This document shows positions 1-64,000 of a stretch of 64,000 nucleotides of DNA, piece after piece (positions within the stretch are counted from its first letter, which is position 1; each line of letters begins with the position of its first letter). Position numbers and translations under genes: made by a program. Origin of the DNA: an uncultured delta proteobacterium (lineage in GTDB: Bacteria; Desulfobacterota; Binatia; Binatales; Binataceae); the NCBI GenBank assembly GCA_963724765.1, contig CAVRVY010000001.1, forward strand, positions 320,001 through 384,000, written 5' to 3'. The notes below the pieces were generated by a model that ran no database searches, had not been told where the DNA came from, and saw only the letters and a list, made by a program, of their open reading frames with translations.

Positions 1-630
1 TTCGCGCGCCTCCTTACGCCGCGACCGAGCGCAATCGCCGGGCGAACTGTTTTCACCTACACAGGGGAGAACGCCGGCATTCCCCTCGGAAATGCTCCCA
101 GCATTTTGGACAAGGACTACACTATCACCGCTCAAGTGACTATCCCCAAAGGCGGGGCGGAAGGAATGATCGTGACGCTCGGTGGCCGCTTCGGCGGCTA
201 TGGCCTCTACCTCCTCAATGGCAAGCCGGTCTTCGACTACAACCTTCTCGATCTGACGCACTACCGCTGGGAGGGGGGACCTTTAGGCCACGGCGTGTTG
301 GCTCAAGCGCTAAAGCCGGGCAAGCACACGATAGTCTTCGACTTCAAATACGAAGGCCCCGGGCCCGGCAAGGGCGGCACCGGCGTGTTTACGGTGGATG
401 GCAAGGAGATAGCTCGCAAGAAAATCCCGCACACGATTCCGCTGATGATGGCCATCGACGAGACCTTCGACATTGGGATCGATACCCGTACGCCGGTGAA
501 CGACAGCTATAAACTGCCGTTTCGCTTCACCGGCACGATCGACAAGCTGACGTTCAACCTCGGGCCAGAACAATTGACGGACGCGGACCGAAAGATCATT
601 GCGGAACGACTCGCGCGGGCGCGGGACTAG
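1..630 (+). CDS. Arylsulfatase, C-terminal part (5' end outside window)
   Basis: Frame is open from base 1 (FARLLTPRPSAIAGRTVFTYTGENAGIP...). Motifs EGMIVTLGGRFGGYGLYL, DETFDIGIDT and PFRFTGTIDKL match the C-terminal domain of large AtsD-like arylsulfatases. Confidence 0.8.
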   Translation, partial: FARLLTPRPSAIAGRTVFTYTGENAGIPLGNAPSILDKDYTITAQVTIPKGGAEGMIVTLGGRFGGYGLYLLNGKPVFDYNLLDLTHYRWEGGPLGHGVLAQALKPGKHTIVFDFKYEGPGPGKGGTGVFTVDGKEIARKKIPHTIPLMMAIDETFDIGIDTRTPVNDSYKLPFRFTGTIDKLTFNLGPEQLTDADRKIIAERLARARD

Positions 631-654
631 GTAACGAAGCGAGCGACAAAAACA

Positions 655-1092
655 TTGCCTATCGTTTCTGATTGCTGGAGGTTCAACAGTTCCTCTCCCG
701 CCAGTACTCTACTCACCGCGACGGCGGCGATTGAACTGGGAGCTGGTCTGGCGCTGCTGAGTTGTCCCTCGGCGACGGCGGTGCTCCTGATCGGCGCACC
801 GCTGGAGACCGCCGCCGCATTGTCCGTGGCGCGCGTGGCCGGCACTGCGTTGCTCACGCTGGGTGCCGCCTGCTGGCTTGCGCGTGCTGACGCGCACACC
901 CGTGCCGCGAACGGATTGCTCGCCGCGATGGTGCTCTACAATCTCGGCGTGGCCGTGATCCTCGGCGCGGCGGGCATCGGGTCGCAGGCGGACGGCATAG
1001 CCTTGTGGCCGGCCGTTGTACTGCACGCGGCGATGACTGTCTGGTGCCTCGGAATCATTCTCGCTGGCGCCACTGGCCACGTCACGAAATGA
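655..1092 (+). CDS. Hypothetical membrane protein (about 4 TM helices); start uncertain
   Basis: Hydrophobic ORF directly after the sulfatase; TTG start without a clear RBS. Confidence 0.6.
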   Translation: MPIVSDCWRFNSSSPASTLLTATAAIELGAGLALLSCPSATAVLLIGAPLETAAALSVARVAGTALLTLGAACWLARADAHTRAANGLLAAMVLYNLGVAVILGAAGIGSQADGIALWPAVVLHAAMTVWCLGIILAGATGHVTK

Positions 1093-1128
1093 AGACACGA
1101 GAACCTAACGCAATGGAGGAGACATGTC

Positions 1129-1413
1129 ATGAATAAACGATACCTGCTCGCCCTGGCCCCTGCGATATTGCTATCTGCCGGCGTAGCCAGTGCTCAGCAC
1201 CCGATGCTGGACGCGGTGGCCAACCGGGTCGTTCAGAAATATCAGCAATCGTCATGTGATCAGTTGTGGCAGCAGAGGGGCCAGCCGAAATCGCAGAGGG
1301 AACAGGAAGCCATACAGCTTCTGCGCGACGACCCGCAGTTACGCGCTGCCTTTGTCGACAAAGTAGCGGCGCCGATTGCCAACAAGCTATTCGAATGCGG
1401 CATGATCCCGTGA
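1129..1413 (+). CDS. Small secreted hypothetical protein
   Basis: GGAGGA RBS, signal peptide ending ASA-Q, two Cys (SSCDQLW, LFECGMIP). Confidence 0.75.
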   Translation: MNKRYLLALAPAILLSAGVASAQHPMLDAVANRVVQKYQQSSCDQLWQQRGQPKSQREQEAIQLLRDDPQLRAAFVDKVAAPIANKLFECGMIP

Positions 1414-1489
1414 TTGTCGCCGGGCAGGACAAGATAACAGGAACGAGTAACGCGTGGCTGAAATCGGAAGAGATGTCCGCGGACACACG

Positions 1490-2917
1490 ATGGATGGAAT
1501 AACTCGCCGCGGGTTTGTCCGAGCCGTACTTGCTTCTTCGGCTTTATACGGAATCGGATGCGGTTCCGGTAGCAACTACACTCCACCGACGCCGCCGCCT
1601 TCAGCCTGCGGCTCGCTCGACTGCGCAATCGTGGGGGCGGGAATTGCGGGTATGAGTGCGGCGAGCACTTTGATTGCGGCTGGAAAAAATGTGCTAGTGC
1701 TCGAGGCCCGCAATCGCGTCGGCGGGCGGGCGCTGAGCGACAACAGTTTCGCTACCCCGGTCGACCTGGGCGCGGAGTGGTTTTCCTTTGTCACGCCTAA
1801 GAGCGGTGGCAGTCCCGGACAGACCAACAACGCGCTGTTCGACATCGCGGCGAGCCGCGGCCTGCAAGTGTTTGCCGACACTTATCCGCGCGTCTTCTAT
1901 GACATAACTCCTCCGCCGACGCCGCTCCCACCAAGCGATCCAAACGTAATCGCTGCGACCGCGACGTTTGCCTCGATGCTCGCGCTTATCAACTCGGCAG
2001 CAACGTCGGGCCCCGACATATCGGCGGCGGTGGCGACCGCGTCGCTCGCTTTGGACAAGTTGTACAATCTCGGCGCAGGCATCATCAGCACCCTGCACGG
2101 CGCCGACTTGGACGTCCTCAGCGTCCTCGACCTCTTCAACTTCACGCAACTCGGGCTGCCAATCACAGTTCCCTCCGCTGACAATCGCCTCCTCCCGAGT
2201 GGAATGGGCAACTTCATTGCCACCTTCGCCAACGGAGTACCGGTTAGGCTGAACACTCCGGTGACCTCGATCAGCTGGGACAATCCCTGCGGCGTGCAGA
2301 TCAGCACGCCGGCGGGAGTCGTGAATGCCAGCACGGCGATTGTTACCGTACCGCTGAGCGTGCTCGCGTCAGAGAGGCTGACCTTCAGTCCCGCGCTGCC
2401 CTCGCAGTACCAGGATGCGATCAGCAACCTGCCGATGGGCGTGGTCGAGAAAATCGCACTCCAGTTCAACCAGGACATCTTCAACGTAGGAACAATTAAT
2501 ACTCTCGCGACTCCGCTGGTCGACAAAGTCAACAACTCCTTCGTACAGGCTCAACTATTTGGCAAGAACATCGGAATCTGCTTTGTCGGCGGCGACCTCG
2601 CGAGGAGCCTCATCGCTGCGGGCGGCACCGCGCTCGTTGACTTCGCGCTCGCCACGATGGAGTCAATGTTCGGAAGCTCGGTCAGCGGTGCCTTCGTGAG
2701 GGGACAGAGCTCCTCGTGGCTGAGCGATCCTTTCAGCCTGGGGGCCTTCACCTACGCCGTGCCCGGAGCGGTGCCGTTGCGCACCGCGCTGGCGACGCCG
2801 GTCGCTAATCAGATCTTCTTTGCTGGCGAAGCTCTGTCGGTTCTCAAGCACGGCTCTTTGCCCGGCGCTTACGATTCCGGCCAGACCGCCGCGCGGTTAG
2901 TGCTCGAAGCGCTTTGA
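1490..2917 (+). CDS. Tat-exported flavin monoamine oxidase-family protein, probable lipoprotein
   Basis: TRRGF twin-arginine motif followed by GIGC; GAGIAG...EARNRVGGR FAD fold; DLGAEW; C-terminal FFAGEA...GAYDSG. Confidence 0.85.
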   Translation: MDGITRRGFVRAVLASSALYGIGCGSGSNYTPPTPPPSACGSLDCAIVGAGIAGMSAASTLIAAGKNVLVLEARNRVGGRALSDNSFATPVDLGAEWFSFVTPKSGGSPGQTNNALFDIAASRGLQVFADTYPRVFYDITPPPTPLPPSDPNVIAATATFASMLALINSAATSGPDISAAVATASLALDKLYNLGAGIISTLHGADLDVLSVLDLFNFTQLGLPITVPSADNRLLPSGMGNFIATFANGVPVRLNTPVTSISWDNPCGVQISTPAGVVNASTAIVTVPLSVLASERLTFSPALPSQYQDAISNLPMGVVEKIALQFNQDIFNVGTINTLATPLVDKVNNSFVQAQLFGKNIGICFVGGDLARSLIAAGGTALVDFALATMESMFGSSVSGAFVRGQSSSWLSDPFSLGAFTYAVPGAVPLRTALATPVANQIFFAGEALSVLKHGSLPGAYDSGQTAARLVLEAL

Positions 2918-4260
2918 CTCTGAGGGGTCCGGAGGTGAGAAGGGTAAGGAAACATTGCGGGGACAGGGTCGGCGTGGCCGCATACGCCGCGATTGCGATG
3001 GGGCTGGTTTTTCTGGGACTCGTCGCGGCTCCGCCAAGCGTGTGGAGCGCCGGCTTCATGCTGTACGAACAGGGGACGCCGGATGTCGGGCTGGCCTCGG
3101 CCGGTCAGGGCGCCCGCGCCCAGGATGCGTCGGCGGTCTTTACCAATCCCGCCGGGATGACGCAGCTCAAGGATTCGCAACTGCTGGTTGGGGTTGAACC
3201 GCTCTTCGGCAATTACACCTTCAGTCCCAACGCCAAGACCAGCCTCAAGGGCACCAATGGAGGCAATGCCGCGGTGCCGCTCCCCAGCGGAAGTTTCTTT
3301 TACGTGCACAGTCTCACGCCGAACCTGAAGCTGGGTTTTGGCAGCTACTCATATTTCGCGGGGGCTCTCGAAAACAACCTCAACTGGGTCGGGAGATACT
3401 ACATCCAGGGAGAGACCATGCTGGGGATGTCATTTCAGCCTTCGATCGCGTTCCGCGCCGCGGACTGGCTATCGATCGGCGGCGGCCCCAGCGTGATGAT
3501 GGGATTTTTACGCGCCAAGGCCGGTATCAACACCCTCAATCCGCGGCTTGGCGACGGCCAGGTAAGATACCAGAACTGGACCGTGAACGTTGGCGGCAAC
3601 ATAGGAATACTGCTCACGCCGCGCGACGGCACGCGGATCGGAATCGACTATCTCACTCCGGTGAATCTCAACTTCAGCGACGCGCCTCATTTCGTAGGTT
3701 TGGGACCGCTGGTGACCAGGGCGATCAGCAATGACAAGCTCCGCTCGCCAAAAACAAATCTCGGCATGCAGGTGCCGCAGCAACTGATGGGCGACTTTTA
3801 TCAGAAAATCACCGAGCGGATGGCGCTGCTCGGCAGCGTCGGGTGGCAGAACTGGAGCCAGTTCGGACTGGTGGATATCAGCATCGATACGGCCAACCCG
3901 AAGAGCCTGACCAAGAACCTGCACTTCCAGGACACGTTCCATCTCGCCGCCGGTACGCAATATCAGCTTATGCCGCAGTGGATGCTGTCGTGCGGGTTCG
4001 CCTTCGACAATTCGGCGGTCGGTACCCCGATGCGCACGGTCAGCCTTCCGGTCGGCGACCAGTATCGTTTCGGGGCCGGAGTTCAATACGCGTATAGCAA
4101 GAAAATCACGTTCGGGTTTGCGGACGAGTTCATGTACCAGGGCGAGCTGCCAATCTATCAGAACGAAGGTCCTGTCAGAGGCACGGTGGCGGGGCAATAC
4201 ACCAACACTTTCTTCAATTTCTTCAGCCTAAATATGGCCTACAAGTTCGGAATCGACTGA
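2914..4260 (+). CDS. OmpP1/FadL-family outer-membrane transporter; start may lie further downstream
   Basis: AGFMLYEQG...GLASAG...DASAVFTNPAGM hatch signature; WQNWSQF; amphipathic beta strands. Confidence 0.9.
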   Translation: MTLRGPEVRRVRKHCGDRVGVAAYAAIAMGLVFLGLVAAPPSVWSAGFMLYEQGTPDVGLASAGQGARAQDASAVFTNPAGMTQLKDSQLLVGVEPLFGNYTFSPNAKTSLKGTNGGNAAVPLPSGSFFYVHSLTPNLKLGFGSYSYFAGALENNLNWVGRYYIQGETMLGMSFQPSIAFRAADWLSIGGGPSVMMGFLRAKAGINTLNPRLGDGQVRYQNWTVNVGGNIGILLTPRDGTRIGIDYLTPVNLNFSDAPHFVGLGPLVTRAISNDKLRSPKTNLGMQVPQQLMGDFYQKITERMALLGSVGWQNWSQFGLVDISIDTANPKSLTKNLHFQDTFHLAAGTQYQLMPQWMLSCGFAFDNSAVGTPMRTVSLPVGDQYRFGAGVQYAYSKKITFGFADEFMYQGELPIYQNEGPVRGTVAGQYTNTFFNFFSLNMAYKFGID

Positions 4261-4426
4261 ATGCAATCGAAAGCCATCAGCGCTTTTGCCGAATCATCAC
4301 GCCGAGACTTTGGTCGACCGCGGGCTATCGGTTGGCCGCGGCGCGCAACTGATGCCCGCGCGCTGCGCACCGCGCACGACAGGATTCCGTCCCGAGGTGA
4401 GCGGTGACTGGACAACTTCGATCAGA

Positions 4427-5239
4427 TCATTTCAGTATCGAATGCTTGCGGCAGAAATCGGTAGTCAGTTTGGCGATTAGAGCCGGATCCTCGAACATCG
4501 GATAGTGACCGATACCTTTTAGGTAAGCCACCTCGGCATTTTTCAACAGCTTGACGGTTTCTTCGACTAGCGCCTTGGGCACCCAGAAATCGTCCTCGCC
4601 ACATACCACCAGCATCGGACATTCGACCGCGCCGAGCAGTGCGCGGACGTCGTGAGCCGCCCAGGCCACCAGGTCCCCCACCGCGCTGACCTGCGGGCCT
4701 CGATGCTGCCAGCGCAGCTCAAGGATTTTTTCCGCCGAACAGTTGCGATTGAGCGATTCGGTCGCTGCCCGCTCGAGCTGATCCTGCCATCCCGGTCCCC
4801 AGGCAGGATGGGTTAACCCGGTGGGGCTCGGAAAAGTTGGCGAGCGGGAGAGGCCCTCCATCGGAATTCCCGCGGCCATCTCGCGCCAGTGATGCGCGGC
4901 GTAATCGAGCGTGATATCGCCGCCGATCGAGCATCCCATGATCACTGGCTTCTTCAACCCGAGAGTATTTGCGAAGGCGTGAACGAACTCGGCGTGTTCG
5001 TGGATCGTGCGATGCGGCGTCCAGTTGACCGGGTAGGAGCGGAAGTGGCCCGGAAGATCCAGCGCATAGGCGTGAAAGCCGCGCTCCGCCAGCAAGGGCA
5101 ACAGGTACGTGTATTCCAGTGAGCATGCGCCGGCAGTATGGACGCAGACTATCGGATAACCCTCGCCAATCTCGTCGTAGAAAATCCTGGTGCCGTTGAC
5201 CTTGACGTAGTGCCCTCGAATATCTTCGGTGCTTGCCAT
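4427..5239 (-). CDS. Alpha/beta hydrolase
   Basis: VHTAG, ALDLPGH, GCSIGG nucleophile elbow, GEDD and GHYPM. Confidence 0.85.
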   Translation of the reverse strand: MASTEDIRGHYVKVNGTRIFYDEIGEGYPIVCVHTAGACSLEYTYLLPLLAERGFHAYALDLPGHFRSYPVNWTPHRTIHEHAEFVHAFANTLGLKKPVIMGCSIGGDITLDYAAHHWREMAAGIPMEGLSRSPTFPSPTGLTHPAWGPGWQDQLERAATESLNRNCSAEKILELRWQHRGPQVSAVGDLVAWAAHDVRALLGAVECPMLVVCGEDDFWVPKALVEETVKLLKNAEVAYLKGIGHYPMFEDPALIAKLTTDFCRKHSILK

Positions 5240-5251
5240 AATCCGATTCCT

Positions 5252-5686
5252 TTAACGCGCGTTCGCGCGCACGCAATCGCGCAGGACGTAGGCCATCTGG
5301 AACATCGCTTCGGTTAGGCGTCCGGCTTCGAGCAGATTGCCTTCGGTGCGGATTTCGACCTGAAGCTCGCCGACCCTCGAAAGCGTGGGGTCGTCCTCGA
5401 AGTACCGTTTGCCCGGATAGGTTAGATCCGACCACAGCCGTTGCCCGCTGGTGAGCAATTTCCAGGACGCTTCGCTGCCCGAAAATTTGAAGGTGTAGCC
5501 GAAAGGAGGAACGGCGGGCTGATGGTCGATGACTTTGCCCTTGTAAACCTTCAGCCACAGCAGATCGGTGCCGACTTCGAGCAGGACCGATCCGTCAAAC
5601 CATTGCGCCTGTTCGTTGAAGACCGGATGCGCGTTGAGCGCGGAAACGAAGCGCTCCTGGAGCGCGCGATCAGCTAAAAATGACAT
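5252..5686 (-). CDS. Hypothetical protein (possible SCP2-like fold)
   Basis: GGAGG RBS; ends 12 bp before the hydrolase start. The fold is inference. Confidence 0.7.
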   Translation of the reverse strand: MSFLADRALQERFVSALNAHPVFNEQAQWFDGSVLLEVGTDLLWLKVYKGKVIDHQPAVPPFGYTFKFSGSEASWKLLTSGQRLWSDLTYPGKRYFEDDPTLSRVGELQVEIRTEGNLLEAGRLTEAMFQMAYVLRDCVRANAR

Positions 5687-5791
5687 GACATTCCTCCGTT
5701 GTTTCGCTGATCGAGAGCCAAATCGCTCGGTCGCAATGGCGGAAGCACTATGACGCTTCCAAGAGTTTCGGCTGTGAAGTTCAAAAACTAT

Positions 5792-6304
5792 CTACGCAAG
5801 GAGTGCCGCCAGCTCCACATATGCGGGAGAATAATGATGTCTGCCCGATCGTGCAATCGATGAGGGCTGCCACATTTTCCAGGTGAAGCGCTTCGCGATG
5901 GTGCGTTGGGTCATTTCGTGGCCGTCGGTGCGCAAGAAGAGGTGGCGGATTCCGGGTTGGCTGGATGGCTTGCGAGCCGCCGCTCCCAGCGTGACATGGC
6001 GAACGGCGTCTGCGATGAGCGACGGCGCCAGCGACCGAATGATCACATCGAAGCTGTCGTTGGCGTCGAGCTTGGCGGCACTCGCAGCCCGTAACGTCAC
6101 CGTCGGCGGGAGCAGCTTCTGCGCTTGCGTCACACGTTCGGCGATGAGATCGATGCCCTTGAGATTTTCCGGCCGAGCCCCCCACTGAATGAATTTTTGC
6201 AGCCACTCACCGGATCCACCTCCGATATCGAGAACCTTAAGCCGCTTGAGTCGGGTACAGCCGTGGCGACGACGTGAAATACCAAGCGTGTGCGAACGTG
6301 ACAA
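5792..6304 (-). pseudogene. Degraded class I SAM-dependent methyltransferase
   Basis: VLDIGGGSG motif I, GIDL motif II and SFDVI are present, then the sequence loses methyltransferase character; no credible start. Confidence 0.55.
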
Positions 6305-6422
6305 GCTTGACTTGGCCTCCTACTTGGCCGAAGATGTTTCATTTAGAATGTCAAGAATGTAGAACCCGACATAGAATGCTTCTAACTCCCAACATACGAG
6401 CGACAGAGTTATTTATCGACAC

Positions 6423-8423
6423 ATGCGGTGCAAACAATCGTTTCAAGCGCTTATATGGCTATGTTTTTATCTTTTGCTATTGACCGGCAGCCGTCCCGCC
6501 TCAGCCGCGTGTTCGCAGGACTATTGGGTGTCTCCAAACGGCAACGACGATGGCACGGGCACTGTCGATGACCCATTTCTGACCCTGGATCACGCTAGGC
6601 AGGTCGTACGGCAGAACACGCGCAGAGGTCAATGCACCATCTATGTCAATGTCAAATCAGGGACCTACGCACTCACCACGCCCCTTATATTCGATTCGTC
6701 CGATTCCGGGTCTCCACAAGCAAAAGTAGTTTACAGGGCTGCCCCGGGTAATCTCTCCCCGGCGATTATTTCCGGGGGTATCCCTGTGGTAAATTTTACG
6801 TGCACCTCCGCCAACATCTGCACCAGCACCCTGGCCGATCTGCCTGCCGGAATAATGCCGCGTCAGTTCTACGCAAACGGCCAGCGGGCTATCCGCGCAC
6901 GCTCGAACTACGGTCAAGCCGTCAATCTCAATTATATTCGCGTATCAAATGGCTATACGCAGATCCTTCCTCAGTCTTTCAGCCATCCGGAGCTGATGGA
7001 GGCAGTTACGGTAACGCAATGGAAGATGATGCGGTGTCCTATCGCGAGCCTGTCCGGAAACACCCTCGTCGTGCAAAATCCATGTTGGGACAATGCCAAT
7101 TCCTACTCGAGCCCCGTAAACTTTCAGCTGCTCAGTTGGCTGGAAAATGCTCCGGAATTCGTGACAGTACCCAACATGTGGTATCTCGACCCCTATAGCC
7201 AACAATTAACCTATTACAATACCCGCTCTGGCAGCCCTCAAGGCGCTGTCTTGCCGGTACTGGAAAATCTGGTCGAACTGATAGGAACTCCCACCAAGCC
7301 GATAACAGATATATCTTTTAACGGACTGCAATTCTCTTATGCTACCTGGCTGGAACCCAATACAAACAACGGGTATGTAACCGACCAGAGCAGCTACATA
7401 TTGATGGGTAGTGGATATGAACCGAATACGATCGGTCACCAGCAGATTACCTATAAAACACTCGGCAATGTAACTCTTAGATATGCGCGTAATATTATTT
7501 TCAGGGGCAATACTTTCAGCCACCTGGGCGGTGTGGCTTTGGATCTCGACACCGGCAGCCAAAACAACATGATACTCAGGAATACCTTCACCGACATATC
7601 CTCAACTGCAATTCAGGTCGGCGGACTTTCTCCCATTGATGCTCGGCCTAACAATGCGCAGAAGACCAGCCACAACCTGGTGCTAAACAATACCGTCTCA
7701 TACACTGGCCGAGACTATTATGACTCAGCCGGAGTCTTCGTCGGCTTCACGACTGGCACTCAGATAATCCATAATACCATTAGCCATACTCCGTGGAGCA
7801 GCCTCGCCATCGGTTGGGGATGGGGACTGCTCGACGATCCGAGTTTTCCGGGGGTGCCGACTGCTGTTCCAGGAATGTGGGGCACATACAATACCCCGAC
7901 TATTGCCAGCAATAACGAGATCGTGAGCAATAAATTTGAGTATTTCCTGGAACAATTGTGGGACGGTGGGGCAATCTATACCAATGGTTCGCAAGGCCCG
8001 AACTTTGCCAAGGGTCTCCTGATTGAATTGAACGTCGCTGAAAACAAACGGCCGCGCGGAGGTGGCAATATCTATTACACTGACGGCGGGAGTCAATATG
8101 TAACGCTTCGGCAGAATGTGTCTCTCAACGATCCGGTCGGAGTTGCTGATTTTGGTCCTTGCTCAACCGGATCGTCGATACCAAACTACTGCGCCATCAC
8201 TGGGTTTCCGTATGGTTCCGATTTTGGCGGGTGTCTTCCGGTAGGAAATCTGACCTATACTGAAAATTATTTCCTCAACCCGATCGACTTTTATGGACCG
8301 CAGATCTGTGCAAACGATTATGTTCCGGCGTATCCGATCAATTTGACGATCCGGAACAACATTCAAACCATATCAGCAGACCAGGTCCCGGGTTGGATAC
8401 TTTCCCAGGCCGGCGTCAAATAA
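6423..8423 (+). CDS. Secreted right-handed parallel beta-helix (pectin-lyase-fold) protein
   Basis: Signal peptide; YWVSPNGND...PFLTLDHA, GTYAL, ISGG, RQFYANGQRAIRAR and DGGAIYT motifs; Asn-rich; visibly lower GC than its flanks. Confidence 0.8.
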   Translation: MRCKQSFQALIWLCFYLLLLTGSRPASAACSQDYWVSPNGNDDGTGTVDDPFLTLDHARQVVRQNTRRGQCTIYVNVKSGTYALTTPLIFDSSDSGSPQAKVVYRAAPGNLSPAIISGGIPVVNFTCTSANICTSTLADLPAGIMPRQFYANGQRAIRARSNYGQAVNLNYIRVSNGYTQILPQSFSHPELMEAVTVTQWKMMRCPIASLSGNTLVVQNPCWDNANSYSSPVNFQLLSWLENAPEFVTVPNMWYLDPYSQQLTYYNTRSGSPQGAVLPVLENLVELIGTPTKPITDISFNGLQFSYATWLEPNTNNGYVTDQSSYILMGSGYEPNTIGHQQITYKTLGNVTLRYARNIIFRGNTFSHLGGVALDLDTGSQNNMILRNTFTDISSTAIQVGGLSPIDARPNNAQKTSHNLVLNNTVSYTGRDYYDSAGVFVGFTTGTQIIHNTISHTPWSSLAIGWGWGLLDDPSFPGVPTAVPGMWGTYNTPTIASNNEIVSNKFEYFLEQLWDGGAIYTNGSQGPNFAKGLLIELNVAENKRPRGGGNIYYTDGGSQYVTLRQNVSLNDPVGVADFGPCSTGSSIPNYCAITGFPYGSDFGGCLPVGNLTYTENYFLNPIDFYGPQICANDYVPAYPINLTIRNNIQTISADQVPGWILSQAGVK

Positions 8424-8656
8424 AAGCATGCATTCAACCAGGTTGATTCGTTCGGACCACCGAAACGAGACATATCGTATCCTGGAGCGCCGTTAGAAGA
8501 AGATTGACGCGATCTGGCTCTTCCTTCGACCGTCTCACCGGTTAAATTCAGACCGGCGGTTCAGTTTCCTTGAGCGATTGCGTACCAAGATCTTCGACCG
8601 CGAACACGGAAATAGTAGCTGCGACTGAATAGCCCTGATACGTGTAATCCAACAGC

Positions 8657-10099
8657 TCAATGACCTGCTTCTATCAGGCGGACATCAGCCCGGGCGTCGA
8701 CACCCCCGCGGGCAGGCTGACCGAACCACGCCAGCGGCTGATGGAGCCGCGTCACTTCACCCACGATTATCAGTGCGGGCGCGGTCATCCTGCGTCCCGC
8801 CAGCACGCCCGGTAACGTTGCGGCGGTGGCCGTGACTACTTCCTGGGTGGCACGCGTTCCGTCTGCAATAAGCGCCGCGCCGGTCTCGGGCGGCAAGCCG
8901 TGATCGATGAGCTTGCGGCAGATCGATTCGGCCTCGAAGCGCGACATGTAAAAGACCAGTGTCTGGCCGGAGCGCGCGAGGGTTTCCCAGTCGGGCTCGC
9001 TCGCGCCGTTTTTTCCGTGGGCCGTCACCAGCACACATTGGGAGGAAAGGTCGCGATGGGTGAGCGGTATGCCAGCGTACGCGGCGCATCCGCTGGCCGC
9101 GGTGATCCCCGGCACCACTTGATAAGGGATTCCGGCGGCGGCGAGCGCCTCGAGCTCTTCGCCCATCCGGCCGAAGACGGAGGGATCGCCCCCTTTGAGC
9201 CGCAGCACGCGCTTACCCTCTCGCGCCATTGTGATCATCATCTCGTTGATCTCGGACTGGCTTAGTTGATGCTCACCGCATCGCTTGCCGGCGTCGAGCA
9301 CTTCGGCCTCGCGCCGGACCAGCGCGAGGATCTCAGCCGAGACCAGGCGATCGTGCAATACCACGTCGGCCTGCTGCATTAATTGCAGCGCGCGCAGGGT
9401 CAGCAGGCTCGGATCGCCTGGACCTGCGCCCACAATGTAGACTTCGCCCGCTGTTTGCGCGCTCGCGGCAGTGTTGCAGATCTCTTCGGCAAGCAGCCGC
9501 TCGGCGCCCGCCTCGTCACCGGCAAGCGCACGCGATGCGACCGATCCCGTGGCCACGCGCTCCCAGAACCGCCGCCGCGCCGCTGGATCGGTGATAGCCC
9601 GCGACACCGCCGTGCGCCAGCGGCCCATCAGCGCGGCAAGCCCGCCGAGCCGTGCCGGAAGGATCGCCTCGATCTTTGTCTTGACTGTCCGCGCAAGCAC
9701 GGGCGCCGCGCCGGAAGTGCCGATCGCGACTATCAGCGGCGAGCGATCGACTATCGCGGGCATGATGAAGCTGCACAGCTCGGGGTCGTCCACGACATTG
9801 ACCGGAATCGCGCGTTGGCGAGCCTCCTCGGCCACGCTCCGGTTGAGTTCGCGGTCATCGGTTGCCGCCACCACCAGGCGCGTTCCGTCGAGCTCTGAAC
9901 CATCGAACCCCCGCGCCGACGCCTCGAGCATCCCGCGGTTGGCCATCGCGCCGATCACGCCTCCAATTCGGCAGGCTACAACGCGGACGCGCGCGCCCGC
10001 GCCTACCAACTGCGCGGCCTTGCGCGCTGCGACGACGCCGCCACCGACCACCAGGCAGGGCGTGTCGTTTAGATCGACGAAGATAGGAAACCAGTCCAT
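8657..10099 (-). CDS. cysG: Siroheme synthase
   Basis: VVGGGVVAARK, VNVVDDPELCSF, VGAGPGDP, RLKGGDP and VPGITAA. Confidence 0.95.
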   Translation of the reverse strand: MDWFPIFVDLNDTPCLVVGGGVVAARKAAQLVGAGARVRVVACRIGGVIGAMANRGMLEASARGFDGSELDGTRLVVAATDDRELNRSVAEEARQRAIPVNVVDDPELCSFIMPAIVDRSPLIVAIGTSGAAPVLARTVKTKIEAILPARLGGLAALMGRWRTAVSRAITDPAARRRFWERVATGSVASRALAGDEAGAERLLAEEICNTAASAQTAGEVYIVGAGPGDPSLLTLRALQLMQQADVVLHDRLVSAEILALVRREAEVLDAGKRCGEHQLSQSEINEMMITMAREGKRVLRLKGGDPSVFGRMGEELEALAAAGIPYQVVPGITAASGCAAYAGIPLTHRDLSSQCVLVTAHGKNGASEPDWETLARSGQTLVFYMSRFEAESICRKLIDHGLPPETGAALIADGTRATQEVVTATAATLPGVLAGRRMTAPALIIVGEVTRLHQPLAWFGQPARGGVDARADVRLIEAGH

Positions 10100-10123
10100 A
10101 GATGGAGCGTGGGTCGTGGCGTC

Positions 10124-10621
10124 TCAGCTCAGGCTGACTTCAAGACTTTCGAGCGTGCAGCTCGAGGGACCGATCCGAATAACCATCTGGAAGTCGGTGG
10201 TTGCGAGCGAGAGAGCGAACGACCCGGGCCCGCGCAGGGATAGGGCGAGATCCTTGATGCTCTGGTCCTTGAGCTTTGCGAGCGCTGCGCTCACCGCTGC
10301 GGCAGAGGCCGCCGCCGCCTCGCCCGCTTCGGTGCGGCGGTAGAGCTTGCGCGCGACGGCTTCAGCGGTGGGCCCGTTATGGTTGCGCAGGCGCCCGCTG
10401 TTGATCAGCAGCTCCAGCAGCGCCGCCACCGCGCCTTCATGCTCCGGCCGCAGGTGGCGATCGGCTAGCGCGGCGGTCAGTTCCTCGTAGCGCTGCCGGC
10501 TCGCGGAGTCTGTCGCCGCGACCGCCATTTGCGCGACATGAGGTGCAATCAGCGCCGCTTCGAAATCGTCCAGCTCGAGCGCGCGAGCTTCGGTACGTTC
10601 ATCGGTGGAATCCACGATCAC
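10124..10621 (-). CDS. Uncharacterised protein inside the cys operon
   Basis: GTGA overlap with the cysH stop, AGGA RBS, typical codon usage. Confidence 0.75.
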   Translation of the reverse strand: MIVDSTDERTEARALELDDFEAALIAPHVAQMAVAATDSASRQRYEELTAALADRHLRPEHEGAVAALLELLINSGRLRNHNGPTAEAVARKLYRRTEAGEAAAASAAAVSAALAKLKDQSIKDLALSLRGPGSFALSLATTDFQMVIRIGPSSCTLESLEVSLS

Positions 10622-11439
10622 TCCTGGCCGGCGCCGTCTCCGTGATTGCCGAGCAATGCGGCAAGCTCGTGCTCAAAGCCGCCGGTTTCGATCGCGCAGT
10701 GCATCCCGCATTCCTTCGGCGCCCCCTTCTCCCACCACCATCGTCCCGAGCGCGGATCGGCGCCCGGCTGGACCGCGCGAGTGCAGAGCTCGCATCCAAT
10801 CGAGGCGTAGCCGCGGTCGTAGAGCGCGTTGTAGGGGACGTCGTTGGCGCGGAGGTAATCCCAGACCTCCTCCTCGCTCCAATCCGCCAGCGGCGATATC
10901 TTCACGATTGCGCCGTGGTCGTGATCGATCTCGATCTTGCGGATATTTGATCGCGTGGCCCACTGGTCGCGCCGCAGTCCGGTTACCCAGGCGTCACAAT
11001 TGATCAGCGCGCTGCGCAGCGGCAGTACCTTGCGCACCTGGCAGCAGAGCAGGCGCAGATTGACTTCGCGAAAAAAGAAATCGGGGCCGCCATGCCGGCG
11101 CACCATCGTCCCGATGGTCGCGTGGTCGGGCCTGTGGACTTCAATTTCGATTCCGTAGCGCTCGCGAATCCGCCCGATCACCGCGAGCGTTTCCGCCGGC
11201 AGGCGACCGGTATCGATGGTGAAGACGCGCACGGTGGGATCGATATTGACCGCCATGTCGATCAGCGCACATCCCTCGGCCTGGAAGCTCGAACAGATCG
11301 CCAGACGCGATCCAAAACGATCGAGGCCCCATCGCAGAACCTCCTGCGGTGTCTTATCGTCCAGTTCGACCCCCGCCTCGCCGGCCTCAAGCTCGTCCAT
11401 GACCAGGCGCGGATCGGTATTGTCAAAGCCCTCATTCAT
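10618..11439 (-). CDS. cysH: Adenylyl-sulfate (APS) reductase, [4Fe-4S] type
   Basis: IDTGRL, CCQVRK, TGLRRDQ, SIGCELCT, RSGRWWWE and ECGMH. The CC...CxxC set indicates APS rather than PAPS specificity. Confidence 0.93.
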   Translation of the reverse strand: MNEGFDNTDPRLVMDELEAGEAGVELDDKTPQEVLRWGLDRFGSRLAICSSFQAEGCALIDMAVNIDPTVRVFTIDTGRLPAETLAVIGRIRERYGIEIEVHRPDHATIGTMVRRHGGPDFFFREVNLRLLCCQVRKVLPLRSALINCDAWVTGLRRDQWATRSNIRKIEIDHDHGAIVKISPLADWSEEEVWDYLRANDVPYNALYDRGYASIGCELCTRAVQPGADPRSGRWWWEKGAPKECGMHCAIETGGFEHELAALLGNHGDGAGQE

Positions 11440-11452
11440 TGAAGTTTTGCCC

Positions 11453-13081
11453 CTACACTGAACTTTCGAGATTCAGGCCAGATCCATGGCCGATGGCAAT
11501 CAGTTCCTGGTCCGACAGCCGGACGCAGAAATCCTGGAATGATTCGGATGCCGCACGCCGGGCCAAATAGGCGCCAACCAGGCGCGCCACGGTGTCCTCG
11601 ACCAGTGCCGACGGCATCCGCCGCAACAGCGGCTTTCCGATCGCGGCCCTGGGTCCCAGGCCGCCGCGCAGGATGATGTCATAAGCTTCGACGGGCTCAC
11701 CGCGCGGCCCGCGTCCGGTGGTTCCCTGCAGACCGATATCGCCGGTCCAGTGATGGCCGCAGGCATGAGGGCAGCCGTCGAGATTGATCGCGAGCCCACT
11801 GGCGGCGGCTCCGAACTCGCGCGCCAGCCGCTCAAGGATCGACTCCAGCTTGGGCTTGGTCGGCGTCACAGCGTAGTTGCAATGCGGGTCGCCGATGCAT
11901 GCGATCGACGAGGCGCAGGCGCTGCCGGTCTCGAGCGGAAATCCGAGCTCGCCAACGCGGTTGATTATTTCCTGAAGCCGCGCCGCGGGAATGTCGGTGA
12001 GGATGAAGTTCTGCCGGCGCGTCAGGCGGATATCGCCGCCGATTTCGTCCGCGAGGCCGGCCAGTGCGATCATCTGGGCGCCGCTCATCATGCCGAGCCT
12101 GACCGGAAAGCCGACGTAGCGGAGCCCGGGCTGCTTCTGCTCGTGCATGCCTATGTGATCGTCATCGCCTTCGAGCGCCGGCGTCTCGGCCAGGTCGGGC
12201 AGTCTGCGGCCTAGCCGCTCCTCGACCAGACGGCGGAATTCCACCACGCCATAGTCGTCGATCATGAACTTCAGCCGCGCCTTGACCCGCGATACGCGGT
12301 AGCGCGTGCTGAGCCGCCACACGTCAACGATCGCGCGCAGAACCTCGAGCGTTTGCTCGTGCGATACGAAGACGCCGAGATGGCGCGACAGCCGCGGCGT
12401 CGACGACTGGCCTCCGCCCACGCGCACCGCAAAACCGTCCGCGCCTCCAGGCGCCACGCCGACCATCGCGATGCAGTTAATCTCCGGAGCATTGCATCCG
12501 GTGGGGCAGGTCGAAATCGTGATCTTGTGCTTGCGCGGCAGGTCCGAGTACTCGCGGTTGCCAGAGAAAAATCGCGCCGCCTCGGTCACCACGCCGGTGG
12601 CGTCGAAAAGCTCGCGCCGATCGATCCCTGACACCGGGCATCCCGTGATATTGCGCACTGCGTCGCCGCACGCGCCCAGCGTCGTCAACGCGACCGCGCG
12701 AAGTCGATCGGCGATCGCGGGAAAATGTTCGAGTCCGATGTAATGAAGCTGAATGTTCTGACGGGTCGTCAATTCACCCTGGCCGCGGCCGTAGCGCTGG
12801 CTGAGGTCACCAATTAGACGCAACGCGGCGGGCTCCAGGATGCCGCCAGGAACTTTGACGCGCATCATGAAGCTGCCGAGCTTGGGTTTGTCGTGATAGA
12901 GCCCGAACCATTGCAGCCGCACGACGTCGGTTTCTGCCAGGTCCTCATAAGGGGTCTCCACCAGACGGTTCCACTGCTGCGCTAGGTCGAGCGGAAACAG
13001 CTCCCGCTTCAGGCGTTCTACAGAGTTGCGCTTGAGGACCGTTTCCCAAGGGGGTGCCTCTGTCTTTGGAAGCTGTGCCAT
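11453..13081 (-). CDS. sir: Ferredoxin-type sulfite reductase (nitrite/sulfite reductase family)
   Basis: FMMRVKVPGG, TTRQNIQLH, GDAVRN, LPRKHK, and CIGDPHC...GCPHAC siroheme/4Fe-4S ligands; cys context. Confidence 0.9.
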   Translation of the reverse strand: MAQLPKTEAPPWETVLKRNSVERLKRELFPLDLAQQWNRLVETPYEDLAETDVVRLQWFGLYHDKPKLGSFMMRVKVPGGILEPAALRLIGDLSQRYGRGQGELTTRQNIQLHYIGLEHFPAIADRLRAVALTTLGACGDAVRNITGCPVSGIDRRELFDATGVVTEAARFFSGNREYSDLPRKHKITISTCPTGCNAPEINCIAMVGVAPGGADGFAVRVGGGQSSTPRLSRHLGVFVSHEQTLEVLRAIVDVWRLSTRYRVSRVKARLKFMIDDYGVVEFRRLVEERLGRRLPDLAETPALEGDDDHIGMHEQKQPGLRYVGFPVRLGMMSGAQMIALAGLADEIGGDIRLTRRQNFILTDIPAARLQEIINRVGELGFPLETGSACASSIACIGDPHCNYAVTPTKPKLESILERLAREFGAAASGLAINLDGCPHACGHHWTGDIGLQGTTGRGPRGEPVEAYDIILRGGLGPRAAIGKPLLRRMPSALVEDTVARLVGAYLARRAASESFQDFCVRLSDQELIAIGHGSGLNLESSV

Positions 13082-13089
13082 CCAGATAA

Positions 13090-13197
13090 AAGATGACTTA
13101 AAGCATCATCTTAGTCAAATAATTCGGCCATTTAGTAATTTGTCTGAGAAAATTGATTCACAGCACAGGGTGTTTTATATAAATCGACTAAGTCGAT
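13090..13197. promoter_or_regulatory. Divergent sigma70-like promoters with palindromic operators
   Basis: Minus strand: TTGACT-N17-CATCTT (13118-13090). Plus strand: TTGATT-N17-TATATA (13153-13181). Palindromes AAGATGA-N9-TCATCTT (13090-13112) and ATCGACT-A-AGTCGAT (13183-13197). Confidence 0.6.
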
Positions 13198-13324
13198 AGA
13201 TTAATAGTAGAAATTGCTTTAGCCAAGTCGCTATTCCGGACATGCACGAAGGATTGGCAAAGGGCCAAAGCGGGCAAAACGGATGGGAGGCCCAGATAAG
13301 GGCGGCAGGAAGGGAAGAAGAGAT

Positions 13325-13690
13325 ATGAGGAAGTTTCAGGCACGAGCATCGGGATTGTTGTTCGGCGCGTGGTTGGCGCTCGCCACCGGATGCGCCTCGA
13401 CGGCTGGGTGGGGACCGCCCCCCTCGGGTACGCCCGCACAGGTTGCGGCCGCACACAGTGGCGCCCCGGCTTTCAGGAGCACCAGCGTGATCGGGAGTAT
13501 GGCCAAGAATGCGGAGGCCGCGAAGATTCCGCCGAACGTCCGTGTTCAGGATTGCGCAATTGTCGCGATCTCGTCGCCCAGCAGATTCGCCTGTGATGGC
13601 AAGGTCTACACGAGTTTTCAACTGTACCGGGCAAGGCAGCAGGCCGAGGGCAACGACCCGCACACGGCCGGGAGCAACGAATCACCATAA
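13325..13690 (+). CDS. Hypothetical lipoprotein
   Basis: Signal with LATGC lipobox; VQDCAIV...RFACDGKVYT Cys pair. Confidence 0.7.
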   Translation: MRKFQARASGLLFGAWLALATGCASTAGWGPPPSGTPAQVAAAHSGAPAFRSTSVIGSMAKNAEAAKIPPNVRVQDCAIVAISSPSRFACDGKVYTSFQLYRARQQAEGNDPHTAGSNESP

Positions 13691-13793
13691 GTCGGTCCGC
13701 CGGATTTCGGCGGGGCCGCGATGGTTGAGGAGTGTTTTACGGGTTTCGCGTAGGGAACTGGTCGTCGATAGATCGAAAATTGAAGGAAAACCA

Positions 13794-15532
13794 ATGAGAG
13801 TCAGAAGACTACTGAGTATAGCACTTTTGGCAGTATCTATCATTACTCCGATGCGGCGCGTAGCGGCTCAGGACATCACCGCCGCGACCAAACTGTGGGT
13901 CGATAGCAAGACGGGTCAGGTCTTCGTGCGGCCGGGCAAGGGCCGCGTGCCGTTCACGCTTGGCGGCCCGGTTGATCAGCGGGCGATCGAGCAAAACGTG
14001 GAGCAGAAGGTCGAGGCGAGGACCAACGATCAGATCAAGACCCAGGTTCAGCAAAGCGCCGCACAGCTACAGGAACAGAACCAGGTGCTCGCCCAGCAGG
14101 TCAACGAGATGCAGCCGGCCTGGAAGAGCTACACGGATGACTTCCGTGACAAGATCCGGCTCGGCACGGTCCTCTTCGGCGATTACCGGTTCTACACCAA
14201 TACGGGCTTTCAACCGCAGGAGCAGGAGAATTTAAGCAATCTGGGTCCGGGCAACAACAACTACAATTCGTTCGACATCACCCGGGCGTATCTCAATTTC
14301 TTTTTCTTTCCGACCAAAACTGGTCAGTGCGAGTTACCCCGGATGTCTACAAAACGATCGGTTCATCGAACGATAAGATCGGACAGACCACGGGTGTCGG
14401 CAGCAACCTGGACGGCGATTTCGGCGTGCGCCTGAAGTACGCCAGTTTGACGTACGACTCCCTATGGAATGCCGTTCCAATGCTCAAGGGTGGAACGGCT
14501 TCGTTCGGTGAGATCTCCAACCCATTTACGGAATGGGAAGAAAACCTCTACGAATTTCGCTTCGTTAATTCTACTCCATGGAACTATCTCGGCCTGGCGT
14601 CGGCGCAGACCGGAGTGTCTGTGCAAGGGCCGGTCAGGTTCGGCGAGAAGGCGTATTTCGACTACGGAATCGGTGCTTTTACCAACGCGAACTATCACAC
14701 CTTCGAGGAGAGCGACACCAAGCAGTTCATGGCGCGGATTTCCGCCTACCCGTTCGGCGCAAACTGGCGCTACGACGGACTGGGTATAACCGGCTTCTAC
14801 AACTACGGCTACGGCAACACGGCGCCTGACACTGCCGATATACCGACGACGCTGAAGGGTGGCAACGCGCATATCCAGAGGATCGCAACGATAGTGCACT
14901 ACACCGCTGAAAGTTGGGGCTTGGCGGGCGAGTTTGACTCAGGCAGCAACGCGTTTCAAGCGTCCAACCTATGGTCCGGCAGCGGTCCGGCTGACGCGTT
15001 CGGCTTCCCGACCGGCAAAGCGATCACCTCGGGAACCTTCGCCGGTAACACTTGCGGCAATGGCACCACTACCATCGTAAAAGGCAAGCTCATACAGCCC
15101 TGCTATCCGCTGCTTAACACCTACGGACCGCAGGCGGATGCGCAGACGGCGATCCTGAACAATGGCCAGGCGCAGCAACTGGGCGTCGACTTCTTCGGCC
15201 ACTTTCATATCCCGGAAACGCCGATCACCGCGTTTGGCATGTTCCAGTGGCTGTTACACAACACCCAGTTCGCCAACGACCCCCTGGACTTCCAGCGCTG
15301 GGTCTTCGGCCTGAGCTATCGGTACAACGAGTATCTGCGTTTCGCGATCGACAGTCAGAATCTCTCATTCTATCATGGCCAACAGTCAATTCCGATCTCA
15401 GTGCTGAAACCGTTCGGTTACTCGCCCGGTGGCACCTTCAACGGTCAGACGCTGCCCAAGACCGGCAGTATTCCGGACATGGTGCAGCGCGACACGCACT
15501 CCATATTCGCTAACGTGGAGTTCGCCTACTAA
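13794..15532 (+). pseudogene. Outer-membrane porin-like protein split by a 1-nt frameshift near 14316-14319 (true pseudogene or sequencing error)
   Basis: Signal peptide, coiled coil and NSFDITRAYLNFFFFPTK in one frame; WSVRVTPD...FANVEFAY in the -1 frame; aromatic terminal residue typical of beta-barrels. Confidence 0.8.
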
Positions 15533-15546
15533 CCGAACTGAGTAAT

Positions 15547-16569
15547 ATGAAACAGCGACCTTGTTTAGCATGTTTTTCGATCGCAATGGTTCTGACACTT
15601 GCCGGGCCGCTCGTGCGGCCCGGCAAGGCGCGCGCCGGACAAACGATTCTCAATGTCTCGTATGATGCGACGCGAGAGCTTTACGAAGACATTGGCGCCG
15701 AGTTCGCAAAACAGTGGAAAGCCAAAACCGGCGAGGACATAAGCGTCAACCTTTCCAATGGGGGATCGGGCAAGCAGGCACGCGCCGTAATCGATGGCCT
15801 CGAGGCCGACGTGGTGACGCTGGGCCTCGCTTACGATATCGACGCGATCAGCCAAAAAGGGGGCCTGTTACCCGCGAACTGGCAGAGCCGGCTGCCATAC
15901 AACAGCATGCCATACACATCCACGGTCGTTTTCCTCGTGCGCAGTGGAAATCCTAAAAAAATCAAAGATTGGCCCGACCTGGTGAAACCGGGAGTATCGG
16001 TCATCACGCCGAATCCAAAGACTTCCGGCGGCGCGCGATGGGTTTATCTCGCCGCATGGGGTTCCGCCTTGGAGGCGCCCGGCGGGAGCGAGGACAAGGC
16101 GCGGGAGTTCGTGACAAAATTCTACAGGAACGTGCCGGTGCTCGATTCAGGCGCACGCGGCTCGACTGACACTTTCGTGCAGCGCGAGATCGGCGACGTT
16201 CTTGTGTCCTGGGAAAGCGAGGCCTATCTTGCGATCGGTCAATTCGGCAAGGGCAAGTTCGAGATTGTCTATCCCTCGACCAGCATCCTGGCCGAGCCGC
16301 CGGTGGCCCTGATCGACAAGGTCGTTGCCAGACGCGGGACAGGCAAGGTCGCCCAGGCATATCTCGAATATCTGTACACGCCGCAGGCACAGGAGATCGC
16401 GGCGAGGCATTTCTTCCGGCCGCGGCTCGCTTCGGTGGCCGACAAATACAAGTCCACATTTCCGAAGATCAAGCTCTTCACCGTGGATAGTGCATTCGGG
16501 GGATGGCAGAAGGCGCAGCGAACGCATTTCGCTGACGGCGGCGTGTTCGATCAAATATATAAGCCGTAA
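15547..16569 (+). CDS. sbp: Sulfate ABC transporter substrate-binding protein
   Basis: [34 protein letters not shown] and LDSGARGS. Confidence 0.95.
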
Positions 16570-16594
16570 CCGAGGCCGGTGGATTAGCGAGTCT

Positions 16595-17428
16595 ATGTCA
16601 ATAATGCAACGCAGGCGCAGCGTGATCCCAGGGTTTGGCTTGACGATGGGCTGTACCATCGTATACCTGAGCCTGATCGCGCTGATTCCGCTCTCGACGA
16701 TAGTTCTCAAAACCAGCACGATGGGATGGGAGCGGTTTTGGGCGGTCGTTCTTTCGCCACGCGTGCTCGCGGCCTGCCGGCTGAGCATCGGCACGTCGCT
16801 GGCCGGCGCTACGATCAATTCCATCTTAGGGGTCATCGTGGCGTGGGCCCTGGTGCGATATCGCTTTCCACTGCGCGACTTCGTGGACGCGTTGGTGGAT
16901 TTGCCGTTCGCGCTGCCGACGTCGGTAGCAGGAATCACCCTGACGACGTTGTGTGCACATAATGGATGGATCGGGCGGCTGGCCGCACCTTTGGGAATAA
17001 AAATTGCATTCACGCCGCTGGGCATCATCGTGGCGCTTATTTTCATCGGCCTGCCGTTCGTAGTCCGCACCGTTCAGCCGGTCCTGCAGGATCTCGAACC
17101 CGAGCTGGAGGAGGCGGCGGCAACCCTGGGCGCGACCCGGGTTCAGGCTTTCAGGCGCGTGATCGCGCCGGTCCTGATGCCCGCCATGATGACCGGATTC
17201 TCGCTGGCCTTTGCCCGTGCGCTCGGTGAGTATGGGTCCGTAGTGTTTATTTCGGGCAACATGCCGATGCGTACCGAGGTCGTGCCGCTGCTCATCGTTA
17301 CCGAACTCGAGCAGTTCGATTATCAGAGCGCCACCGCGATCGCTCTCGTAATTCTGGTGCTGTCGTTCACGATCCTGTTTCTGATCAACATGCTGCAGAA
17401 ATGGGGCGCGGGTCGCGTCGTTGGCTGA
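16595..17428 (+). CDS. cysT: Sulfate ABC transporter permease
   Basis: VIPGFGL, DLPFALPTSVAG, EEAAATLGA and ARALGEYGSV. Confidence 0.95.
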   Translation: MSIMQRRRSVIPGFGLTMGCTIVYLSLIALIPLSTIVLKTSTMGWERFWAVVLSPRVLAACRLSIGTSLAGATINSILGVIVAWALVRYRFPLRDFVDALVDLPFALPTSVAGITLTTLCAHNGWIGRLAAPLGIKIAFTPLGIIVALIFIGLPFVVRTVQPVLQDLEPELEEAAATLGATRVQAFRRVIAPVLMPAMMTGFSLAFARALGEYGSVVFISGNMPMRTEVVPLLIVTELEQFDYQSATAIALVILVLSFTILFLINMLQKWGAGRVVG

Positions 17429-18359
17429 GCCGAATATAGACGGATCCGGCGGCGCCAGGCCGAGCGCTCGGTTGCACGACGACGCGCGTGCCAGGATGCG
17501 CCGGGCGACCACCGAACCGCCGTGGGCGCAGGCGCTGATTATCGTTGTAGCGATAGTCTTCCTGGGGCTGTTCCTGGTCGTTCCGCTGATCGCCGTCTTC
17601 ACCGAGGCGCTGCGCAGCGGCATCGGCGTCTATATCGCGGCGATTATCAATCCCGAAGCGCGCAGTGCGATTCGGCTGACGCTGCTCGCGGCGGCGATAG
17701 CAGTCCCGCTTAATACGGCCTTCGGAGTCGGCGCGGCGTGGGCGATTACGCGCTTCGAATTTCGCGGCAAGAATCTGCTGACCACGCTGATCGATCTGCC
17801 CTTCGCCGTCTCTCCGGTCATCGCCGGGCTTACCTACGTTCTTCTGTTCGGCTCGCATGGAATCGTCGGGCCGTGGCTTATGGCGAGGGGAATCCATATT
17901 ATTTTCGCCGTCCCGGGAATCATCCTCGCCACGACTTTCGTGACTTTGCCGTTTGTCGCGCGCGAGCTGATTCCGGTAATGGAGGCTGCCGGCGTCGAAG
18001 AAGAGCTTGCGGCGCTGACCCTGGGCGCGGGCGGATGGCAGACGTTATGGCGCGTCACGTTGCCCAACATAAAGTGGGGTCTGCTTTACGGTGTGATTAT
18101 CTGCAACGCGCGCGCGATGGGCGAATTCGGGGCGGTCTCGGTGGTCTCCGGCCATATCCGAGGATTGACGGACACGATGCCGCTTTACGTCGAGATTCTG
18201 TATGACGATTACGCATTTGCGGCTTCCTTCGCGGTGGCGTCGCTGCTGACCTTGCTCGCGCTTGTAACGCTCGTGGCCAAGCGGATACTGGGCGGCAGGG
18301 TCCATGAGACTGAAGAAGTAGAGGAGTTCGAAGAGCATTCGGAAGTAAAAGCGGCATGA
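17421..18359 (+). CDS. cysW: Sulfate ABC transporter permease
   Basis: [21 protein letters not shown] and [15 protein letters not shown]. Confidence 0.95.
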
Positions 18360-19423
18360 GTATCGAAGTCCATAATATCAGCAAACGGTTTGGCAGCTTC
18401 GTTGCTCTCGACGACGTAAGCCTGCGGATCGATAGCGGCGAGCTTATCGCGCTGCTGGGGCCGTCCGGATCGGGAAAGACCACACTGCTGCGTATTATTG
18501 CCGGGCTCGAGATTCCGGACTCGGGCACGGTTCATCTGGAGGGCGAGGAAGCCACCGGGCGCAGCGTGCGCGAGCGTGGCGTGGGTTTCGTCTTCCAGCA
18601 CTACGCGTTTTTCCGCCACATGACGGTTTTCGAAAACGTCGCCTTCGGACTGCGGGTCCGGCCAAGGAGCCGCCGGCCGCCGGAAACCGAAATTGGCGAA
18701 CGCGTCAACCAACTGCTCAAGCTGGTGCAACTCGAGTGGGCTGGCGGGCGCCTCCCGTCACAGCTCTCGGGTGGACAGCGTCAGCGGATCGCGCTGGCGC
18801 GGGCATTGGCAGTCGAGCCCAAGGTGTTGCTGCTCGACGAACCGTTCGGCGCGCTCGACGCGAAGGTTCGCGAGGAACTGCGGCGATGGCTCCGAAGGCT
18901 GCACCAGGACCTTCGCATAACCAGCGTCTTTGTCACGCACGATCAGGAAGAAGCGCTCGAACTGGCCAGCCGCGTCGTGGTGCTTAACCAGGGAAAGATC
19001 GAGCAGGTCGGAACCGCCGAGGAACTGTATCATCGCGCGGCCACGCCGTTCGTCTACGACTTCCTGGGTAACGTCAATCTTTTTCACGGCCGCGTGCGCG
19101 ACGGCAAGCTCTACGTTCGGGAAATGCCGATTCCGGTCAACGGCCAGGACCTGGCCGGCGCAAATGGCAAATCGGCCATGGTCTACGTGCGGCCGCATCT
19201 TCTGGATATTCGTCTGGAACCCAACGGTAAAGCCTCATTCCCGGCATCCATCACGCACATCCACGCCGCCGGCCCCAAGGTCAAGATCGAACTCAGCAGC
19301 CGCTGGGGCGATAGAGTACAGGTCGAGATCGATCATGATCGCTTCCGCGCGCTAGGACTGGAGTGCGGCGCGCAAGTCTATCTCAGCCCGCGCGAAAACA
19401 AGGTGTTCATCTACCAGATCTGA
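18356..19423 (+). CDS. cysA: Sulfate ABC transporter ATPase
   Basis: [33 protein letters not shown] and a TOBE tail. Confidence 0.95.
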
Positions 19424-19542
19424 GCCCGGCGCGAGTCGGCCTCGCCTTCTTCACTGCCACAATGCTCGCGCGGTCATATTATTCCAATCTCGGTCCTCTG
19501 GTAGCTCCGACTGAGCAATGATTCGGGCTTGCCTCGAGGGAC

Positions 19543-20700
19543 TCACGCCGCCGAGGGATGCGCAACGTTGCTGCCGATTATTACCGCTTGCGCGACACCC
19601 GACAGCGAGAGTCCGTAGCGTTCGATCCTGTCGTACAGCTTCTTACGGGAGATTTTCAGCAGACGTGCCGCTTGCACCTTGTTTCCGCCCGTACGCTCCA
19701 GCGCTTTGGCGATTGCGTCGCGTTCGAATTCGGCATAGCTGCCGGGGCTCTGGATCGACGGGGGTTCGGACGCCGCTATTGTCGACGAGAGGATCGCGCG
19801 TGGCGCGACTCGCCAGGCGTTCACGATCCTGGTTGGCAGATCGTCGAGCGTGACGGTCGACGAGGCGCCGAACGTGAAAGCCGATTCGATCGTGTTGCTG
19901 AGCTCGCGGACGTTGCCCGGCCAATCGTACGCCTGCAAGGCCGACATCGCGTCGGGCTCGATTCCTTCGACAGATCTTGTGGCCTGGCTGCGCCCGTTCA
20001 ACAGCTTCAGGAAATGCCAGGCCAGCGCCCCGATATCGTCTGACCGGTCTCTCAGCGGAGGAATTTCCAGCACGTTCACCTGCAGGCGATAGTAAAGGTC
20101 GGCGCGCAATTGTCCGGTACGGGCGGCTTCGGCCGGATCGCGATTGGTCGACGCTACAATGCGGACGTCGATTGGGATCTCGTGAGTGGCGCCGACAGGT
20201 CTCACGGCTCGTTCCTGGATCGCACGCAGCAGCTTGGCCTGGAGATCCGGGCTCATCTCCGTAATTTCGTCCAAAAAGACCGTGCCGCCGTCCGCGGCGC
20301 GCAGCAGTCCCGGATGATCCGTGTTTGCACCGCTGAAGGCCCCGCGGCGATAGCCGAACAATTCGCTCTCGACCAGATCTTTCGGAATCGCGGCGCAGTT
20401 AAGTGGAATGAACGATTGCCGCTGCGAGCCACCCGCATGGATGGCGCGCGCCACCAACTCCTTGCCGGTGCCGCTCTCGCCGACAATCAGGACCGTCGAG
20501 CGGGTGGCGGCGACGGCCTCGATCCGGCGATACAGACGCCGCATCGCAGCGTTCGATCCAACCAGCCCGTGAAACGGCTCGGTTGCTTCCGCCCTGATTG
20601 GCCCGGCGCCAGCGCCACTGAAGACCATGGGGCCGGCGGAGAAATTCCCGTCAAACAGCGGTCGTCGGTCTTCTGCAGCCGAAATTGTGTTGATAGCCAT
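19543..20700 (-). CDS. Sigma54 enhancer-binding protein (AAA+ and Fis HTH) with no N-terminal sensor; start at 20700 or 20628
   Basis: GESGTGKE, ESELFG..GAFSGA, FLDEI, WPGNVREL and GGNKVQAARLL. Confidence 0.9.
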   Translation of the reverse strand: MAINTISAAEDRRPLFDGNFSAGPMVFSGAGAGPIRAEATEPFHGLVGSNAAMRRLYRRIEAVAATRSTVLIVGESGTGKELVARAIHAGGSQRQSFIPLNCAAIPKDLVESELFGYRRGAFSGANTDHPGLLRAADGGTVFLDEITEMSPDLQAKLLRAIQERAVRPVGATHEIPIDVRIVASTNRDPAEAARTGQLRADLYYRLQVNVLEIPPLRDRSDDIGALAWHFLKLLNGRSQATRSVEGIEPDAMSALQAYDWPGNVRELSNTIESAFTFGASSTVTLDDLPTRIVNAWRVAPRAILSSTIAASEPPSIQSPGSYAEFERDAIAKALERTGGNKVQAARLLKISRKKLYDRIERYGLSLSGVAQAVIIGSNVAHPSAA

Positions 20701-20713
20701 GCATCCCGAGGGA

Positions 20714-20728
20714 GCACACCGCGTGCCA
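20714..20728 (-). promoter_or_regulatory. Sigma54 -24/-12 promoter
   Basis: Minus strand reads TGGCACGCGGTGTGC (GG-N10-GC). Confidence 0.65.
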
Positions 20729-20899
20729 TATGTTGCCTTTCGACGCAGCTTGCACATTTCGCTACAGCAGCTCGAGAACATGGGGCATCGTTGTCCCACG
20801 TGGGGAATGAAGTCCGCACAACACGATTGTAAATGAACAATCAGGATGCGAACCTTCTGCCTCACTATGGCCGGGACGACTGAACATAAAGGACCGACT

Positions 20900-22162
20900 T
20901 TGCTGAGCGACCCAAAGAGCAGGGTGGTCCTCGCCTATTGCCTCGTCGCTTGCATATGGGTGCTCGTTTCCGAATTCCTCCTGCCGGCGCCCTACTCGCT
21001 GATAAACCGCCTCGTATTCGTCATGGTAACCGGAGCCGTGATGGCCTTGTTGCGTTGGCGTGGGCGGTCTGAAGTTCGCCAATACGCCGCGCAGCTACGA
21101 GAAAGCGATGTAATAGGGGGCGTCTATTTCGAGTCTGCCGGGCAAGGGATTCTGGTGGCGGCGGCCGACGGGAGGATACTACGCGCCAACGCCACCCTTG
21201 AGCAGATGTTTGGTTATGGGCACGGGGAACTCGAAGGGCGGCCGGTCGAAATCCTGGTGCCTAACCGCGTGCAAGCCAAGCACACGGCGAATCGCGAGAA
21301 CTACTTGAAGGCTCCGCGTTCGCGTCCGATGGGGATCGGGCTGGACCTTGCGGGACGGCGCAAGGATGGAAGCGAATTCCCGCTCGAGATCAGCCTCAAC
21401 TACGTCGCTCCAGAGCCCGGCAATCAGCTGGTCGTCTGCTTTGTCACGAATATCAGCGAACGCTTGGCGTTCGAGCGTCAGACAAGACAGGCCGAGACGC
21501 TGAACGCGCTCGGCGCTATCGCTGCCGGTATCGCTCATGACCTCAACAATCCATTGGCGATTATCTCCTCGCGCTCCGAACTGATGCTTTCGCTTGTGGA
21601 CACTGGAAACCCTGATCTGCGTCAGGACCTCGAAGTCCTGCGGCGCAACGCTGAGCGAGCGAGCCGCATCGCGACCGGCCTGTTGACGCTGGCGGCCCAG
21701 CGCTCCATCGAGCGTCAAGCCGTGAGCATCAATGATTTGGTCGAAGCGACCGTTCTTTTGATCGGCGGAGAATTTCGCAGATCCAATATCGAGGTCATCA
21801 CTTCGCTCGACCGCGATCTTCCAGCAGTTTTGGGCGATTCGACGGCGCTGCAGCGCGTGCTGATGAATCTGGTGATGAACGCGCGCGATGCGATGCCTTT
21901 GGGGGGCGAAATCCGCATTGTAAGCAGGCCCGCGCCGGACCAGGCCAGGATGCTGCAATTGTCCGTATCCGACACCGGCACCGGTATCCCCGCCGAGGTA
22001 TTACCCAAGCTGTTCGCCATCTTTTTCACCACCAAGGCGAGCGGAACGGGATTGGGGCTGTGGCTGGCGCATCGCACACTTCGCGAACATGGCGGCAAAA
22101 TTGAAGTCGAATCAGAACCGGGAAGGGGAACTAAATTTACTTTGACGCTACCGACGATGTAG
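20900..22162 (+). CDS. Membrane PAS sensor histidine kinase (NtrB/FixL-like)
   Basis: Two TM helices; PAS (FGY...RPMGIGLDLAGRRKDGSEFP); AHDLNNP, NARDA, DTGTG and GTGLGL. TTG start follows AAGGA. Confidence 0.9.
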   Translation: MLSDPKSRVVLAYCLVACIWVLVSEFLLPAPYSLINRLVFVMVTGAVMALLRWRGRSEVRQYAAQLRESDVIGGVYFESAGQGILVAAADGRILRANATLEQMFGYGHGELEGRPVEILVPNRVQAKHTANRENYLKAPRSRPMGIGLDLAGRRKDGSEFPLEISLNYVAPEPGNQLVVCFVTNISERLAFERQTRQAETLNALGAIAAGIAHDLNNPLAIISSRSELMLSLVDTGNPDLRQDLEVLRRNAERASRIATGLLTLAAQRSIERQAVSINDLVEATVLLIGGEFRRSNIEVITSLDRDLPAVLGDSTALQRVLMNLVMNARDAMPLGGEIRIVSRPAPDQARMLQLSVSDTGTGIPAEVLPKLFAIFFTTKASGTGLGLWLAHRTLREHGGKIEVESEPGRGTKFTLTLPTM

Positions 22163-22170
22163 TCAGATGC

Positions 22171-22257
22171 CATGTTCTGATACCCATGTTTCTGATACCC
22201 ATGTTTCTGATACTCATGTTTCTGATACTCATGTTCTGATAGCCATGATCTGATTCC
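22171..22257. repeat. Intergenic tandem repeat, 6 units of 14-15 bp (CATGTTTCTGATACY)
   Basis: Units start at 22171, 22185, 22200, 22215, 22230 and 22244 (the last is degenerate). Confidence 0.9.
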
Positions 22258-22262
22258 TTGGA

Positions 22263-22277
22263 TGGCATGCAGCTTGC
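22263..22277 (+). promoter_or_regulatory. Sigma54 -24/-12 promoter
   Basis: TGGCATGCAGCTTGC, near consensus, 24 bp before the response-regulator ATG. Confidence 0.75.
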
Positions 22278-22301
22278 TTTCCTGGGAAACGGGGCGAACG
22301 G

Positions 22302-22679
22302 ATGAGTTCTGAAGCCATCTTGATTGTCGACGACGAGACGGAGATGGCCGATACCTGCGCCAGGGTCCTGCGAGCCTTCGGCTTCAAATGTCTGGTGGCG
22401 TACGACAGCGCAAAGGCGTTCGCGCTGATCGATTCGGAAGGGCCTGCGCTGATCGTCTCGGACATCACCCTGCTCACCAGCGACGGGCTTGAAATAGTCC
22501 GATACGCTCATCAAAAGTCTCCCGAAATTCCGGTCGTCCTGATGACTGCATACCACACGCCGGATATAGCCCGTATCGCGCGCGCGGCTGGCGCCGCGGC
22601 CTACCTGCGCAAACCCTTTCCCAACGCTGAGTTGATTGCGACCGTGAAGTCGTTGCTCGACGGAGACGGCAAGGACTGA
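22302..22679 (+). CDS. Stand-alone response regulator (REC only)
   Basis: ILIVDDE, LIVSD, MTAY and YLRKPF. Confidence 0.9.
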   Translation: MSSEAILIVDDETEMADTCARVLRAFGFKCLVAYDSAKAFALIDSEGPALIVSDITLLTSDGLEIVRYAHQKSPEIPVVLMTAYHTPDIARIARAAGAAAYLRKPFPNAELIATVKSLLDGDGKD

Positions 22680-22761
22680 AAACGCTCCGACCGCGCGGCT
22701 CCTGAACTGACCATTCGAGCGACAAGTTTTTACCGAATACTCTGTCAGGCCGGCAAACCGA

Positions 22762-22850
22762 TTAGCGGATGCTGTGCTTGTTGAGCAGGCGATGCAGCGT
22801 CTTGCGGTCGACGCCCGCCTTGCGCGCGCCGCCTGCGATACGTTGCCACG
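22762..22850 (-). pseudogene. Frameshifted Fis-type HTH relic of an NtrC-family regulator
   Basis: Hand translation gives RGNVSQA / ARKAGVDRKTLHRLLNKHSIR* with a 2-nt insertion; no upstream domains. Confidence 0.7.
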
Positions 22851-22927
22851 TATGCGGCTTCGAGCTCGCCGCCGGCGTGGATTATCAAGTCAGGTCGCCC
22901 GCGAGCGTTAGCCATCGCGTTGCGCGG

Positions 22928-23221
22928 TCAGGACCCTTCTTCCTCTGATCTCTGGACTTCAGTAATGACCAGTGCGTCAACCTCGGGCTGTTCGCGCCCG
23001 CCCATCAGGTCGCGCAGATCGTCCGCGATCTGGCGCAGTTGCGTCGCGATTGCCGCCAGATCGGCGATTGCCTCGGCAATCGCGTAGATGGCGGCCGGCT
23101 TCCTGGCCGCAGAGGCCTTTCGCATGGCGGACAGCGCCTGGTTCATCTTCGCGCCCCGCTTTTCGGCCTTTACCGGGCTCTTTTTCGCCACCCGCTTCGT
23201 TTTTGGTTTTGGCTTTTTCAT
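22928..23221 (-). CDS. Small protein with Lys-rich N-terminus and coiled coil
   Basis: GGGAGA RBS; MKKPKPKTKRVAKKS...; last gene of the CBS operon. Confidence 0.6.
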   Translation of the reverse strand: MKKPKPKTKRVAKKSPVKAEKRGAKMNQALSAMRKASAARKPAAIYAIAEAIADLAAIATQLRQIADDLRDLMGGREQPEVDALVITEVQRSEEEGS

Positions 23222-23246
23222 AATTGATTCTCCCTTACGACGGCGG

Positions 23247-23849
23247 TCAGTGGCCCTTGCGGGTTTGCCCGGCCTTTTTTTCTTTCGGTTTTCGCCGCTC
23301 GAATTCCCAGGTGGCGAAAAGCGTCCCGTCATCGCTCCAATTGTAAGAGGTCCGTCCGCCGAAGACTTTCTTCAGCTCGTGCGCGATGCGGTGCGTCAGT
23401 TTTTGCGAGGTCGTCAGCACCTCGAGCGCCTTTTCGTCCTTGGAATCGATCGTATCGATCGAAACTATCCGCCGCTCCGGCTGAGTCGCCATAGCTCGGC
23501 GGGCGACGTTCTCGATACGGCTGCGGATGACGGCGCGGTTGGAGGCCAAACCGGATCCGCGAATGATTAGCCGCCCCTGGCCTTCCTGTTGGCTTACCTC
23601 ATCGCAGGCCGGACAGAATCCCCATTGCCGCCGCTCCAGCAGCTCATCGGTCAATTTATGATCGTGGCGCCAGGTCTTGTGCAGAAACACGGCGCCGCAT
23701 CGCGCGCAGACAGTGGGCTCCTTCGGTTGAGCCGTCTTGCGCACGACCTGGGGGCTCTTGTCGTCGCGGACTAAGCTTCGATTGAGGCTCCTGATCAGCC
23801 CGCGGGATTTCCTGGTGAGATTGCCAGGTGTCAAGTTTGAGTTTCGCAT
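23247..23849 (-). CDS. BCAM0308-family protein (NMD3-like, two CxxC)
   Basis: EPTVCARCGAVF, CPACD and TTSQKLTHRIAHEL. Confidence 0.8.
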   Translation of the reverse strand: MRNSNLTPGNLTRKSRGLIRSLNRSLVRDDKSPQVVRKTAQPKEPTVCARCGAVFLHKTWRHDHKLTDELLERRQWGFCPACDEVSQQEGQGRLIIRGSGLASNRAVIRSRIENVARRAMATQPERRIVSIDTIDSKDEKALEVLTTSQKLTHRIAHELKKVFGGRTSYNWSDDGTLFATWEFERRKPKEKKAGQTRKGH

Positions 23850-23939
23850 AAGTGCGGCTCATCCTCCGGATTGCGGTGCAATTACGGACGAACCACGCCG
23901 CCCGGCCATCGTCGAGCGGGGTGGCGGCCGTTTTCGGTT

Positions 23940-24437
23940 TCACGCGGCCTTTTTGGGACCATCGTCCTTCTTGGTCTCGTGGCCTTCGACCTCGATCTTG
24001 ACCTCTTTGGACGCCGCCTCCTTGGGCATCGTAGCAGTCAACTCGAGGATGCCGTCACGGTAGGTGGCCTTGAGGTCTTCGGCTTTTATTCCCTCCGGCA
24101 AGGACATCGACCGCTCGAACGATCCGTAGCGAATCTCGCGGCGATAGAAATCATTCTTCTTAGTTTCGGTCTGCTGCTCGCGCGAGCCTTTCACGCTAAG
24201 GATTCCGCCGGTGACCTTGATATCGACCTTCTTCGGATCGATGCCAGGCAGTTCCATCCGAACGGTGAACTTGTCGCTGTCGACGTAAGATTCGATCGCC
24301 GGTCGAAGCGTCGAAAACGACTCCCAATCTTTTAGGAATCCTCCGCGCTCGAGGCCGAATTTTTCGAGCAGGTCTTCGACCTCGTGACGAAACCGTTCCA
24401 GATCTCGAGATGGATTCCATCTCTCCAGCAATGACAC
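23940..24437 (-). CDS. Hsp20/alpha-crystallin small heat-shock protein
   Basis: MELPGID, EIRYGSFERS and ATYRDGILEL; AGGAGG RBS. Confidence 0.93.
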   Translation of the reverse strand: MSLLERWNPSRDLERFRHEVEDLLEKFGLERGGFLKDWESFSTLRPAIESYVDSDKFTVRMELPGIDPKKVDIKVTGGILSVKGSREQQTETKKNDFYRREIRYGSFERSMSLPEGIKAEDLKATYRDGILELTATMPKEAASKEVKIEVEGHETKKDDGPKKAA

Positions 24438-24501
24438 GATCCTTACCTCCTTTCTCTCGGTGGTCTTGTTTTATCCGCGTCCACGTCCATGAGATCTGCC
24501 C

Positions 24502-25812
24502 TCACAGGTAGCCAAGCTCTGTGCCCCTTTGGCGAAGGTGATCCCTGAACTTTGGATGCGCGATCGCGATAAGCGCTTGCGCCCTTTGCGGGCTGGATTT
24601 GCCGCGCATGTTGGCTACGCCGTACTCGGTAACGATGTATTGGGTATCGGCGCGCGGATCGGTAGCCGGTCCTTCGATCTGCGGCACGATGCGCGAAACT
24701 GTGCCGCCCGCGGCGGTCGAATAGGCCGCCAGAATCGATTTGCCTTCCCTGGAGAGCTGCGCGCCCCGTACAAAATCCAACTGTCCTCCCGGAGCACTGT
24801 ACTGCCTGCCGTTCACGGTTTCCGAATTGATCTCACCGTCCAGGCTGACCTGCAGGAAGGCATTTATGGAAACCACGCGGTCATTGCGGCCGATGACGTA
24901 AGGATCATTTACGTAGTCGACCGGATATACTTCCATGCTCGAATTGTCATGCAGGAACTCGTAGAGCGTCGCATTGCCTGCCGCCAGCGTATAGACGTTC
25001 TTGTACCTGTTGATATTCTTGTACTTGTTGGTTACCGCACCTGACTGTATAAGTGCGGCCACCGGCGACGTCATCAGTTCCGTGTGGAGACCGAGGTCCT
25101 TGTGGTTCGTCAGTGCGCTGCATACGGCGTTCGGCACGCCGCCGACGCCGATCTGCAAAGTGGCGCGGTCAGGAACCAGCTCGACGATGTGTTTGCTGAT
25201 GGTGCGATCGAGCTCAGTGACCGGGCGAACCGGCAATTCGGTCAGCACGCTTTCATGCTCGACGATCGCGGCCACTTCAGAGATGTGCACCGATGAATCG
25301 CCGAATACACGCGGCATCCGCGGATTCACCTCGACGATCAGCCGCCTGGCGTTGCGTGCGGTCGGAATCGTGTAGTCACCGTTAGTGCCGCAACTGAAGA
25401 ATCCGCCCTTGTCCATCGGCGCGACCATCACCACGAAGGCGTCGATCCCGATCTCGGCCAGAATCCGGGGCATGCCGCTGAAATTGCCCGGCATATAGAA
25501 CAAGACCTGGCGGTTTTCCTCGAGGCCGCGCCGCGCCAGCTCTCTTTCAACAACGGTCGGAAAAAAGGGATGCGGCTTGATGACGTCCATGTATTCATAC
25601 TTCAGGATCGTCATCATCGCGGCCGGCGCGGAATGTGAATAATAGACTCGCAGATTTTCGATCTCGCTCGCTTTGATCCGGCTCTCCAGCGCCTGCAATA
25701 GCGCCGGCGGTTCACTGATCGCCATCCCCATCGACAGCGTGCCGCGCGCGGGTACGAGCCGCACTGCCGCCTCGGCCGTCATCAGTTTCGATTTGTATTC
25801 CGCCTCGTACAA
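24502..25812 (-). CDS. Acetyl-CoA hydrolase/4-hydroxybutyrate CoA-transferase family protein
   Basis: EVNPRMP, TLQIGVG, GLHTE, GGQLDFVRGA, VTEYG and IAHPKFR. Confidence 0.9.
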   Translation of the reverse strand: MYEAEYKSKLMTAEAAVRLVPARGTLSMGMAISEPPALLQALESRIKASEIENLRVYYSHSAPAAMMTILKYEYMDVIKPHPFFPTVVERELARRGLEENRQVLFYMPGNFSGMPRILAEIGIDAFVVMVAPMDKGGFFSCGTNGDYTIPTARNARRLIVEVNPRMPRVFGDSSVHISEVAAIVEHESVLTELPVRPVTELDRTISKHIVELVPDRATLQIGVGGVPNAVCSALTNHKDLGLHTELMTSPVAALIQSGAVTNKYKNINRYKNVYTLAAGNATLYEFLHDNSSMEVYPVDYVNDPYVIGRNDRVVSINAFLQVSLDGEINSETVNGRQYSAPGGQLDFVRGAQLSREGKSILAAYSTAAGGTVSRIVPQIEGPATDPRADTQYIVTEYGVANMRGKSSPQRAQALIAIAHPKFRDHLRQRGTELGYL

Positions 25813-25836
25813 AAGTCCGCCTCTTCGGATGCTCGC

Positions 25837-26445
25837 TTACAGATGGATCGAAAGCACCTTGTAATTCTTCTCGGTCAGCAGCCGGGCGACGCGATTAGCG
25901 TCGGCGGAGCGCAGGCGCAGGTAAACCACCTTGCGGCTGCCCTCCTTCCTCTCGTCCTGATAGGCGCCCGTTCCAAGAATTTCGCCGTTCTGCTGAGCCA
26001 CCAGTTGCACGACCATCGCAAGTTCCGAGGAATCTCCATCGAGCGACAGATCGATGCGTGCGACCCCCTCCTGAGTGGTGCCCAGGACCTCGGCAAACGC
26101 CCGCAGCAGGTCCGTAGCGGTGATGATGCCGACGACCTTGCCTCGGTCGACTACTGGCATTCCGCCGATCCTATGCTTGACCAGCAGATTGGCTGCTTCT
26201 TCGAGCATAGTCGTGGGAGTGACGCTCACCACCCGCTTGGTCATGGCGCCATTGACTTTCACGTCCTCGAGCGATCCGATGTGCTGGCGCAGGTCGCGGT
26301 CGCTGACGATCCCGACCAGCTTGCCGCCATCCACGACCGGTACGCGATGGAAATTTCCCTCGTCCATTTTCCGCCGAACGCTCGCAAGTCTTTCTTTTGA
26401 TTCGGCAACGGCCGGGTTTTTGGTCATCCAACGGGCTACGTCCAT
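25837..26445 (-). CDS. CBS-pair protein with ACT-like C-terminus (AcuB-like)
   Basis: VARWMTKNP, LVGIVSDRDL and VVGIITATDL; GAGGA RBS. Confidence 0.88.
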   Translation of the reverse strand: MDVARWMTKNPAVAESKERLASVRRKMDEGNFHRVPVVDGGKLVGIVSDRDLRQHIGSLEDVKVNGAMTKRVVSVTPTTMLEEAANLLVKHRIGGMPVVDRGKVVGIITATDLLRAFAEVLGTTQEGVARIDLSLDGDSSELAMVVQLVAQQNGEILGTGAYQDERKEGSRKVVYLRLRSADANRVARLLTEKNYKVLSIHL

Positions 26446-26491
26446 GTATCTCTTCCTCTGGAATAAAGGCGTTTCTTCGCCATCGGACGGA

Positions 26492-26506
26492 GCATAACGC
26501 ATGCCA
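26492..26506 (-). promoter_or_regulatory. Sigma54 -24/-12 promoter of the CBS-CoA transferase-Hsp20 operon
   Basis: Minus strand reads TGGCATGCGTTATGC. Confidence 0.7.
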
Positions 26507-26839
26507 CCGGAAAGCCATGGAAAGCATTTGCGGGTGCGCGAAGCTGGCTGTGCCGAACAGATGCATCGATGGCGAAATGTGATTCCACAGGGAGCACCGC
26601 GACACGACCTTTGCGCAGAGATGGGTTTTTTCTGAAGCAGACCCACCGGCCCGTGAGCAAGTCTCGCGCGTCGCCCGCGGACCGGTCGCATCCTCCCGCC
26701 GGTCGGATTCCTCGCGAAGGATGCGCCTAATGTTGTGCGCTATCTATAGCGGTGGCCGTCCGAAATAGTAGTGGCGCGTCCGAAAATGTCCACGCCATAA
26801 TTGCCGGGCGATAATTGCGGGGCGAAGGCAACCTGCCGA

Positions 26840-29374
26840 ATGAGCGCACCACCGTTCTGGAACGAGACTACAGCCGCGCTGACTGAGGCGCTGGGCAGCG
26901 GGCCTGCCGGTCTCACGCCTGACGAGGCCAATCGCCGTCGGTCGGTTTACGGCCCGAACGACGCCGCCGCACCGAAACGCCGATCGCCCTGGCTGAGCTT
27001 CCTTGCCCGCTTCGCCAATCCGCTGGTGCTCATCCTGTTATTCGCCAGTGTCCTGTCCGCCGTCACCGGAGATGTCGACAGCTTCATCACGGTCGTGACG
27101 ATCATAATGCTCAGCGTGCTGATGGATTTTGTTCAGGAGATGCGCGCCCAGAGTGCCGTCGACGCCTTGCAAGCAAAGGTGGCGCTGCGCGCCTGCGCCG
27201 TCCGCGGAGGCCAGGAGGTCACGGTCCTGGTGATCGAACTGGTGCCGGGCGACGTGGTGAAATTGTCCGCAGGCGACCTTGTGCCGGCGGATGGACGATT
27301 GCTGGCCGCGCGTGATTTCTATGTGAACGAGGCGCTGCTGACGGGCGAATCCTACCCGGTGGAGAAGCGCGCCGTCGAGGCGCCCAGGTCAGTCGCAGAC
27401 CTGGTCGTGGCCGAAGGCGCCGCCCTGGCCGGCACTTCCGTGGTCAGTGGCATTGCGACCTTGCTGATCTGCGCGACCGGGCGGCAGACGGCGCTCGGCA
27501 GGCTGGCTGACACGCTGATCGCGAAACCACCGCCGACCGCGTTCCAGATCGGACTGCATCGGTTCAGCATGCTGATGCTGCGCATCACCATGCTGCTGGT
27601 GCTGTTCGTGCTGACCGAGAGCATCTGGTTTCGTCGCGGCTGGCTGGAATCACTGATGTTCGCGGCGGCCCTGGCTGTGGGACTGACGCCCGAGCTGCTG
27701 CCGATGATCGTGACCATCACGCTCGCGCGCGGCGCGGTGCGGATGGCGCGTCAGCGGGTGATCGTCAAGCGCCTGGCGGCAATCCATAACCTTGGCGCGA
27801 TAGAGGTGTTGTGCACGGACAAGACCGGCACTCTCACCGAGGCGCGCATGCGGCTGGTGCGCGCAGTCGATCCCGCGGGCGCCGAAAGCCAGCGCGTATT
27901 CGAGCTTGCCTGGCTCAATAGTCACTTTGAAACCGGTCTGAAGAGTCCGTTGGATGAAGCTATCATTGACCGTGGCAGCGTGGACGCGAGCGCCTGGCGC
28001 AAGCTCGACGAGGTGCCCTTTGACTTCGAGCGCCGGCGGGTTTCGGTACTGATCGAGAAGGACCGGGAGCGGCTGGTGATCGTCAAGGGCGCGCCGGAGG
28101 ATGTCCTGCGCTTGTGCAGCGCGGTCGAGCAGCCGGATGGCACTTCGAGGCCGCTAGCGGAGGCGCAGCGCGCGGAACTGATGGCGAGCTTTGAGCGCAT
28201 CGGCGAGGAAGGCTGCCGAGCGCTGGGCGTGGCTTATAGCCGCGTGGGCCCGAATCACGCGACGGCCGAGGTCGCTGACGAGACGGAACTCGTTTTCGCC
28301 GGCTTCGTGGTCTTTCTGGATCCGCCCAAAGCGTCCGCGGCCACCGCGATCCGCGCCATGGCGAACGACGGCGTCGCCGTCAAGATCCTCACCGGTGACA
28401 ACGAGCGGGTGGCCACCCATTTGTGCGCCCAGCTCGGAATCGAGCTGCTGGGCGTCGTGACCGGCGATGAATTGTCGGCGCTCAGCGACGAGGCTCTGTT
28501 GGCCCGCCTGCACCGGGTAAACTTGTTTTGCCGGGTGACACCCCCGCAGAAGCTGCGTGTGCTGCTGGCGTTGAAGCGTGCGGGACAGGCGGTGGGCTTC
28601 CTTGGCGATGGGATCAACGACGCGCCGGCGCTCCATGCCGCGGATGTCGGCATTTCGGTCGAGAGCGCCGCCGACGTGGCCAAGGCGGCAGCCGAGATTG
28701 TACTGCTGGAGCGCGACCTCGGCGTCCTGCATGAAGGAGTTATGGAAGGCCGCCGCACGGTCGTCAATGTGGACAAATACGTTCTGATGGCGAGCAGCGC
28801 CAACTTCGGCAACATCGTCAGTATGGCGCTTGCCGGTCTCATCCTGCCCTTCCTCCCGCTGCTGCCGATCCAGGTGCTGCTGACCAATCTGATCTACGAC
28901 GTCGCGCAGACCGCCCTGCCATTCGACCGGGTAGACCGCGAAGCCGTTGCTCAGCCGGTGCGTTGGGACATGCGCCTGGTCGAGCGCTTCATGCTGGTGA
29001 TGGGCCCGATCAGCACGGCGTTCGACATGCTGACGTTCGCCGTGCTGATGCTGCTGTTCCGGGCTACAGAGGAACAGTTCCGCACCGGCTGGTTCATCGA
29101 ATCCCTGGTGACCCAGATCCTGATGATCTTTTCGGTGCGCACCCGCCGCCATCTATTCGCCAGCCGGCCTCACGCGGCCGTCACACTGCTCGCGATCGGA
29201 GCCTCCGCGCTGACCGTGACTCTCCCGTTCCTGCCGATAGGGTCGTGGTTTCAGTTCGTAGGGCCGCCGTGGTCCTATTATCTGTTCCTGACGTTGGTGG
29301 TGGCCGGGTTCTTGATCGCCGTGGAGGCCGTCAAGCGCATCTTCTACACGCACCTGGCCGGCGGACGTGAGTAG
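26840..29374 (+). CDS. mgtA: Mg2+-translocating P-type ATPase
   Basis: LTGES, GLTPELLP, CTDKTGTLT, PFDFERRR, GDGIND and SANFGN. Confidence 0.9.
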   Translation: MSAPPFWNETTAALTEALGSGPAGLTPDEANRRRSVYGPNDAAAPKRRSPWLSFLARFANPLVLILLFASVLSAVTGDVDSFITVVTIIMLSVLMDFVQEMRAQSAVDALQAKVALRACAVRGGQEVTVLVIELVPGDVVKLSAGDLVPADGRLLAARDFYVNEALLTGESYPVEKRAVEAPRSVADLVVAEGAALAGTSVVSGIATLLICATGRQTALGRLADTLIAKPPPTAFQIGLHRFSMLMLRITMLLVLFVLTESIWFRRGWLESLMFAAALAVGLTPELLPMIVTITLARGAVRMARQRVIVKRLAAIHNLGAIEVLCTDKTGTLTEARMRLVRAVDPAGAESQRVFELAWLNSHFETGLKSPLDEAIIDRGSVDASAWRKLDEVPFDFERRRVSVLIEKDRERLVIVKGAPEDVLRLCSAVEQPDGTSRPLAEAQRAELMASFERIGEEGCRALGVAYSRVGPNHATAEVADETELVFAGFVVFLDPPKASAATAIRAMANDGVAVKILTGDNERVATHLCAQLGIELLGVVTGDELSALSDEALLARLHRVNLFCRVTPPQKLRVLLALKRAGQAVGFLGDGINDAPALHAADVGISVESAADVAKAAAEIVLLERDLGVLHEGVMEGRRTVVNVDKYVLMASSANFGNIVSMALAGLILPFLPLLPIQVLLTNLIYDVAQTALPFDRVDREAVAQPVRWDMRLVERFMLVMGPISTAFDMLTFAVLMLLFRATEEQFRTGWFIESLVTQILMIFSVRTRRHLFASRPHAAVTLLAIGASALTVTLPFLPIGSWFQFVGPPWSYYLFLTLVVAGFLIAVEAVKRIFYTHLAGGRE

Positions 29375-29472
29375 CGCGTTGCGTTGGGCCCGATCAGGAT
29401 TCTGGCCGCTGACGGAATTCGGCAGTCGACTGAAGTTTGAGCAGGGCACGCGAGCGCGCGCCAGGCTGCCGT

Positions 29473-29934
29473 CTATTTTTCCTGGATGCTCTTGATGTAA
29501 CTGACCATATTTGAGATCCGCGCCTTTACCTTCGCTTCGCTCTCAGGGGTAAACTCTTTTCCTTCCTGCTGAAGAGTGGTCCCCCAAAAAGGCATATCGA
29601 TGCGTGAATGCGCGGGAATGCCGGCCCGGCCGTCGATTGATTGGTACACGCGCTCCGCCGGAAACACACCCCCATTGTTCCCGCTCAATTTCGTGAGGTC
29701 CGGCGGCTTGACTCCGGGAATGAAATAGAGCGCCTCTCCATGACCCTTGCCGTCTTTGCCATGACAGGAAGCGCAGTTCTGCTCGAAATCCTGCTTGCCC
29801 GTCGTGTCTGCCCGGAGGTTCGTCGCGCCGGCGGCAAATACCAGCATTGCAACAATCCAAACGCTAACTCCACGCCCGAGGAATTCAATCCACCATCGTG
29901 ATCTGCATCTCATATCTTCCACTATCTTCCACAA
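29473..29934 (-). CDS. Monoheme c-type cytochrome; start uncertain
   Basis: Signal peptide, CASCHG, PPDLT and MPFWG distal Met. Confidence 0.88.
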   Translation of the reverse strand: MWKIVEDMRCRSRWWIEFLGRGVSVWIVAMLVFAAGATNLRADTTGKQDFEQNCASCHGKDGKGHGEALYFIPGVKPPDLTKLSGNNGGVFPAERVYQSIDGRAGIPAHSRIDMPFWGTTLQQEGKEFTPESEAKVKARISNMVSYIKSIQEK

Positions 29935-30076
29935 AGGGACCTTCGATCGTGCCTAGGCAGCTTCATGTTCTTGTATCACCCGACATAGCGGGGGCAAAGA
30001 CGCCGCCGGACGGGCACAGCCAGGAAGGTACTTGACGCGATGGTTATATTTACCAGCAAGAGGCCAAAGGCAATTT

Positions 30077-31087
30077 ATGAAGCGGGTTTTACGGCATGTG
30101 CTGAACGAATCGCCCAACGAGGGTGCGCAGTCGGCGAACGATTTAGGGAGTGATAGCGGGCTGCTGGACGCCTACTCGGAGGCGGTCGCGAATGCAGCCC
30201 AACGGGTAAGCCCGGCGGTGGTAAATATCGAGGTCTTCCGGCAAAAAGGCGAGAACGAACTGCCGGCTGGCACCGGCACGGGCTTCGTTTTCACCCCCGA
30301 CGGGTTTGTCCTCACCAACAGCCACGTAGTCGCGCACGCGCATCGCATCAGCGTGACCTTGCTCGATGGACGTCGCGCCGAAGGCGCGCTCGTCGGGTCG
30401 GACCCGCACAGTGATATCGCAGTCGTGAGACTCGGCGCGTCGTCGCTGGCCGCGGCGGCGCTCGGCGACTCGGGCAAGCTGCGCGTGGGGCAACTCGCGA
30501 TCGCAATCGGAAGTCCGTACGGCTTTCAGTGTACGGTCACGGCCGGAGTGGTGAGCGCACTGGGACGCTCGCTGAGGTCGCAGTCGGGCCGGTTGATCGA
30601 CGATGTGATTCAGACCGACGCCGCGCTTAATCCGGGCAATTCCGGCGGCCCGCTGGTGAACTCGCGAGGCGAGGTAATAGGCGTCAACACCGCAGTGATT
30701 TTACCGGCGCAGGGAATCTGCTTTGCGATCGGAATCAACACCGCAAAGTACGTGGCCGCGCGTCTGATCCGCGATGGCCGGATCGTGCGCGCGTACGTCG
30801 GCGTGGCCGGAATGACCGCTCCGCTGCATCGGCGGTTCGTACGCTTTTATCGTCTGGCCAGGGAGACCGGCGTAATGGTGACCTCGGTCGAGCCCGGAAG
30901 TCCGGCGGACAAGGCGGGAGTGATGCCGCGCGATATCATCATCGCTTACGGTGCGAGCCCGGTCGGCGCGGTGGACGATCTGCACCGCTTTTTGTCCGAA
31001 GAGCAGATTGGCACGAGAGCCGAACTGACGGTGATACGGGGAACGGAACGGTTGCGGCTGGAAATTGTGCCGTCAAAGTCGATTTAG
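30077..31087 (+). CDS. HtrA/DegP-family serine protease with one PDZ domain and no signal peptide
   Basis: TNSHV, DIAV and QTDAALNPGNSGGPL. Confidence 0.92.
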   Translation: MKRVLRHVLNESPNEGAQSANDLGSDSGLLDAYSEAVANAAQRVSPAVVNIEVFRQKGENELPAGTGTGFVFTPDGFVLTNSHVVAHAHRISVTLLDGRRAEGALVGSDPHSDIAVVRLGASSLAAAALGDSGKLRVGQLAIAIGSPYGFQCTVTAGVVSALGRSLRSQSGRLIDDVIQTDAALNPGNSGGPLVNSRGEVIGVNTAVILPAQGICFAIGINTAKYVAARLIRDGRIVRAYVGVAGMTAPLHRRFVRFYRLARETGVMVTSVEPGSPADKAGVMPRDIIIAYGASPVGAVDDLHRFLSEEQIGTRAELTVIRGTERLRLEIVPSKSI

Positions 31088-31247
31088 TTTTGCGCCAATC
31101 CGATTCGACCTTGACGGATTCTTTCGATCTGCGCGACGCTGCAACCGGTACGGTGCGCCGCCGCAGCCGGTACAGATTGAGTATTCCTCGATCGAAGGGG
31201 AAAGCCACGCGGCTCCAGGACAAAGTTGCTATCGCGGCCGGATACTC

Positions 31248-31376
31248 TCATTCCGTGAGAACCGATTCGATGCGCCGGTCGGGGACCAGCCACATCAGCG
31301 CAACCACAACGTACAGCGTCATCGCGATCCTCGGACGGAGGAAGGCCAACGGAATCGGGACCGCGTAAAGCAACAA
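31248..31376 (-). pseudogene. 3' fragment of a TMEM175/DUF1211-family membrane protein
   Basis: Hand translation gives LLLYAVPIPLAFLRPRIAMTLYVVVALMWLVPDRRIESVLTE*, with an in-frame stop shortly upstream. WLVPDRRIE is the family's recalled C-terminal motif. Confidence 0.65.
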
Positions 31377-31457
31377 GTGCGGCGAAGCTGGCGATGTCTA
31401 TTTGATGACTGATTCTAACCCGTTTACATTCGAAATTCTTGAGTTATTGTTGTCGAC

Positions 31458-32006
31458 ATGAATCAAAAGACAGAAATTGCGGTCTTTGGCGGCGGATGCT
31501 TCTGGTGCACGGAAGCGGTGTTTGAACGGCTCAAGGGCGTAGTCTCTGTGATGCCCGGGTATGCGGGCGGCAGCGTCGCAAATCCGACCTACGCACAGGT
31601 TTGCACCGGCGAAACCGGGCATGCCGAAGTTACCCGAGTCAAATATGATCCTGCCGAGATCTCCTACAATGACCTGCTGGTCGTGTTTTTCGCGACCCAC
31701 GATTCAACCTCGTTGAATCGGCAAGGAGCGGACGTCGGGACCGAGTACCGTTCGGTCGTCTTCTATACAACAGACGATCAAAGACGGGATGCGCAAGCAT
31801 TGATCAATCAGCTAAACAGTTCCGACCCGGCAGGCAAGCCGATTGTGACCGAAGTACTTCCGCTGAACGCGTTTTACGAGGCTGAAGACTATCATCAGGA
31901 ATACTATCGCAACAATTCGCTCGCGCCTTACTGCCAGATTGTCATCGATCCAAAGCTGCGCAAGCTGCATAAGCAATTCAGCGCGTTACTTAAATCGTCG
32001 ATATGA
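31458..32006 (+). CDS. msrA: Peptide-methionine (S)-S-oxide reductase
   Basis: GGGCFWC, TGHAEV, NRQGAD and AEDYHQ. Confidence 0.96.
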   Translation: MNQKTEIAVFGGGCFWCTEAVFERLKGVVSVMPGYAGGSVANPTYAQVCTGETGHAEVTRVKYDPAEISYNDLLVVFFATHDSTSLNRQGADVGTEYRSVVFYTTDDQRRDAQALINQLNSSDPAGKPIVTEVLPLNAFYEAEDYHQEYYRNNSLAPYCQIVIDPKLRKLHKQFSALLKSSI

Positions 32007-32366
32007 ATGCGTGAAACGAAGCAGCCAAGGCCGCGGCCACGCGTTTCTCAACCGACTGCTCATCCCGGCGAAGGCCAATTTCCACTGCGATAAGGAACAG
32101 GACAAAGGCGGCCGCCTGTGAACCACCATCCCGCTCGGGCGTGAAGGTTGCCGAACAGAAGAAAGCAGGATGGACCTCAAGCGGTGACAGCCTATCTCTG
32201 AACTGACGCTCGAAACGCTGTCGAGACGTTGCATTTGACTGGAGCGGTGTGCCGGGCGAAATATGTTAGTACATGTTGGCAAAGACTTCTGGGTGTCCGG
32301 GCTCTAGCTGGTTAGCGCGATTTGTCGCAGTCACGGCAGCGCTGTCGAAACGAGGTGTCGCGTCCG

Positions 32367-33434
32367 ATGGACGAAAACTCCGGCGTCGCCGACGAACTTA
32401 GAAGTGTGGCTGAGGCAATTGCCCAGTCGGCAGTCGCCCGGGATTACGACCGGCGGCCCGCACTGCTCGCCAAATATGGAGAGCGGGGCAGAGCGATGTT
32501 TCTCCAGGACGCCCGGTTTCACCAGTCCTATCTAGCCGACGCGATCAGCTTCGGCCGCCCGTCCATATTCAAGGATTATCTCGGATGGGTGAGCGCAGTG
32601 CTTTCGGCGCGTGGCGTAGCGTCTGAAGATCTGATCGAAAACCTGAAGTGCGTGCGCGAGGCGCTCGTTGAGACGCTTTCGCATGAGAGCCTGGCCGTGG
32701 TGCTCGAAGTTTTCGATGCGGGACTTGCCGGCGCCGGCGGCGCGGCAGGCGCGAGCGCGGATCAATCGGACCAGGCGCTGCCCGCGGACGGGCTTGCGAA
32801 GCGCTACCTCGACTTTTTGCTGCGCGGCGAACGGCAGGCGGCGCTCGATCTGGTGCAGGATGCGATCCGCTCCGGAACCGGCATCAGGGAAATCTGGCTG
32901 CGCGTGTTCCAGGACGCGCAAAACGAGCTCGGCCGCCTGTGGCAGTACAACAAGATAAGCATCGCCCAGGAGCACTATTGCACCGCCGCGACCCAGATGA
33001 TCATGTCTCTTCTCTATAGTCACGTTTTCTCCGCGCCGCGCAGCGGCCGCGTCCTGGTGACGGCGTGCGCGCCCGGCGAGATCCATGAGCTCGGGATGAG
33101 GATGGTTGCCGACTTCTTCGAGATGGACGGGTGGGACACTTATCATCTCGGCGCCAACATGCAGGCCGCGGCCCTGGTCGATTTCGTCGCGCAACGCCGG
33201 CCCGATCTGCTCGGGCTCTCCGCGACGATGACCTTTCATCTCGACCCGGTGGCCGCGATCGTTCGCGCGCTGCGCGCAAACCAGGAAACCCGTGCTGTAA
33301 GAATCATGGTGGGCGGCCATGCTTTCAACCTTGAACCCGAACTCTGGCGCGATATCGGTGCGGACGGGTATGCGTGCGATGCCGAGAGCGCGTTGATCGC
33401 GGCCGAACGCGTGGCGGCCGCGGCGAGGGGGTGA
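32367..33434 (+). CDS. Cobalamin-binding protein: N-terminal helical globin-like domain plus CarH-type B12 domain
   Basis: W-x9-EH ([12 protein letters not shown]), GEIHELG, YHLGAN, GLSAT and MVGG. Confidence 0.85.
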
Positions 33435-34519
33435 GCGGGATGGAGGCTCGCCATCGCGCAGGAGTACTGCTCCGATGCACCCGGGACGGAGTAGTCATTT
33501 CAATAGTCAATGACGGCATTGGCCTCTCAGGTTCATTGAAAATTGGTAAGCCATTCTACTACTGCGCCTACGTTGACAATCAGGAACGGGCGAAGGCGCT
33601 GATCGGCGACCTGGGGAGTGCCGACGCCGTTTACGAGATGCCAATTTCCGTTGACTTGAACGGTCGCCCGAGGTTGCTGACATTTTCCGGGGCTGTCGTC
33701 GGTGACGAACTGATATTGGTGGGCTGCGCCGTCGAAGGCTCCACGAAGGATATTTACGAGGATCTGATCCGCATCAACAACGAGGAAACCAACGATTTGC
33801 GCACGGCGCTGAAGAGTCTGGAGCAGCGCAGCCGGCATGCCGCGATCGTCGCGCATGATCTCCGCAATTCCATCGCTGCCATCACCTCGAGCGTCGAGCT
33901 GTTGCTCGAAGACCGCGGCACCCTGGAACCGGACCAGCTGCAGTTCATCTCCATCATCGAGCGCACCAGCCGCTCGGCGCTCGCGTTGGTGGCCGATCTG
34001 CTGGATCTCACGCTGATCGAAACGGGACGGCTCGAGCTGAAAGTGAAATCGATCGATCTCGGCGCGCTGATCAACAAGAACGTGGAAGCCAACCGGCTGT
34101 TAGCGCGCCGCAAGAACATCCGGGTTGAAACCGAAATCGTCCCCGGGCTATCGGCGGTGAACGCCGATCCCTCGCGTGTGGAACAGGTACTTACGAATTT
34201 CATCAGCAACGCGATCAAGTATTCGGAGCCCGGCACCAACGTGACCGTGCGCGCCTCCGAGGCCGGCGGCGAGGTGCTGGTGGAAGTTTGCGACCAGGGC
34301 CAGGGAATTCCGTCAGAGGAAATAGGTAAACTGTTCCGGTTTTACCAGAAGACCAGCGTCCGGCCGACCGGCGGCGAGCAGAGCACCGGGCTTGGACTCG
34401 CGATCGCACGCCAGATCGTCGAAGCTCACGGCGGCAAGGTTGGCGTGGCGTCCGAAGTAGGGCGGGGCTCGACTTTCCATTTTACGCTCCCGATCAGTCG
34501 CGCCGCCTCCGCCGTCTGA
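33431..34519 (+). CDS. Cytoplasmic sensor histidine kinase
   Basis: GTGA overlap with the B12 gene; AHDLRN, NAIKYS, DQGQG and STGLGL; no TM segment. Confidence 0.9.
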
Positions 34520-34548
34520 GGTGAATTCGGCCGTGGAGGAGAGCCCCG

Positions 34549-34713
34549 ATGATCGTTGCCGTCTCGAGGTTCAAGGTCGGCGCCCAAGCAAGCATCTCAG
34601 GTGATGGCGCGGCATCCACGCGCCCATTGCGTTTCAATTCCGCGTTGTTTGCGTATCGGGATCATCTTTTGGGACAATTCCAACATCTGCGGCATCTGAC
34701 GGGATCGGTATGA
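34549..34713 (+). pseudogene. Truncated antibiotic-biosynthesis-monooxygenase-like (IsdG/ABM) gene start
   Basis: GGAGGAG RBS, then MIVAVSRFKV, after which the frame looks non-coding (54 aa in total). The family call rests on 10 residues. Confidence 0.45.
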
Positions 34714-34732
34714 GACTCGCGGGGTGAGAGCG

Positions 34733-35734
34733 ATGGCTGAGCAATTCACGATCTGTGTGGGAACGGTGGGCGCCGGAGTGTGGTTCAGCCCCGATGGCGG
34801 CGACCATTGGCGGCGCAGCAAGATGGCGCTGCCGTTTCACGCCGAGCCCGGCGAAATCCAGATTCGCGCGCTGGCGCTTTCGCCTCACGACCCGCATCAG
34901 CTGTATGCCGGCTCCGAAGCCGGCCTCTATCGAAGCATGGATAATGGCGCGAGCTTTGAGCTGGTACTCTCGCCGATGGATGGGATGCAGATCTGGTCGG
35001 TCGCCGTTCATCCGCAGGACCCGGATGTCATCTATGCCGGCACCAAGCCGCCCGCGGTGTTCCGTACGCTCGACGGGGGCAAGCGATGGGAGCGGCTTGC
35101 GATCCCGATTGCCGAGAAGTGCCTCGCCGGTGCGCCCAAGGTCACCAACGTCGTATTCGATCCGCGCGACCCGCGCACGATTTGGATGAGCGTCGAGATC
35201 GACGGCGTATACCGCAGCCGTGACGGCGGCGACTCCTGGAGCCATTGCCCGGCGCTCGGCGACAAGCCGCTCAACCAGGACATTCATGGCCTGGCGGTGC
35301 GGCTCGGCCGCCCGGCGGAGATTCTCGCCACCACGCCCGACGGCCTGTGGCGCAGCGCCGACGAAGGCGAGCGCTGGTCGCTGCACGGCTTCCCGCGCTT
35401 CGCCGAGCGCGACACCATCTCCTATTGCCGCGGCGTGGCACTGAGACCCGGCAATCCCGACGTCATCTTCGTGGCCAACGGCGACTTCATACCGGGCAAA
35501 CGAGGCGCGATCCAACGTACCACCGACGGCGGCGCAACCTGGGAGAAGTGCGCGCTTGAAGTGGAGCCGAACTCCACGATGTACTGGTTCGGTGTCAACC
35601 CCGCAAATCCCGACGTCGTGGTCGCCAACAGCCTGCACGGTTACGTCTATGCCAGCCGCGACGGCGGCGCCTCGTGGGAAAAGCTGCGGCGCGAGTTCGG
35701 TGAGATTCGCGCGCTAGCCTGGCTGCCGAACTGA
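34733..35734 (+). CDS. BNR/Asp-box beta-propeller protein
   Basis: Repeated S/T-x-D-G-G-x-x-W boxes (SPDGGDHW, TLDGGKRW, SRDGGDSW, SRDGGASW). Confidence 0.85.
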   Translation: MAEQFTICVGTVGAGVWFSPDGGDHWRRSKMALPFHAEPGEIQIRALALSPHDPHQLYAGSEAGLYRSMDNGASFELVLSPMDGMQIWSVAVHPQDPDVIYAGTKPPAVFRTLDGGKRWERLAIPIAEKCLAGAPKVTNVVFDPRDPRTIWMSVEIDGVYRSRDGGDSWSHCPALGDKPLNQDIHGLAVRLGRPAEILATTPDGLWRSADEGERWSLHGFPRFAERDTISYCRGVALRPGNPDVIFVANGDFIPGKRGAIQRTTDGGATWEKCALEVEPNSTMYWFGVNPANPDVVVANSLHGYVYASRDGGASWEKLRREFGEIRALAWLPN

Positions 35735-35757
35735 AACAGGGAAAGAACGGAGATCCG

Positions 35758-36717
35758 ATGAACGAACCAAGCCATCACTTCGTCGAGACCAACGGCATTC
35801 GGATGCACTACGTGGAGGCCGGCAAGGGGCCGTTGGTCATTCTGTGCCATGGGTTTCCGGAATCGTGGTATTCGTGGCGCCATCAGATAGCGGCGCTCGC
35901 CGAGGCGGGCTTCCGCGTCGTAGCGCCCGACCAGCGCGGCTATGGTCAGACCGATCGCCCCGAGGCGGTCGGCGCATACAGCATCTTGCACATGGCCGGC
36001 GATATCGTCGGGATGGTTAACGCGCTCGGGCAGCGCTCGGCCGCGATCGTCGGGCACGACTGGGGCGCGCCCGTGGCCTGGTTCTCGGCTCAGTTGCGCC
36101 CGGATCTCTTCAGCGCCGTGGGGTTATTGAGCGTTCCGTACATCCCGCGCGGGCCGCTGCGCCCCAGTGCGATCGCCAAGGCGGTGTTCGGCGACAAAAT
36201 TTTCTACCAGGAATATTTCCAGCAGGAGGGCACGGCCGAGCGCGAGCTCGAGCGCGACGTGCGCGCGAGCCTGCTGGCGACATTCTATTCCCTCTCGGGC
36301 GACGCCGCGCCGAACGAACGATGGCGTTACGCGTTCGGCCGCGACGAGAATTTCCTCGATAGCGTCGTAGTACCTCGCAGCCTGCCGCCATGGCTCAGCG
36401 AGGCGGACCTCGAGTTCTTCACCGCCGAGTTCAAGCGCACCGGGTTTCGCGGCGGGCTCAACTGGTATCGCAATATCGATCGCACCTGGGAGCTGACCGG
36501 GTTTCTCGACGGTGCGAAGCTGGGTCAGCCGGCGCTGTTCGTCGCTGGTGACAAGGACGCGGTGGTCGAATTCTACGCCGACGCGTACCGGGCGCTCGAA
36601 ATCAACGCGCCGAACCTGGCGAAGAAGGTTCTGCTCGCCGGTGCGGGCCATTGGGTACAACAGGAGCGTCCAGCCGAGGTGAACCGGTTACTAATCGAGT
36701 TCCTGCGCTCAGTCTGA
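35758..36717 (+). CDS. Epoxide hydrolase-like alpha/beta hydrolase
   Basis: HGFPE, GHDWGA, LNWYRN and GHWVQQE. Confidence 0.9.
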   Translation: MNEPSHHFVETNGIRMHYVEAGKGPLVILCHGFPESWYSWRHQIAALAEAGFRVVAPDQRGYGQTDRPEAVGAYSILHMAGDIVGMVNALGQRSAAIVGHDWGAPVAWFSAQLRPDLFSAVGLLSVPYIPRGPLRPSAIAKAVFGDKIFYQEYFQQEGTAERELERDVRASLLATFYSLSGDAAPNERWRYAFGRDENFLDSVVVPRSLPPWLSEADLEFFTAEFKRTGFRGGLNWYRNIDRTWELTGFLDGAKLGQPALFVAGDKDAVVEFYADAYRALEINAPNLAKKVLLAGAGHWVQQERPAEVNRLLIEFLRSV

Positions 36718-38608
36718 CGCGCGCGCTCCTCAAGCCTGCCGATGTACCATTCGCTGAATGTACAGGGCGGCCGAGAAAGCTTCGCAAAACGTCGGGATGG
36801 ACCGGTTTCACCAGATGTTCATCGCAGCCCGCCTCTTTGGACAGGCGGCGATGCGCTTCATGCCCATACCCACTTAATGCGACGATCATCAGGTCCGCGC
36901 GTTTAGTCTGGCTTCGCATCCGACGAGCCACTTCAAAGCCGTCCACATCGGGCAGGCCGATATCGAGAAAGACTATGTCCGGCTCGAAGGTGCGCAGCAT
37001 CTCGAGCGCCATCGCCCCGTCTTGCGCGATGCTGACAGCGTGACCGTCGCGCGCGAGAACCATCTTCAAAGACTTGGCGATATCGTCGTTATCCTCGACC
37101 AGAAGAATACGCCGGGTCGGCCCGCTCGACTGCCTGCTCGTCTTCTTCGGCGCGTTGTCCATCGAAGGCCTTGGTATGATGGGCAACCGAACCGTGAATT
37201 CACTGCCCTTGCCGGGTCCTCCGCTCACCGCCTCGACGGTACCGCCATGCAGGTTCGCCAGATTTCGCACCAGCGTCAATCCGAGGCCGAGGCCCCTTGT
37301 GGCGGGTTTCGACGACCCATTGAGCTGCGTATAGAGATCGAAGATGCTTTCGAGTCGATCCTTCGGGATGCCAATTCCGTTGTCGTGAACCCTGATGCAA
37401 ACGTCTCCCTCCGCGCATTGGGCCGCGATCGAGATTTCACCGTCTTTGGGCGTGTACTTCGCCGCATTGTCCAGGAGGTTCGACAACAGTTGAACCAGTC
37501 GCACCGGGTCGCCGTAGATATGAACCGGTTCTTGCGGAATTCGAACGGACAGCCGGTGCTGGCGACGCTCGAACTGAGCGTGCGTAGCCTCGATAGCCTG
37601 GTCGACGATCATTCTGAGCTCGATCGGCTCCTTGTGGACTTCCAACTCACCGCGACCGATGCGGGACAGGTCCATCAGATCATCGACCATCCGCGATAGG
37701 TGGCGGGCCTGGCGTCCCACGATGTCGACAGCTTGCAAGAGATCGGCCTGCAAAAGATCAGCCTGCGGAAGATCGGTTCGAGGGAGATCGGTTCGAGGGA
37801 GATCGGTTCGAGGGAGATCGGTTCGAGGGAGATCGGTTCGAGGGAGATCGGTTCGAGGGAGATCGGTTCGAGGAAGATCGGTTCGAGGAAGATCGACATC
37901 GTACTCGCTGATCTTTCGCGCCATCTGATGTGCGCTTATGATCGCAGCCAGCGGGCTCCTCAATTCATGAGCGATCATAGCCAAAAACTCATCCTTATGC
38001 CGGCTCGACTCCGCCGCCAGTTCGCACGCTCGCCACAATTGCCAGCCCGCTGAAGCGAACTGTGCGAGTGTGCCCATGACGCGCTCGTCCTCCCGATCGA
38101 ATTTCCGCTCGAAGTTGTTGGCTACGATCCAGACTGTTCCAACCGGTTTGCCATGGTCGTGAAAGGGTATGAGAAGCACCTCCACGAAACGCGGCTCAGT
38201 CAGGAGCGCTGGAAAACAGCGATCCGGCAGATGCATCAGCTGAGCGGTGTTCTGATCGATGCAAACCCCGCAGGGACTGGCGTCACGAGGCATCGTGGAA
38301 CCTCGATAGGAGGCGAAGACCCCAGCCAGAGCCTCCCAGCGAAAGACGTCGCCCTCCAAGATGCTGATCCCGACAGTGTCGGCCTGGCAGAGATCGACCG
38401 CCGTCTCGACCAATCGCTGGAGCATGTTGCGCGGGTTCGCGACCATTTCGGCGGCGAGCATCGCCATCGCCCGATGCTCGGCCTCATAGTCGGGTGTCCG
38501 CTGAGGGCGATCGCACAGCGCGGAGCGGATGTCGACCTCTTCGAAAGTCGCTGTGGGTCTGGCCAAATCCGTCAGGCGAAGGGGGGAAGTGTCGTCGGTG
38601 GTGTTCAT
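36602..38608 (-). CDS. Hybrid sensor kinase (GAF-HisKA-HATPase-REC)
   Basis: AHELRSP, NAAKYT, DNGIG, GLGLGL, LLVEDN and FLDIGLP. The 3' tail overlaps the hydrolase gene by 116 bp. Confidence 0.9.
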   Translation of the reverse strand: MNTTDDTSPLRLTDLARPTATFEEVDIRSALCDRPQRTPDYEAEHRAMAMLAAEMVANPRNMLQRLVETAVDLCQADTVGISILEGDVFRWEALAGVFASYRGSTMPRDASPCGVCIDQNTAQLMHLPDRCFPALLTEPRFVEVLLIPFHDHGKPVGTVWIVANNFERKFDREDERVMGTLAQFASAGWQLWRACELAAESSRHKDEFLAMIAHELRSPLAAIISAHQMARKISEYDVDLPRTDLPRTDLPRTDLPRTDLPRTDLPRTDLPRTDLPRTDLPQADLLQADLLQAVDIVGRQARHLSRMVDDLMDLSRIGRGELEVHKEPIELRMIVDQAIEATHAQFERRQHRLSVRIPQEPVHIYGDPVRLVQLLSNLLDNAAKYTPKDGEISIAAQCAEGDVCIRVHDNGIGIPKDRLESIFDLYTQLNGSSKPATRGLGLGLTLVRNLANLHGGTVEAVSGGPGKGSEFTVRLPIIPRPSMDNAPKKTSRQSSGPTRRILLVEDNDDIAKSLKMVLARDGHAVSIAQDGAMALEMLRTFEPDIVFLDIGLPDVDGFEVARRMRSQTKRADLMIVALSGYGHEAHRRLSKEAGCDEHLVKPVHPDVLRSFLGRPVHSANGTSAGLRSARVRLSAGTRLVTGSPRLDAPVVPNGPHRRAEPSSPGSAR
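36701..36724 (+). repeat. Left copy of a 24-bp imperfect direct repeat (partner at 39014-39037)
   Basis: TCCTGCGCTCAGTCTGACGCGCGC versus TCCTGCGCTCGATCTGACGGGCGC, 21/24 identical. Confidence 0.7.
37730..37894 (-). repeat. In-frame 15-bp tandem repeat, 11 units
   Basis: Encodes (DLPRT)x8-DLPQA-DLLQA-DLLQA. Confidence 0.95.
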
Positions 38609-39013
38609 CGCAAGGTCCCTTGGGACATGCGTCCCAGCTTAAAGTCCATCACTTCACTCATCATTTCGTTAGGACCGACTTGATCAACACGCTGATCAGA
38701 ATCGCATGACACGCCTCACGGCGTTTCTCCGAACAATTGCAATTCGTACCTCATTTCGTGGCTAACAACTTACGACAAAGAACACGTCAGAAGAAACGAA
38801 AGACGGCTGAAGAACCGTTAAGATTGAAGAAAATGTTCTGCACGGAACGAAGTGTGTCGCAATGAATCAGACCGGAAGTCGGCTCTAATCCGTAGGCAGG
38901 TGTCTTCCATTTGCATTTCGTCCACGCCGCGTGCGATCAAGCGCACTCGGAAATCCAGCGGCGGACTAGGTCGTGGTTGTGCTCCTGCGAAGGGTTGTAT
39001 TTTTTACGTTATC

Positions 39014-39037
39014 TCCTGCGCTCGATCTGACGGGCGC
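39014..39037 (+). repeat. Right copy of the 24-bp imperfect direct repeat
   Basis: See 36701-36724. Confidence 0.7.
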
Positions 39038-39048
39038 ATAGGCCCCGT

Positions 39049-39921
39049 TTAGAGAATCTTGTCGGTCACCGAGCGCGGGTCGCGCGTGCTCCAGCGGCCG
39101 GCCTCGACCTGGTGGAAAAATTCGTCGGCCAGCGCGTTGAATAGTCCCGGCTCCTCCAGGTTGAGCGCATGTCCGGTCTTCGGCAGTATCGCGAGTCCCG
39201 CGGTCGCGATCGTCCGCTTCATCAGCACCGACGCCTCGATACATGGGTCGTCCTCGTCGCCGGTCATCACCAGCGTCGGCACTGTTATCTTCTTCATCTC
39301 GTCGACCAGGTCGAAGAGCGAAGGGCGCTGCTTCTGCACGCCGCGCAGCGTGTTGGCGGAGCCGAGCGCCGAGTGCTCGGCCATCTGCGCGGCGAACTCA
39401 TGCCATCCGCGCGGGTCCTTGTTCTGCAGTTGCACGCGCGTCGCGCCCAGCGCGTAGCGTTTTGCGCCCTCGGCCATCCCGATCCGATCGAACATCTCGG
39501 CTGCGTGCTCGGCCTCGCCCTGGAACTGCGCGCGTTTACTCTTCTCCGCGCCGTAGCCGCATCCGCCGATCACCAGCGAATGCGCACGGTCGCCGTAGCG
39601 CATCCCGAAGTGCAGCGTGGCGAACCCGCCCATCGAGATGCCGACCACATGCGCCTTTTGGATCCCCAATCCATCAAGCACGGCACGGATGTCGTCACGG
39701 GCACGCGCCTGCGAGTATTTCGCGACCTCGGCGGGAACGTCCGAGGGCGGATAGCCGCGCGCGTTGTAGGCGACGCATCGGTAGCGGCGCGAGAAGTGGC
39801 GCATCTGCGGCTCGTAGCTGCGATAGTCGCCGGCAAACTCGTGAACGAAGACGATCGGGATGCCCTGACCGGCCTCTTCGTAGTAGAGCTTCACGCCATC
39901 GTCGGTGGTCACATGCGGCAT
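39049..39921 (-). CDS. Alpha/beta hydrolase
   Basis: VHEFAG, GISMGG, GDEDD and TGHALNLEEP. Confidence 0.9.
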   Translation of the reverse strand: MPHVTTDDGVKLYYEEAGQGIPIVFVHEFAGDYRSYEPQMRHFSRRYRCVAYNARGYPPSDVPAEVAKYSQARARDDIRAVLDGLGIQKAHVVGISMGGFATLHFGMRYGDRAHSLVIGGCGYGAEKSKRAQFQGEAEHAAEMFDRIGMAEGAKRYALGATRVQLQNKDPRGWHEFAAQMAEHSALGSANTLRGVQKQRPSLFDLVDEMKKITVPTLVMTGDEDDPCIEASVLMKRTIATAGLAILPKTGHALNLEEPGLFNALADEFFHQVEAGRWSTRDPRSVTDKIL

Positions 39922-40152
39922 CGCGTCATCTCCCGAAGAGGTTTCAACTGATCGGAGTTGAGCTCGAAATAAGCAAATCTCCCGGCTCTCTGGAAGCATT
40001 CGTAAATGAAATCCGTCGACCCAGCGTTTGTAATACGTTTGGTCTTGATGCAAGCCTGACTCTGCGTTCAAAATGCAGAGTCAGGCAACGGCCGCCGAAC
40101 CTAACTTTCCGAAGACAGCAGGACAGATGGGAAGCTCAAAAGGGGTTCAAAG

Positions 40153-41163
40153 ATGTCCAATCATTTTACTGGTTTGAGCCTCGGTCCTCCACTTGGGGAT
40201 CAAAGACTCGACTTATGCGATCTCTACGCGTTCCAGTCGCCGACGGATTCGACAAGGACCGTGCTCATCCTCAATGCAAATCCGAACGCAGACGCGCTTC
40301 ATCCCGACGCCATCTACCGCCTCAACATCGACAACGACGGAGATTGTTTGACTGACATCGCGATCAGTTACGTGTTCTCGACGCCGCAAAACGGCAAGCA
40401 GACAGTGAACGTCTTCGTGGCAAAAGCCGCGGAAGCCCACTCGGTCGAAGCTGTCGGGACGAAGATCATCGCCGACGCCGAGGTTTCCTTCAGCGCCAAA
40501 CCCAACATCGTCAAGTCCGGCGCCTACACATTCTTCGCCGGCAGCCGCAGCGACGCCTTCTTCTTCGACTTCGACGGAATCAAGAATCTGTTCGATATCC
40601 GGGGCAAACGGAACTTTACCGAGCCTCACCTGGGCAGCAAGTCTCCGTGGACCGGCGTCGATTCAAACACGGAAGCCAATGTGTTCTCGACAGTGATCGA
40701 GCTCCCGACGAGCGAGCTTGCCCCCAAGCCCGAGATCCACATCTGGGGGCGATGCAGTGTGCGCAAGGACGGCAAGCTGCTGCATGTCGATCGTGCCGGC
40801 CATCCGAGTGTAAGCAGCTTCTTCAACACCGACGACACCAAGTTGGAGTACAACGCCAGCGAGCCGGTGAACGATCGCAAGCGCTGGCTCGATCAGTTCG
40901 TCCATCTGATGGGGCATACGGGCAATTACACGCGTGAAGAAGCGATCGCCGCGATAGACAAGGAGCGCACACTGCCCGACGTGCTGAGTTTCGACCCTTC
41001 GAAGCCCGCGAAGTATCCCAACGGGCGCGTCTTCACAGACGACGTGATTGATTACCGTCTCGCGTTCCTGACGAAGGATCAATGTCCGCCAAGCGGCCTC
41101 AAGCCGCACACCGACATTCGCAAGGAATTCCCGTATATCGGCACGCCGCATTCAAAACCCTGA
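40153..41163 (+). CDS. DUF4331-family protein
   Basis: MSNHF, DLCDLYAF, IDNDGD, GSRSDAFFFD, DRAGHP and NGRVFTDD. Confidence 0.8.
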   Translation: MSNHFTGLSLGPPLGDQRLDLCDLYAFQSPTDSTRTVLILNANPNADALHPDAIYRLNIDNDGDCLTDIAISYVFSTPQNGKQTVNVFVAKAAEAHSVEAVGTKIIADAEVSFSAKPNIVKSGAYTFFAGSRSDAFFFDFDGIKNLFDIRGKRNFTEPHLGSKSPWTGVDSNTEANVFSTVIELPTSELAPKPEIHIWGRCSVRKDGKLLHVDRAGHPSVSSFFNTDDTKLEYNASEPVNDRKRWLDQFVHLMGHTGNYTREEAIAAIDKERTLPDVLSFDPSKPAKYPNGRVFTDDVIDYRLAFLTKDQCPPSGLKPHTDIRKEFPYIGTPHSKP

Positions 41164-41220
41164 CCCACTTGAGCGAATCGGGCAGGCCGCGAATGCGGTC
41201 GATGCCGAAATGGAGTCTCT

Positions 41221-42201
41221 ATGAAATGCAAAGCGATCGTGGTGCATCAGATCGGCGGGCCGGAAGTCCTGCGCTACGAGGACGTCGAAGTCCCCGCGCC
41301 AGGGCCGGGACAGGCGCTCGTGCGCCATCGCGCGATCGGCCTTAACTTCGTCGAGATCTATCTTCGCGCTGGCGTCTACCCCGCGCCTTCGATGCCATTT
41401 ACGCCTGGCAGCGAGGCTGCCGGCGTGGTCGAGGCGGTCGGCTCCGGCGTGAGCGAAGTCCGCGTCGGCGACCGGGTCGCATACGTGGGCGGTCCGCTCG
41501 GCTCGTATTCGGAGGCGCGGGTGATGCCTGCGCGGTTCCTGGTCAAGCTGCCGGACAAAATCGACGAAGCGACCGCCGCAGCGGCGATGCTCAAGGGGCT
41601 GACCGCCGAATACCTGATTCACTCGACCTACGTGGTAAAGCCCGGCGTCACTATCCTGCTGCATGCCGCTGCGGGCGGCACCGGCCTGATCCTCGCGCAA
41701 TGGGCGAAGCATCTCGGCGCGACCGTGATCGGCACCGTCGGCAGCGACGAGAAGGCCAAGCTCGCCGCCGCCCACGGCTGCGCTCACACGATCAACTATT
41801 CGCGCGAGGACTTCGTCGCGCGCGTGAAGGAAATCACCGGCGGAAAAAATGTCGCCGTGGTTTACGACTCGGTGGGGCAGACGACCTTCATGAAATCGCT
41901 CGATTGCCTGCAGCCGCGCGGCCTGATGGTGAGCTTCGGACAATCCTCGGGCATTGTGCCGCCCTTCAGCATCAACATCCTGAGCGGCAAGGGCTCGCTC
42001 TACCTCACGCGTCCGACGCTCGCCACTTACACGGCGCGGCGCGAGGACCTCGAGGCGGCGGCGCGGCGCCTGTTCGAGGTGCTGGCCAGCGGCGCGGTGC
42101 GCTGCGAGGTGAATCGGAGGTTCAAACTCGCCGACGCGGCCGAGGCCCATCGCGCGCTTGGCGATCGCGAGACCACCGGCTCGAGCATTTTGCTCCCGTA
42201 G
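41221..42201 (+). CDS. qor: NADPH:quinone oxidoreductase (zeta-crystallin family)
   Basis: GGPEVL, AIGLNF, HAAAGGTG, VYDSVG and KGSLYLTRP. Confidence 0.9.
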   Translation: MKCKAIVVHQIGGPEVLRYEDVEVPAPGPGQALVRHRAIGLNFVEIYLRAGVYPAPSMPFTPGSEAAGVVEAVGSGVSEVRVGDRVAYVGGPLGSYSEARVMPARFLVKLPDKIDEATAAAAMLKGLTAEYLIHSTYVVKPGVTILLHAAAGGTGLILAQWAKHLGATVIGTVGSDEKAKLAAAHGCAHTINYSREDFVARVKEITGGKNVAVVYDSVGQTTFMKSLDCLQPRGLMVSFGQSSGIVPPFSINILSGKGSLYLTRPTLATYTARREDLEAAARRLFEVLASGAVRCEVNRRFKLADAAEAHRALGDRETTGSSILLP

Positions 42202-42292
42202 CCGTCCGCTATATGGTTGACTTTAATACGGTCGACCCGGGATGCGCCCGGCTTCGGTTGACCGGAGAAGGCAGGGGACTTTTAATCGCGAC

Positions 42293-43702
42293 ATGACTGG
42301 AATCGTTTCATACGGATCGTACATCCCATACCGCCGGCTCAAGCGTGCGGCGATCGCGGAGGTGCTCGGCCTCCCCGCAGGCAAGGGCGAGCGCTCGGTG
42401 GCAAGCTTCGACGAAGACAGCGTCTCGATGGCGGCCGAGGCGGCGCGCGACGCGCTGCGCGCGGTCGGGGCGGAGAAAGTGCGGACGCTGCTGTTTGCCA
42501 CCTCGACGCCGCCCTACGCCGAGAAGCTCAACGCCGCGATCGTCGGCGCAGCCGCGCAATTGCCGGCCGAGAGCCGCGCGGCCGACTTGACCGGCTCGGT
42601 GCGCGCCGGGCTTTCCGCGCTACTGCAAGCGGCCGACGCAGCGGCCGGCGGCGGCCTTGCGCTGGCCGCGATGTCCGATTGCCGGCTGGGAGCGCCCGAG
42701 GGCCGCCTCGAGCAGGCGGGCGGCGACGGCGCGGCGGCGTTCGTGATGGGAAGTGGCGACGACGTGATAGCGGAAATCGTCGCCAGCGCCTCATTCACGC
42801 GCGAGTTTCTCGACACCTGGCGGATGCCCGAGGAGCGCTTCGGTCATTCATGGGAGGAGCGCTTCGCGCTCACCCAGGCTTACGTGCCGCTGCTAGGCAA
42901 GGCAATTCAGTCAGTGCTGGAAAAGGCCGGCGTGGCTCCAGCGGCGCTCGCCCGCGTGATCCTCGATTCGCCCAATCCGCGCGCGGCAGAGGAGATCGTG
43001 CGCGGGATGAAGCTCGACCCGGCGAAGTTGTCCGATACGCTCGCGCTCACGGTCGGACAGACCGGCGCTGCGCATGCGGGGCTGCTGCTGACGGCCGCGC
43101 TGCCGTCGCTCAAGCCGGGCGACCTGGTATTGATGGCCGCGGTGGCCGACGGCGCAGACGCGATCGTGTTGCGCATTACGCCGGCGGCGGCGAAGTTTCG
43201 GCCGACTCATTCAGTCGGCCGCATGATCGAATCCAAGGGCGACGTAACTTACGGCAATTACCTGAAGTGGCGGCAAATCCTGCCCACCGAGCCGCCGCGG
43301 CGGCCTGACCCGGAGCGCCCGGCGGCGCCGCCGATGATGCGCTCGGAGAAATGGAAGTTTGGGCTAATCGGCTCGCGATGCACCGCGTGCGGAACGCCGC
43401 AGCTTCCGCCGCAACTGGTATGTGTCAAATGCCACGTGCGCGGTAAGATGGAGCCGTACGCGTTTGCCGACCGTACCGGGCGAATCGCGACCTACGCGGT
43501 GGACCGTCTTGCCTACTCGCTCAACCCGCCGACCGTCAACGCGGTGGTAGATTACGAGGGCGGCGGCCGGTTCCTGTGCGAGATGACGGATTGCGAACCC
43601 GAACGCGTCGCGATCGGTGACGAAGTGGAAATGACTTTTCGCCGGCTCTTTACCGCCGACGGCGTGCACAACTATTTCTGGAAGGCGCGACCCAAGCGCT
43701 AG
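42293..43702 (+). CDS. HMG-CoA-synthase-like domain fused to a DUF35 Zn-ribbon/OB-fold
   Basis: GIVSYGSYIPYRRL, DEDSVSMA, GGDGAAA, CTAC...CVKC and VEMTFRRL...NYFWK. Confidence 0.85.
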   Translation: MTGIVSYGSYIPYRRLKRAAIAEVLGLPAGKGERSVASFDEDSVSMAAEAARDALRAVGAEKVRTLLFATSTPPYAEKLNAAIVGAAAQLPAESRAADLTGSVRAGLSALLQAADAAAGGGLALAAMSDCRLGAPEGRLEQAGGDGAAAFVMGSGDDVIAEIVASASFTREFLDTWRMPEERFGHSWEERFALTQAYVPLLGKAIQSVLEKAGVAPAALARVILDSPNPRAAEEIVRGMKLDPAKLSDTLALTVGQTGAAHAGLLLTAALPSLKPGDLVLMAAVADGADAIVLRITPAAAKFRPTHSVGRMIESKGDVTYGNYLKWRQILPTEPPRRPDPERPAAPPMMRSEKWKFGLIGSRCTACGTPQLPPQLVCVKCHVRGKMEPYAFADRTGRIATYAVDRLAYSLNPPTVNAVVDYEGGGRFLCEMTDCEPERVAIGDEVEMTFRRLFTADGVHNYFWKARPKR

Positions 43703-43731
43703 GCAACGGCCGGGGCCAAGGAGAATTTTTG

Positions 43732-44916
43732 ATGGCAAGCAAGGGAATCAGGGATCGCGTCGCGATCATCGGGATGGGGTGCACCAAGTTCGGCGAGCAC
43801 TGGGACAAGGGCGCGGAAGACCTGCTGGTCGACGCCGCCTACCAGGCCTACGAGTCGGCGGGTATCGGTCCCGACGACGTCGACGCGTACTGGCTCGGCA
43901 CGATGGGCTCGGGAATCTCGGGACTCACGCTCTCGGAGCCGCTGAAGATTCAATACAAGCCGGTGACTCGGGTCGAGAACATGTGCGCCACCGGATCAGA
44001 GGCGCTGCGGCAGGCCTGCTATGCAGTCGCGTGCGGCGCGTTCGACGTGGCGATGGCGATCGGTGTCGAGAAGCTCAAGGACTCGGGCTTCTCGGGATTG
44101 GTCGTGACCAATCCGCCCAACGACGGGACCCCGGCCAGCATGACGCCGCCGGCGCTGTTCTCGCTGCTCGCGCCCGCCTACTTCAAAAAGTACGGACTCG
44201 ACCCGGACAAGGGCAAGGACGTGCTCTCGCGCATCGCCTGGAAGAACCATCGCAACGGCGCGCGCAATCCCAAGGCGCAGTTCCAGAAGGAAGTGCCGAT
44301 CGAGGCGATTAAGAACTCGCCCAAGATTGCCGACCCGCTCGGCATCATGGATTGCTCCGGCGTCTCCGACGGATCGGCCGCCGCGATCGTGGTCCGCGCC
44401 GAAGACGCGCACAAATACTGCAAAAATCCGATTTACATCAAGGCGCTGTCGTTCGTGGCCGGACCGGCCGAGGGCCCGCTCTCGCAGGAATACGATTTCA
44501 CCTCATTTCCCGAAGTCGTCGCTTCCGCGCGTGACGCCTATGCCCAGGCCGGCATCACCAATGCACGCGAGCAGATTAGTCTCGCCGAGGTCCACGACTG
44601 CTTCACCCCGACCGAGCTCGTGCTGTGCGAAGACTTGGGATTCAGCCCGCGCGGCACGGCATGGCAGGACGTAATGGAAGGCTTCTTCGACCTCGACGGG
44701 CGGTTGCCGGTCAACCCTGACGGCGGCCTCAAGTCGTTCGGCCATCCGATTGGCGCCTCGGGGCTGCGCATGATGTATGAGATGTGGCTGCAGCTTCGCG
44801 GCGAGGCGGCACAGCGCCAGGTCAAGGATCCGAAACTCGGGCTGACGCACAACCTGGGTGGTCAGCCGGGGCGCTGCGTGAGCTTCGTATCGGTGGTGGG
44901 TAACTCGATGGGTTAG
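43732..44916 (+). CDS. Acetyl-CoA acetyltransferase (SCP2-type thiolase)
   Basis: VENMCATG, SDGSAA, EVHDCFT, GHPIGASG and HNLGG. Confidence 0.92.
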   Translation: MASKGIRDRVAIIGMGCTKFGEHWDKGAEDLLVDAAYQAYESAGIGPDDVDAYWLGTMGSGISGLTLSEPLKIQYKPVTRVENMCATGSEALRQACYAVACGAFDVAMAIGVEKLKDSGFSGLVVTNPPNDGTPASMTPPALFSLLAPAYFKKYGLDPDKGKDVLSRIAWKNHRNGARNPKAQFQKEVPIEAIKNSPKIADPLGIMDCSGVSDGSAAAIVVRAEDAHKYCKNPIYIKALSFVAGPAEGPLSQEYDFTSFPEVVASARDAYAQAGITNAREQISLAEVHDCFTPTELVLCEDLGFSPRGTAWQDVMEGFFDLDGRLPVNPDGGLKSFGHPIGASGLRMMYEMWLQLRGEAAQRQVKDPKLGLTHNLGGQPGRCVSFVSVVGNSMG

Positions 44917-44970
44917 GGCGGTTGCGCCCGGCGCACCGTCGCGCACCGGGCAAGGGTTCGGGTTTCAGCC

Positions 44971-45005
44971 AAAGGCCTCGCACGCGATTGCGTGCGGGGC
45001 TTTTT
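44971..45005 (+). terminator. Rho-independent terminator
   Basis: GCCTCGCACGC-GATT-GCGTGCGGGGC stem followed by TTTTT. Confidence 0.8.
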
Positions 45006-45163
45006 GATGGGATTTCCGCCTGAAGCGGGGAGTCAAAGGCGCGCTGCGCTCAATAACGCTCAAGTTGGCTGTTCTCTGCGATTGCGCAACGTTGGGTTGC
45101 GCTTTTGCCACGTTGGCTCAATAGAGGCAATCTAAAGCGCTTAATTGCTGTTGGAAAATCAAT

Positions 45164-45178
45164 CGGCACACTAAGTGC
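45164..45178 (+). promoter_or_regulatory. Probable sigma54 promoter
   Basis: CGGCACACTAAGTGC (GG-N10-GC) with an AT-rich upstream tract. Confidence 0.5.
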
Positions 45179-45257
45179 TTCTTTAGCCGTCGAGGACGAG
45201 GTTTTGGCAGTCGACGGATAGCCCGCTCCACTTGCCTAACTCCGAGGGAATACACCG

Positions 45258-45770
45258 ATGCTCAGCCATGCTACCGAGAACCGCGAAACCCACGACGCCA
45301 TCGAACGCTATGTGATAGCCGCGATTGTCGACGCTCGCGAAGTCTACACCGACCAGAAATGGCTCACTTGGGCCGATCACTGGATAGCCGGCCGCGATCG
45401 CAGCTTCGCGTCGGCCCGCATTGCGCATCGGATGGCGCGTCAGGCCTGCGATCGCGAGTTGGCAGAGAAAGCAAATTGTGCGCATGACTGCGCGGAGAAC
45501 GGCGAGACGGAAGACGGCCCTATCGAAACGCCGGCCGAGATGGCCGCATGGGCCGCCGGACTCGCGCTGGTCACGGCGCCGGTGGCGCCGGACCTGACCG
45601 CGGGGATTCGGCGGATGGAGTTCGCCCTGCGCACGAGACTCGCGAGCACTCGGAGGACCGAGGCTGCCAGGTCGATACGTCCGTCGTTGGCCGGCCGCGC
45701 GGTTGCGCTCGCGCGACGCGCCGCGTCGATGCTGTTGCCGTCGGAGGTTCCGCAGACCGCACGGTCATAG
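45258..45770 (+). CDS. Hypothetical protein
   Basis: GAGGG RBS; WLTWADHWIAGRDRS segment; Ala-rich helices. Confidence 0.6.
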   Translation: MLSHATENRETHDAIERYVIAAIVDAREVYTDQKWLTWADHWIAGRDRSFASARIAHRMARQACDRELAEKANCAHDCAENGETEDGPIETPAEMAAWAAGLALVTAPVAPDLTAGIRRMEFALRTRLASTRRTEAARSIRPSLAGRAVALARRAASMLLPSEVPQTARS

Positions 45771-46074
45771 TCGAGCAGTTCGGTGGTTCGGTTGTTCGGC
45801 GCTCGCGTGGCTCGGCGCGCGACGATCGGATGCGATAGAGCGGCATGCGTGCAAGCCGCGCCGCGCCGCAAACGAACTTTGTAACCTGAGAAACCGAGTA
45901 ACGCACTGGTCGGTCATTGTGCGCGACGCCGCGTGCGGAATCGCCTTGACTTCGACATCCTCTCAGATATAGAAGCAGACCCAACCGGCTAGTACCCCGC
46001 ACTTAAGCCCGCAGGCTTCGCGAGCTTCTCTGTCCGAGCGCTTCCGGCGAGTAATAGAGGAGAGCACAGAATAG

Positions 46075-46410
46075 ATGCCCGCAAAGCTGTACGTCGGCAA
46101 CTTGGCGTTTTCCGTGACTAACGAGGATCTGGAAGCGCTGTTCGGACAGATTGGTAAGGTCGACAGTGTCGCCGTTGTAACTGACAAGTTCTCCGGTCAA
46201 TCGCGCGGCTTCGGTTTCGTGCAGATGGCTGATTCCAATGAAGCGGCTCGTGCGATCTCAGAGCTCAACGGCACCGAGGTCAAGGGCCGCAGCATCAAAG
46301 TGAACGAGGCGCGCGAGCAGGGGCCTCGTCCCAGCGGCGGCGGTGGCGGACGGGGCGATCGCGGTGGCCGCGGCGGCAGTGGTGGCGGCGGCGGCGGTCG
46401 GCGCTGGTAG
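46075..46410 (+). CDS. RRM RNA-binding protein with Gly-rich tail
   Basis: RNP2 LYVGNL, RNP1 RGFGFV and VNEAR. Confidence 0.95.
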   Translation: MPAKLYVGNLAFSVTNEDLEALFGQIGKVDSVAVVTDKFSGQSRGFGFVQMADSNEAARAISELNGTEVKGRSIKVNEAREQGPRPSGGGGGRGDRGGRGGSGGGGGGRRW

Positions 46411-46562
46411 CAAGTTAGGCATCGATCGAACCCCGGCGGGTGACAGTGCCCGCTTCGATTTGAACGCGGCCATGCCGCGCGGCTTGTGAATCGAACCGCG
46501 CGGCAGCGCCGCGACCGGCTTAGCACTTCTGCCAGGGCATCGTCAAAATTTCAGGCGAAATT

Positions 46563-48383
46563 TCAAGTCTGAGGATCGTCGCGCGAGTTCTGCTCGCTCG
46601 CGTGGCGAGAATTCCCGTTGGTGCCGGCTGACGATGCCTGCGTCCAGCGCTTCAGCGTGGCGTCAAGGTCGTCCAGGTCTACCGGTTTGGTAATGTAACC
46701 GTCCATCCCGGCGGCCTGGCACTTCTCACGTGCGCCGCTTAAGGCGTGAGCAGTCATCGCGATGACGATGGTCCGGTGTGCCGAGCCTGCCTCGCGCCGG
46801 CGAATTTCAGCGGTCGCCTCGTAACCATCCATCCCCGGCATCTGACAATCCATCAGGACGATCGGATAAGGCTTGAGCGCAAGCGCGTCGAGCGCCTCCT
46901 GACCGTCGTTCACCACGTCGGCCGCGAAGCCCAGCACGTTAAGTTGACTTTGCGCGAGTTTCTGATTGACCGGGTTATCTTCGGCCACGAGGACCGTAAT
47001 CGCTGGCGGCTTGCCGTTTCCGCCGACGGAACTGCCGGCGTGCGCAAGGTCCTCCGCTTTTTGGCGGATGGTCTTGGCCAGGTGCGCGGTGAAGCGGAAG
47101 GTCGAGCCGCAGCGCAACTCGCTCTCCACCTCGATTTGACCGCCCATCTCGCGGACCAAGTGTGCCGCGATCGCGAGGCCCAATCCCGAGCCGCCGTAGT
47201 TGCGGCTGGTCGAGCCGTTAACTTGCGTGAACGGCTGGAAGATTGCGCTTTGCTGATCGGCCGCGATTCCGATGCCGGTATCGCTTACCTCGAACGACAA
47301 AGTTACCTCGTTCGCCGACTCGTCGAGTTGGCCGGCACGCATCACGATTTCGCCCTGGTTGGAAAACTTGATCGCGTTGCTGACCAGGTTGCTCAGGATT
47401 TGCTCGAGACGGTGTGAGTCCCCCGCCACGAGATGCGGCAGCCCCTGCTCGAGTTCGAGCGTCAACTTGATGCCGCGCTTTTGCGCCTGCCGGACGAACT
47501 GCGCCGCCACACGTTCCATCGCATCGTGAGGGTCAAACGTATCTTCCTCGAGGACGAACTGGCCCTGGGACAGGTTGGAGAAGTCCAGCACGTCGTCCAC
47601 GATCACGCATAAGGCTTGGCCGCTCGCACGCACCGCCTCGGCGTACTCGCGCTGCTCCGCGGTGAGTCCGGCGTCCAGCAACAGCCGGGTCATCCCAACG
47701 ATGCCATTGAGCGGCGTGAGAATTTCATGGCTCATGTTGTCGAGGAACTCGGAGCGCAGCCGTGCGGCCTCCAGCGCCAGGTCGCGCGCGCGAGCCATCT
47801 CTTCTTCGGCGAGGTGGCGCAGGGTTACGTCGCGGTAGACAACCAGCCCGCCCCTCAAGCTGCCGTCCTGATCGATCGCCGGCCGGGCCGAGGCTTCGAG
47901 CCACAGATCGTGAGCCAGTGCAGGGGCGCTCAAAAGCACCAGCATGTCATCGATCGATTCGCCGCGCACCGCTCGCGCCAGCGGCCATTGCTCAATCGGC
48001 ATAGGTGGGGCGCCGGCGGCAGTCCGCAGTGCGAACCCGCCGGCCATCTGATCGAGGACGGAATGCCCGCAATCCGTCCCGGCGATTGTACTGGCGGCTC
48101 GACTGACGTGCGTGAATCGAAGGTCAAGGTCGCAAACGATCACCCCGTCCGCCACAGTGTCGAAGATCGACTGCATCAGCTGCGACTGGCGGCGCAACTC
48201 CTCGGTTTGCTCGAGGACCTGGCGCGCCAGCCGCTTATTGACCTCATGCAGCTCGGCCCCGGCCGCGCCCTGATTTGCGATGAAGGTGTCGCGCCGTCGT
48301 AAAGCCCATTCGCCTACGACGAAGACGAAACAAACCGCCACAATTGCCGTCACTCCGCCCACCGCAATCACCACCATCTCCAT
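46563..48383 (-). CDS. Membrane hybrid sensor kinase (TM-PAS-HisKA-HATPase-REC)
   Basis: MSHEILTP, NAIKFS, DTGIG, GSGLGL, AEDNPVN and LMDCQMP. Confidence 0.9.
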   Translation of the reverse strand: MEMVVIAVGGVTAIVAVCFVFVVGEWALRRRDTFIANQGAAGAELHEVNKRLARQVLEQTEELRRQSQLMQSIFDTVADGVIVCDLDLRFTHVSRAASTIAGTDCGHSVLDQMAGGFALRTAAGAPPMPIEQWPLARAVRGESIDDMLVLLSAPALAHDLWLEASARPAIDQDGSLRGGLVVYRDVTLRHLAEEEMARARDLALEAARLRSEFLDNMSHEILTPLNGIVGMTRLLLDAGLTAEQREYAEAVRASGQALCVIVDDVLDFSNLSQGQFVLEEDTFDPHDAMERVAAQFVRQAQKRGIKLTLELEQGLPHLVAGDSHRLEQILSNLVSNAIKFSNQGEIVMRAGQLDESANEVTLSFEVSDTGIGIAADQQSAIFQPFTQVNGSTSRNYGGSGLGLAIAAHLVREMGGQIEVESELRCGSTFRFTAHLAKTIRQKAEDLAHAGSSVGGNGKPPAITVLVAEDNPVNQKLAQSQLNVLGFAADVVNDGQEALDALALKPYPIVLMDCQMPGMDGYEATAEIRRREAGSAHRTIVIAMTAHALSGAREKCQAAGMDGYITKPVDLDDLDATLKRWTQASSAGTNGNSRHASEQNSRDDPQT

Positions 48384-48434
48384 CCGGTACGTCGCGCGTT
48401 TGTCACAAAGGTTACCAATGGCTCGATGGAATGA

Positions 48435-48450
48435 GCATCGGACGTGCCAA
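48435..48450 (-). promoter_or_regulatory. Sigma54 -24/-12 promoter
   Basis: Minus strand reads TTGGCACGTCCGATGC. Confidence 0.65.
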
Positions 48451-48596
48451 TGCGTGACAGAGCAGTCTGGTGGCGGCGATCGTCTACGCAACTAGGAGGC
48501 GCGAAAGCGAGAATGATACAGGGTGTCTCGTTCGCGAGACCGCCTGCGTCCCGAAATGAGAGCCGAGGCGATCCATTGCCGCCGCGAGCTCGGGAA

Positions 48597-49646
48597 TTAG
48601 AACAGAATCAGTGGCTTGATGATCCCGTCGAGCTTGCGCTCCATCATCTCGAACGCCCGCTCCAACTCGTCAAAGCGAAAGGTATGCGTGGTAAGGCGCG
48701 TCGGATCGATCCGGCCGCCCTGGAGTAGGCGCAACAACCGTTCCATCCGCAGCCGGCCGCCGGGGCACAGCCCCGTGCGAATCGTCTTCTCCGCCATCCC
48801 CACGCCCCACTCTATGCGCGGGATGTGCACGAATTCGCCCTTGCCATGATAGCCGGCGTTGGAGATGGTGCCGCCCGCTTTGGTGACCCGGATCGCGTTC
48901 TGAAAGGAGAGATCGCCGCCCAGCGCTTCGATGGCCGAATCGACGCCCTCGCCGCCGGTCAAATCCATGATGCGTGCGACGACGTCTTCCTTCTCGAAGT
49001 CCACCGTCAGGTCAGCGCCATAGGAGCGCGCGAGTTCCTGGCGGCGCGCCACCGAGTCGACACCGATGATCAGTCCTGCGCCCAGCATTCGCGCGCCCGC
49101 CACCGCCATCAGTCCGACCGGGCCAAGCGCGAACACCGCGACGGCGCCGCCGGGAGGGATGTTGGCATTCTCGGCCGCCATCATTCCCGTCGAGATCATG
49201 TCGCAGCAGTAGACCGCGGCGTCGTCGGCGACGGCGGAAGGGATGTGCGCCATATTGGCGTCGGCCTCGTTGACGTGGAAGTACTCGGCGAACACGCCGT
49301 CCTTGATATTGGCGAATTTCCATCCGCCCAGCGCGCCGCCGGATTGCGAGGAGTGTCCCGCCTGCGAGGCGGCGTCGCCCCACTCGGGCGTAATCGCGCC
49401 GACCAGGACGTGATCGCCCGGCTTGAAGCGCTTGACCGTGGCCCCGACCTGGTGGACGATGCCGACCGCCTCGTGGCCCAGGGTGAGGTTGTCGCGCGGC
49501 CCGATTGCGCCGTTCACCGTGTGCACGTCGGAGGTGCAGATGAGGGCCTTGGTGGTCTTGACGACGGCGTCACCCGGCCCGGGAGTGGGAATCGGTTTAT
49601 CGGCGAATCCGACCTTGCCAATCCCTTTCATCACGAAGGCTCGCAT
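48597..49646 (-). CDS. Zn-dependent secondary alcohol dehydrogenase (TbADH-like)
   Basis: ICTSDVH, GHE and DMISTG Zn ligands; LCPGGRLRM. The Asp in GVDS suggests NAD preference. Confidence 0.9.
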   Translation of the reverse strand: MRAFVMKGIGKVGFADKPIPTPGPGDAVVKTTKALICTSDVHTVNGAIGPRDNLTLGHEAVGIVHQVGATVKRFKPGDHVLVGAITPEWGDAASQAGHSSQSGGALGGWKFANIKDGVFAEYFHVNEADANMAHIPSAVADDAAVYCCDMISTGMMAAENANIPPGGAVAVFALGPVGLMAVAGARMLGAGLIIGVDSVARRQELARSYGADLTVDFEKEDVVARIMDLTGGEGVDSAIEALGGDLSFQNAIRVTKAGGTISNAGYHGKGEFVHIPRIEWGVGMAEKTIRTGLCPGGRLRMERLLRLLQGGRIDPTRLTTHTFRFDELERAFEMMERKLDGIIKPLILF

Positions 49647-49865
49647 CGCGGTTGACCTCCAGTTACGTAGCGGCAGTTACGCAGTGCAGGTACGCAATGT
49701 CAGATGCGCGTGTCAGCCAGGGAATGTCAAGTACGTAATAGCAATGTCAATAATGCGATATCGTAGATATCGTTGCGAGATGTGTCCTTGTCGGCGCGCC
49801 GCTGATTCTACATCGAACCCGCGCGCGAAGCGCGCGGCGGATCGTCGATGCCTCGAGCGCCGAGC

Positions 49866-50252
49866 TCAGGATGCGCGCCACGGCGGCTCGCTCTTGCCGC
49901 CGGCGATAGTGCGCAAGCGCGAGCGCCGCGCCGCGTCGAGGCTCAGTGCCGCACCTGCTCCGCGCCGTCCCGCCGGCGGCGCCGGCGTAGCGCTCGCGCC
50001 GCCATTCGCACGCGTCGGCGATTGCCAGCGCCGCCCTGGCGCGGTCGAGCGTGGTGCACGAACTCGCGAACGATCGAAGGCGACCAACATCAGCGCCGTG
50101 AACCAGCAGGTCACGATAACCGCGGCGCTGGTGTAGGCCGCCCCGTAAAAGCCGCCCAGGATCGACCCGATCACCGCGCCCATCGCAAACACCGCAAAGT
50201 GCCACGGGGTTAACCATCTGCGGCCGTCGTCGTTGACCTTCCGCGTTTTCAT
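49866..50252 (-). CDS. Hypothetical membrane protein (2 TM helices)
   Basis: Two hydrophobic segments followed by an Arg-rich tail. Confidence 0.55.
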   Translation of the reverse strand: MKTRKVNDDGRRWLTPWHFAVFAMGAVIGSILGGFYGAAYTSAAVIVTCWFTALMLVAFDRSRVRAPRSTAPGRRWQSPTRANGGASATPAPPAGRRGAGAALSLDAARRSRLRTIAGGKSEPPWRAS

Positions 50253-50438
50253 CTGGGACGCGCCCTTTCGCTTACCTGCCGATAAGCCCATTGTCTCGCC
50301 CCAGCCCTTTCGTGACAAGACCTTTATTAACAGGTATCGTGCGCCGCAGCCGATTTGTTCTCAGACCGCCGCCGCGCTCGCATCGGTTTTAACCATCGCG
50401 GTCGCGCGCTAAAGTTAAACCACCGGAGAAACTTTCGA

Positions 50439-52892
50439 ATGCCGATGGACGAACGCTACGAGCCCAGGAAAATCGAGACTCACTGGCAGGCCGAATGGGA
50501 CCGCGCTGACCTCTACCTCACGCGCGAGGATCGCGAACGGCCAAAGTTCTACGTGCTCGAGATGTTCCCCTATCCCTCGGGCGACGGCCTCTCCGTCGGC
50601 CATCTGCACAACTACGTTCCCTGCGACGTGATCGGACGCTACAAGCGGATGGCCGGTTATAACGTGCTGCACGCGATGGGCTGGGACGCCTTCGGCCTGC
50701 CGGCCGAGAACGACGCCCTGCTCAAGGGACTGCATCCCAAGGAGACCGTTCCGCGCTACGCCGCTAACTTCAAGCGACAGTTGAAGTTAGTCGGATGCGC
50801 TTACGACTGGACGCGCGAAATCAATTCCTCCACACCCGAGTACTACCGCTGGACGCAGTGGTTCTTTCTGCTGATGCTCAAGCGCGGACTCGCGTTTCGC
50901 GCCACCGGCTCGCAATGGTGGTGCGAGAAGTGCCGCACCATCCTGGCCAACGAGCAGGTGGTCAACGGATGCTGCTGGCGGCATACCGACACGCCGGTCA
51001 CCAAGAAGGACCTCGAACAGTGGTTCTTTAAGATCACCGCTTACGCCGACCGCTTGCTCGATGACCTCGAGGGAATCGATTGGCCCGAGCCGATCAAACT
51101 GATGCAGCGCAACTGGGTCGGACGCTCAGAGGGCGCGGAACTGGCGTTTCCCGTGGACGGCCATCCGGGCAAGGAGGTTCGCTTCTTCACCACCCGGCCC
51201 GACACGGTTTTCGGCGTGTCGTTCATGGTCCTCGCGCCGGAGCATCCGCTGGTCGCCGAGATCACCACGACCCAGCAGCGCGCCGCAGTCGAGGAGTACG
51301 TCACGCAGGCGCGGCGCCAGAGTGAAATCGAACGGCTCTCGACGGTGAAGGAAAAAACCGGCGTCTTCACCGGCGCATACGCGCGCAACCTCTTCAATGG
51401 CAAGCAGGTTCCCATCTGGATCGCCGACTATGTCCTGATGGGCTACGGCACTGGCGCGATCATGGGCGCGCCCGGCGAGGATCAGCGCGACTACGAGTTC
51501 GCGCGCAAGTACGGCCTGGAGATTCCGCTGGTCACCGCGCCCGCCGACGGCAGTCCTCCGCCCGCCAGCCGCGCATTCTCGGACCACGGCATCAACATCA
51601 ATTCGGTGAGCGCCGGTCTCAACCTAAACGGGATGAAGACCGCCGACGCGCTCCGCGCCGTATGCAAGTACGCCGAGGAGCACGAGATCGGCCGCGCCAC
51701 CGTCACCTACCGGATGCGCGACTGGCTAATCTCACGCCAGCGCTACTGGGGATGCCCCATCCCGATCGTCTACTGCCCGCGCGACGGTATCGTGCCGGTC
51801 CCCGAGGATCAGCTCCCGGTCATGCTGCCCGACATGAAGAACTACCAGCCCTCGGGCACCGGGCGATCGCCATTGGCCAACTCGCCCGAGTTCGTCAACA
51901 CGATCTGCCCCAAATGCGGCGGCCCGGCCGAGCGCGAGACCGACACGCTCGACGGCTTCGCCTGCTCGTCGTGGTACTTCCTGCGCTTCGCCTCGCCGCA
52001 TTACGACCGCGGGCCGTTCGAGCCCGCGATGGCCGATTACTGGCTGCCGGTTGACCTTTACGTCGGCGGCGCCGAGCACGCCGTGATGCATCTGCTGTAC
52101 GCGCGGATGTGGACCAAGGTGATGTTCGACGCGGGCCTGGTGAAATTCAAAGAGCCGTTCGCGGTCCTGCGCAACCAGGGAATGATCTGGGCCGGCGACG
52201 GCCAGAAGATGTCCAAGAGCAAGGGCAACGTGGTCACGCCCGACGCGATGGTCGACAAGTACGGCGCCGACGCGCTCCGGCTCTGGGAGCTCTTCATGGG
52301 CCCGTTCGAGGAGCCGACCAACTGGAACGAGGAGGGCGTGTTCGGCACCGCGCGTTATCTCTCGCGCGTGTGGAACGCGATGCGCCGCTTCGTCGAGGCC
52401 GGAAGTCCGGCCGGCAATCCCAGCGCCGAGACTACGCGCCGCGCCCATAAGACTATCAAGACCGTCACCGATCATATCGAGCGGCTGCGCTTCAACACTG
52501 CGCTCGCCACCCTGATGGACCAGCTCAACTACCTGATGAAGCTCGCGCCTGCGGACGCCGGCCGCTTCGCGTTCGAGAGCTACGTGGTGATGCTCGCGCC
52601 GATGGCCCCGCATATCGCAGAAGAACTGTGGCGCGCGCTGGGACACACGGCCTCGGTCCATCTCGAGCCGTGGCCGAAGTTTTCCGAAGAACTCGCGCGC
52701 GACGAGATGATTACGGTGGTGGTGCAGGTCAACGGCAAGGTGCGCGATCGTCTCGTGGTCGGCGCCGGGACGCCTGAAGAGGAAGTGCGCGGGATGGCGC
52801 TCAAGAGTGTGGCCGTGGCGCGCCATCTCGACGGCAAACCGCCGAAGAAGATCATCTACGTGCCCGACAAGCTCGTCAGCATCGTTGCCTGA
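50439..52892 (+). CDS. leuS: Leucine--tRNA ligase
   Basis: MFPYPSG, GWDAFGLPAEN, FTTRPDT, GTGAIM, SRQRYWG, KMSKS and QVNGKVR. Confidence 0.97.
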   Translation: MPMDERYEPRKIETHWQAEWDRADLYLTREDRERPKFYVLEMFPYPSGDGLSVGHLHNYVPCDVIGRYKRMAGYNVLHAMGWDAFGLPAENDALLKGLHPKETVPRYAANFKRQLKLVGCAYDWTREINSSTPEYYRWTQWFFLLMLKRGLAFRATGSQWWCEKCRTILANEQVVNGCCWRHTDTPVTKKDLEQWFFKITAYADRLLDDLEGIDWPEPIKLMQRNWVGRSEGAELAFPVDGHPGKEVRFFTTRPDTVFGVSFMVLAPEHPLVAEITTTQQRAAVEEYVTQARRQSEIERLSTVKEKTGVFTGAYARNLFNGKQVPIWIADYVLMGYGTGAIMGAPGEDQRDYEFARKYGLEIPLVTAPADGSPPPASRAFSDHGININSVSAGLNLNGMKTADALRAVCKYAEEHEIGRATVTYRMRDWLISRQRYWGCPIPIVYCPRDGIVPVPEDQLPVMLPDMKNYQPSGTGRSPLANSPEFVNTICPKCGGPAERETDTLDGFACSSWYFLRFASPHYDRGPFEPAMADYWLPVDLYVGGAEHAVMHLLYARMWTKVMFDAGLVKFKEPFAVLRNQGMIWAGDGQKMSKSKGNVVTPDAMVDKYGADALRLWELFMGPFEEPTNWNEEGVFGTARYLSRVWNAMRRFVEAGSPAGNPSAETTRRAHKTIKTVTDHIERLRFNTALATLMDQLNYLMKLAPADAGRFAFESYVVMLAPMAPHIAEELWRALGHTASVHLEPWPKFSEELARDEMITVVVQVNGKVRDRLVVGAGTPEEEVRGMALKSVAVARHLDGKPPKKIIYVPDKLVSIVA

Positions 52893-52918
52893 TCTTTTTC
52901 AATCGCACTCGTGACGCG

Positions 52919-52938
52919 GCTCCGTTGTCGCCGCTTTG
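52919..52938 (+). repeat. 20-bp direct repeat, copy 1 (partner at 54762-54781)
   Basis: GCTCCGTTGTCGCCGCTTTG versus GCTCCGTTGTCGCGGCTTTG, 19/20 identical. Confidence 0.7.
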
Positions 52939-53064
52939 CCCGTTGAAGCGCCCCCGGTTGAATGCGGCGCGGCGGCCATGCGATGCTCGCCCCCAATGCC
53001 GTGACGATCTTCGTCTATCTGTTGTAGGGGCTGCTCGTGAGCGGCCCTCAAGGAGCGAGTCCCG

Positions 53065-53844
53065 ATGGCCGAGAGCGACATCCTCAGATTCGACCGCCGT
53101 CCCAATCACGTAGTTCTAACGCTTAACCGTCCCGAGAAACGCAACGCCCTTAATGGTGCGATGTTCGAAGCGCTCGACCACGCCTTTGCGGTTATCGAGG
53201 CCGACAAGAGCATCCGCGCGATGGTGCTGCGTGGCGAGGGTTCGGCCTTCTCTTCGGGGGTCGATCTGCGTGAACTCGAACATGTTGAGTCGAGCGGCGG
53301 GCGCTGGGGCGTCGCCCCGCAGGACGCCTTCCGGCGGCTCGAAGCGCTGCCGATCCCGACGATCGCGGCCGTGCAGGGCGCGACGCTGACCGGGGGACTG
53401 GTGCTGGCGCTGCTATGCGATCTGCGGGTCGCTGCCGAAAACGCGGGGTTGGGGATGACGCCGGCGCGAATCGGCCGCGTGCCCGATTACTTCATCTTCC
53501 GCAAGTTCATGGCGCTGGTTGGCCCGGCCCATACCGCGGAAATCATGTATACTGCCGCGCCGCTAAGCGCCAAGCGTGCGTATGAGATCGGTTTGGTCGA
53601 TCGCGTGGTGGTTGATGAGCGGTTTGCCACCGAGGCCGACGCGATGGCCGAGCGGATCGCGGCCAACGCGCCGCTCTCGTTGCGCGCGATGAAAGCCTCG
53701 ATCCGCCGCTGCCTGAGCGACACCTACAACGCCGAGCACGAGGATATCGATGCGATGCGGGCGGCGGTGTTGAGCAGCCGCGACGGCAAGGAGGGCGTGC
53801 GCGCGTTCCTGGAAAAGCGCAAGCCCGTGTGGTCGGGGGAATAG
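53065..53844 (+). CDS. Enoyl-CoA hydratase/isomerase family protein
   Basis: LNRPEKRNAL, FSSGVDL, IAAVQG and AFLEKRKP. Confidence 0.9.
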   Translation: MAESDILRFDRRPNHVVLTLNRPEKRNALNGAMFEALDHAFAVIEADKSIRAMVLRGEGSAFSSGVDLRELEHVESSGGRWGVAPQDAFRRLEALPIPTIAAVQGATLTGGLVLALLCDLRVAAENAGLGMTPARIGRVPDYFIFRKFMALVGPAHTAEIMYTAAPLSAKRAYEIGLVDRVVVDERFATEADAMAERIAANAPLSLRAMKASIRRCLSDTYNAEHEDIDAMRAAVLSSRDGKEGVRAFLEKRKPVWSGE

Positions 53845-53969
53845 CCCGCAACTTGCACGGCGGCCACGCGAGGCTCGCCGCTTCGCATCAACCCTTGAAG
53901 CGCGCGGCGCGGTCGTGCGATGCTCGGGCCGCAAACGCCCGTATCCCGCAAGCTCAAGGAGTCGCTCTC

Positions 53970-54740
53970 ATGGCCGAGGATATTCTCAAGGTCGAACGCC
54001 ACCCCAATTACGTCACCATCACGCTCAACCGGCCCGAGAAACGCAACTCGCTCAACGAGGTGTTGCTCGCCGCGATGGACAAGGCGTTCGCCTCGATCGA
54101 AGACGACAAGGAGATTCGCGCCGTCATCCTGCGCGGCGCCGGCAAGAGCTTTTCCGCCGGGCTCGACCTGGCCGAGGCCGATCGCCTCGAGGGCGGCCAT
54201 AGCCCGGTGAGTATCGAGCGCACCTTCCGTCGCCTCGAACAGCTTCCGGTGCCGACCATCGCCGCCGTGCAGGGCGCCGCGCTGGCCGGCGGATGCGAAC
54301 TCGCGCTGCATTGCGATCTGCGGGTCGCGGCCGAGGACGCTCGAATCGGGATGACCGTCGCACGCGTGGGACTGCTGGTGCCCTACGATTTCATCCGCAA
54401 GCTGATCGAGATCATCGGCTCAGCCAACACCGCGCAAATCCTCTACACCGCCGAGCCGGTCAACGCCCAGCGCGCGCTCGCGATGGGCATGGTGCACGAG
54501 GTCGTACCCAACGACAAGCTCGACGCGGCCGCCGTCGCGTGGGCCGAGAAAGTTTCGTCGAACGCGCCGCTCTCGCTGCGCACGATGAAGAAGAGCATGC
54601 GGCGCTCGATGAGCGAGTCCAACGACGCGTGGCACGACGACATCCTGGAGATGGGCCGGATAATCCGTGCGAGCAAAGATGCCAGGGAAGGCGTGCGCGC
54701 GTTTTTGGAAAAGCGCAAACCGGTCTGGCGCGCCGAATGA
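53970..54740 (+). CDS. Enoyl-CoA hydratase/isomerase family protein (tandem paralog)
   Basis: LNRPEKRNSL, FSAGLDL, AGGCELA and AFLEKRKP. Confidence 0.9.
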   Translation: MAEDILKVERHPNYVTITLNRPEKRNSLNEVLLAAMDKAFASIEDDKEIRAVILRGAGKSFSAGLDLAEADRLEGGHSPVSIERTFRRLEQLPVPTIAAVQGAALAGGCELALHCDLRVAAEDARIGMTVARVGLLVPYDFIRKLIEIIGSANTAQILYTAEPVNAQRALAMGMVHEVVPNDKLDAAAVAWAEKVSSNAPLSLRTMKKSMRRSMSESNDAWHDDILEMGRIIRASKDAREGVRAFLEKRKPVWRAE

Positions 54741-54761
54741 TTTACTGACACTAGCGTTGCC

Positions 54762-54781
54762 GCTCCGTTGTCGCGGCTTTG
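54762..54781 (+). repeat. 20-bp direct repeat, copy 2
   Basis: See 52919-52938. Confidence 0.7.
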
Positions 54782-54918
54782 GCGATTGAGCAGCGTTCGC
54801 AGCGCTGTGTCCCGCGGGCGCAACTGCTGTCCGAGCGTAGTTAGCCAACACTCGCGCCGCGTCGTCCTCGCGCGCCGAGCTTGTTAACTCCCTCCCCCTC
54901 ATATTTCACTGCCATACG

Positions 54919-55974
54919 CTAGAATTCTTCATGCCGCTGGAGCGCGCGGCGCAGCGCCGCGACGTTCTGGACCAGCACGCTCGGCAAGTTCAATGTCCCC
55001 GCCACGGCCGAGTATGGATAAAGGCGCGAGTTGATATGCGCGTGCAGCGGCAATCCCTCGCCCTGGTGAATTTCGTAGTCGAGCGGCAACGGCCCCAGCA
55101 CCCGCAGGATGCGGCAGATCGCGCGCGCGAAGAGCCGTAGCTGCTCGGGCGCAAGCTCGCTCAGCGTGCCGCGAAACCGCGGCATTATCACGTCGTAGCT
55201 ACGCGGGAACGCACCGATGGGGCTGGCGAAGCTCACCACCCCATCGCGCCGCTCGATCAGCAGGCCCAGCCGCTCAACCAGCTCGAGCAGCTCATCCCAC
55301 AGCTCCGGCGTCCGCTGCTCGGCCTCGGCCTCGGCCACCAGCGCCGGCAGCGCGGAGGGCGCGCCGATGATCTGCTGATGGAGGTGCGGCTGTGAGGCGC
55401 CGGACTCGCGCCCTTGGTTTTTGCGGATCACGATCGAGCGCACCGCGCCGTTCTCCGTTGCGCGGCGCATCACGGCGACGTCGGTCTGGATTAGCCGCAG
55501 GAAATGCTCTTCGCCGAGCGCCCCGGTGTACATCAGGTCGCCGACCGCGCGCGGCTGGAGGCTCGAGAAGTGACGCGGATCCTCGATCACGATGTACGAC
55601 TCGTTGCGTCCGCCGGTGAGTTCGGCGGGGACGCGCGGGAAAAGGTTGTTGAACACGCGCATCACCCATCCGGCTCCCGCGCCCGCGCCGCTGGCGGTCT
55701 TATCGCCAGTCCACCGCGGGAAGTCGGCGGGCGTCACGCGCAGAATTTCCGCCGGCGCCATCGCCTCGTTGCCGGGGCAGAATGGGCATGTCGCCTGCGC
55801 CTGCGCGATCTCGGCGGCGCCGAGCGTGGGCGCCTCCGGGTCGAGTTCGCTGCGGCCGCCCAGCGTGAACGCGAAGCTTTTGCCGCGCACGTCGACGACG
55901 TAGGAGATGACGCCGGTTATCGGATTCTTGATCCAGACCAGCGCGCCATCGCGAACTTCGTATTCAATCGGCAT
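54919..55974 (-). CDS. GalT/HIT-superfamily nucleotidyltransferase (DUF4921-like)
   Basis: CPFCPGNE, NLFP and KNQGRESGASQPHLHQQ (HxHxQ). Confidence 0.8.
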   Translation of the reverse strand: MPIEYEVRDGALVWIKNPITGVISYVVDVRGKSFAFTLGGRSELDPEAPTLGAAEIAQAQATCPFCPGNEAMAPAEILRVTPADFPRWTGDKTASGAGAGAGWVMRVFNNLFPRVPAELTGGRNESYIVIEDPRHFSSLQPRAVGDLMYTGALGEEHFLRLIQTDVAVMRRATENGAVRSIVIRKNQGRESGASQPHLHQQIIGAPSALPALVAEAEAEQRTPELWDELLELVERLGLLIERRDGVVSFASPIGAFPRSYDVIMPRFRGTLSELAPEQLRLFARAICRILRVLGPLPLDYEIHQGEGLPLHAHINSRLYPYSAVAGTLNLPSVLVQNVAALRRALQRHEEF

Positions 55975-56121
55975 CCGTCAATTCTTAGCCTTGGCACGGC
56001 AGGGTTTTCAACACGAGCGTGGTCGCCTCATCTCGGCGCGCGCCCGAGAGCCAGCTAATTTGAGAGTTGCGATTTATTGGCAGCGGCGCGCAGGTGGCTC
56101 GCACCCGCGTTCATCCGGCGG

Positions 56122-56268
56122 TCAGTTCGGGAGGCAGAACCAGAGCGTCTCGAAGATGACAGTGAGGACCACGACGGCGGCGAGGATCTTGAGCGCCTCG
56201 TCACCGGGGCCGTCGCTGTACGTCTCGGGCCAGAAGGGCAGCCACGGAAAGGGATTCGTTTTGCGCAT
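56122..56268 (-). CDS. 48-aa single-TM small protein missing from the ORF track
   Basis: MRKTNPFPWLPFWPETYSDGPGDEALKILAAVVVLTVIFETLWFCLPN*; AAGG upstream; mostly G/C third codon positions. Confidence 0.6.
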   Translation of the reverse strand: MRKTNPFPWLPFWPETYSDGPGDEALKILAAVVVLTVIFETLWFCLPN

Positions 56269-56403
56269 CGCGGATGCCTTGGGGAAAGAAAAGCTTCTCT
56301 TCCCCGGCTGTTTTTATGCTATCGGAATTGACGCTGCCTTGACAGTGCCGAAGGGCTCGGTTATCCGTTTTAGGGGACGCTTTTGCGCCTAGGCGATCTC
56401 GGG

Positions 56404-56444
56404 GTCTGGCGCTCCGCTCACGAGCGGGCACCAGGCTTTTTTTT
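56404..56444 (+). terminator. Terminator-like hairpin plus T8 in the leader of the aminotransferase-serA-purA operon
   Basis: GTCTGGCGCTCCGCT-CACG-AGCGGGCACCAGGC-TTTTTTTT, downstream of TTGACA-N17-TATCCG (56339-56367). Confidence 0.55.
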
Positions 56445-56473
56445 GGCCGCCGCCCATCGCGGGCGCGGGGCGA

Positions 56474-57634
56474 GTGTTGGTGAAAAACCCGGTAAAAAAA
56501 TATTTGTTCACGCCCGGACCCGCGCCGGTTCCACCTGAGGTTCTGCTCGAGATGGCGCGTCCGATGATTCATCATCGCACGCCCGAGTTTAGCGCCGTGC
56601 TCGACCAGGCGCGCGAACGGATGCGCCCGCTGTTCGGTACGCGCCAGGAAGTGATCCTGCTCGCGGCCAGCGGCACCGGCGCGATGGAAGCGGCGGTTAC
56701 CAACCTGCTCGCGCCGGCCGAGCATGCGGTCTACGTCAACGGCGGCAAGTTTGGCGAGCGGTGGGGCAAGCTGCTCGCCGCGTATGGGATGACCGGCCAT
56801 GAGATCCGCATCGAATGGGGCCGCGCGGCGCGTCCGGAGCAGGTCGAAGAGGCGCTCCGCGCCAATCCCAATGCGCGCGCGGTGCTGATGCAGGCGAGCG
56901 AGACCTCGACCTGCGCGGTTCATCCGGTGGCCGAGGTCGCCGCGATCACGCGTGCGCGCGACGCGATGCTGATCGTGGACGGAATTACCTCGGTCGGAGT
57001 GTTCGAGCAGAAGATGGATGAGTGGGGCGTCGACGCGCTGGTCACCGGCAGTCAGAAGGCGCTGATGCTGCCGCCGGGACTCGCGATGGTCGCGTTGTCG
57101 GAACGCGCGCTGGAGCGTGCGCAGCGCTCGCGCATGCCGCGCTACTATTTCGACCTGATGCGCGAGCTCAAGGCCCAGCGCGACGAACATACCACCGCCT
57201 GGACCGCCGCCGTCTCGCTGGTGTTGGGGCTCAACAAGTCGCTCGAGATGATTCACGCTGAAGGGTTGCCGCAGGTTTTCGCACGCCATCGCGTGATGGC
57301 CGAGGCGACGCGCGCGGCCGCGCCCGCGCTGGGACTGGGTCTGCTCGCGTCCGACAATCCGGCGCCGGGCGTAACCGGAATTCTCACGCCCAGCGGGCTC
57401 GACGGATCCAAGCTGGTGCGCTACATGCGCGACGAGCTAGGCGTATCGGTGCAGGGCGGGCAGGATCAGATGAAAGGCAAGCTGGTGCGCGTCGGCCACA
57501 TGGGATACCTGAGCCCGTTCGACATGCTGATCGCGGTCGGAGCGTTGGAGATGGCGCTCGCGCATCTCGGCTATCGCTTCGAGACTGGCGCGGGCGTAGC
57601 CGCGGTCGCGCGCCGCATCGCGGCGAAGGCCTGA
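56474..57634 (+). CDS. Class V aminotransferase (alanine-glyoxylate/serine-pyruvate family); probable phosphoserine aminotransferase role
   Basis: FTPGP, SGTGAME, ETST, VDGITS, GSQKALMLPPG and RVGHMG; adjacent to serA. Confidence 0.9.
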   Translation: MLVKNPVKKYLFTPGPAPVPPEVLLEMARPMIHHRTPEFSAVLDQARERMRPLFGTRQEVILLAASGTGAMEAAVTNLLAPAEHAVYVNGGKFGERWGKLLAAYGMTGHEIRIEWGRAARPEQVEEALRANPNARAVLMQASETSTCAVHPVAEVAAITRARDAMLIVDGITSVGVFEQKMDEWGVDALVTGSQKALMLPPGLAMVALSERALERAQRSRMPRYYFDLMRELKAQRDEHTTAWTAAVSLVLGLNKSLEMIHAEGLPQVFARHRVMAEATRAAAPALGLGLLASDNPAPGVTGILTPSGLDGSKLVRYMRDELGVSVQGGQDQMKGKLVRVGHMGYLSPFDMLIAVGALEMALAHLGYRFETGAGVAAVARRIAAKA

Positions 57635-57643
57635 GCGAACGCC

Positions 57644-59242
57644 ATGGCTGAGACGACGTTACGCGTTCTGCTGAGCGACCCGCTCAATGCGCAGGGAGTC
57701 GAGGTGTTCCGCCGCTATCCCGAGCTCAAGGTCGACGTCAAAACCGGGCTCCAGCCGGCCGAGCTGGCCGAAATAATCGCACCCTACCATGGGCTGGTCG
57801 TGCGTAGCGCGACGCACGTGACGCGCGAGGTGATCGAGCGCGCCGATTCGCTGCGCGTAATCGGGCGGGCCGGCGTGGGCGTCGACAATATCGACCTCGA
57901 AGCGGCGACGCGGCGCGGAATCGTGGTGATGAACAGCCCGCTCGGCAACAGCGTCACCACTGCCGAGCATGCGATCTCGATGATGATGGCGCTGGCGCGG
58001 CATATTCCGGCCGCCAACGCGGCGGTGCGCGCCGGGCGATGGGATCGCAGCAAGTTCATCGGCATCGAGGTCTGCAACAAGACCCTCGGCGTGATTGGGC
58101 TGGGCAACATCGGGCGCATCGTGGCCGAACGGGCGATCGGGCTCAAGATGAAGGTGATCGGTTACGATCCGATTCTGACCGGCGAGGCGGCGGCGCGGAT
58201 CGGGGTCGAGATGGTGACGCTGGAGCAGCTCTACCGGCGTGCCGATTTCATCACGGCGCACGCACCGCTGACCCGCGACACCAAGTCGCTGGTGGGCGCG
58301 GCGGCGTTTGCGATGATGAAGCCGGGCGTGCGAATCATCAACTGCGCGCGCGGCGGAATCGTCGACGAGCAGGCGCTTGCCGAGGCGCTCGCTTCGGGCA
58401 AGGTCGCCGGTGCGGCGCTCGACGTGTTCGTCGAAGAACCGCCGCCGAAGGACCATCCGCTGCTCCGCTTCGACAACGTGATCGCGACGCCGCATCTGGG
58501 CGCAGCGACCGACGAGGCGCAAATCCAGGTCGCGATCGACATCGCGCAACAGACCGCCGAGTTTCTCATCAATGGAGTGATCAGCCATTCGGTCAACATG
58601 CCGGCGCTTTCGCCCAAGGAGCTGGAGACGCTCGGACCCCATCTGCGGCTCGCCGAACGGCTGGGCCGCCTCGCCGCGCAGCTTATCGCCGAGCCGCCCG
58701 CGCAAATCACCGTCGGCCTGGGAGGCGAGGCAGCTGGGCTCAAGGCCGAGCCAATCACGGCGGCGGCGCTCAAGGGTCTGCTGAGCGGCTTCCTCGACCA
58801 GGATTTCAATTACGTCAGCGCGCCCTTCATCGCGCGCGAACGCGGCATCGGCGTGACCGAAAGCCGCTCGCGCGAGACCACCGACTACATCAACACGTTG
58901 ACGCTGAGCGTGCGCACGCTGAGCGGCACGCATGAGGTCGCGGGCGCCGTGATCGGCGACCACGGGCTTAGGCTCATCCGGATCGACGGCTACCGGGTCG
59001 AGGCGGTGCCCGAGGGCTACTTCCTGATGCTGCACAACCGCGACGTGCCGGGTGTGGTCGGCGCGGTGGGTTCGATGCTGGGGCAGGCGGGGATCAATAT
59101 AGCGGGGTTGGAACTGGGACGCGATCGCGCGGGCGGGATGGCGCTTAGCCTGGTCGAGGTCGACGGCGCAGTCCCGGCCGAGGTGCTCGAACGTCTCAAG
59201 ACCATCCCGGCCATAGTCTCGGCCGCGCTGCTCAAACTCTAG
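57644..59242 (+). CDS. serA: D-3-phosphoglycerate dehydrogenase (long form with ASB and ACT domains)
   Basis: GRAGVGVDNID, GLGNIG, NCARGG, TPHLGA and NRDVPGVVG. Confidence 0.95.
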   Translation: MAETTLRVLLSDPLNAQGVEVFRRYPELKVDVKTGLQPAELAEIIAPYHGLVVRSATHVTREVIERADSLRVIGRAGVGVDNIDLEAATRRGIVVMNSPLGNSVTTAEHAISMMMALARHIPAANAAVRAGRWDRSKFIGIEVCNKTLGVIGLGNIGRIVAERAIGLKMKVIGYDPILTGEAAARIGVEMVTLEQLYRRADFITAHAPLTRDTKSLVGAAAFAMMKPGVRIINCARGGIVDEQALAEALASGKVAGAALDVFVEEPPPKDHPLLRFDNVIATPHLGAATDEAQIQVAIDIAQQTAEFLINGVISHSVNMPALSPKELETLGPHLRLAERLGRLAAQLIAEPPAQITVGLGGEAAGLKAEPITAAALKGLLSGFLDQDFNYVSAPFIARERGIGVTESRSRETTDYINTLTLSVRTLSGTHEVAGAVIGDHGLRLIRIDGYRVEAVPEGYFLMLHNRDVPGVVGAVGSMLGQAGINIAGLELGRDRAGGMALSLVEVDGAVPAEVLERLKTIPAIVSAALLKL

Positions 59243-59316
59243 GATGGGTCCGCACCGGCTCCAGATGCGGCCGAAGCAAGGCGCCGCGCGGCATCGCCGC
59301 GCACGGATGTGACGCG

Positions 59317-60612
59317 ATGAAGACAGTGGCGGTGGTCGGCACCCAATGGGGTGACGAAGGCAAGGGCAAGATCGTCGACATGCTGGCGTCCGACGCCGAC
59401 GTCGTGGTGCGCTTCCAGGGCGGCAACAACGCCGCGCATACGCTCGTGGTCGACGGCGAAAAATTCGTCCTGCGCCTGATCCCGGCCGGCGCGTTGCATC
59501 CGGGCAAGGTCTGCGTGATCGGCAACGGCACCGTGGTCGATCCGATTGCGCTGGCCGAGGAGCTTGCGGCGCTGCGCGCTCGCGGACGCTTCCTGGACGA
59601 CTCGCTGCTCAAGCTCAGTTGCGACGCGCACATGGTGATGCCGTATCATCGCGCGATCGACCGCGCGCGCGAGGCGCGGGCCGGCCGCCGCGCTATCGGG
59701 ACCACCGGCTTCGGCATCGGGCCGGCATACGAGGACAAGATGGCGCGGGTGGGGCTGCGGTTCGACGAGCTCACCAACTTTGCGCGCTTTCGCGAGAAGC
59801 TCACACGCAACATCGCCGACAAGAACCTCTACCTGCGCGCCGTGCTCAAGGCCAAGACGCTCAAGGGGCCGGAGATCGTCGATCAGATGAAACGCGTGCG
59901 CTCCCGGACGCTGCCGTACCTGTGCGATACCGGCGCCTATCTGGCCGCGGCGGTCGCGGCGGGCAAACGCGTGCTGTTCGAGGGCGCGCACGGCACCATG
60001 CTCGACATCGACCACGGCACCTATCCGTTCGTTACCTCGTCCAATTGCATCGCGAGCGCGGTTTTTTCCGGCGCGCCGCTCGCTCCGGGCTGCCTCGACG
60101 CGGTGCTCGGCATCAGCAAGGCGTACACCACGCGGGTCGGCGGGGGGCCGTTTCCGTCGGAGATGAAAGGCTCGCTCGCCAACCGGCTGCGCACCGAGGG
60201 CGAGGAGTTCGGCAGCGCGACCGGGCGGCCGCGGCGGATCGGATGGTTCGACGCGGTCCTCGCGCGGCTGGCGGTGCGGCTTAACGGGATGTGGGGGCTC
60301 GCGCTCACCAAGCTCGACGTGCTGACCGGGATCGATCCGCTGCGGGTGTGCGTTGCGTATCAACTCGGCGCCAAGCGCTACGACGAGATGCCGCCCGGGC
60401 GCGGCACGCTGCAGCGCGCGCGGCCGGTGTACGAGGAGATGCCCGGATGGAGCGAAAGCTTAAGCGGCGCGCGCGCGTTGAGTGACCTGCCCCTTAATGC
60501 GCGGCGCTACCTGGAGCGAATCGAGGAACTCGCAGGCGTGCGGCTCGTGATGGTCGGGGTGGGCGCGGCGCGCGAGGCGACGATCGTGCTCAGCAATCCA
60601 TTTTTGGCGTAG
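59317..60612 (+). CDS. purA: Adenylosuccinate synthetase
   Basis: QWGDEGKGK, GTYPFVTSSN, TTRVGGGPFP and TKLDVL. Confidence 0.97.
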   Translation: MKTVAVVGTQWGDEGKGKIVDMLASDADVVVRFQGGNNAAHTLVVDGEKFVLRLIPAGALHPGKVCVIGNGTVVDPIALAEELAALRARGRFLDDSLLKLSCDAHMVMPYHRAIDRAREARAGRRAIGTTGFGIGPAYEDKMARVGLRFDELTNFARFREKLTRNIADKNLYLRAVLKAKTLKGPEIVDQMKRVRSRTLPYLCDTGAYLAAAVAAGKRVLFEGAHGTMLDIDHGTYPFVTSSNCIASAVFSGAPLAPGCLDAVLGISKAYTTRVGGGPFPSEMKGSLANRLRTEGEEFGSATGRPRRIGWFDAVLARLAVRLNGMWGLALTKLDVLTGIDPLRVCVAYQLGAKRYDEMPPGRGTLQRARPVYEEMPGWSESLSGARALSDLPLNARRYLERIEELAGVRLVMVGVGAAREATIVLSNPFLA

Positions 60613-60626
60613 CCCCGCGCGCTCGC

Positions 60627-61817
60627 TCACGCGGCGCAGACCGCGGCTAGGCTGGAGATGGCGACGCCGCGGCGGCCCTGCCGGATCTCGTTACGGTCGA
60701 AGCCGTTGGTGCAGTAGGCGAGCGAAATTCCGCTCGCCGGATCGGCCCATCCGATTTGCCCGCCCGCGCCGCCGTGGCCGAAAGCCGCCGGCGAGTTGGT
60801 CTTGCCGAAGCCGCGGAAGTTCGCCATGCCGTCGTCGCCGGCGACCACCACGCCGAGCGCGCGGTTGACCTTGTGACCGAGAAACGGATCGGTGTAATCG
60901 CCTGAGCGCGGCCGCAGCGCCTCCGAGAGCGCTTCCGGCTTCCACAGCGGCCGTCCGTCCTTGTCGCGATTGTGCATCACGCCCTGATAAAAAAGCGCGA
61001 GCTCGGCCGCGGTCATGATTCCGCCGCCGCCGGGAACGCCCGCTTCGCGCACCGCCGGCGTATTGAAGCCCAGGATCATCTCTTCGACCACTTCGGTCTC
61101 GAGCATCGGCGGGAAGCCCATCTTGCGCAACTCTTCGTTCGACAGCGCCTCGCCGAGGTAGACGAGGTCGGCGACGCGATGATTAAGCTCCGGCGCAAGT
61201 CCGAGGTACATCCCGGGCAAGCCGAGCGGCAGCGCGATACGCTCGCGCACGAACTGGCGGAAGTCGATCCCGGCGCGCCGCTCGATTATCTCGGCGATAA
61301 CCCAGAAGCCGGCGGTCGGATGGTAGACAAAGCGGCTGCCAGGTGGAAACTCCGGACGCCATCTGGCAAAGCGCTCCAGGCGTTTGGCGCGATCGTTCCA
61401 TTCGCTCTGCGCATACGGCGCGTTGGGAAAGCCGGCGGTATGCAGGAACAGTTCTTCGACCGTGATCACGTCCTTGCCGTTGCTGCCGAACTCGGGAACG
61501 ATATCCGCCACACGTTCGCGGATGTCGAGGTTGCCCTCGCCGATCAGCAGCCACGCGGCCGCCGACACTATCGCCTTGGTGCAGGAGAAGATGATGTAGA
61601 GCGTGTCGTTAGTGGCGGGACGGTCGGCGCCGCCCTGCACGGCGTGCCCGAAGGTGCGCATCGCGCCGACCTTGCCGTGGCGCGCGACCGCGATCTGGCA
61701 CGAGGGCAGCAGGCCCTCGTTGACTTCGCGCGCGGCGCGCTCGAATAGCGCGTCGACTTTTTGCGGATCGAGGCCGGCTTCGCGGGGGCTTTCAGCAAAG
61801 AACTCGTGTGCGGACAT
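60627..61817 (-). CDS. Beta-lactamase-family serine hydrolase
   Basis: FSCTK (SxxK), HTAG, PGSRFVYH and FGHGGAGG. Confidence 0.9.
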   Translation of the reverse strand: MSAHEFFAESPREAGLDPQKVDALFERAAREVNEGLLPSCQIAVARHGKVGAMRTFGHAVQGGADRPATNDTLYIIFSCTKAIVSAAAWLLIGEGNLDIRERVADIVPEFGSNGKDVITVEELFLHTAGFPNAPYAQSEWNDRAKRLERFARWRPEFPPGSRFVYHPTAGFWVIAEIIERRAGIDFRQFVRERIALPLGLPGMYLGLAPELNHRVADLVYLGEALSNEELRKMGFPPMLETEVVEEMILGFNTPAVREAGVPGGGGIMTAAELALFYQGVMHNRDKDGRPLWKPEALSEALRPRSGDYTDPFLGHKVNRALGVVVAGDDGMANFRGFGKTNSPAAFGHGGAGGQIGWADPASGISLAYCTNGFDRNEIRQGRRGVAISSLAAVCAA

Positions 61818-61978
61818 CGTGGGTTTCTCCTCGCTGGTTTCTTCTCGGCCGGAAGAGGCTTGAGTTTGAGAAATAACATATCGGTGGTGAAGCGGTCTAT
61901 TGTTGGAAGGCTTCGCGTGTTGGAAGCTTCGCGGCGGACGAAGTTGTCACGGCGCGGCTATCTCTACCGTGACAATCC

Positions 61979-62040
61979 AGTTGCATCATGCAACCAGATG
62001 ATGCTATGAACCCTTATCGTTATGGTTGCATGATGCAACT
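61979..62040. promoter_or_regulatory. Paired palindromic operators forming a perfect 18-bp inverted repeat
   Basis: AGTTGCATCATGCAACCA (61979-61996), a 26-bp spacer, then TGGTTGCATGATGCAACT (62023-62040). Confidence 0.75.
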
Positions 62041-62090
62041 AGCACAACTTACTGAAGAGCGCCGCTGACCGGCGCGCGGAGGAATAAAGC

Positions 62091-62726
62091 ATGGCCAGGG
62101 AGCTCGAATTTTTCTTCGACTATGGAAGTCCGTTCAGCTATCTCGCCGATACTCAGCTCACAGGACTGGCCGAGCGCACCGGCGCGCGTGTGGTCTACCG
62201 GCCGATGCTGCTCGGCGGGGTATTCAAGGAGACCGGCAACTCCTCGCCAATCGCAATCGAGGCCAAGCGAAAATACCTGATGGCCGACCTGGAGCGCTGG
62301 GCCAAGCACTACGGCGTGCCGGCGCTTCACAATGCGCATTTTCCGATCAACACGATACGCCTGATGCGCGGCGCGATCGCTGCCGAGCGCCTGGGCGTCT
62401 TCGGTGCGTATCATCGCGCAATCTTCGACGCGTTCTGGCGCGAGGGGCTCAACCTCGGCGACGCGGCGGTCGTGCGCGGGGTATTGGAGCGGGCGGGCCT
62501 GGACGCGGATCGAATTGCGGCGGCCTCCGAGGAGCAGGCGGTCAAGGACGCGCTCCGCGTTTCCACCGAATCGGCGGTCGCCCGCGGCGCGTTTGGTGCG
62601 CCGACGTTTTTCGTCGGCGAGCAGATGTTCTGGGGCAACGATCGCCTGATGTTCGTCGAGCAGGCGCTGGGCACGTTCGTAGCTCACAGCGCGAAGCCGC
62701 TTTCGCGCGCGTCTGCAAAGTTCTGA
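62091..62726 (+). CDS. 2-hydroxychromene-2-carboxylate isomerase / kappa-GST (DsbA family)
   Basis: FFDYGSPFSYL, PMLLGGVFK, FGAPTF and FWGNDRL. Confidence 0.9.
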   Translation: MARELEFFFDYGSPFSYLADTQLTGLAERTGARVVYRPMLLGGVFKETGNSSPIAIEAKRKYLMADLERWAKHYGVPALHNAHFPINTIRLMRGAIAAERLGVFGAYHRAIFDAFWREGLNLGDAAVVRGVLERAGLDADRIAAASEEQAVKDALRVSTESAVARGAFGAPTFFVGEQMFWGNDRLMFVEQALGTFVAHSAKPLSRASAKF

Positions 62727-62780
62727 GCGCGTCTTGATCGCGAACGCTTCCTCTCCGGTCAGGATGACCTCAAGGGTCCA

Positions 62781-63686
62781 CTAAGCCGGGTCGGGGCCTT
62801 GCGCTGCGACCCATCCGGCGCGGCCGGGCAACGTCGCACGCACGACCTCGCACACTGGCAGTTCCGCGCCACCCAGGCGCGCCGCGACCTCGTCGAGGCG
62901 GACGAACTTCGCCCCGCGCGTTTTTAACGCGCGAATGAGGTTGGTGAAGCTCTCCAGCTCGGCCATCCCTTCGGTCTCGGCGTGTACTGTATGGACGTTG
63001 AGCCGGTCGGCGCTGAACTGGGTCAAATAAAATTCCAGCACCGCGGCCGCGTCGGGCAGGTCCTCGCGTCCCATCACCTCGTCCAGCGTCGGCAGCGTGG
63101 TTGGAATCTCGGGGGTGCTGAGGACTTCGCCCTCGACACGGCATCGAAACGGCGTCCTGCCGCGGGTGTCGCTGCGATAGCTGAGTTCCATCGAGTCGAG
63201 CAGCCTGAGCGCGATCGCGTTGGTGCGCCACCCGGGGGCCGCGAAGCCGCGTGCTCTTTCGCGGAAGATCGCGCGGTAGGCCTCGAACGCCTCGCCCAGT
63301 TCGGCGCGGATTCCTGCCTCGCCGAGTTTGTCGATTCCGTCCTGCCATCGCACATGGTCCCAGCCGTGCACGCCAACCTCGAAGCCCGCGCGCTTGAGTC
63401 CGCGCACGACGTCGGGGAGCGCAAGCGCGATCGGCCGCGCCGGCAGCAGCGTGCCGGAGAGCACCGTGCGCAGGCCGTACATCCTGACCGCCTTCGTGCG
63501 GCGCATCTTTTTCAGGAAGCCGGGATTGCGCAGCACGCGCACCACCGCGCGGCCCGAGTTGTCCGGCCCCATCGCGATATAAAAGCTCGCCGCGACGCCC
63601 TCGGCCGCGAGCATCCGCGCCAGACGCGGCACGCCGGCCTCGAGTCCCTGATGCGTGTCGACGTCAATTTTGAGTGCGACTTCCAA
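62781..63686 (-). CDS. Polysaccharide deacetylase, ArnD-like deformylase
   Basis: LKIDVDT..G...GVP, GPDNSGR, HGWDHVRWQD, AAPGW, PTTLPTLDE and HAETEG. Confidence 0.85.
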   Translation of the reverse strand: MEVALKIDVDTHQGLEAGVPRLARMLAAEGVAASFYIAMGPDNSGRAVVRVLRNPGFLKKMRRTKAVRMYGLRTVLSGTLLPARPIALALPDVVRGLKRAGFEVGVHGWDHVRWQDGIDKLGEAGIRAELGEAFEAYRAIFRERARGFAAPGWRTNAIALRLLDSMELSYRSDTRGRTPFRCRVEGEVLSTPEIPTTLPTLDEVMGREDLPDAAAVLEFYLTQFSADRLNVHTVHAETEGMAELESFTNLIRALKTRGAKFVRLDEVAARLGGAELPVCEVVRATLPGRAGWVAAQGPDPA

Positions 63687-64000
63687 ACCGTCCCCCGAGT
63701 GCTTCGATTATGCGCTCCATCTGGATGCCCCGCGAACCTTTGACCAGCACGACGTCGCCCTCCCGCACGAGCGCGCACACGAGGTCCGCGGCGGCGGCGC
63801 TGTCGGGCGCGGTGAGCACGCCAGCGCGGCCGGCAATGCCGGCTGCGCCGGCGGCGGTTGTCATCTCGGGACCCACGGCGATGAAGGCCGCGGGCGCAAG
63901 CCGCATTACGTCGGCAACAACTTCGGCATGCATCGCGGGCGCGAGTGTGCCCAGCTCCAGCATGTCGCCGAGCGCGACGACCAGGCGCGCGCCCGGCGCC
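63664..64000 (-). CDS. murF: UDP-MurNAc-tripeptide--D-Ala-D-Ala ligase, C-terminal part (5' end outside window)
   Basis: VALGDMLELG and GDVVLVKGSRG..ME. Confidence 0.9.
   Translation of the reverse strand, partial: APGARLVVALGDMLELGTLAPAMHAEVVADVMRLAPAAFIAVGPEMTTAAGAAGIAGRAGVLTAPDSAAAADLVCALVREGDVVLVKGSRGIQMERIIEALGGRFGSRTQN

Follow-up and report, generated by a model that had tools for sequence, protein, structure and literature searches.

B12-dependent photoreceptors have been known mainly as repressors, such as CarH, and since 2024 also as photocobilins, which control a fused enzyme. The CarH/LitR proteins (PDB 5C8A-5C8F, 3WHP) have a MerR-type DNA-binding domain and give their output by release of DNA. 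The photoglobin family, described in silico in 2021 (Schneider et al., PMC8717448), has a globin placed either before or after the B12 domains. As set out in the text of that paper, the globin is related to phycocyanin, with a conserved aspartate in helix 3 and a hydrophobic residue in helix 4, the position of the phycobiliprotein cysteine is not conserved within the photoglobins, and the operons carry two-component genes, with ABM monooxygenases and heme oxygenases mentioned among the neighbors. The photocobilin study (Zhang et al. 2024, PMC10979010) listed a group with a C-terminal AdoCbl domain, from predicted structures only. In that study, SasPcob binds BV via Asp270 and Trp296 and passes from a dark dimer to a light monomer, AbPcob has a weak BV occupancy, and stand-alone photocobilins had a light-dependent effect on an isolated diguanylate cyclase.

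The current study followed up an earlier note on a 64,000 nucleotide stretch of DNA, designated the window, in which a photocobilin-like B12 (and possibly bilin) sensor was proposed to act in trans on a histidine kinase. All of the computational tests that were run agreed with this proposal. The domain identities and the conservation of motifs were observed directly, photocobilins were the top PDB matches of the sensor, the two residues that hold BV in SasPcob were kept, of 80 related loci, 65 had the N-terminal domain of the kinase, designated kin_N, after the sensor, and fused sensor-kinase forms were found. The two genes would constitute a module for light sensing in the cytoplasm that belongs to the photoglobin/photocobilin family, a reading that we hold with somewhat better than even confidence. 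Both the family and its association with kinases had been published in 2021 and 2024, in the two papers summarized above, and the window contains a new member. The text of PMC8717448 gives no dedicated PAS partner, no IsdG-like reading of the ABM gene and no counts, all of which its Figures 4-5 may show, and Supplementary Figures 24-31 of PMC10979010 may already include the pairing of the two genes, the PAS partner or the ABM neighbor. A literature search found no experiment on any globin-first member or on any sensor-kinase pair. The locus and its 80 relatives offer a recurrent and compact answer to the question of signal output by stand-alone photocobilins, the recurrent unit being a soluble effector that opens with a particular PAS fold and whose translation is usually linked to that of the sensor.

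The sensor gene (32367..33434, + strand) lies in an open reading frame that extends over 32322..33434. With ATG 32367 as the start, the product has 355 aa, equal to the length of P0001 and the closest relatives; the closest named relative comes from Candidatus Binataceae. Pfam, the PDB sequence search and the AF2 model (pLDDT 90.1 and pTM 0.85 for the whole sensor) gave the domain order photoglobin, linker, B12-binding four-helix bundle and Rossmann B12-binding domain, which makes the B12 module C-terminal. The top PDB sequence matches were the photocobilins 8J2W/8J2X (1.6e-28) and 8J2Y (3.7e-21). Foldseek of the whole model matched the CtMerR CBD, photocobilins and CarH over the B12 half only (~200 columns), leaving the globin outside the alignment because the domain order is permuted, and the fold of the N-domain was checked instead with Pfam and by comparing a sequence profile with PDB chains. 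The statement that the sensor has no DNA-binding domain was borne out, since Pfam detected no HTH or MerR domain at E <= 0.1 and the N-terminus is a globin. Judged by these comparisons, the product of 32367-33434 is a photocobilin-type protein with a permuted domain order. Relative to the near-identical locus L001, dN/dS was 0.20 for the sensor and 0.23 for the kinase, which indicates purifying selection on both window genes.

The four-helix bundle (B12-binding_2) comprised residues 143-220 (32793..33026, + strand), as delimited by Pfam (residues 144-216, 1.4e-16), the invariant columns and the modelled helices 143-220. The Rossmann-type B12-binding domain comprised residues 229-354 (33051..33428, + strand) and was recognized by Pfam (B12-binding, residues 230-343, 2.1e-24) and Foldseek. 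The CarH/LitR AdoCbl signature that had been reported in this protein, W192-x9-E202-H203 and E238-x-H240-x-x-G243, was present and conserved across the relatives, and G189-x-x-W192 was also read. W192, E202, H203, H240 and G243 did not vary across an alignment of 50 sequences; in the set of the 120 best hits, W192, E202 and H203 were each found in all 120 and H240 in 119, while position 238 was Glu in 77 and Asp in 43. His240, in the segment G237-E-I-H240-E-L-G243, is the predicted lower axial ligand. GxxW, EH, GxxH and GxxxP are given by SignatureFinder (PMC11796333) as the signature of light-responsive cobalamin-binding domains. G189-W192, E202-H203 and G237-H240 were kept in the window; the GxxxP element reads G262-A-N-M-Q266, and position 266 was Pro in 118 of the 120 best hits, Gln in the window only and Arg in one other. 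The sensor is probably an AdoCbl-type photoreceptor.

The B12 module is homologous to that of CarH/LitR and has the same adenosyl-pocket residues, but the window protein has neither the MerR-type domain nor an output by DNA release and is paired with a separate kinase. In CarH, the His after the Trp forms the bis-His light state. Gln193 follows Trp192 in the window protein, and SasPcob likewise has Gln at this position in the PDB search alignment. SasPcob and AbDPcob share with the window protein the CarH-type B12 module, with W-x9-EH and E/DxH, the phycobiliprotein-like globin and the lack of a chromophore cysteine. They differ in that the window globin is first and the B12 module last, and the identity in the B12 part was ~30%. 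The photocobilins described in PMC10979010 have a fused diguanylate cyclase or STAS/SpoIIE neighbors, in contrast to the PAS-histidine kinase partner in the window, but the stand-alone form was proposed to act on partner proteins, as here.

The ~110-aa N-terminal domain had been described as helical and as following the phycobiliprotein pattern, and both descriptions held. The AF2 model had six helices across residues 2-123, with pLDDT above 90, and the photoglobin (phycobiliprotein-like globin) domain was assigned to residues 1-123 (32367..32735, + strand) from these helices, the profile comparison with the PDB, PF00502 and residue tallies. A profile of the N-domain built from 75 relatives matched allophycocyanin (3.8e-8), the C-terminal domain of SasPcob (9.9e-6) and AbPcob (1.8e-4), and a second aligned stretch in the PDB search placed query residues 36-96 on the C-terminal globin of SasPcob. 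PF00502 was found in 66 of the 75 relatives. The window N-domain alone scored 25.0 bits against the cut-off of 22.2, and the full-length sensor scored 21.6 bits, slightly below it. The profile and Pfam matches indicate that the N-domain is a homologue of the phycobiliproteins, far beyond chance resemblance. It is not itself an antenna protein. Allophycocyanin and phycocyanin (PF00502) have the homologous globin fold and chromophore-pocket motif, but the window protein lacks the chromophore cysteine and an alpha/beta antenna partner, is fused to B12 domains, is non-cyanobacterial and would act as a sensor, not in light harvesting.

Phe45 aligned with the chromophore Cys of allophycocyanin in the profile alignment, as had been noted, and F45-L-Q-D48 occupied the position of the CXQD/CXRD chromophore motif. 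Residue 45 was Cys in 73 of the 120 best hits, Tyr in 26, Ser in 16, Trp in one and Phe in one, the window alone; the clade of the window has Tyr in place of the CXQD Cys. The cysteine of the CXQD motif reported for photoglobins (Rockwell et al. 2023) is absent from the window sensor. The window protein fits the description of the photoglobin family in PMC8717448, although that text gives Cys, Ser or Thr at the distal position, as against Phe here. Non-covalent bilin binding is compatible with Phe45, since SasPcob has no cysteine here either but Thr, in the PDB search alignment. With a chain-index offset of +6, anchored on Trp61, Glu71, His72 and His108 named in PMC10979010, the ungapped alignment placed Asp270 and Trp296 of SasPcob on D48 and W74, and both were present in each of the 117 sequences, out of the 120 best hits, that were ungapped. 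D48, Y71 and W74 were invariant, and L56 and H52 invariant or nearly so, among the relatives, window included. D48 also matches the conserved helix 3 aspartate of the photoglobins (D49 in the PMC8717448 reference), and L79 would match the hydrophobic helix 4 residue, L80 of that reference, by the one-residue offset only. The weak binder AbPcob has His where SasPcob has Asp270, while the window keeps Asp. Bilin binding by the window sensor is about as likely as not.

The second gene encodes a soluble histidine kinase (33440..34519, + strand), recognized from the ORF, Pfam and the comparison with L001, which has 359 aa from ATG 33440 or 362 aa from GTG 33431. The earlier note had the sensor stop overlapping a GTGA start of the kinase. 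The overlap exists (GTG 33431-33433, sensor TGA 33432-33434), but the start is probably ATG 33440, 5 nt past the sensor stop, because a putative Shine-Dalgarno-like sequence, GAGGGGG (33424..33430, + strand), read off the sequence within the end of the sensor gene, lies 9 nt before this ATG and because L001, the nearest relative, has no GTG at the overlap site and begins at the equivalent ATG. The domain order was PAS-like, coiled coil, HisKA and HATPase_c. The kinase core (33824..34495, + strand) consisted, in GTG numbering, of HisKA at residues 132-199 (4.5e-12) and HATPase_c at residues 246-355 (1.8e-30), both by Pfam, and the H-box HDLRN, the G1 and G2 boxes, DQGQG and GLGLAI were located. 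No TM helix was found in the kinase, in line with the earlier description; the sole 19-residue stretch above a Kyte-Doolittle value of 1.6 begins at residue 80 and forms PAS beta-strands in the model.

The kinase had also been described as having a short input region and a coiled coil. The coiled coil was present as a signalling helix from PAS to DHp (residues 105-139 in GTG numbering, 33743..33847, + strand), seen in the model, with a lower confidence (pLDDT 54-61), and in conserved columns that carry the family motif NNE-x-x-N-x-LR. The input region, however, is by its modelled fold a complete PAS domain, kin_N (33461..33814, + strand), defined by the HMM hit coordinates, AF2 and Foldseek. 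The core of kin_N had a pLDDT of about 88-95, and its model matched PAS domains in Foldseek (E 6e-6, TM 0.7-0.8). No PAS or other Pfam family was detected among the 35 kin_N members scanned, no sequence relative was found in the PDB, and an ESM Atlas look-up of the PAS part returned mostly unnamed clusters with some PAS leads at 0.90, which are leads only. The sequence family had 1116 representatives at E <= 1e-10. By the fold of the model, kin_N is a divergent PAS-fold family of its own. The first strand has a cysteine in 62 of 66 family members; the window domain has Met where 56 of the 66 have Trp and Leu where 61 have Phe. Sensor position 45 showed no pattern of co-variation with the PAS Cys or Trp.

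In 65 of the 80 related loci, as in the window, kin_N occurred exactly once, immediately downstream of the sensor and on its strand, and it was absent elsewhere in the sequences of those loci. The pairs span many phyla. For 26 of 64 kin_N partner genes, the first in-frame start codon lay 4 nt ahead of where the sensor stop ends, and over all the downstream ORFs called the 4-nt overlaps were ATGA in 26 of 29. The outputs were HisKA kinases (49 loci), GGDEF (4) and stand-alone kin_N (6), and also multi-PAS kinases; the joining of kin_N to such varied outputs is the pattern of an adaptor with one constant input. Sensors were fused straight to kinase cores in L018, L043 and L079, and the protein database had 11 long sensor forms, among them P0130, which consists of sensor, kin_N and kinase. 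Nevertheless, kin_N is not obligatory, since it was absent in 15 of the 80 loci. By gene order and fusion, the evidence is for a functional link and not for physical contact. The adjacent kinase is likely to be controlled by the sensor through its PAS domain, and we lean, with rather less assurance, to the view that kin_N is a docking module linking one B12/bilin sensor to kinases, diguanylate cyclases or stand-alone adaptors.

In 48 of the 80 loci, an ABM gene lies ahead of the sensor. The profile of this cassette gene matched HmoB (2.6e-13), IsdI (1.7e-11), IsdG (3.4e-10) and MhuD (2.7e-10), and the NCBIfam HmuQ and IsdI models matched it below their cut-offs. IsdG-type ABM monooxygenases have a catalytic Asn/Trp/His triad. 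The cassette proteins had an invariant Trp and His, and an invariant Ser aligned with the Asn of HmoB and TT1380. The gene is divergent in the clade of the window (33% identity to the first sequence of alignment A4), and in the window a remnant of an IsdG/HmuQ-like ABM gene, a 54-codon ORF (34549..34713, + strand) recognized by blastn, translation and DNA alignment, sits downstream of the kinase. It agrees with the intact L001 gene through the RBS and the first 12 codons and is unrelated to it beyond them, and the blastn synteny break lay at L001 8212-9200 versus window 34584-34711. The remnant had no Pfam match. Scans of 53 ORFs from the 64-kb window gave neither a canonical heme oxygenase nor an ABM domain, and 199 ORFs of 150-330 aa flanking the sensor gave no match to heme oxygenase PF01126, at E <= 1e-8 for 150 of them and at E <= 1e-10 for the other 49. 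In the family, the putative heme-degrading enzyme encoded ahead of the sensor could make the bilin; the window copy, with its truncated ABM gene and two unique substitutions at conserved positions, shows possible partial decay.

Bacteriophytochrome operons of the bphO-bphP type have a heme oxygenase gene, a bilin photoreceptor and a histidine-kinase output. The operon logic of the wider family is alike, leading from a heme-degrading enzyme to a bilin photoreceptor and a histidine kinase, but with globin and B12 domains instead of a PAS-GAF-PHY sensor, an IsdG-type ABM protein instead of a canonical heme oxygenase, sensor and kinase as separate proteins and, in the window, a truncated enzyme gene. 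A joint reading would make kin_N a dedicated photocobilin receiver PAS family and combine it with a self-sufficient three-gene cassette, which would be IsdG-like heme oxygenase, photocobilin and PAS effector, and with a light link mediated by the cysteine; taken together, these elements are decidedly doubtful. That the first-strand Cys ligates cobalt after adenosyl loss, or attacks the bilin in trans, is pure conjecture drawn from its conservation, although if it were true, light would create a covalent or coordinate sensor-effector link.

The following mechanism is inferred as regards chromophore binding, for AdoCbl and bilin alike, contact between sensor and PAS domain, direction of the light response and output. 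AdoCbl would be bound in the C-terminal CarH-type module with H240 as the lower ligand and with W192, E202 and H203 holding the adenosyl group. A heme-derived linear tetrapyrrole would probably be bound non-covalently by the N-terminal globin, with D48 binding the pyrrole nitrogens and W74 against the corrin. Light would break the Co-C bond and change the sensor bundle and the oligomeric state, as in SasPcob. The adjacent soluble kinase would read this change via its dedicated N-terminal PAS domain, the coiled coil would convey it to the HisKA/HATPase core to set autophosphorylation, and the phosphoryl group would then pass to a response regulator encoded elsewhere. No response regulator gene was found in the operon or adjacent to it, in agreement with the earlier reading. 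AppA-PpsR and AerR-CrtJ are comparable in that a B12-fold sensor without an output domain of its own controls a separate regulator, as is proposed here, but their partners are transcription factors and their ligands heme or hydroxocobalamin, whereas the window has a PAS-kinase and an intact AdoCbl signature. The pair would be a defined unit for light-controlled phosphorylation and a possible green/red-responsive two-component switch for optogenetics.

Several other explanations of the gene pair were weighed. The sensor may use B12 only, in which case the globin of the Tyr/Phe clade would have lost its bilin and would do no more than cap the corrin edge structurally, with AdoCbl alone responding to UV-to-green light. 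The replacement of the CXQD Cys by Tyr in the clade and Phe in the window, the divergence of the clade's ABM gene and truncation of the window copy, the lack of a heme oxygenase domain among the window ORFs scanned and the precedent of AbPcob, a photocobilin with weak BV occupancy (PMC10979010), would all suit such a protein. However, D48, Y71, W74, L56 and H52 are retained in the window as in the relatives, SasPcob binds BV by Asp270 and Trp296 with Thr in place of the Cys, the window has the Asp that is His in the weak binder, and a heme oxygenase may lie elsewhere in the genome, so a B12-only sensor is unlikely. Alternatively, the protein may not sense light and may report tetrapyrrole or redox status (the cobalamin form, or heme or bilin availability) to the kinase. 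AppA, with its heme-binding SCHIC domain, and AerR turned up as relatives of the B12 module by sequence and fold, the closest named relative is from Candidatus Binataceae and the host is not evidently exposed to light, and the putative heme-degrading enzyme of the family cassette would fit heme sensing too. This is nonetheless quite improbable, given that W-x9-EH, GxxW and GxxH, which separate light-responsive CBDs from other B12 domains in the account of PMC11796333, were invariant across the family and that the nearest solved relatives, the photocobilins, CtMerR and CarH, are proven photoreceptors.

The light-sensing module that we prefer also presupposes that the two proteins work together. 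They could be mere neighbors, the PAS domain of the kinase sensing a small ligand of its own and the sensor acting on another target or on itself. Ligand binding is common among PAS domains, the near-invariant Cys could be part of a ligand pocket, 15 of the 80 loci had no kin_N and some sensors adjoin other genes. Yet coincidence is very improbable when kin_N occurred only directly after the sensor in the other 65 loci, in many phyla, often with the 4-nt overlap and with varied outputs, and when P0130 is a natural fusion of sensor, kin_N and kinase, besides the direct sensor-kinase fusions. A role as the corrinoid methyl carrier of a methyltransferase system is implied by the source names of relatives, as in the automatic name 'methanogenic corrinoid protein MtbC1', and by weak NCBIfam matches. 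These matches were all far under their cut-offs (58 bits versus 215-370), no methyltransferase gene was beside the sensor in the loci or in the window, and a methyl carrier would not account for the globin domain, the W-x9-EH motif or the kinase partner; this extremely improbable reading was rejected on the scores and the neighborhood.

The remaining surroundings of the pair were also surveyed. The msrA gene upstream of the sensor (Pfam) had been linked to photo-oxidative stress, but msrA adjoined the sensor in only one of the 80 related loci, that of L001, and was rejected as a functional partner. No riboswitch or other RNA was found at the Rfam gathering thresholds over the whole window, which also had no tRNAs. 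A terminator-like hairpin at 34606-34624 was one of 5 such sites, as against 2.7 +/- 1.6 expected, and was not treated as evidence. For the window itself, the consequence is mostly one of correct annotation, the names 'MerR family light-induced regulator' and 'corrinoid protein MtbC1' being misleading. Cultured carriers among the related loci include Adhaeribacter strains and Desulfoferrobacter suflitae.

The sensor open reading frame ends at position 33434 on the forward strand of the window and encodes 355 residues from the ATG at 32367, the same length as the stored database protein P0001 and the closest relatives. Pfam recognized a B12-binding_2 domain at residues 144-216 (1.4e-16) and a B12-binding domain at residues 230-343 (2.1e-24), while the scan found no DNA-binding domain, as the earlier note had read from the sequence. 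The two B12 motifs that it had named were also present, as W192-x9-E202-H203 and E238-x-H240-x-x-G243. W192, E202, H203, H240 and G243 were invariant in a 50-sequence alignment, and each was retained by 119-120 of the 120 top-scoring database proteins. The text of PMC11796333 describes a light-response signature of four elements, GxxW, EH, GxxH and GxxxP. The sensor fits three of these and the fourth reads GANMQ; its Q266 (33162-33164, + strand) is unique among the 120 best relatives, 118 of which have the Pro of GxxxP.

The AlphaFold2 model of the sensor (pLDDT 90.1, pTM 0.85) has four parts, six helices (residues 2-123), a disordered linker (125-134), a helical bundle (143-220) and a Rossmann domain (229-354). 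When the whole model was submitted to Foldseek, the B12 half alone was aligned, to CtMerR, photocobilins and CarH. Photocobilins were the top matches across all PDB sequences (SasPcob, 8J2W/8J2X, 1.6e-28; AbPcob, 8J2Y, 3.7e-21), and a second, weak stretch placed residues 36-96 of the sensor onto their C-terminal globin. The domain order is consequently permuted: the proven pair has the B12 module first and the globin last, whereas the sensor has the globin first and the B12 module last.

The full-length sensor gave a near-threshold match to the Pfam Phycobilisome family (residues 7-118, 21.6 bits, cut-off 22.2). The N-terminal domain was tested apart from the B12 half, with a profile built from 75 relatives and run against the PDB sequences. 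The profile matched allophycocyanin at 3.8e-8 and the globins of SasPcob and AbPcob at 9.9e-6 and 1.8e-4. It recovered 138 PDB sequences at E ≤ 1, and the 60 listed were phycobiliproteins, engineered phycobiliprotein derivatives and photocobilins. PF00502 matched 66 of the 75 N-domain sequences and, at 25.0 bits, the isolated domain of the sensor exceeded the cut-off. The allophycocyanin and PF00502 matches bear out the proposal that this domain is a phycobiliprotein-like globin.

According to the text of PMC10979010, the B12-site residues of SasPcob are Trp61, Glu71-His72 and His108, and the main biliverdin (BV)/corrin contacts of the photocobilin globin are Asp270 and Trp296. Alignment with the photocobilins, in which Trp61, Glu71, His72 and His108 fixed a numbering offset of +6, placed Asp270 at D48 and Trp296 at W74 of the sensor, and both residues were shared by every one of the 120 best database matches that had no gap there (117 sequences). 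The same text describes AbPcob as a poor BV binder in which His replaces the SasPcob Asp; the window sensor, in contrast, has Asp (D48) at this BV-contacting site. Residue 45 aligned with the allophycocyanin Cys, so that Phe does sit at the chromophore-Cys position as had been noted. The suggested comparison of homologs at the FLQD site gave Cys in 73 of the 120 best matches, Tyr in 26, Ser in 16, Trp in one and Phe in the window sensor only (F45, 32499-32501, + strand), a tally consistent with the CXQD motif reported for photoglobins in the text of PMC10151467 and with the variability of the corresponding position stated in that of PMC8717448. Cys is the residue of the family; in the clade that includes the window sensor (at least 66% identical), it is Tyr.

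The adjacent kinase matched HisKA (4.5e-12) and HATPase_c (1.8e-30), and Pfam had no match in its first 130 residues. No membrane helix was found; the single hydrophobic stretch, from residue 80, was modelled as beta-strands, in agreement with the soluble kinase initially described. The start proposed for the gene, a GTG at 33431, does overlap the TGA of the sensor, but it is absent from L001, the nearest related locus (86.5% DNA identity over the operon), where the kinase gene begins at the ATG equivalent to 33440. The ATG at 33440, 5 nt past the sensor stop and 9 nt past a GAGGGGG run, was for this reason taken as the start in place of the GTG, giving a gene that spans 33440-34519. In 26 of 64 genes encoding the partner domain described below, the first in-frame start codon precedes the end of the sensor stop by 4 nt, and among all downstream open reading frames called, 26 of the 29 4-nt overlaps were ATGA. 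Judged by their arrangement, the sensor and kinase genes are tightly linked despite the ATG start. Their dN/dS ratios against L001 were 0.20 and 0.23 (neighbouring genes, 0.05-0.16), and by this measure both are under purifying selection, notwithstanding the loss of a cassette gene considered below.

The input region of the kinase had been called short, but it is a complete domain. An HMM built from the first 130 residues (kin_N; 33461-33814, + strand) was searched in the window and 80 related loci, and exactly one full copy was found in the window and in each of 65 loci, always on the strand of the sensor and just downstream of it, never elsewhere in the searched sequences. No Pfam family covered kin_N, no PAS model matched among 35 members scanned, and the PDB sequences held no relative. 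However, the model of the domain (core pLDDT about 88-95) was recognized by Foldseek as a PAS fold (E 6e-6); against PAS domains of bacteria and of ARNT/HIF, it gave TM scores of 0.7-0.8. A Cys in the first strand was kept in 62 of 66 copies; the window copy departs from some conserved columns, with Met for Trp (56/66) and Leu for Phe (61/66). The domain occurred in 1116 proteins at E ≤ 1e-10 in a search of 1.84 billion representatives; among the best 150 it was N-terminal in nearly all, and 105 had a kinase core.

Behind kin_N, 49 loci have a HisKA kinase as output, four have GGDEF (L041, L050, L052, L067), two have further PAS domains and a kinase (L030, L077), and L064 has kinase-REC-Hpt. 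Six loci (L028, L034, L042, L047, L058, L078), all Bacteroidota and four of them Adhaeribacter isolates, carry kin_N as a stand-alone protein of 164-178 residues, a PAS domain and coiled coil lacking any Pfam match, directly after the sensor. These carriers include cultured strains that are usable for experiments. Sensors were fused directly to kinase cores in L018, L043 and L079, and the protein database held 11 long forms, of which P0130 has the order sensor, kin_N, kinase. Most partner kinases, from genes of about 400 aa, have two tandem coiled-coil segments after the PAS domain (second HMM match at ~135-165), while those of the window and L001 have one and are thus ~40 residues shorter. 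In an archaeal pair (L056, a Methanotrichaceae MAG, 2645-3908), kin_N is followed by the first 27 positions of HisKA_2, and the remainder with HATPase_c lies in the next open reading frame, so this kinase is split or frameshifted.

No match to heme oxygenase PF01126 was found in 199 flanking open reading frames of 150-330 aa in the related loci. The flanking scan did reveal ABM-domain open reading frames just upstream of five sensors, and an HMM built from four of these, searched in the window and the 80 loci, located, in 48 of the loci, a gene of ~100 aa on the sensor strand whose end is separated from the sensor by 20-160 nt. This gene accompanies kin_N in 40 loci and stands upstream of the sensor in the stand-alone kin_N loci; L013 has a further copy on the opposite strand, and L001 has one behind the kinase. 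The profile matched Thermus TT1380 (4.8e-16) and Bacillus HmoB (2.6e-13), and also IsdI, IsdG and MhuD, while the only NCBIfam models matched were HmuQ, IsdI and heme-oxygenase models, all under their cut-offs. In HmoB and TT1380 an Asn, the residue that is catalytic in IsdG, occupies the site of an invariant Ser of the family. The gene is likely to supply a heme-derived linear tetrapyrrole. The text of PMC8717448 lists 'ABM monooxygenase, hemeoxygenase' among photoglobin operon neighbours.

Neither the HMM search nor comparison with L001 found an intact ABM gene in the window. A 54-codon open reading frame (34549-34713, + strand) matches the intact L001 gene in its ribosome binding site and first 12 codons (34549-34584), the rest being unrelated; past the 12th codon, ~128 unrelated nt stand where L001 has ~990 nt that complete the ABM gene and include a DUF992 gene. 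The window cassette has therefore lost the enzyme gene. Together with the F45 and Q266 substitutions, the truncation may mark relaxed function in the window copy.

In the best-supported reading, the sensor would be an AdoCbl photoreceptor that probably also binds a bilin non-covalently, and the neighbouring kinase would detect its light-driven change through the PAS domain. The sequences themselves show the homology, the motifs, the order of the genes and the fusions, all of which agree with this, and the photocobilin-like sensor signalling to its neighbour was correctly recognized at the outset; both chromophores, the contact of sensor and PAS domain, and whether light raises or lowers the output are inferred. 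Foremost among the rivals is a light sensor using B12 only in the window's clade, where residue 45 is Tyr or Phe; D48 is kept there, and the attachment Cys is absent from photocobilins as well (text of PMC10979010). A dark tetrapyrrole or redox sensor, a lesser rival, has to be set against the light-response elements retained, and a chance neighbourhood of sensor and kinase, another, against the fixed position of kin_N and the fusions. Database relatives of the sensor bear corrinoid names, as a corrinoid methyl carrier would, but matches to corrinoid models were far below their cut-offs, and this explanation also ranks low.

The photocobilin-type reading concerns a large and widespread family: of 8000 candidates scored in the protein database, 1148 matched at E ≤ 0.001, and the species-representative genomes gave at least 555 matches from 600 candidate stretches. 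The family occurs in Acidobacteriota, Chloroflexota, Planctomycetota, Bacteroidota, Thiotrichaceae and Desulfobacterota-type MAGs, among others, and in a single Methanotrichaceae archaeon; Adhaeribacter spp. and Desulfoferrobacter suflitae are carriers available in culture. Of the named proteins among the candidates scored, the closest comes from Candidatus Binataceae (77% identity). The kind of system is already published. By the text of PMC8717448, photoglobin-B12 fusions were known in 2021 in both orders and in association with two-component genes, none having then been studied experimentally. In 2024, B12 and BV binding and light control were proven for two photocobilins of the other domain order; action in trans was shown with an isolated cyclase, and a group predicted to carry the AdoCbl domain at its C-terminus was catalogued (text of PMC10979010). 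The article text of the papers found on photocobilins, photoglobins and related photoreceptors contained no characterized sensor-kinase pair or PAS partner, and a full-text search found nothing linking IsdG, B12-binding and bilin; nor was the PAS partner family, the range of outputs joined to it or the IsdG-like gene of the cassette found in article text.

A receiver domain follows, or is fused to, the partner gene in about a quarter of the loci, counted by eye from coordinates. None follows it in the window or L001, consistent with the operon lacking a response regulator as first observed. Within the window, the receiver domains closest to the pair are parts of hybrid kinases, one at 36602-38608 (- strand; GAF-HisKA-HATPase-REC by Pfam) and one at 46566-48491. 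In the former, HisKA is broken just after the H-box by a tandem repeat (37770-37895; 15-nt unit, 8.4 copies, 99% matches) encoding DLPRT pentapeptide units; Pfam gave HisKA positions 2-29 only, before the repeat, and a Pentapeptide-repeat match, and the L001 alignment breaks at the repeat. The methionine sulfoxide reductase gene msrA (31458-32006, + strand), 360 nt upstream of the sensor, had been connected with it, but the adjacency is shared with L001 only (spacing ~1.5 kb) and is absent from the other 79 loci. No riboswitch or other Rfam family was found in the window. A sulfate-assimilation cluster (8660-19420), with a CysG-type siroheme synthase (8660-10099, - strand), PAPS reductase, sulfite reductase and a CysT/W/A-type ABC transporter, appears unrelated to the sensor-kinase pair. 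At 19546-22159, a sigma-54 activator, in whose first 100 residues no receiver domain was recognized, is arranged head to head with a PAS-HisKA kinase and overlaps it by ~20 nt; the two are possibly a separate two-component pair.
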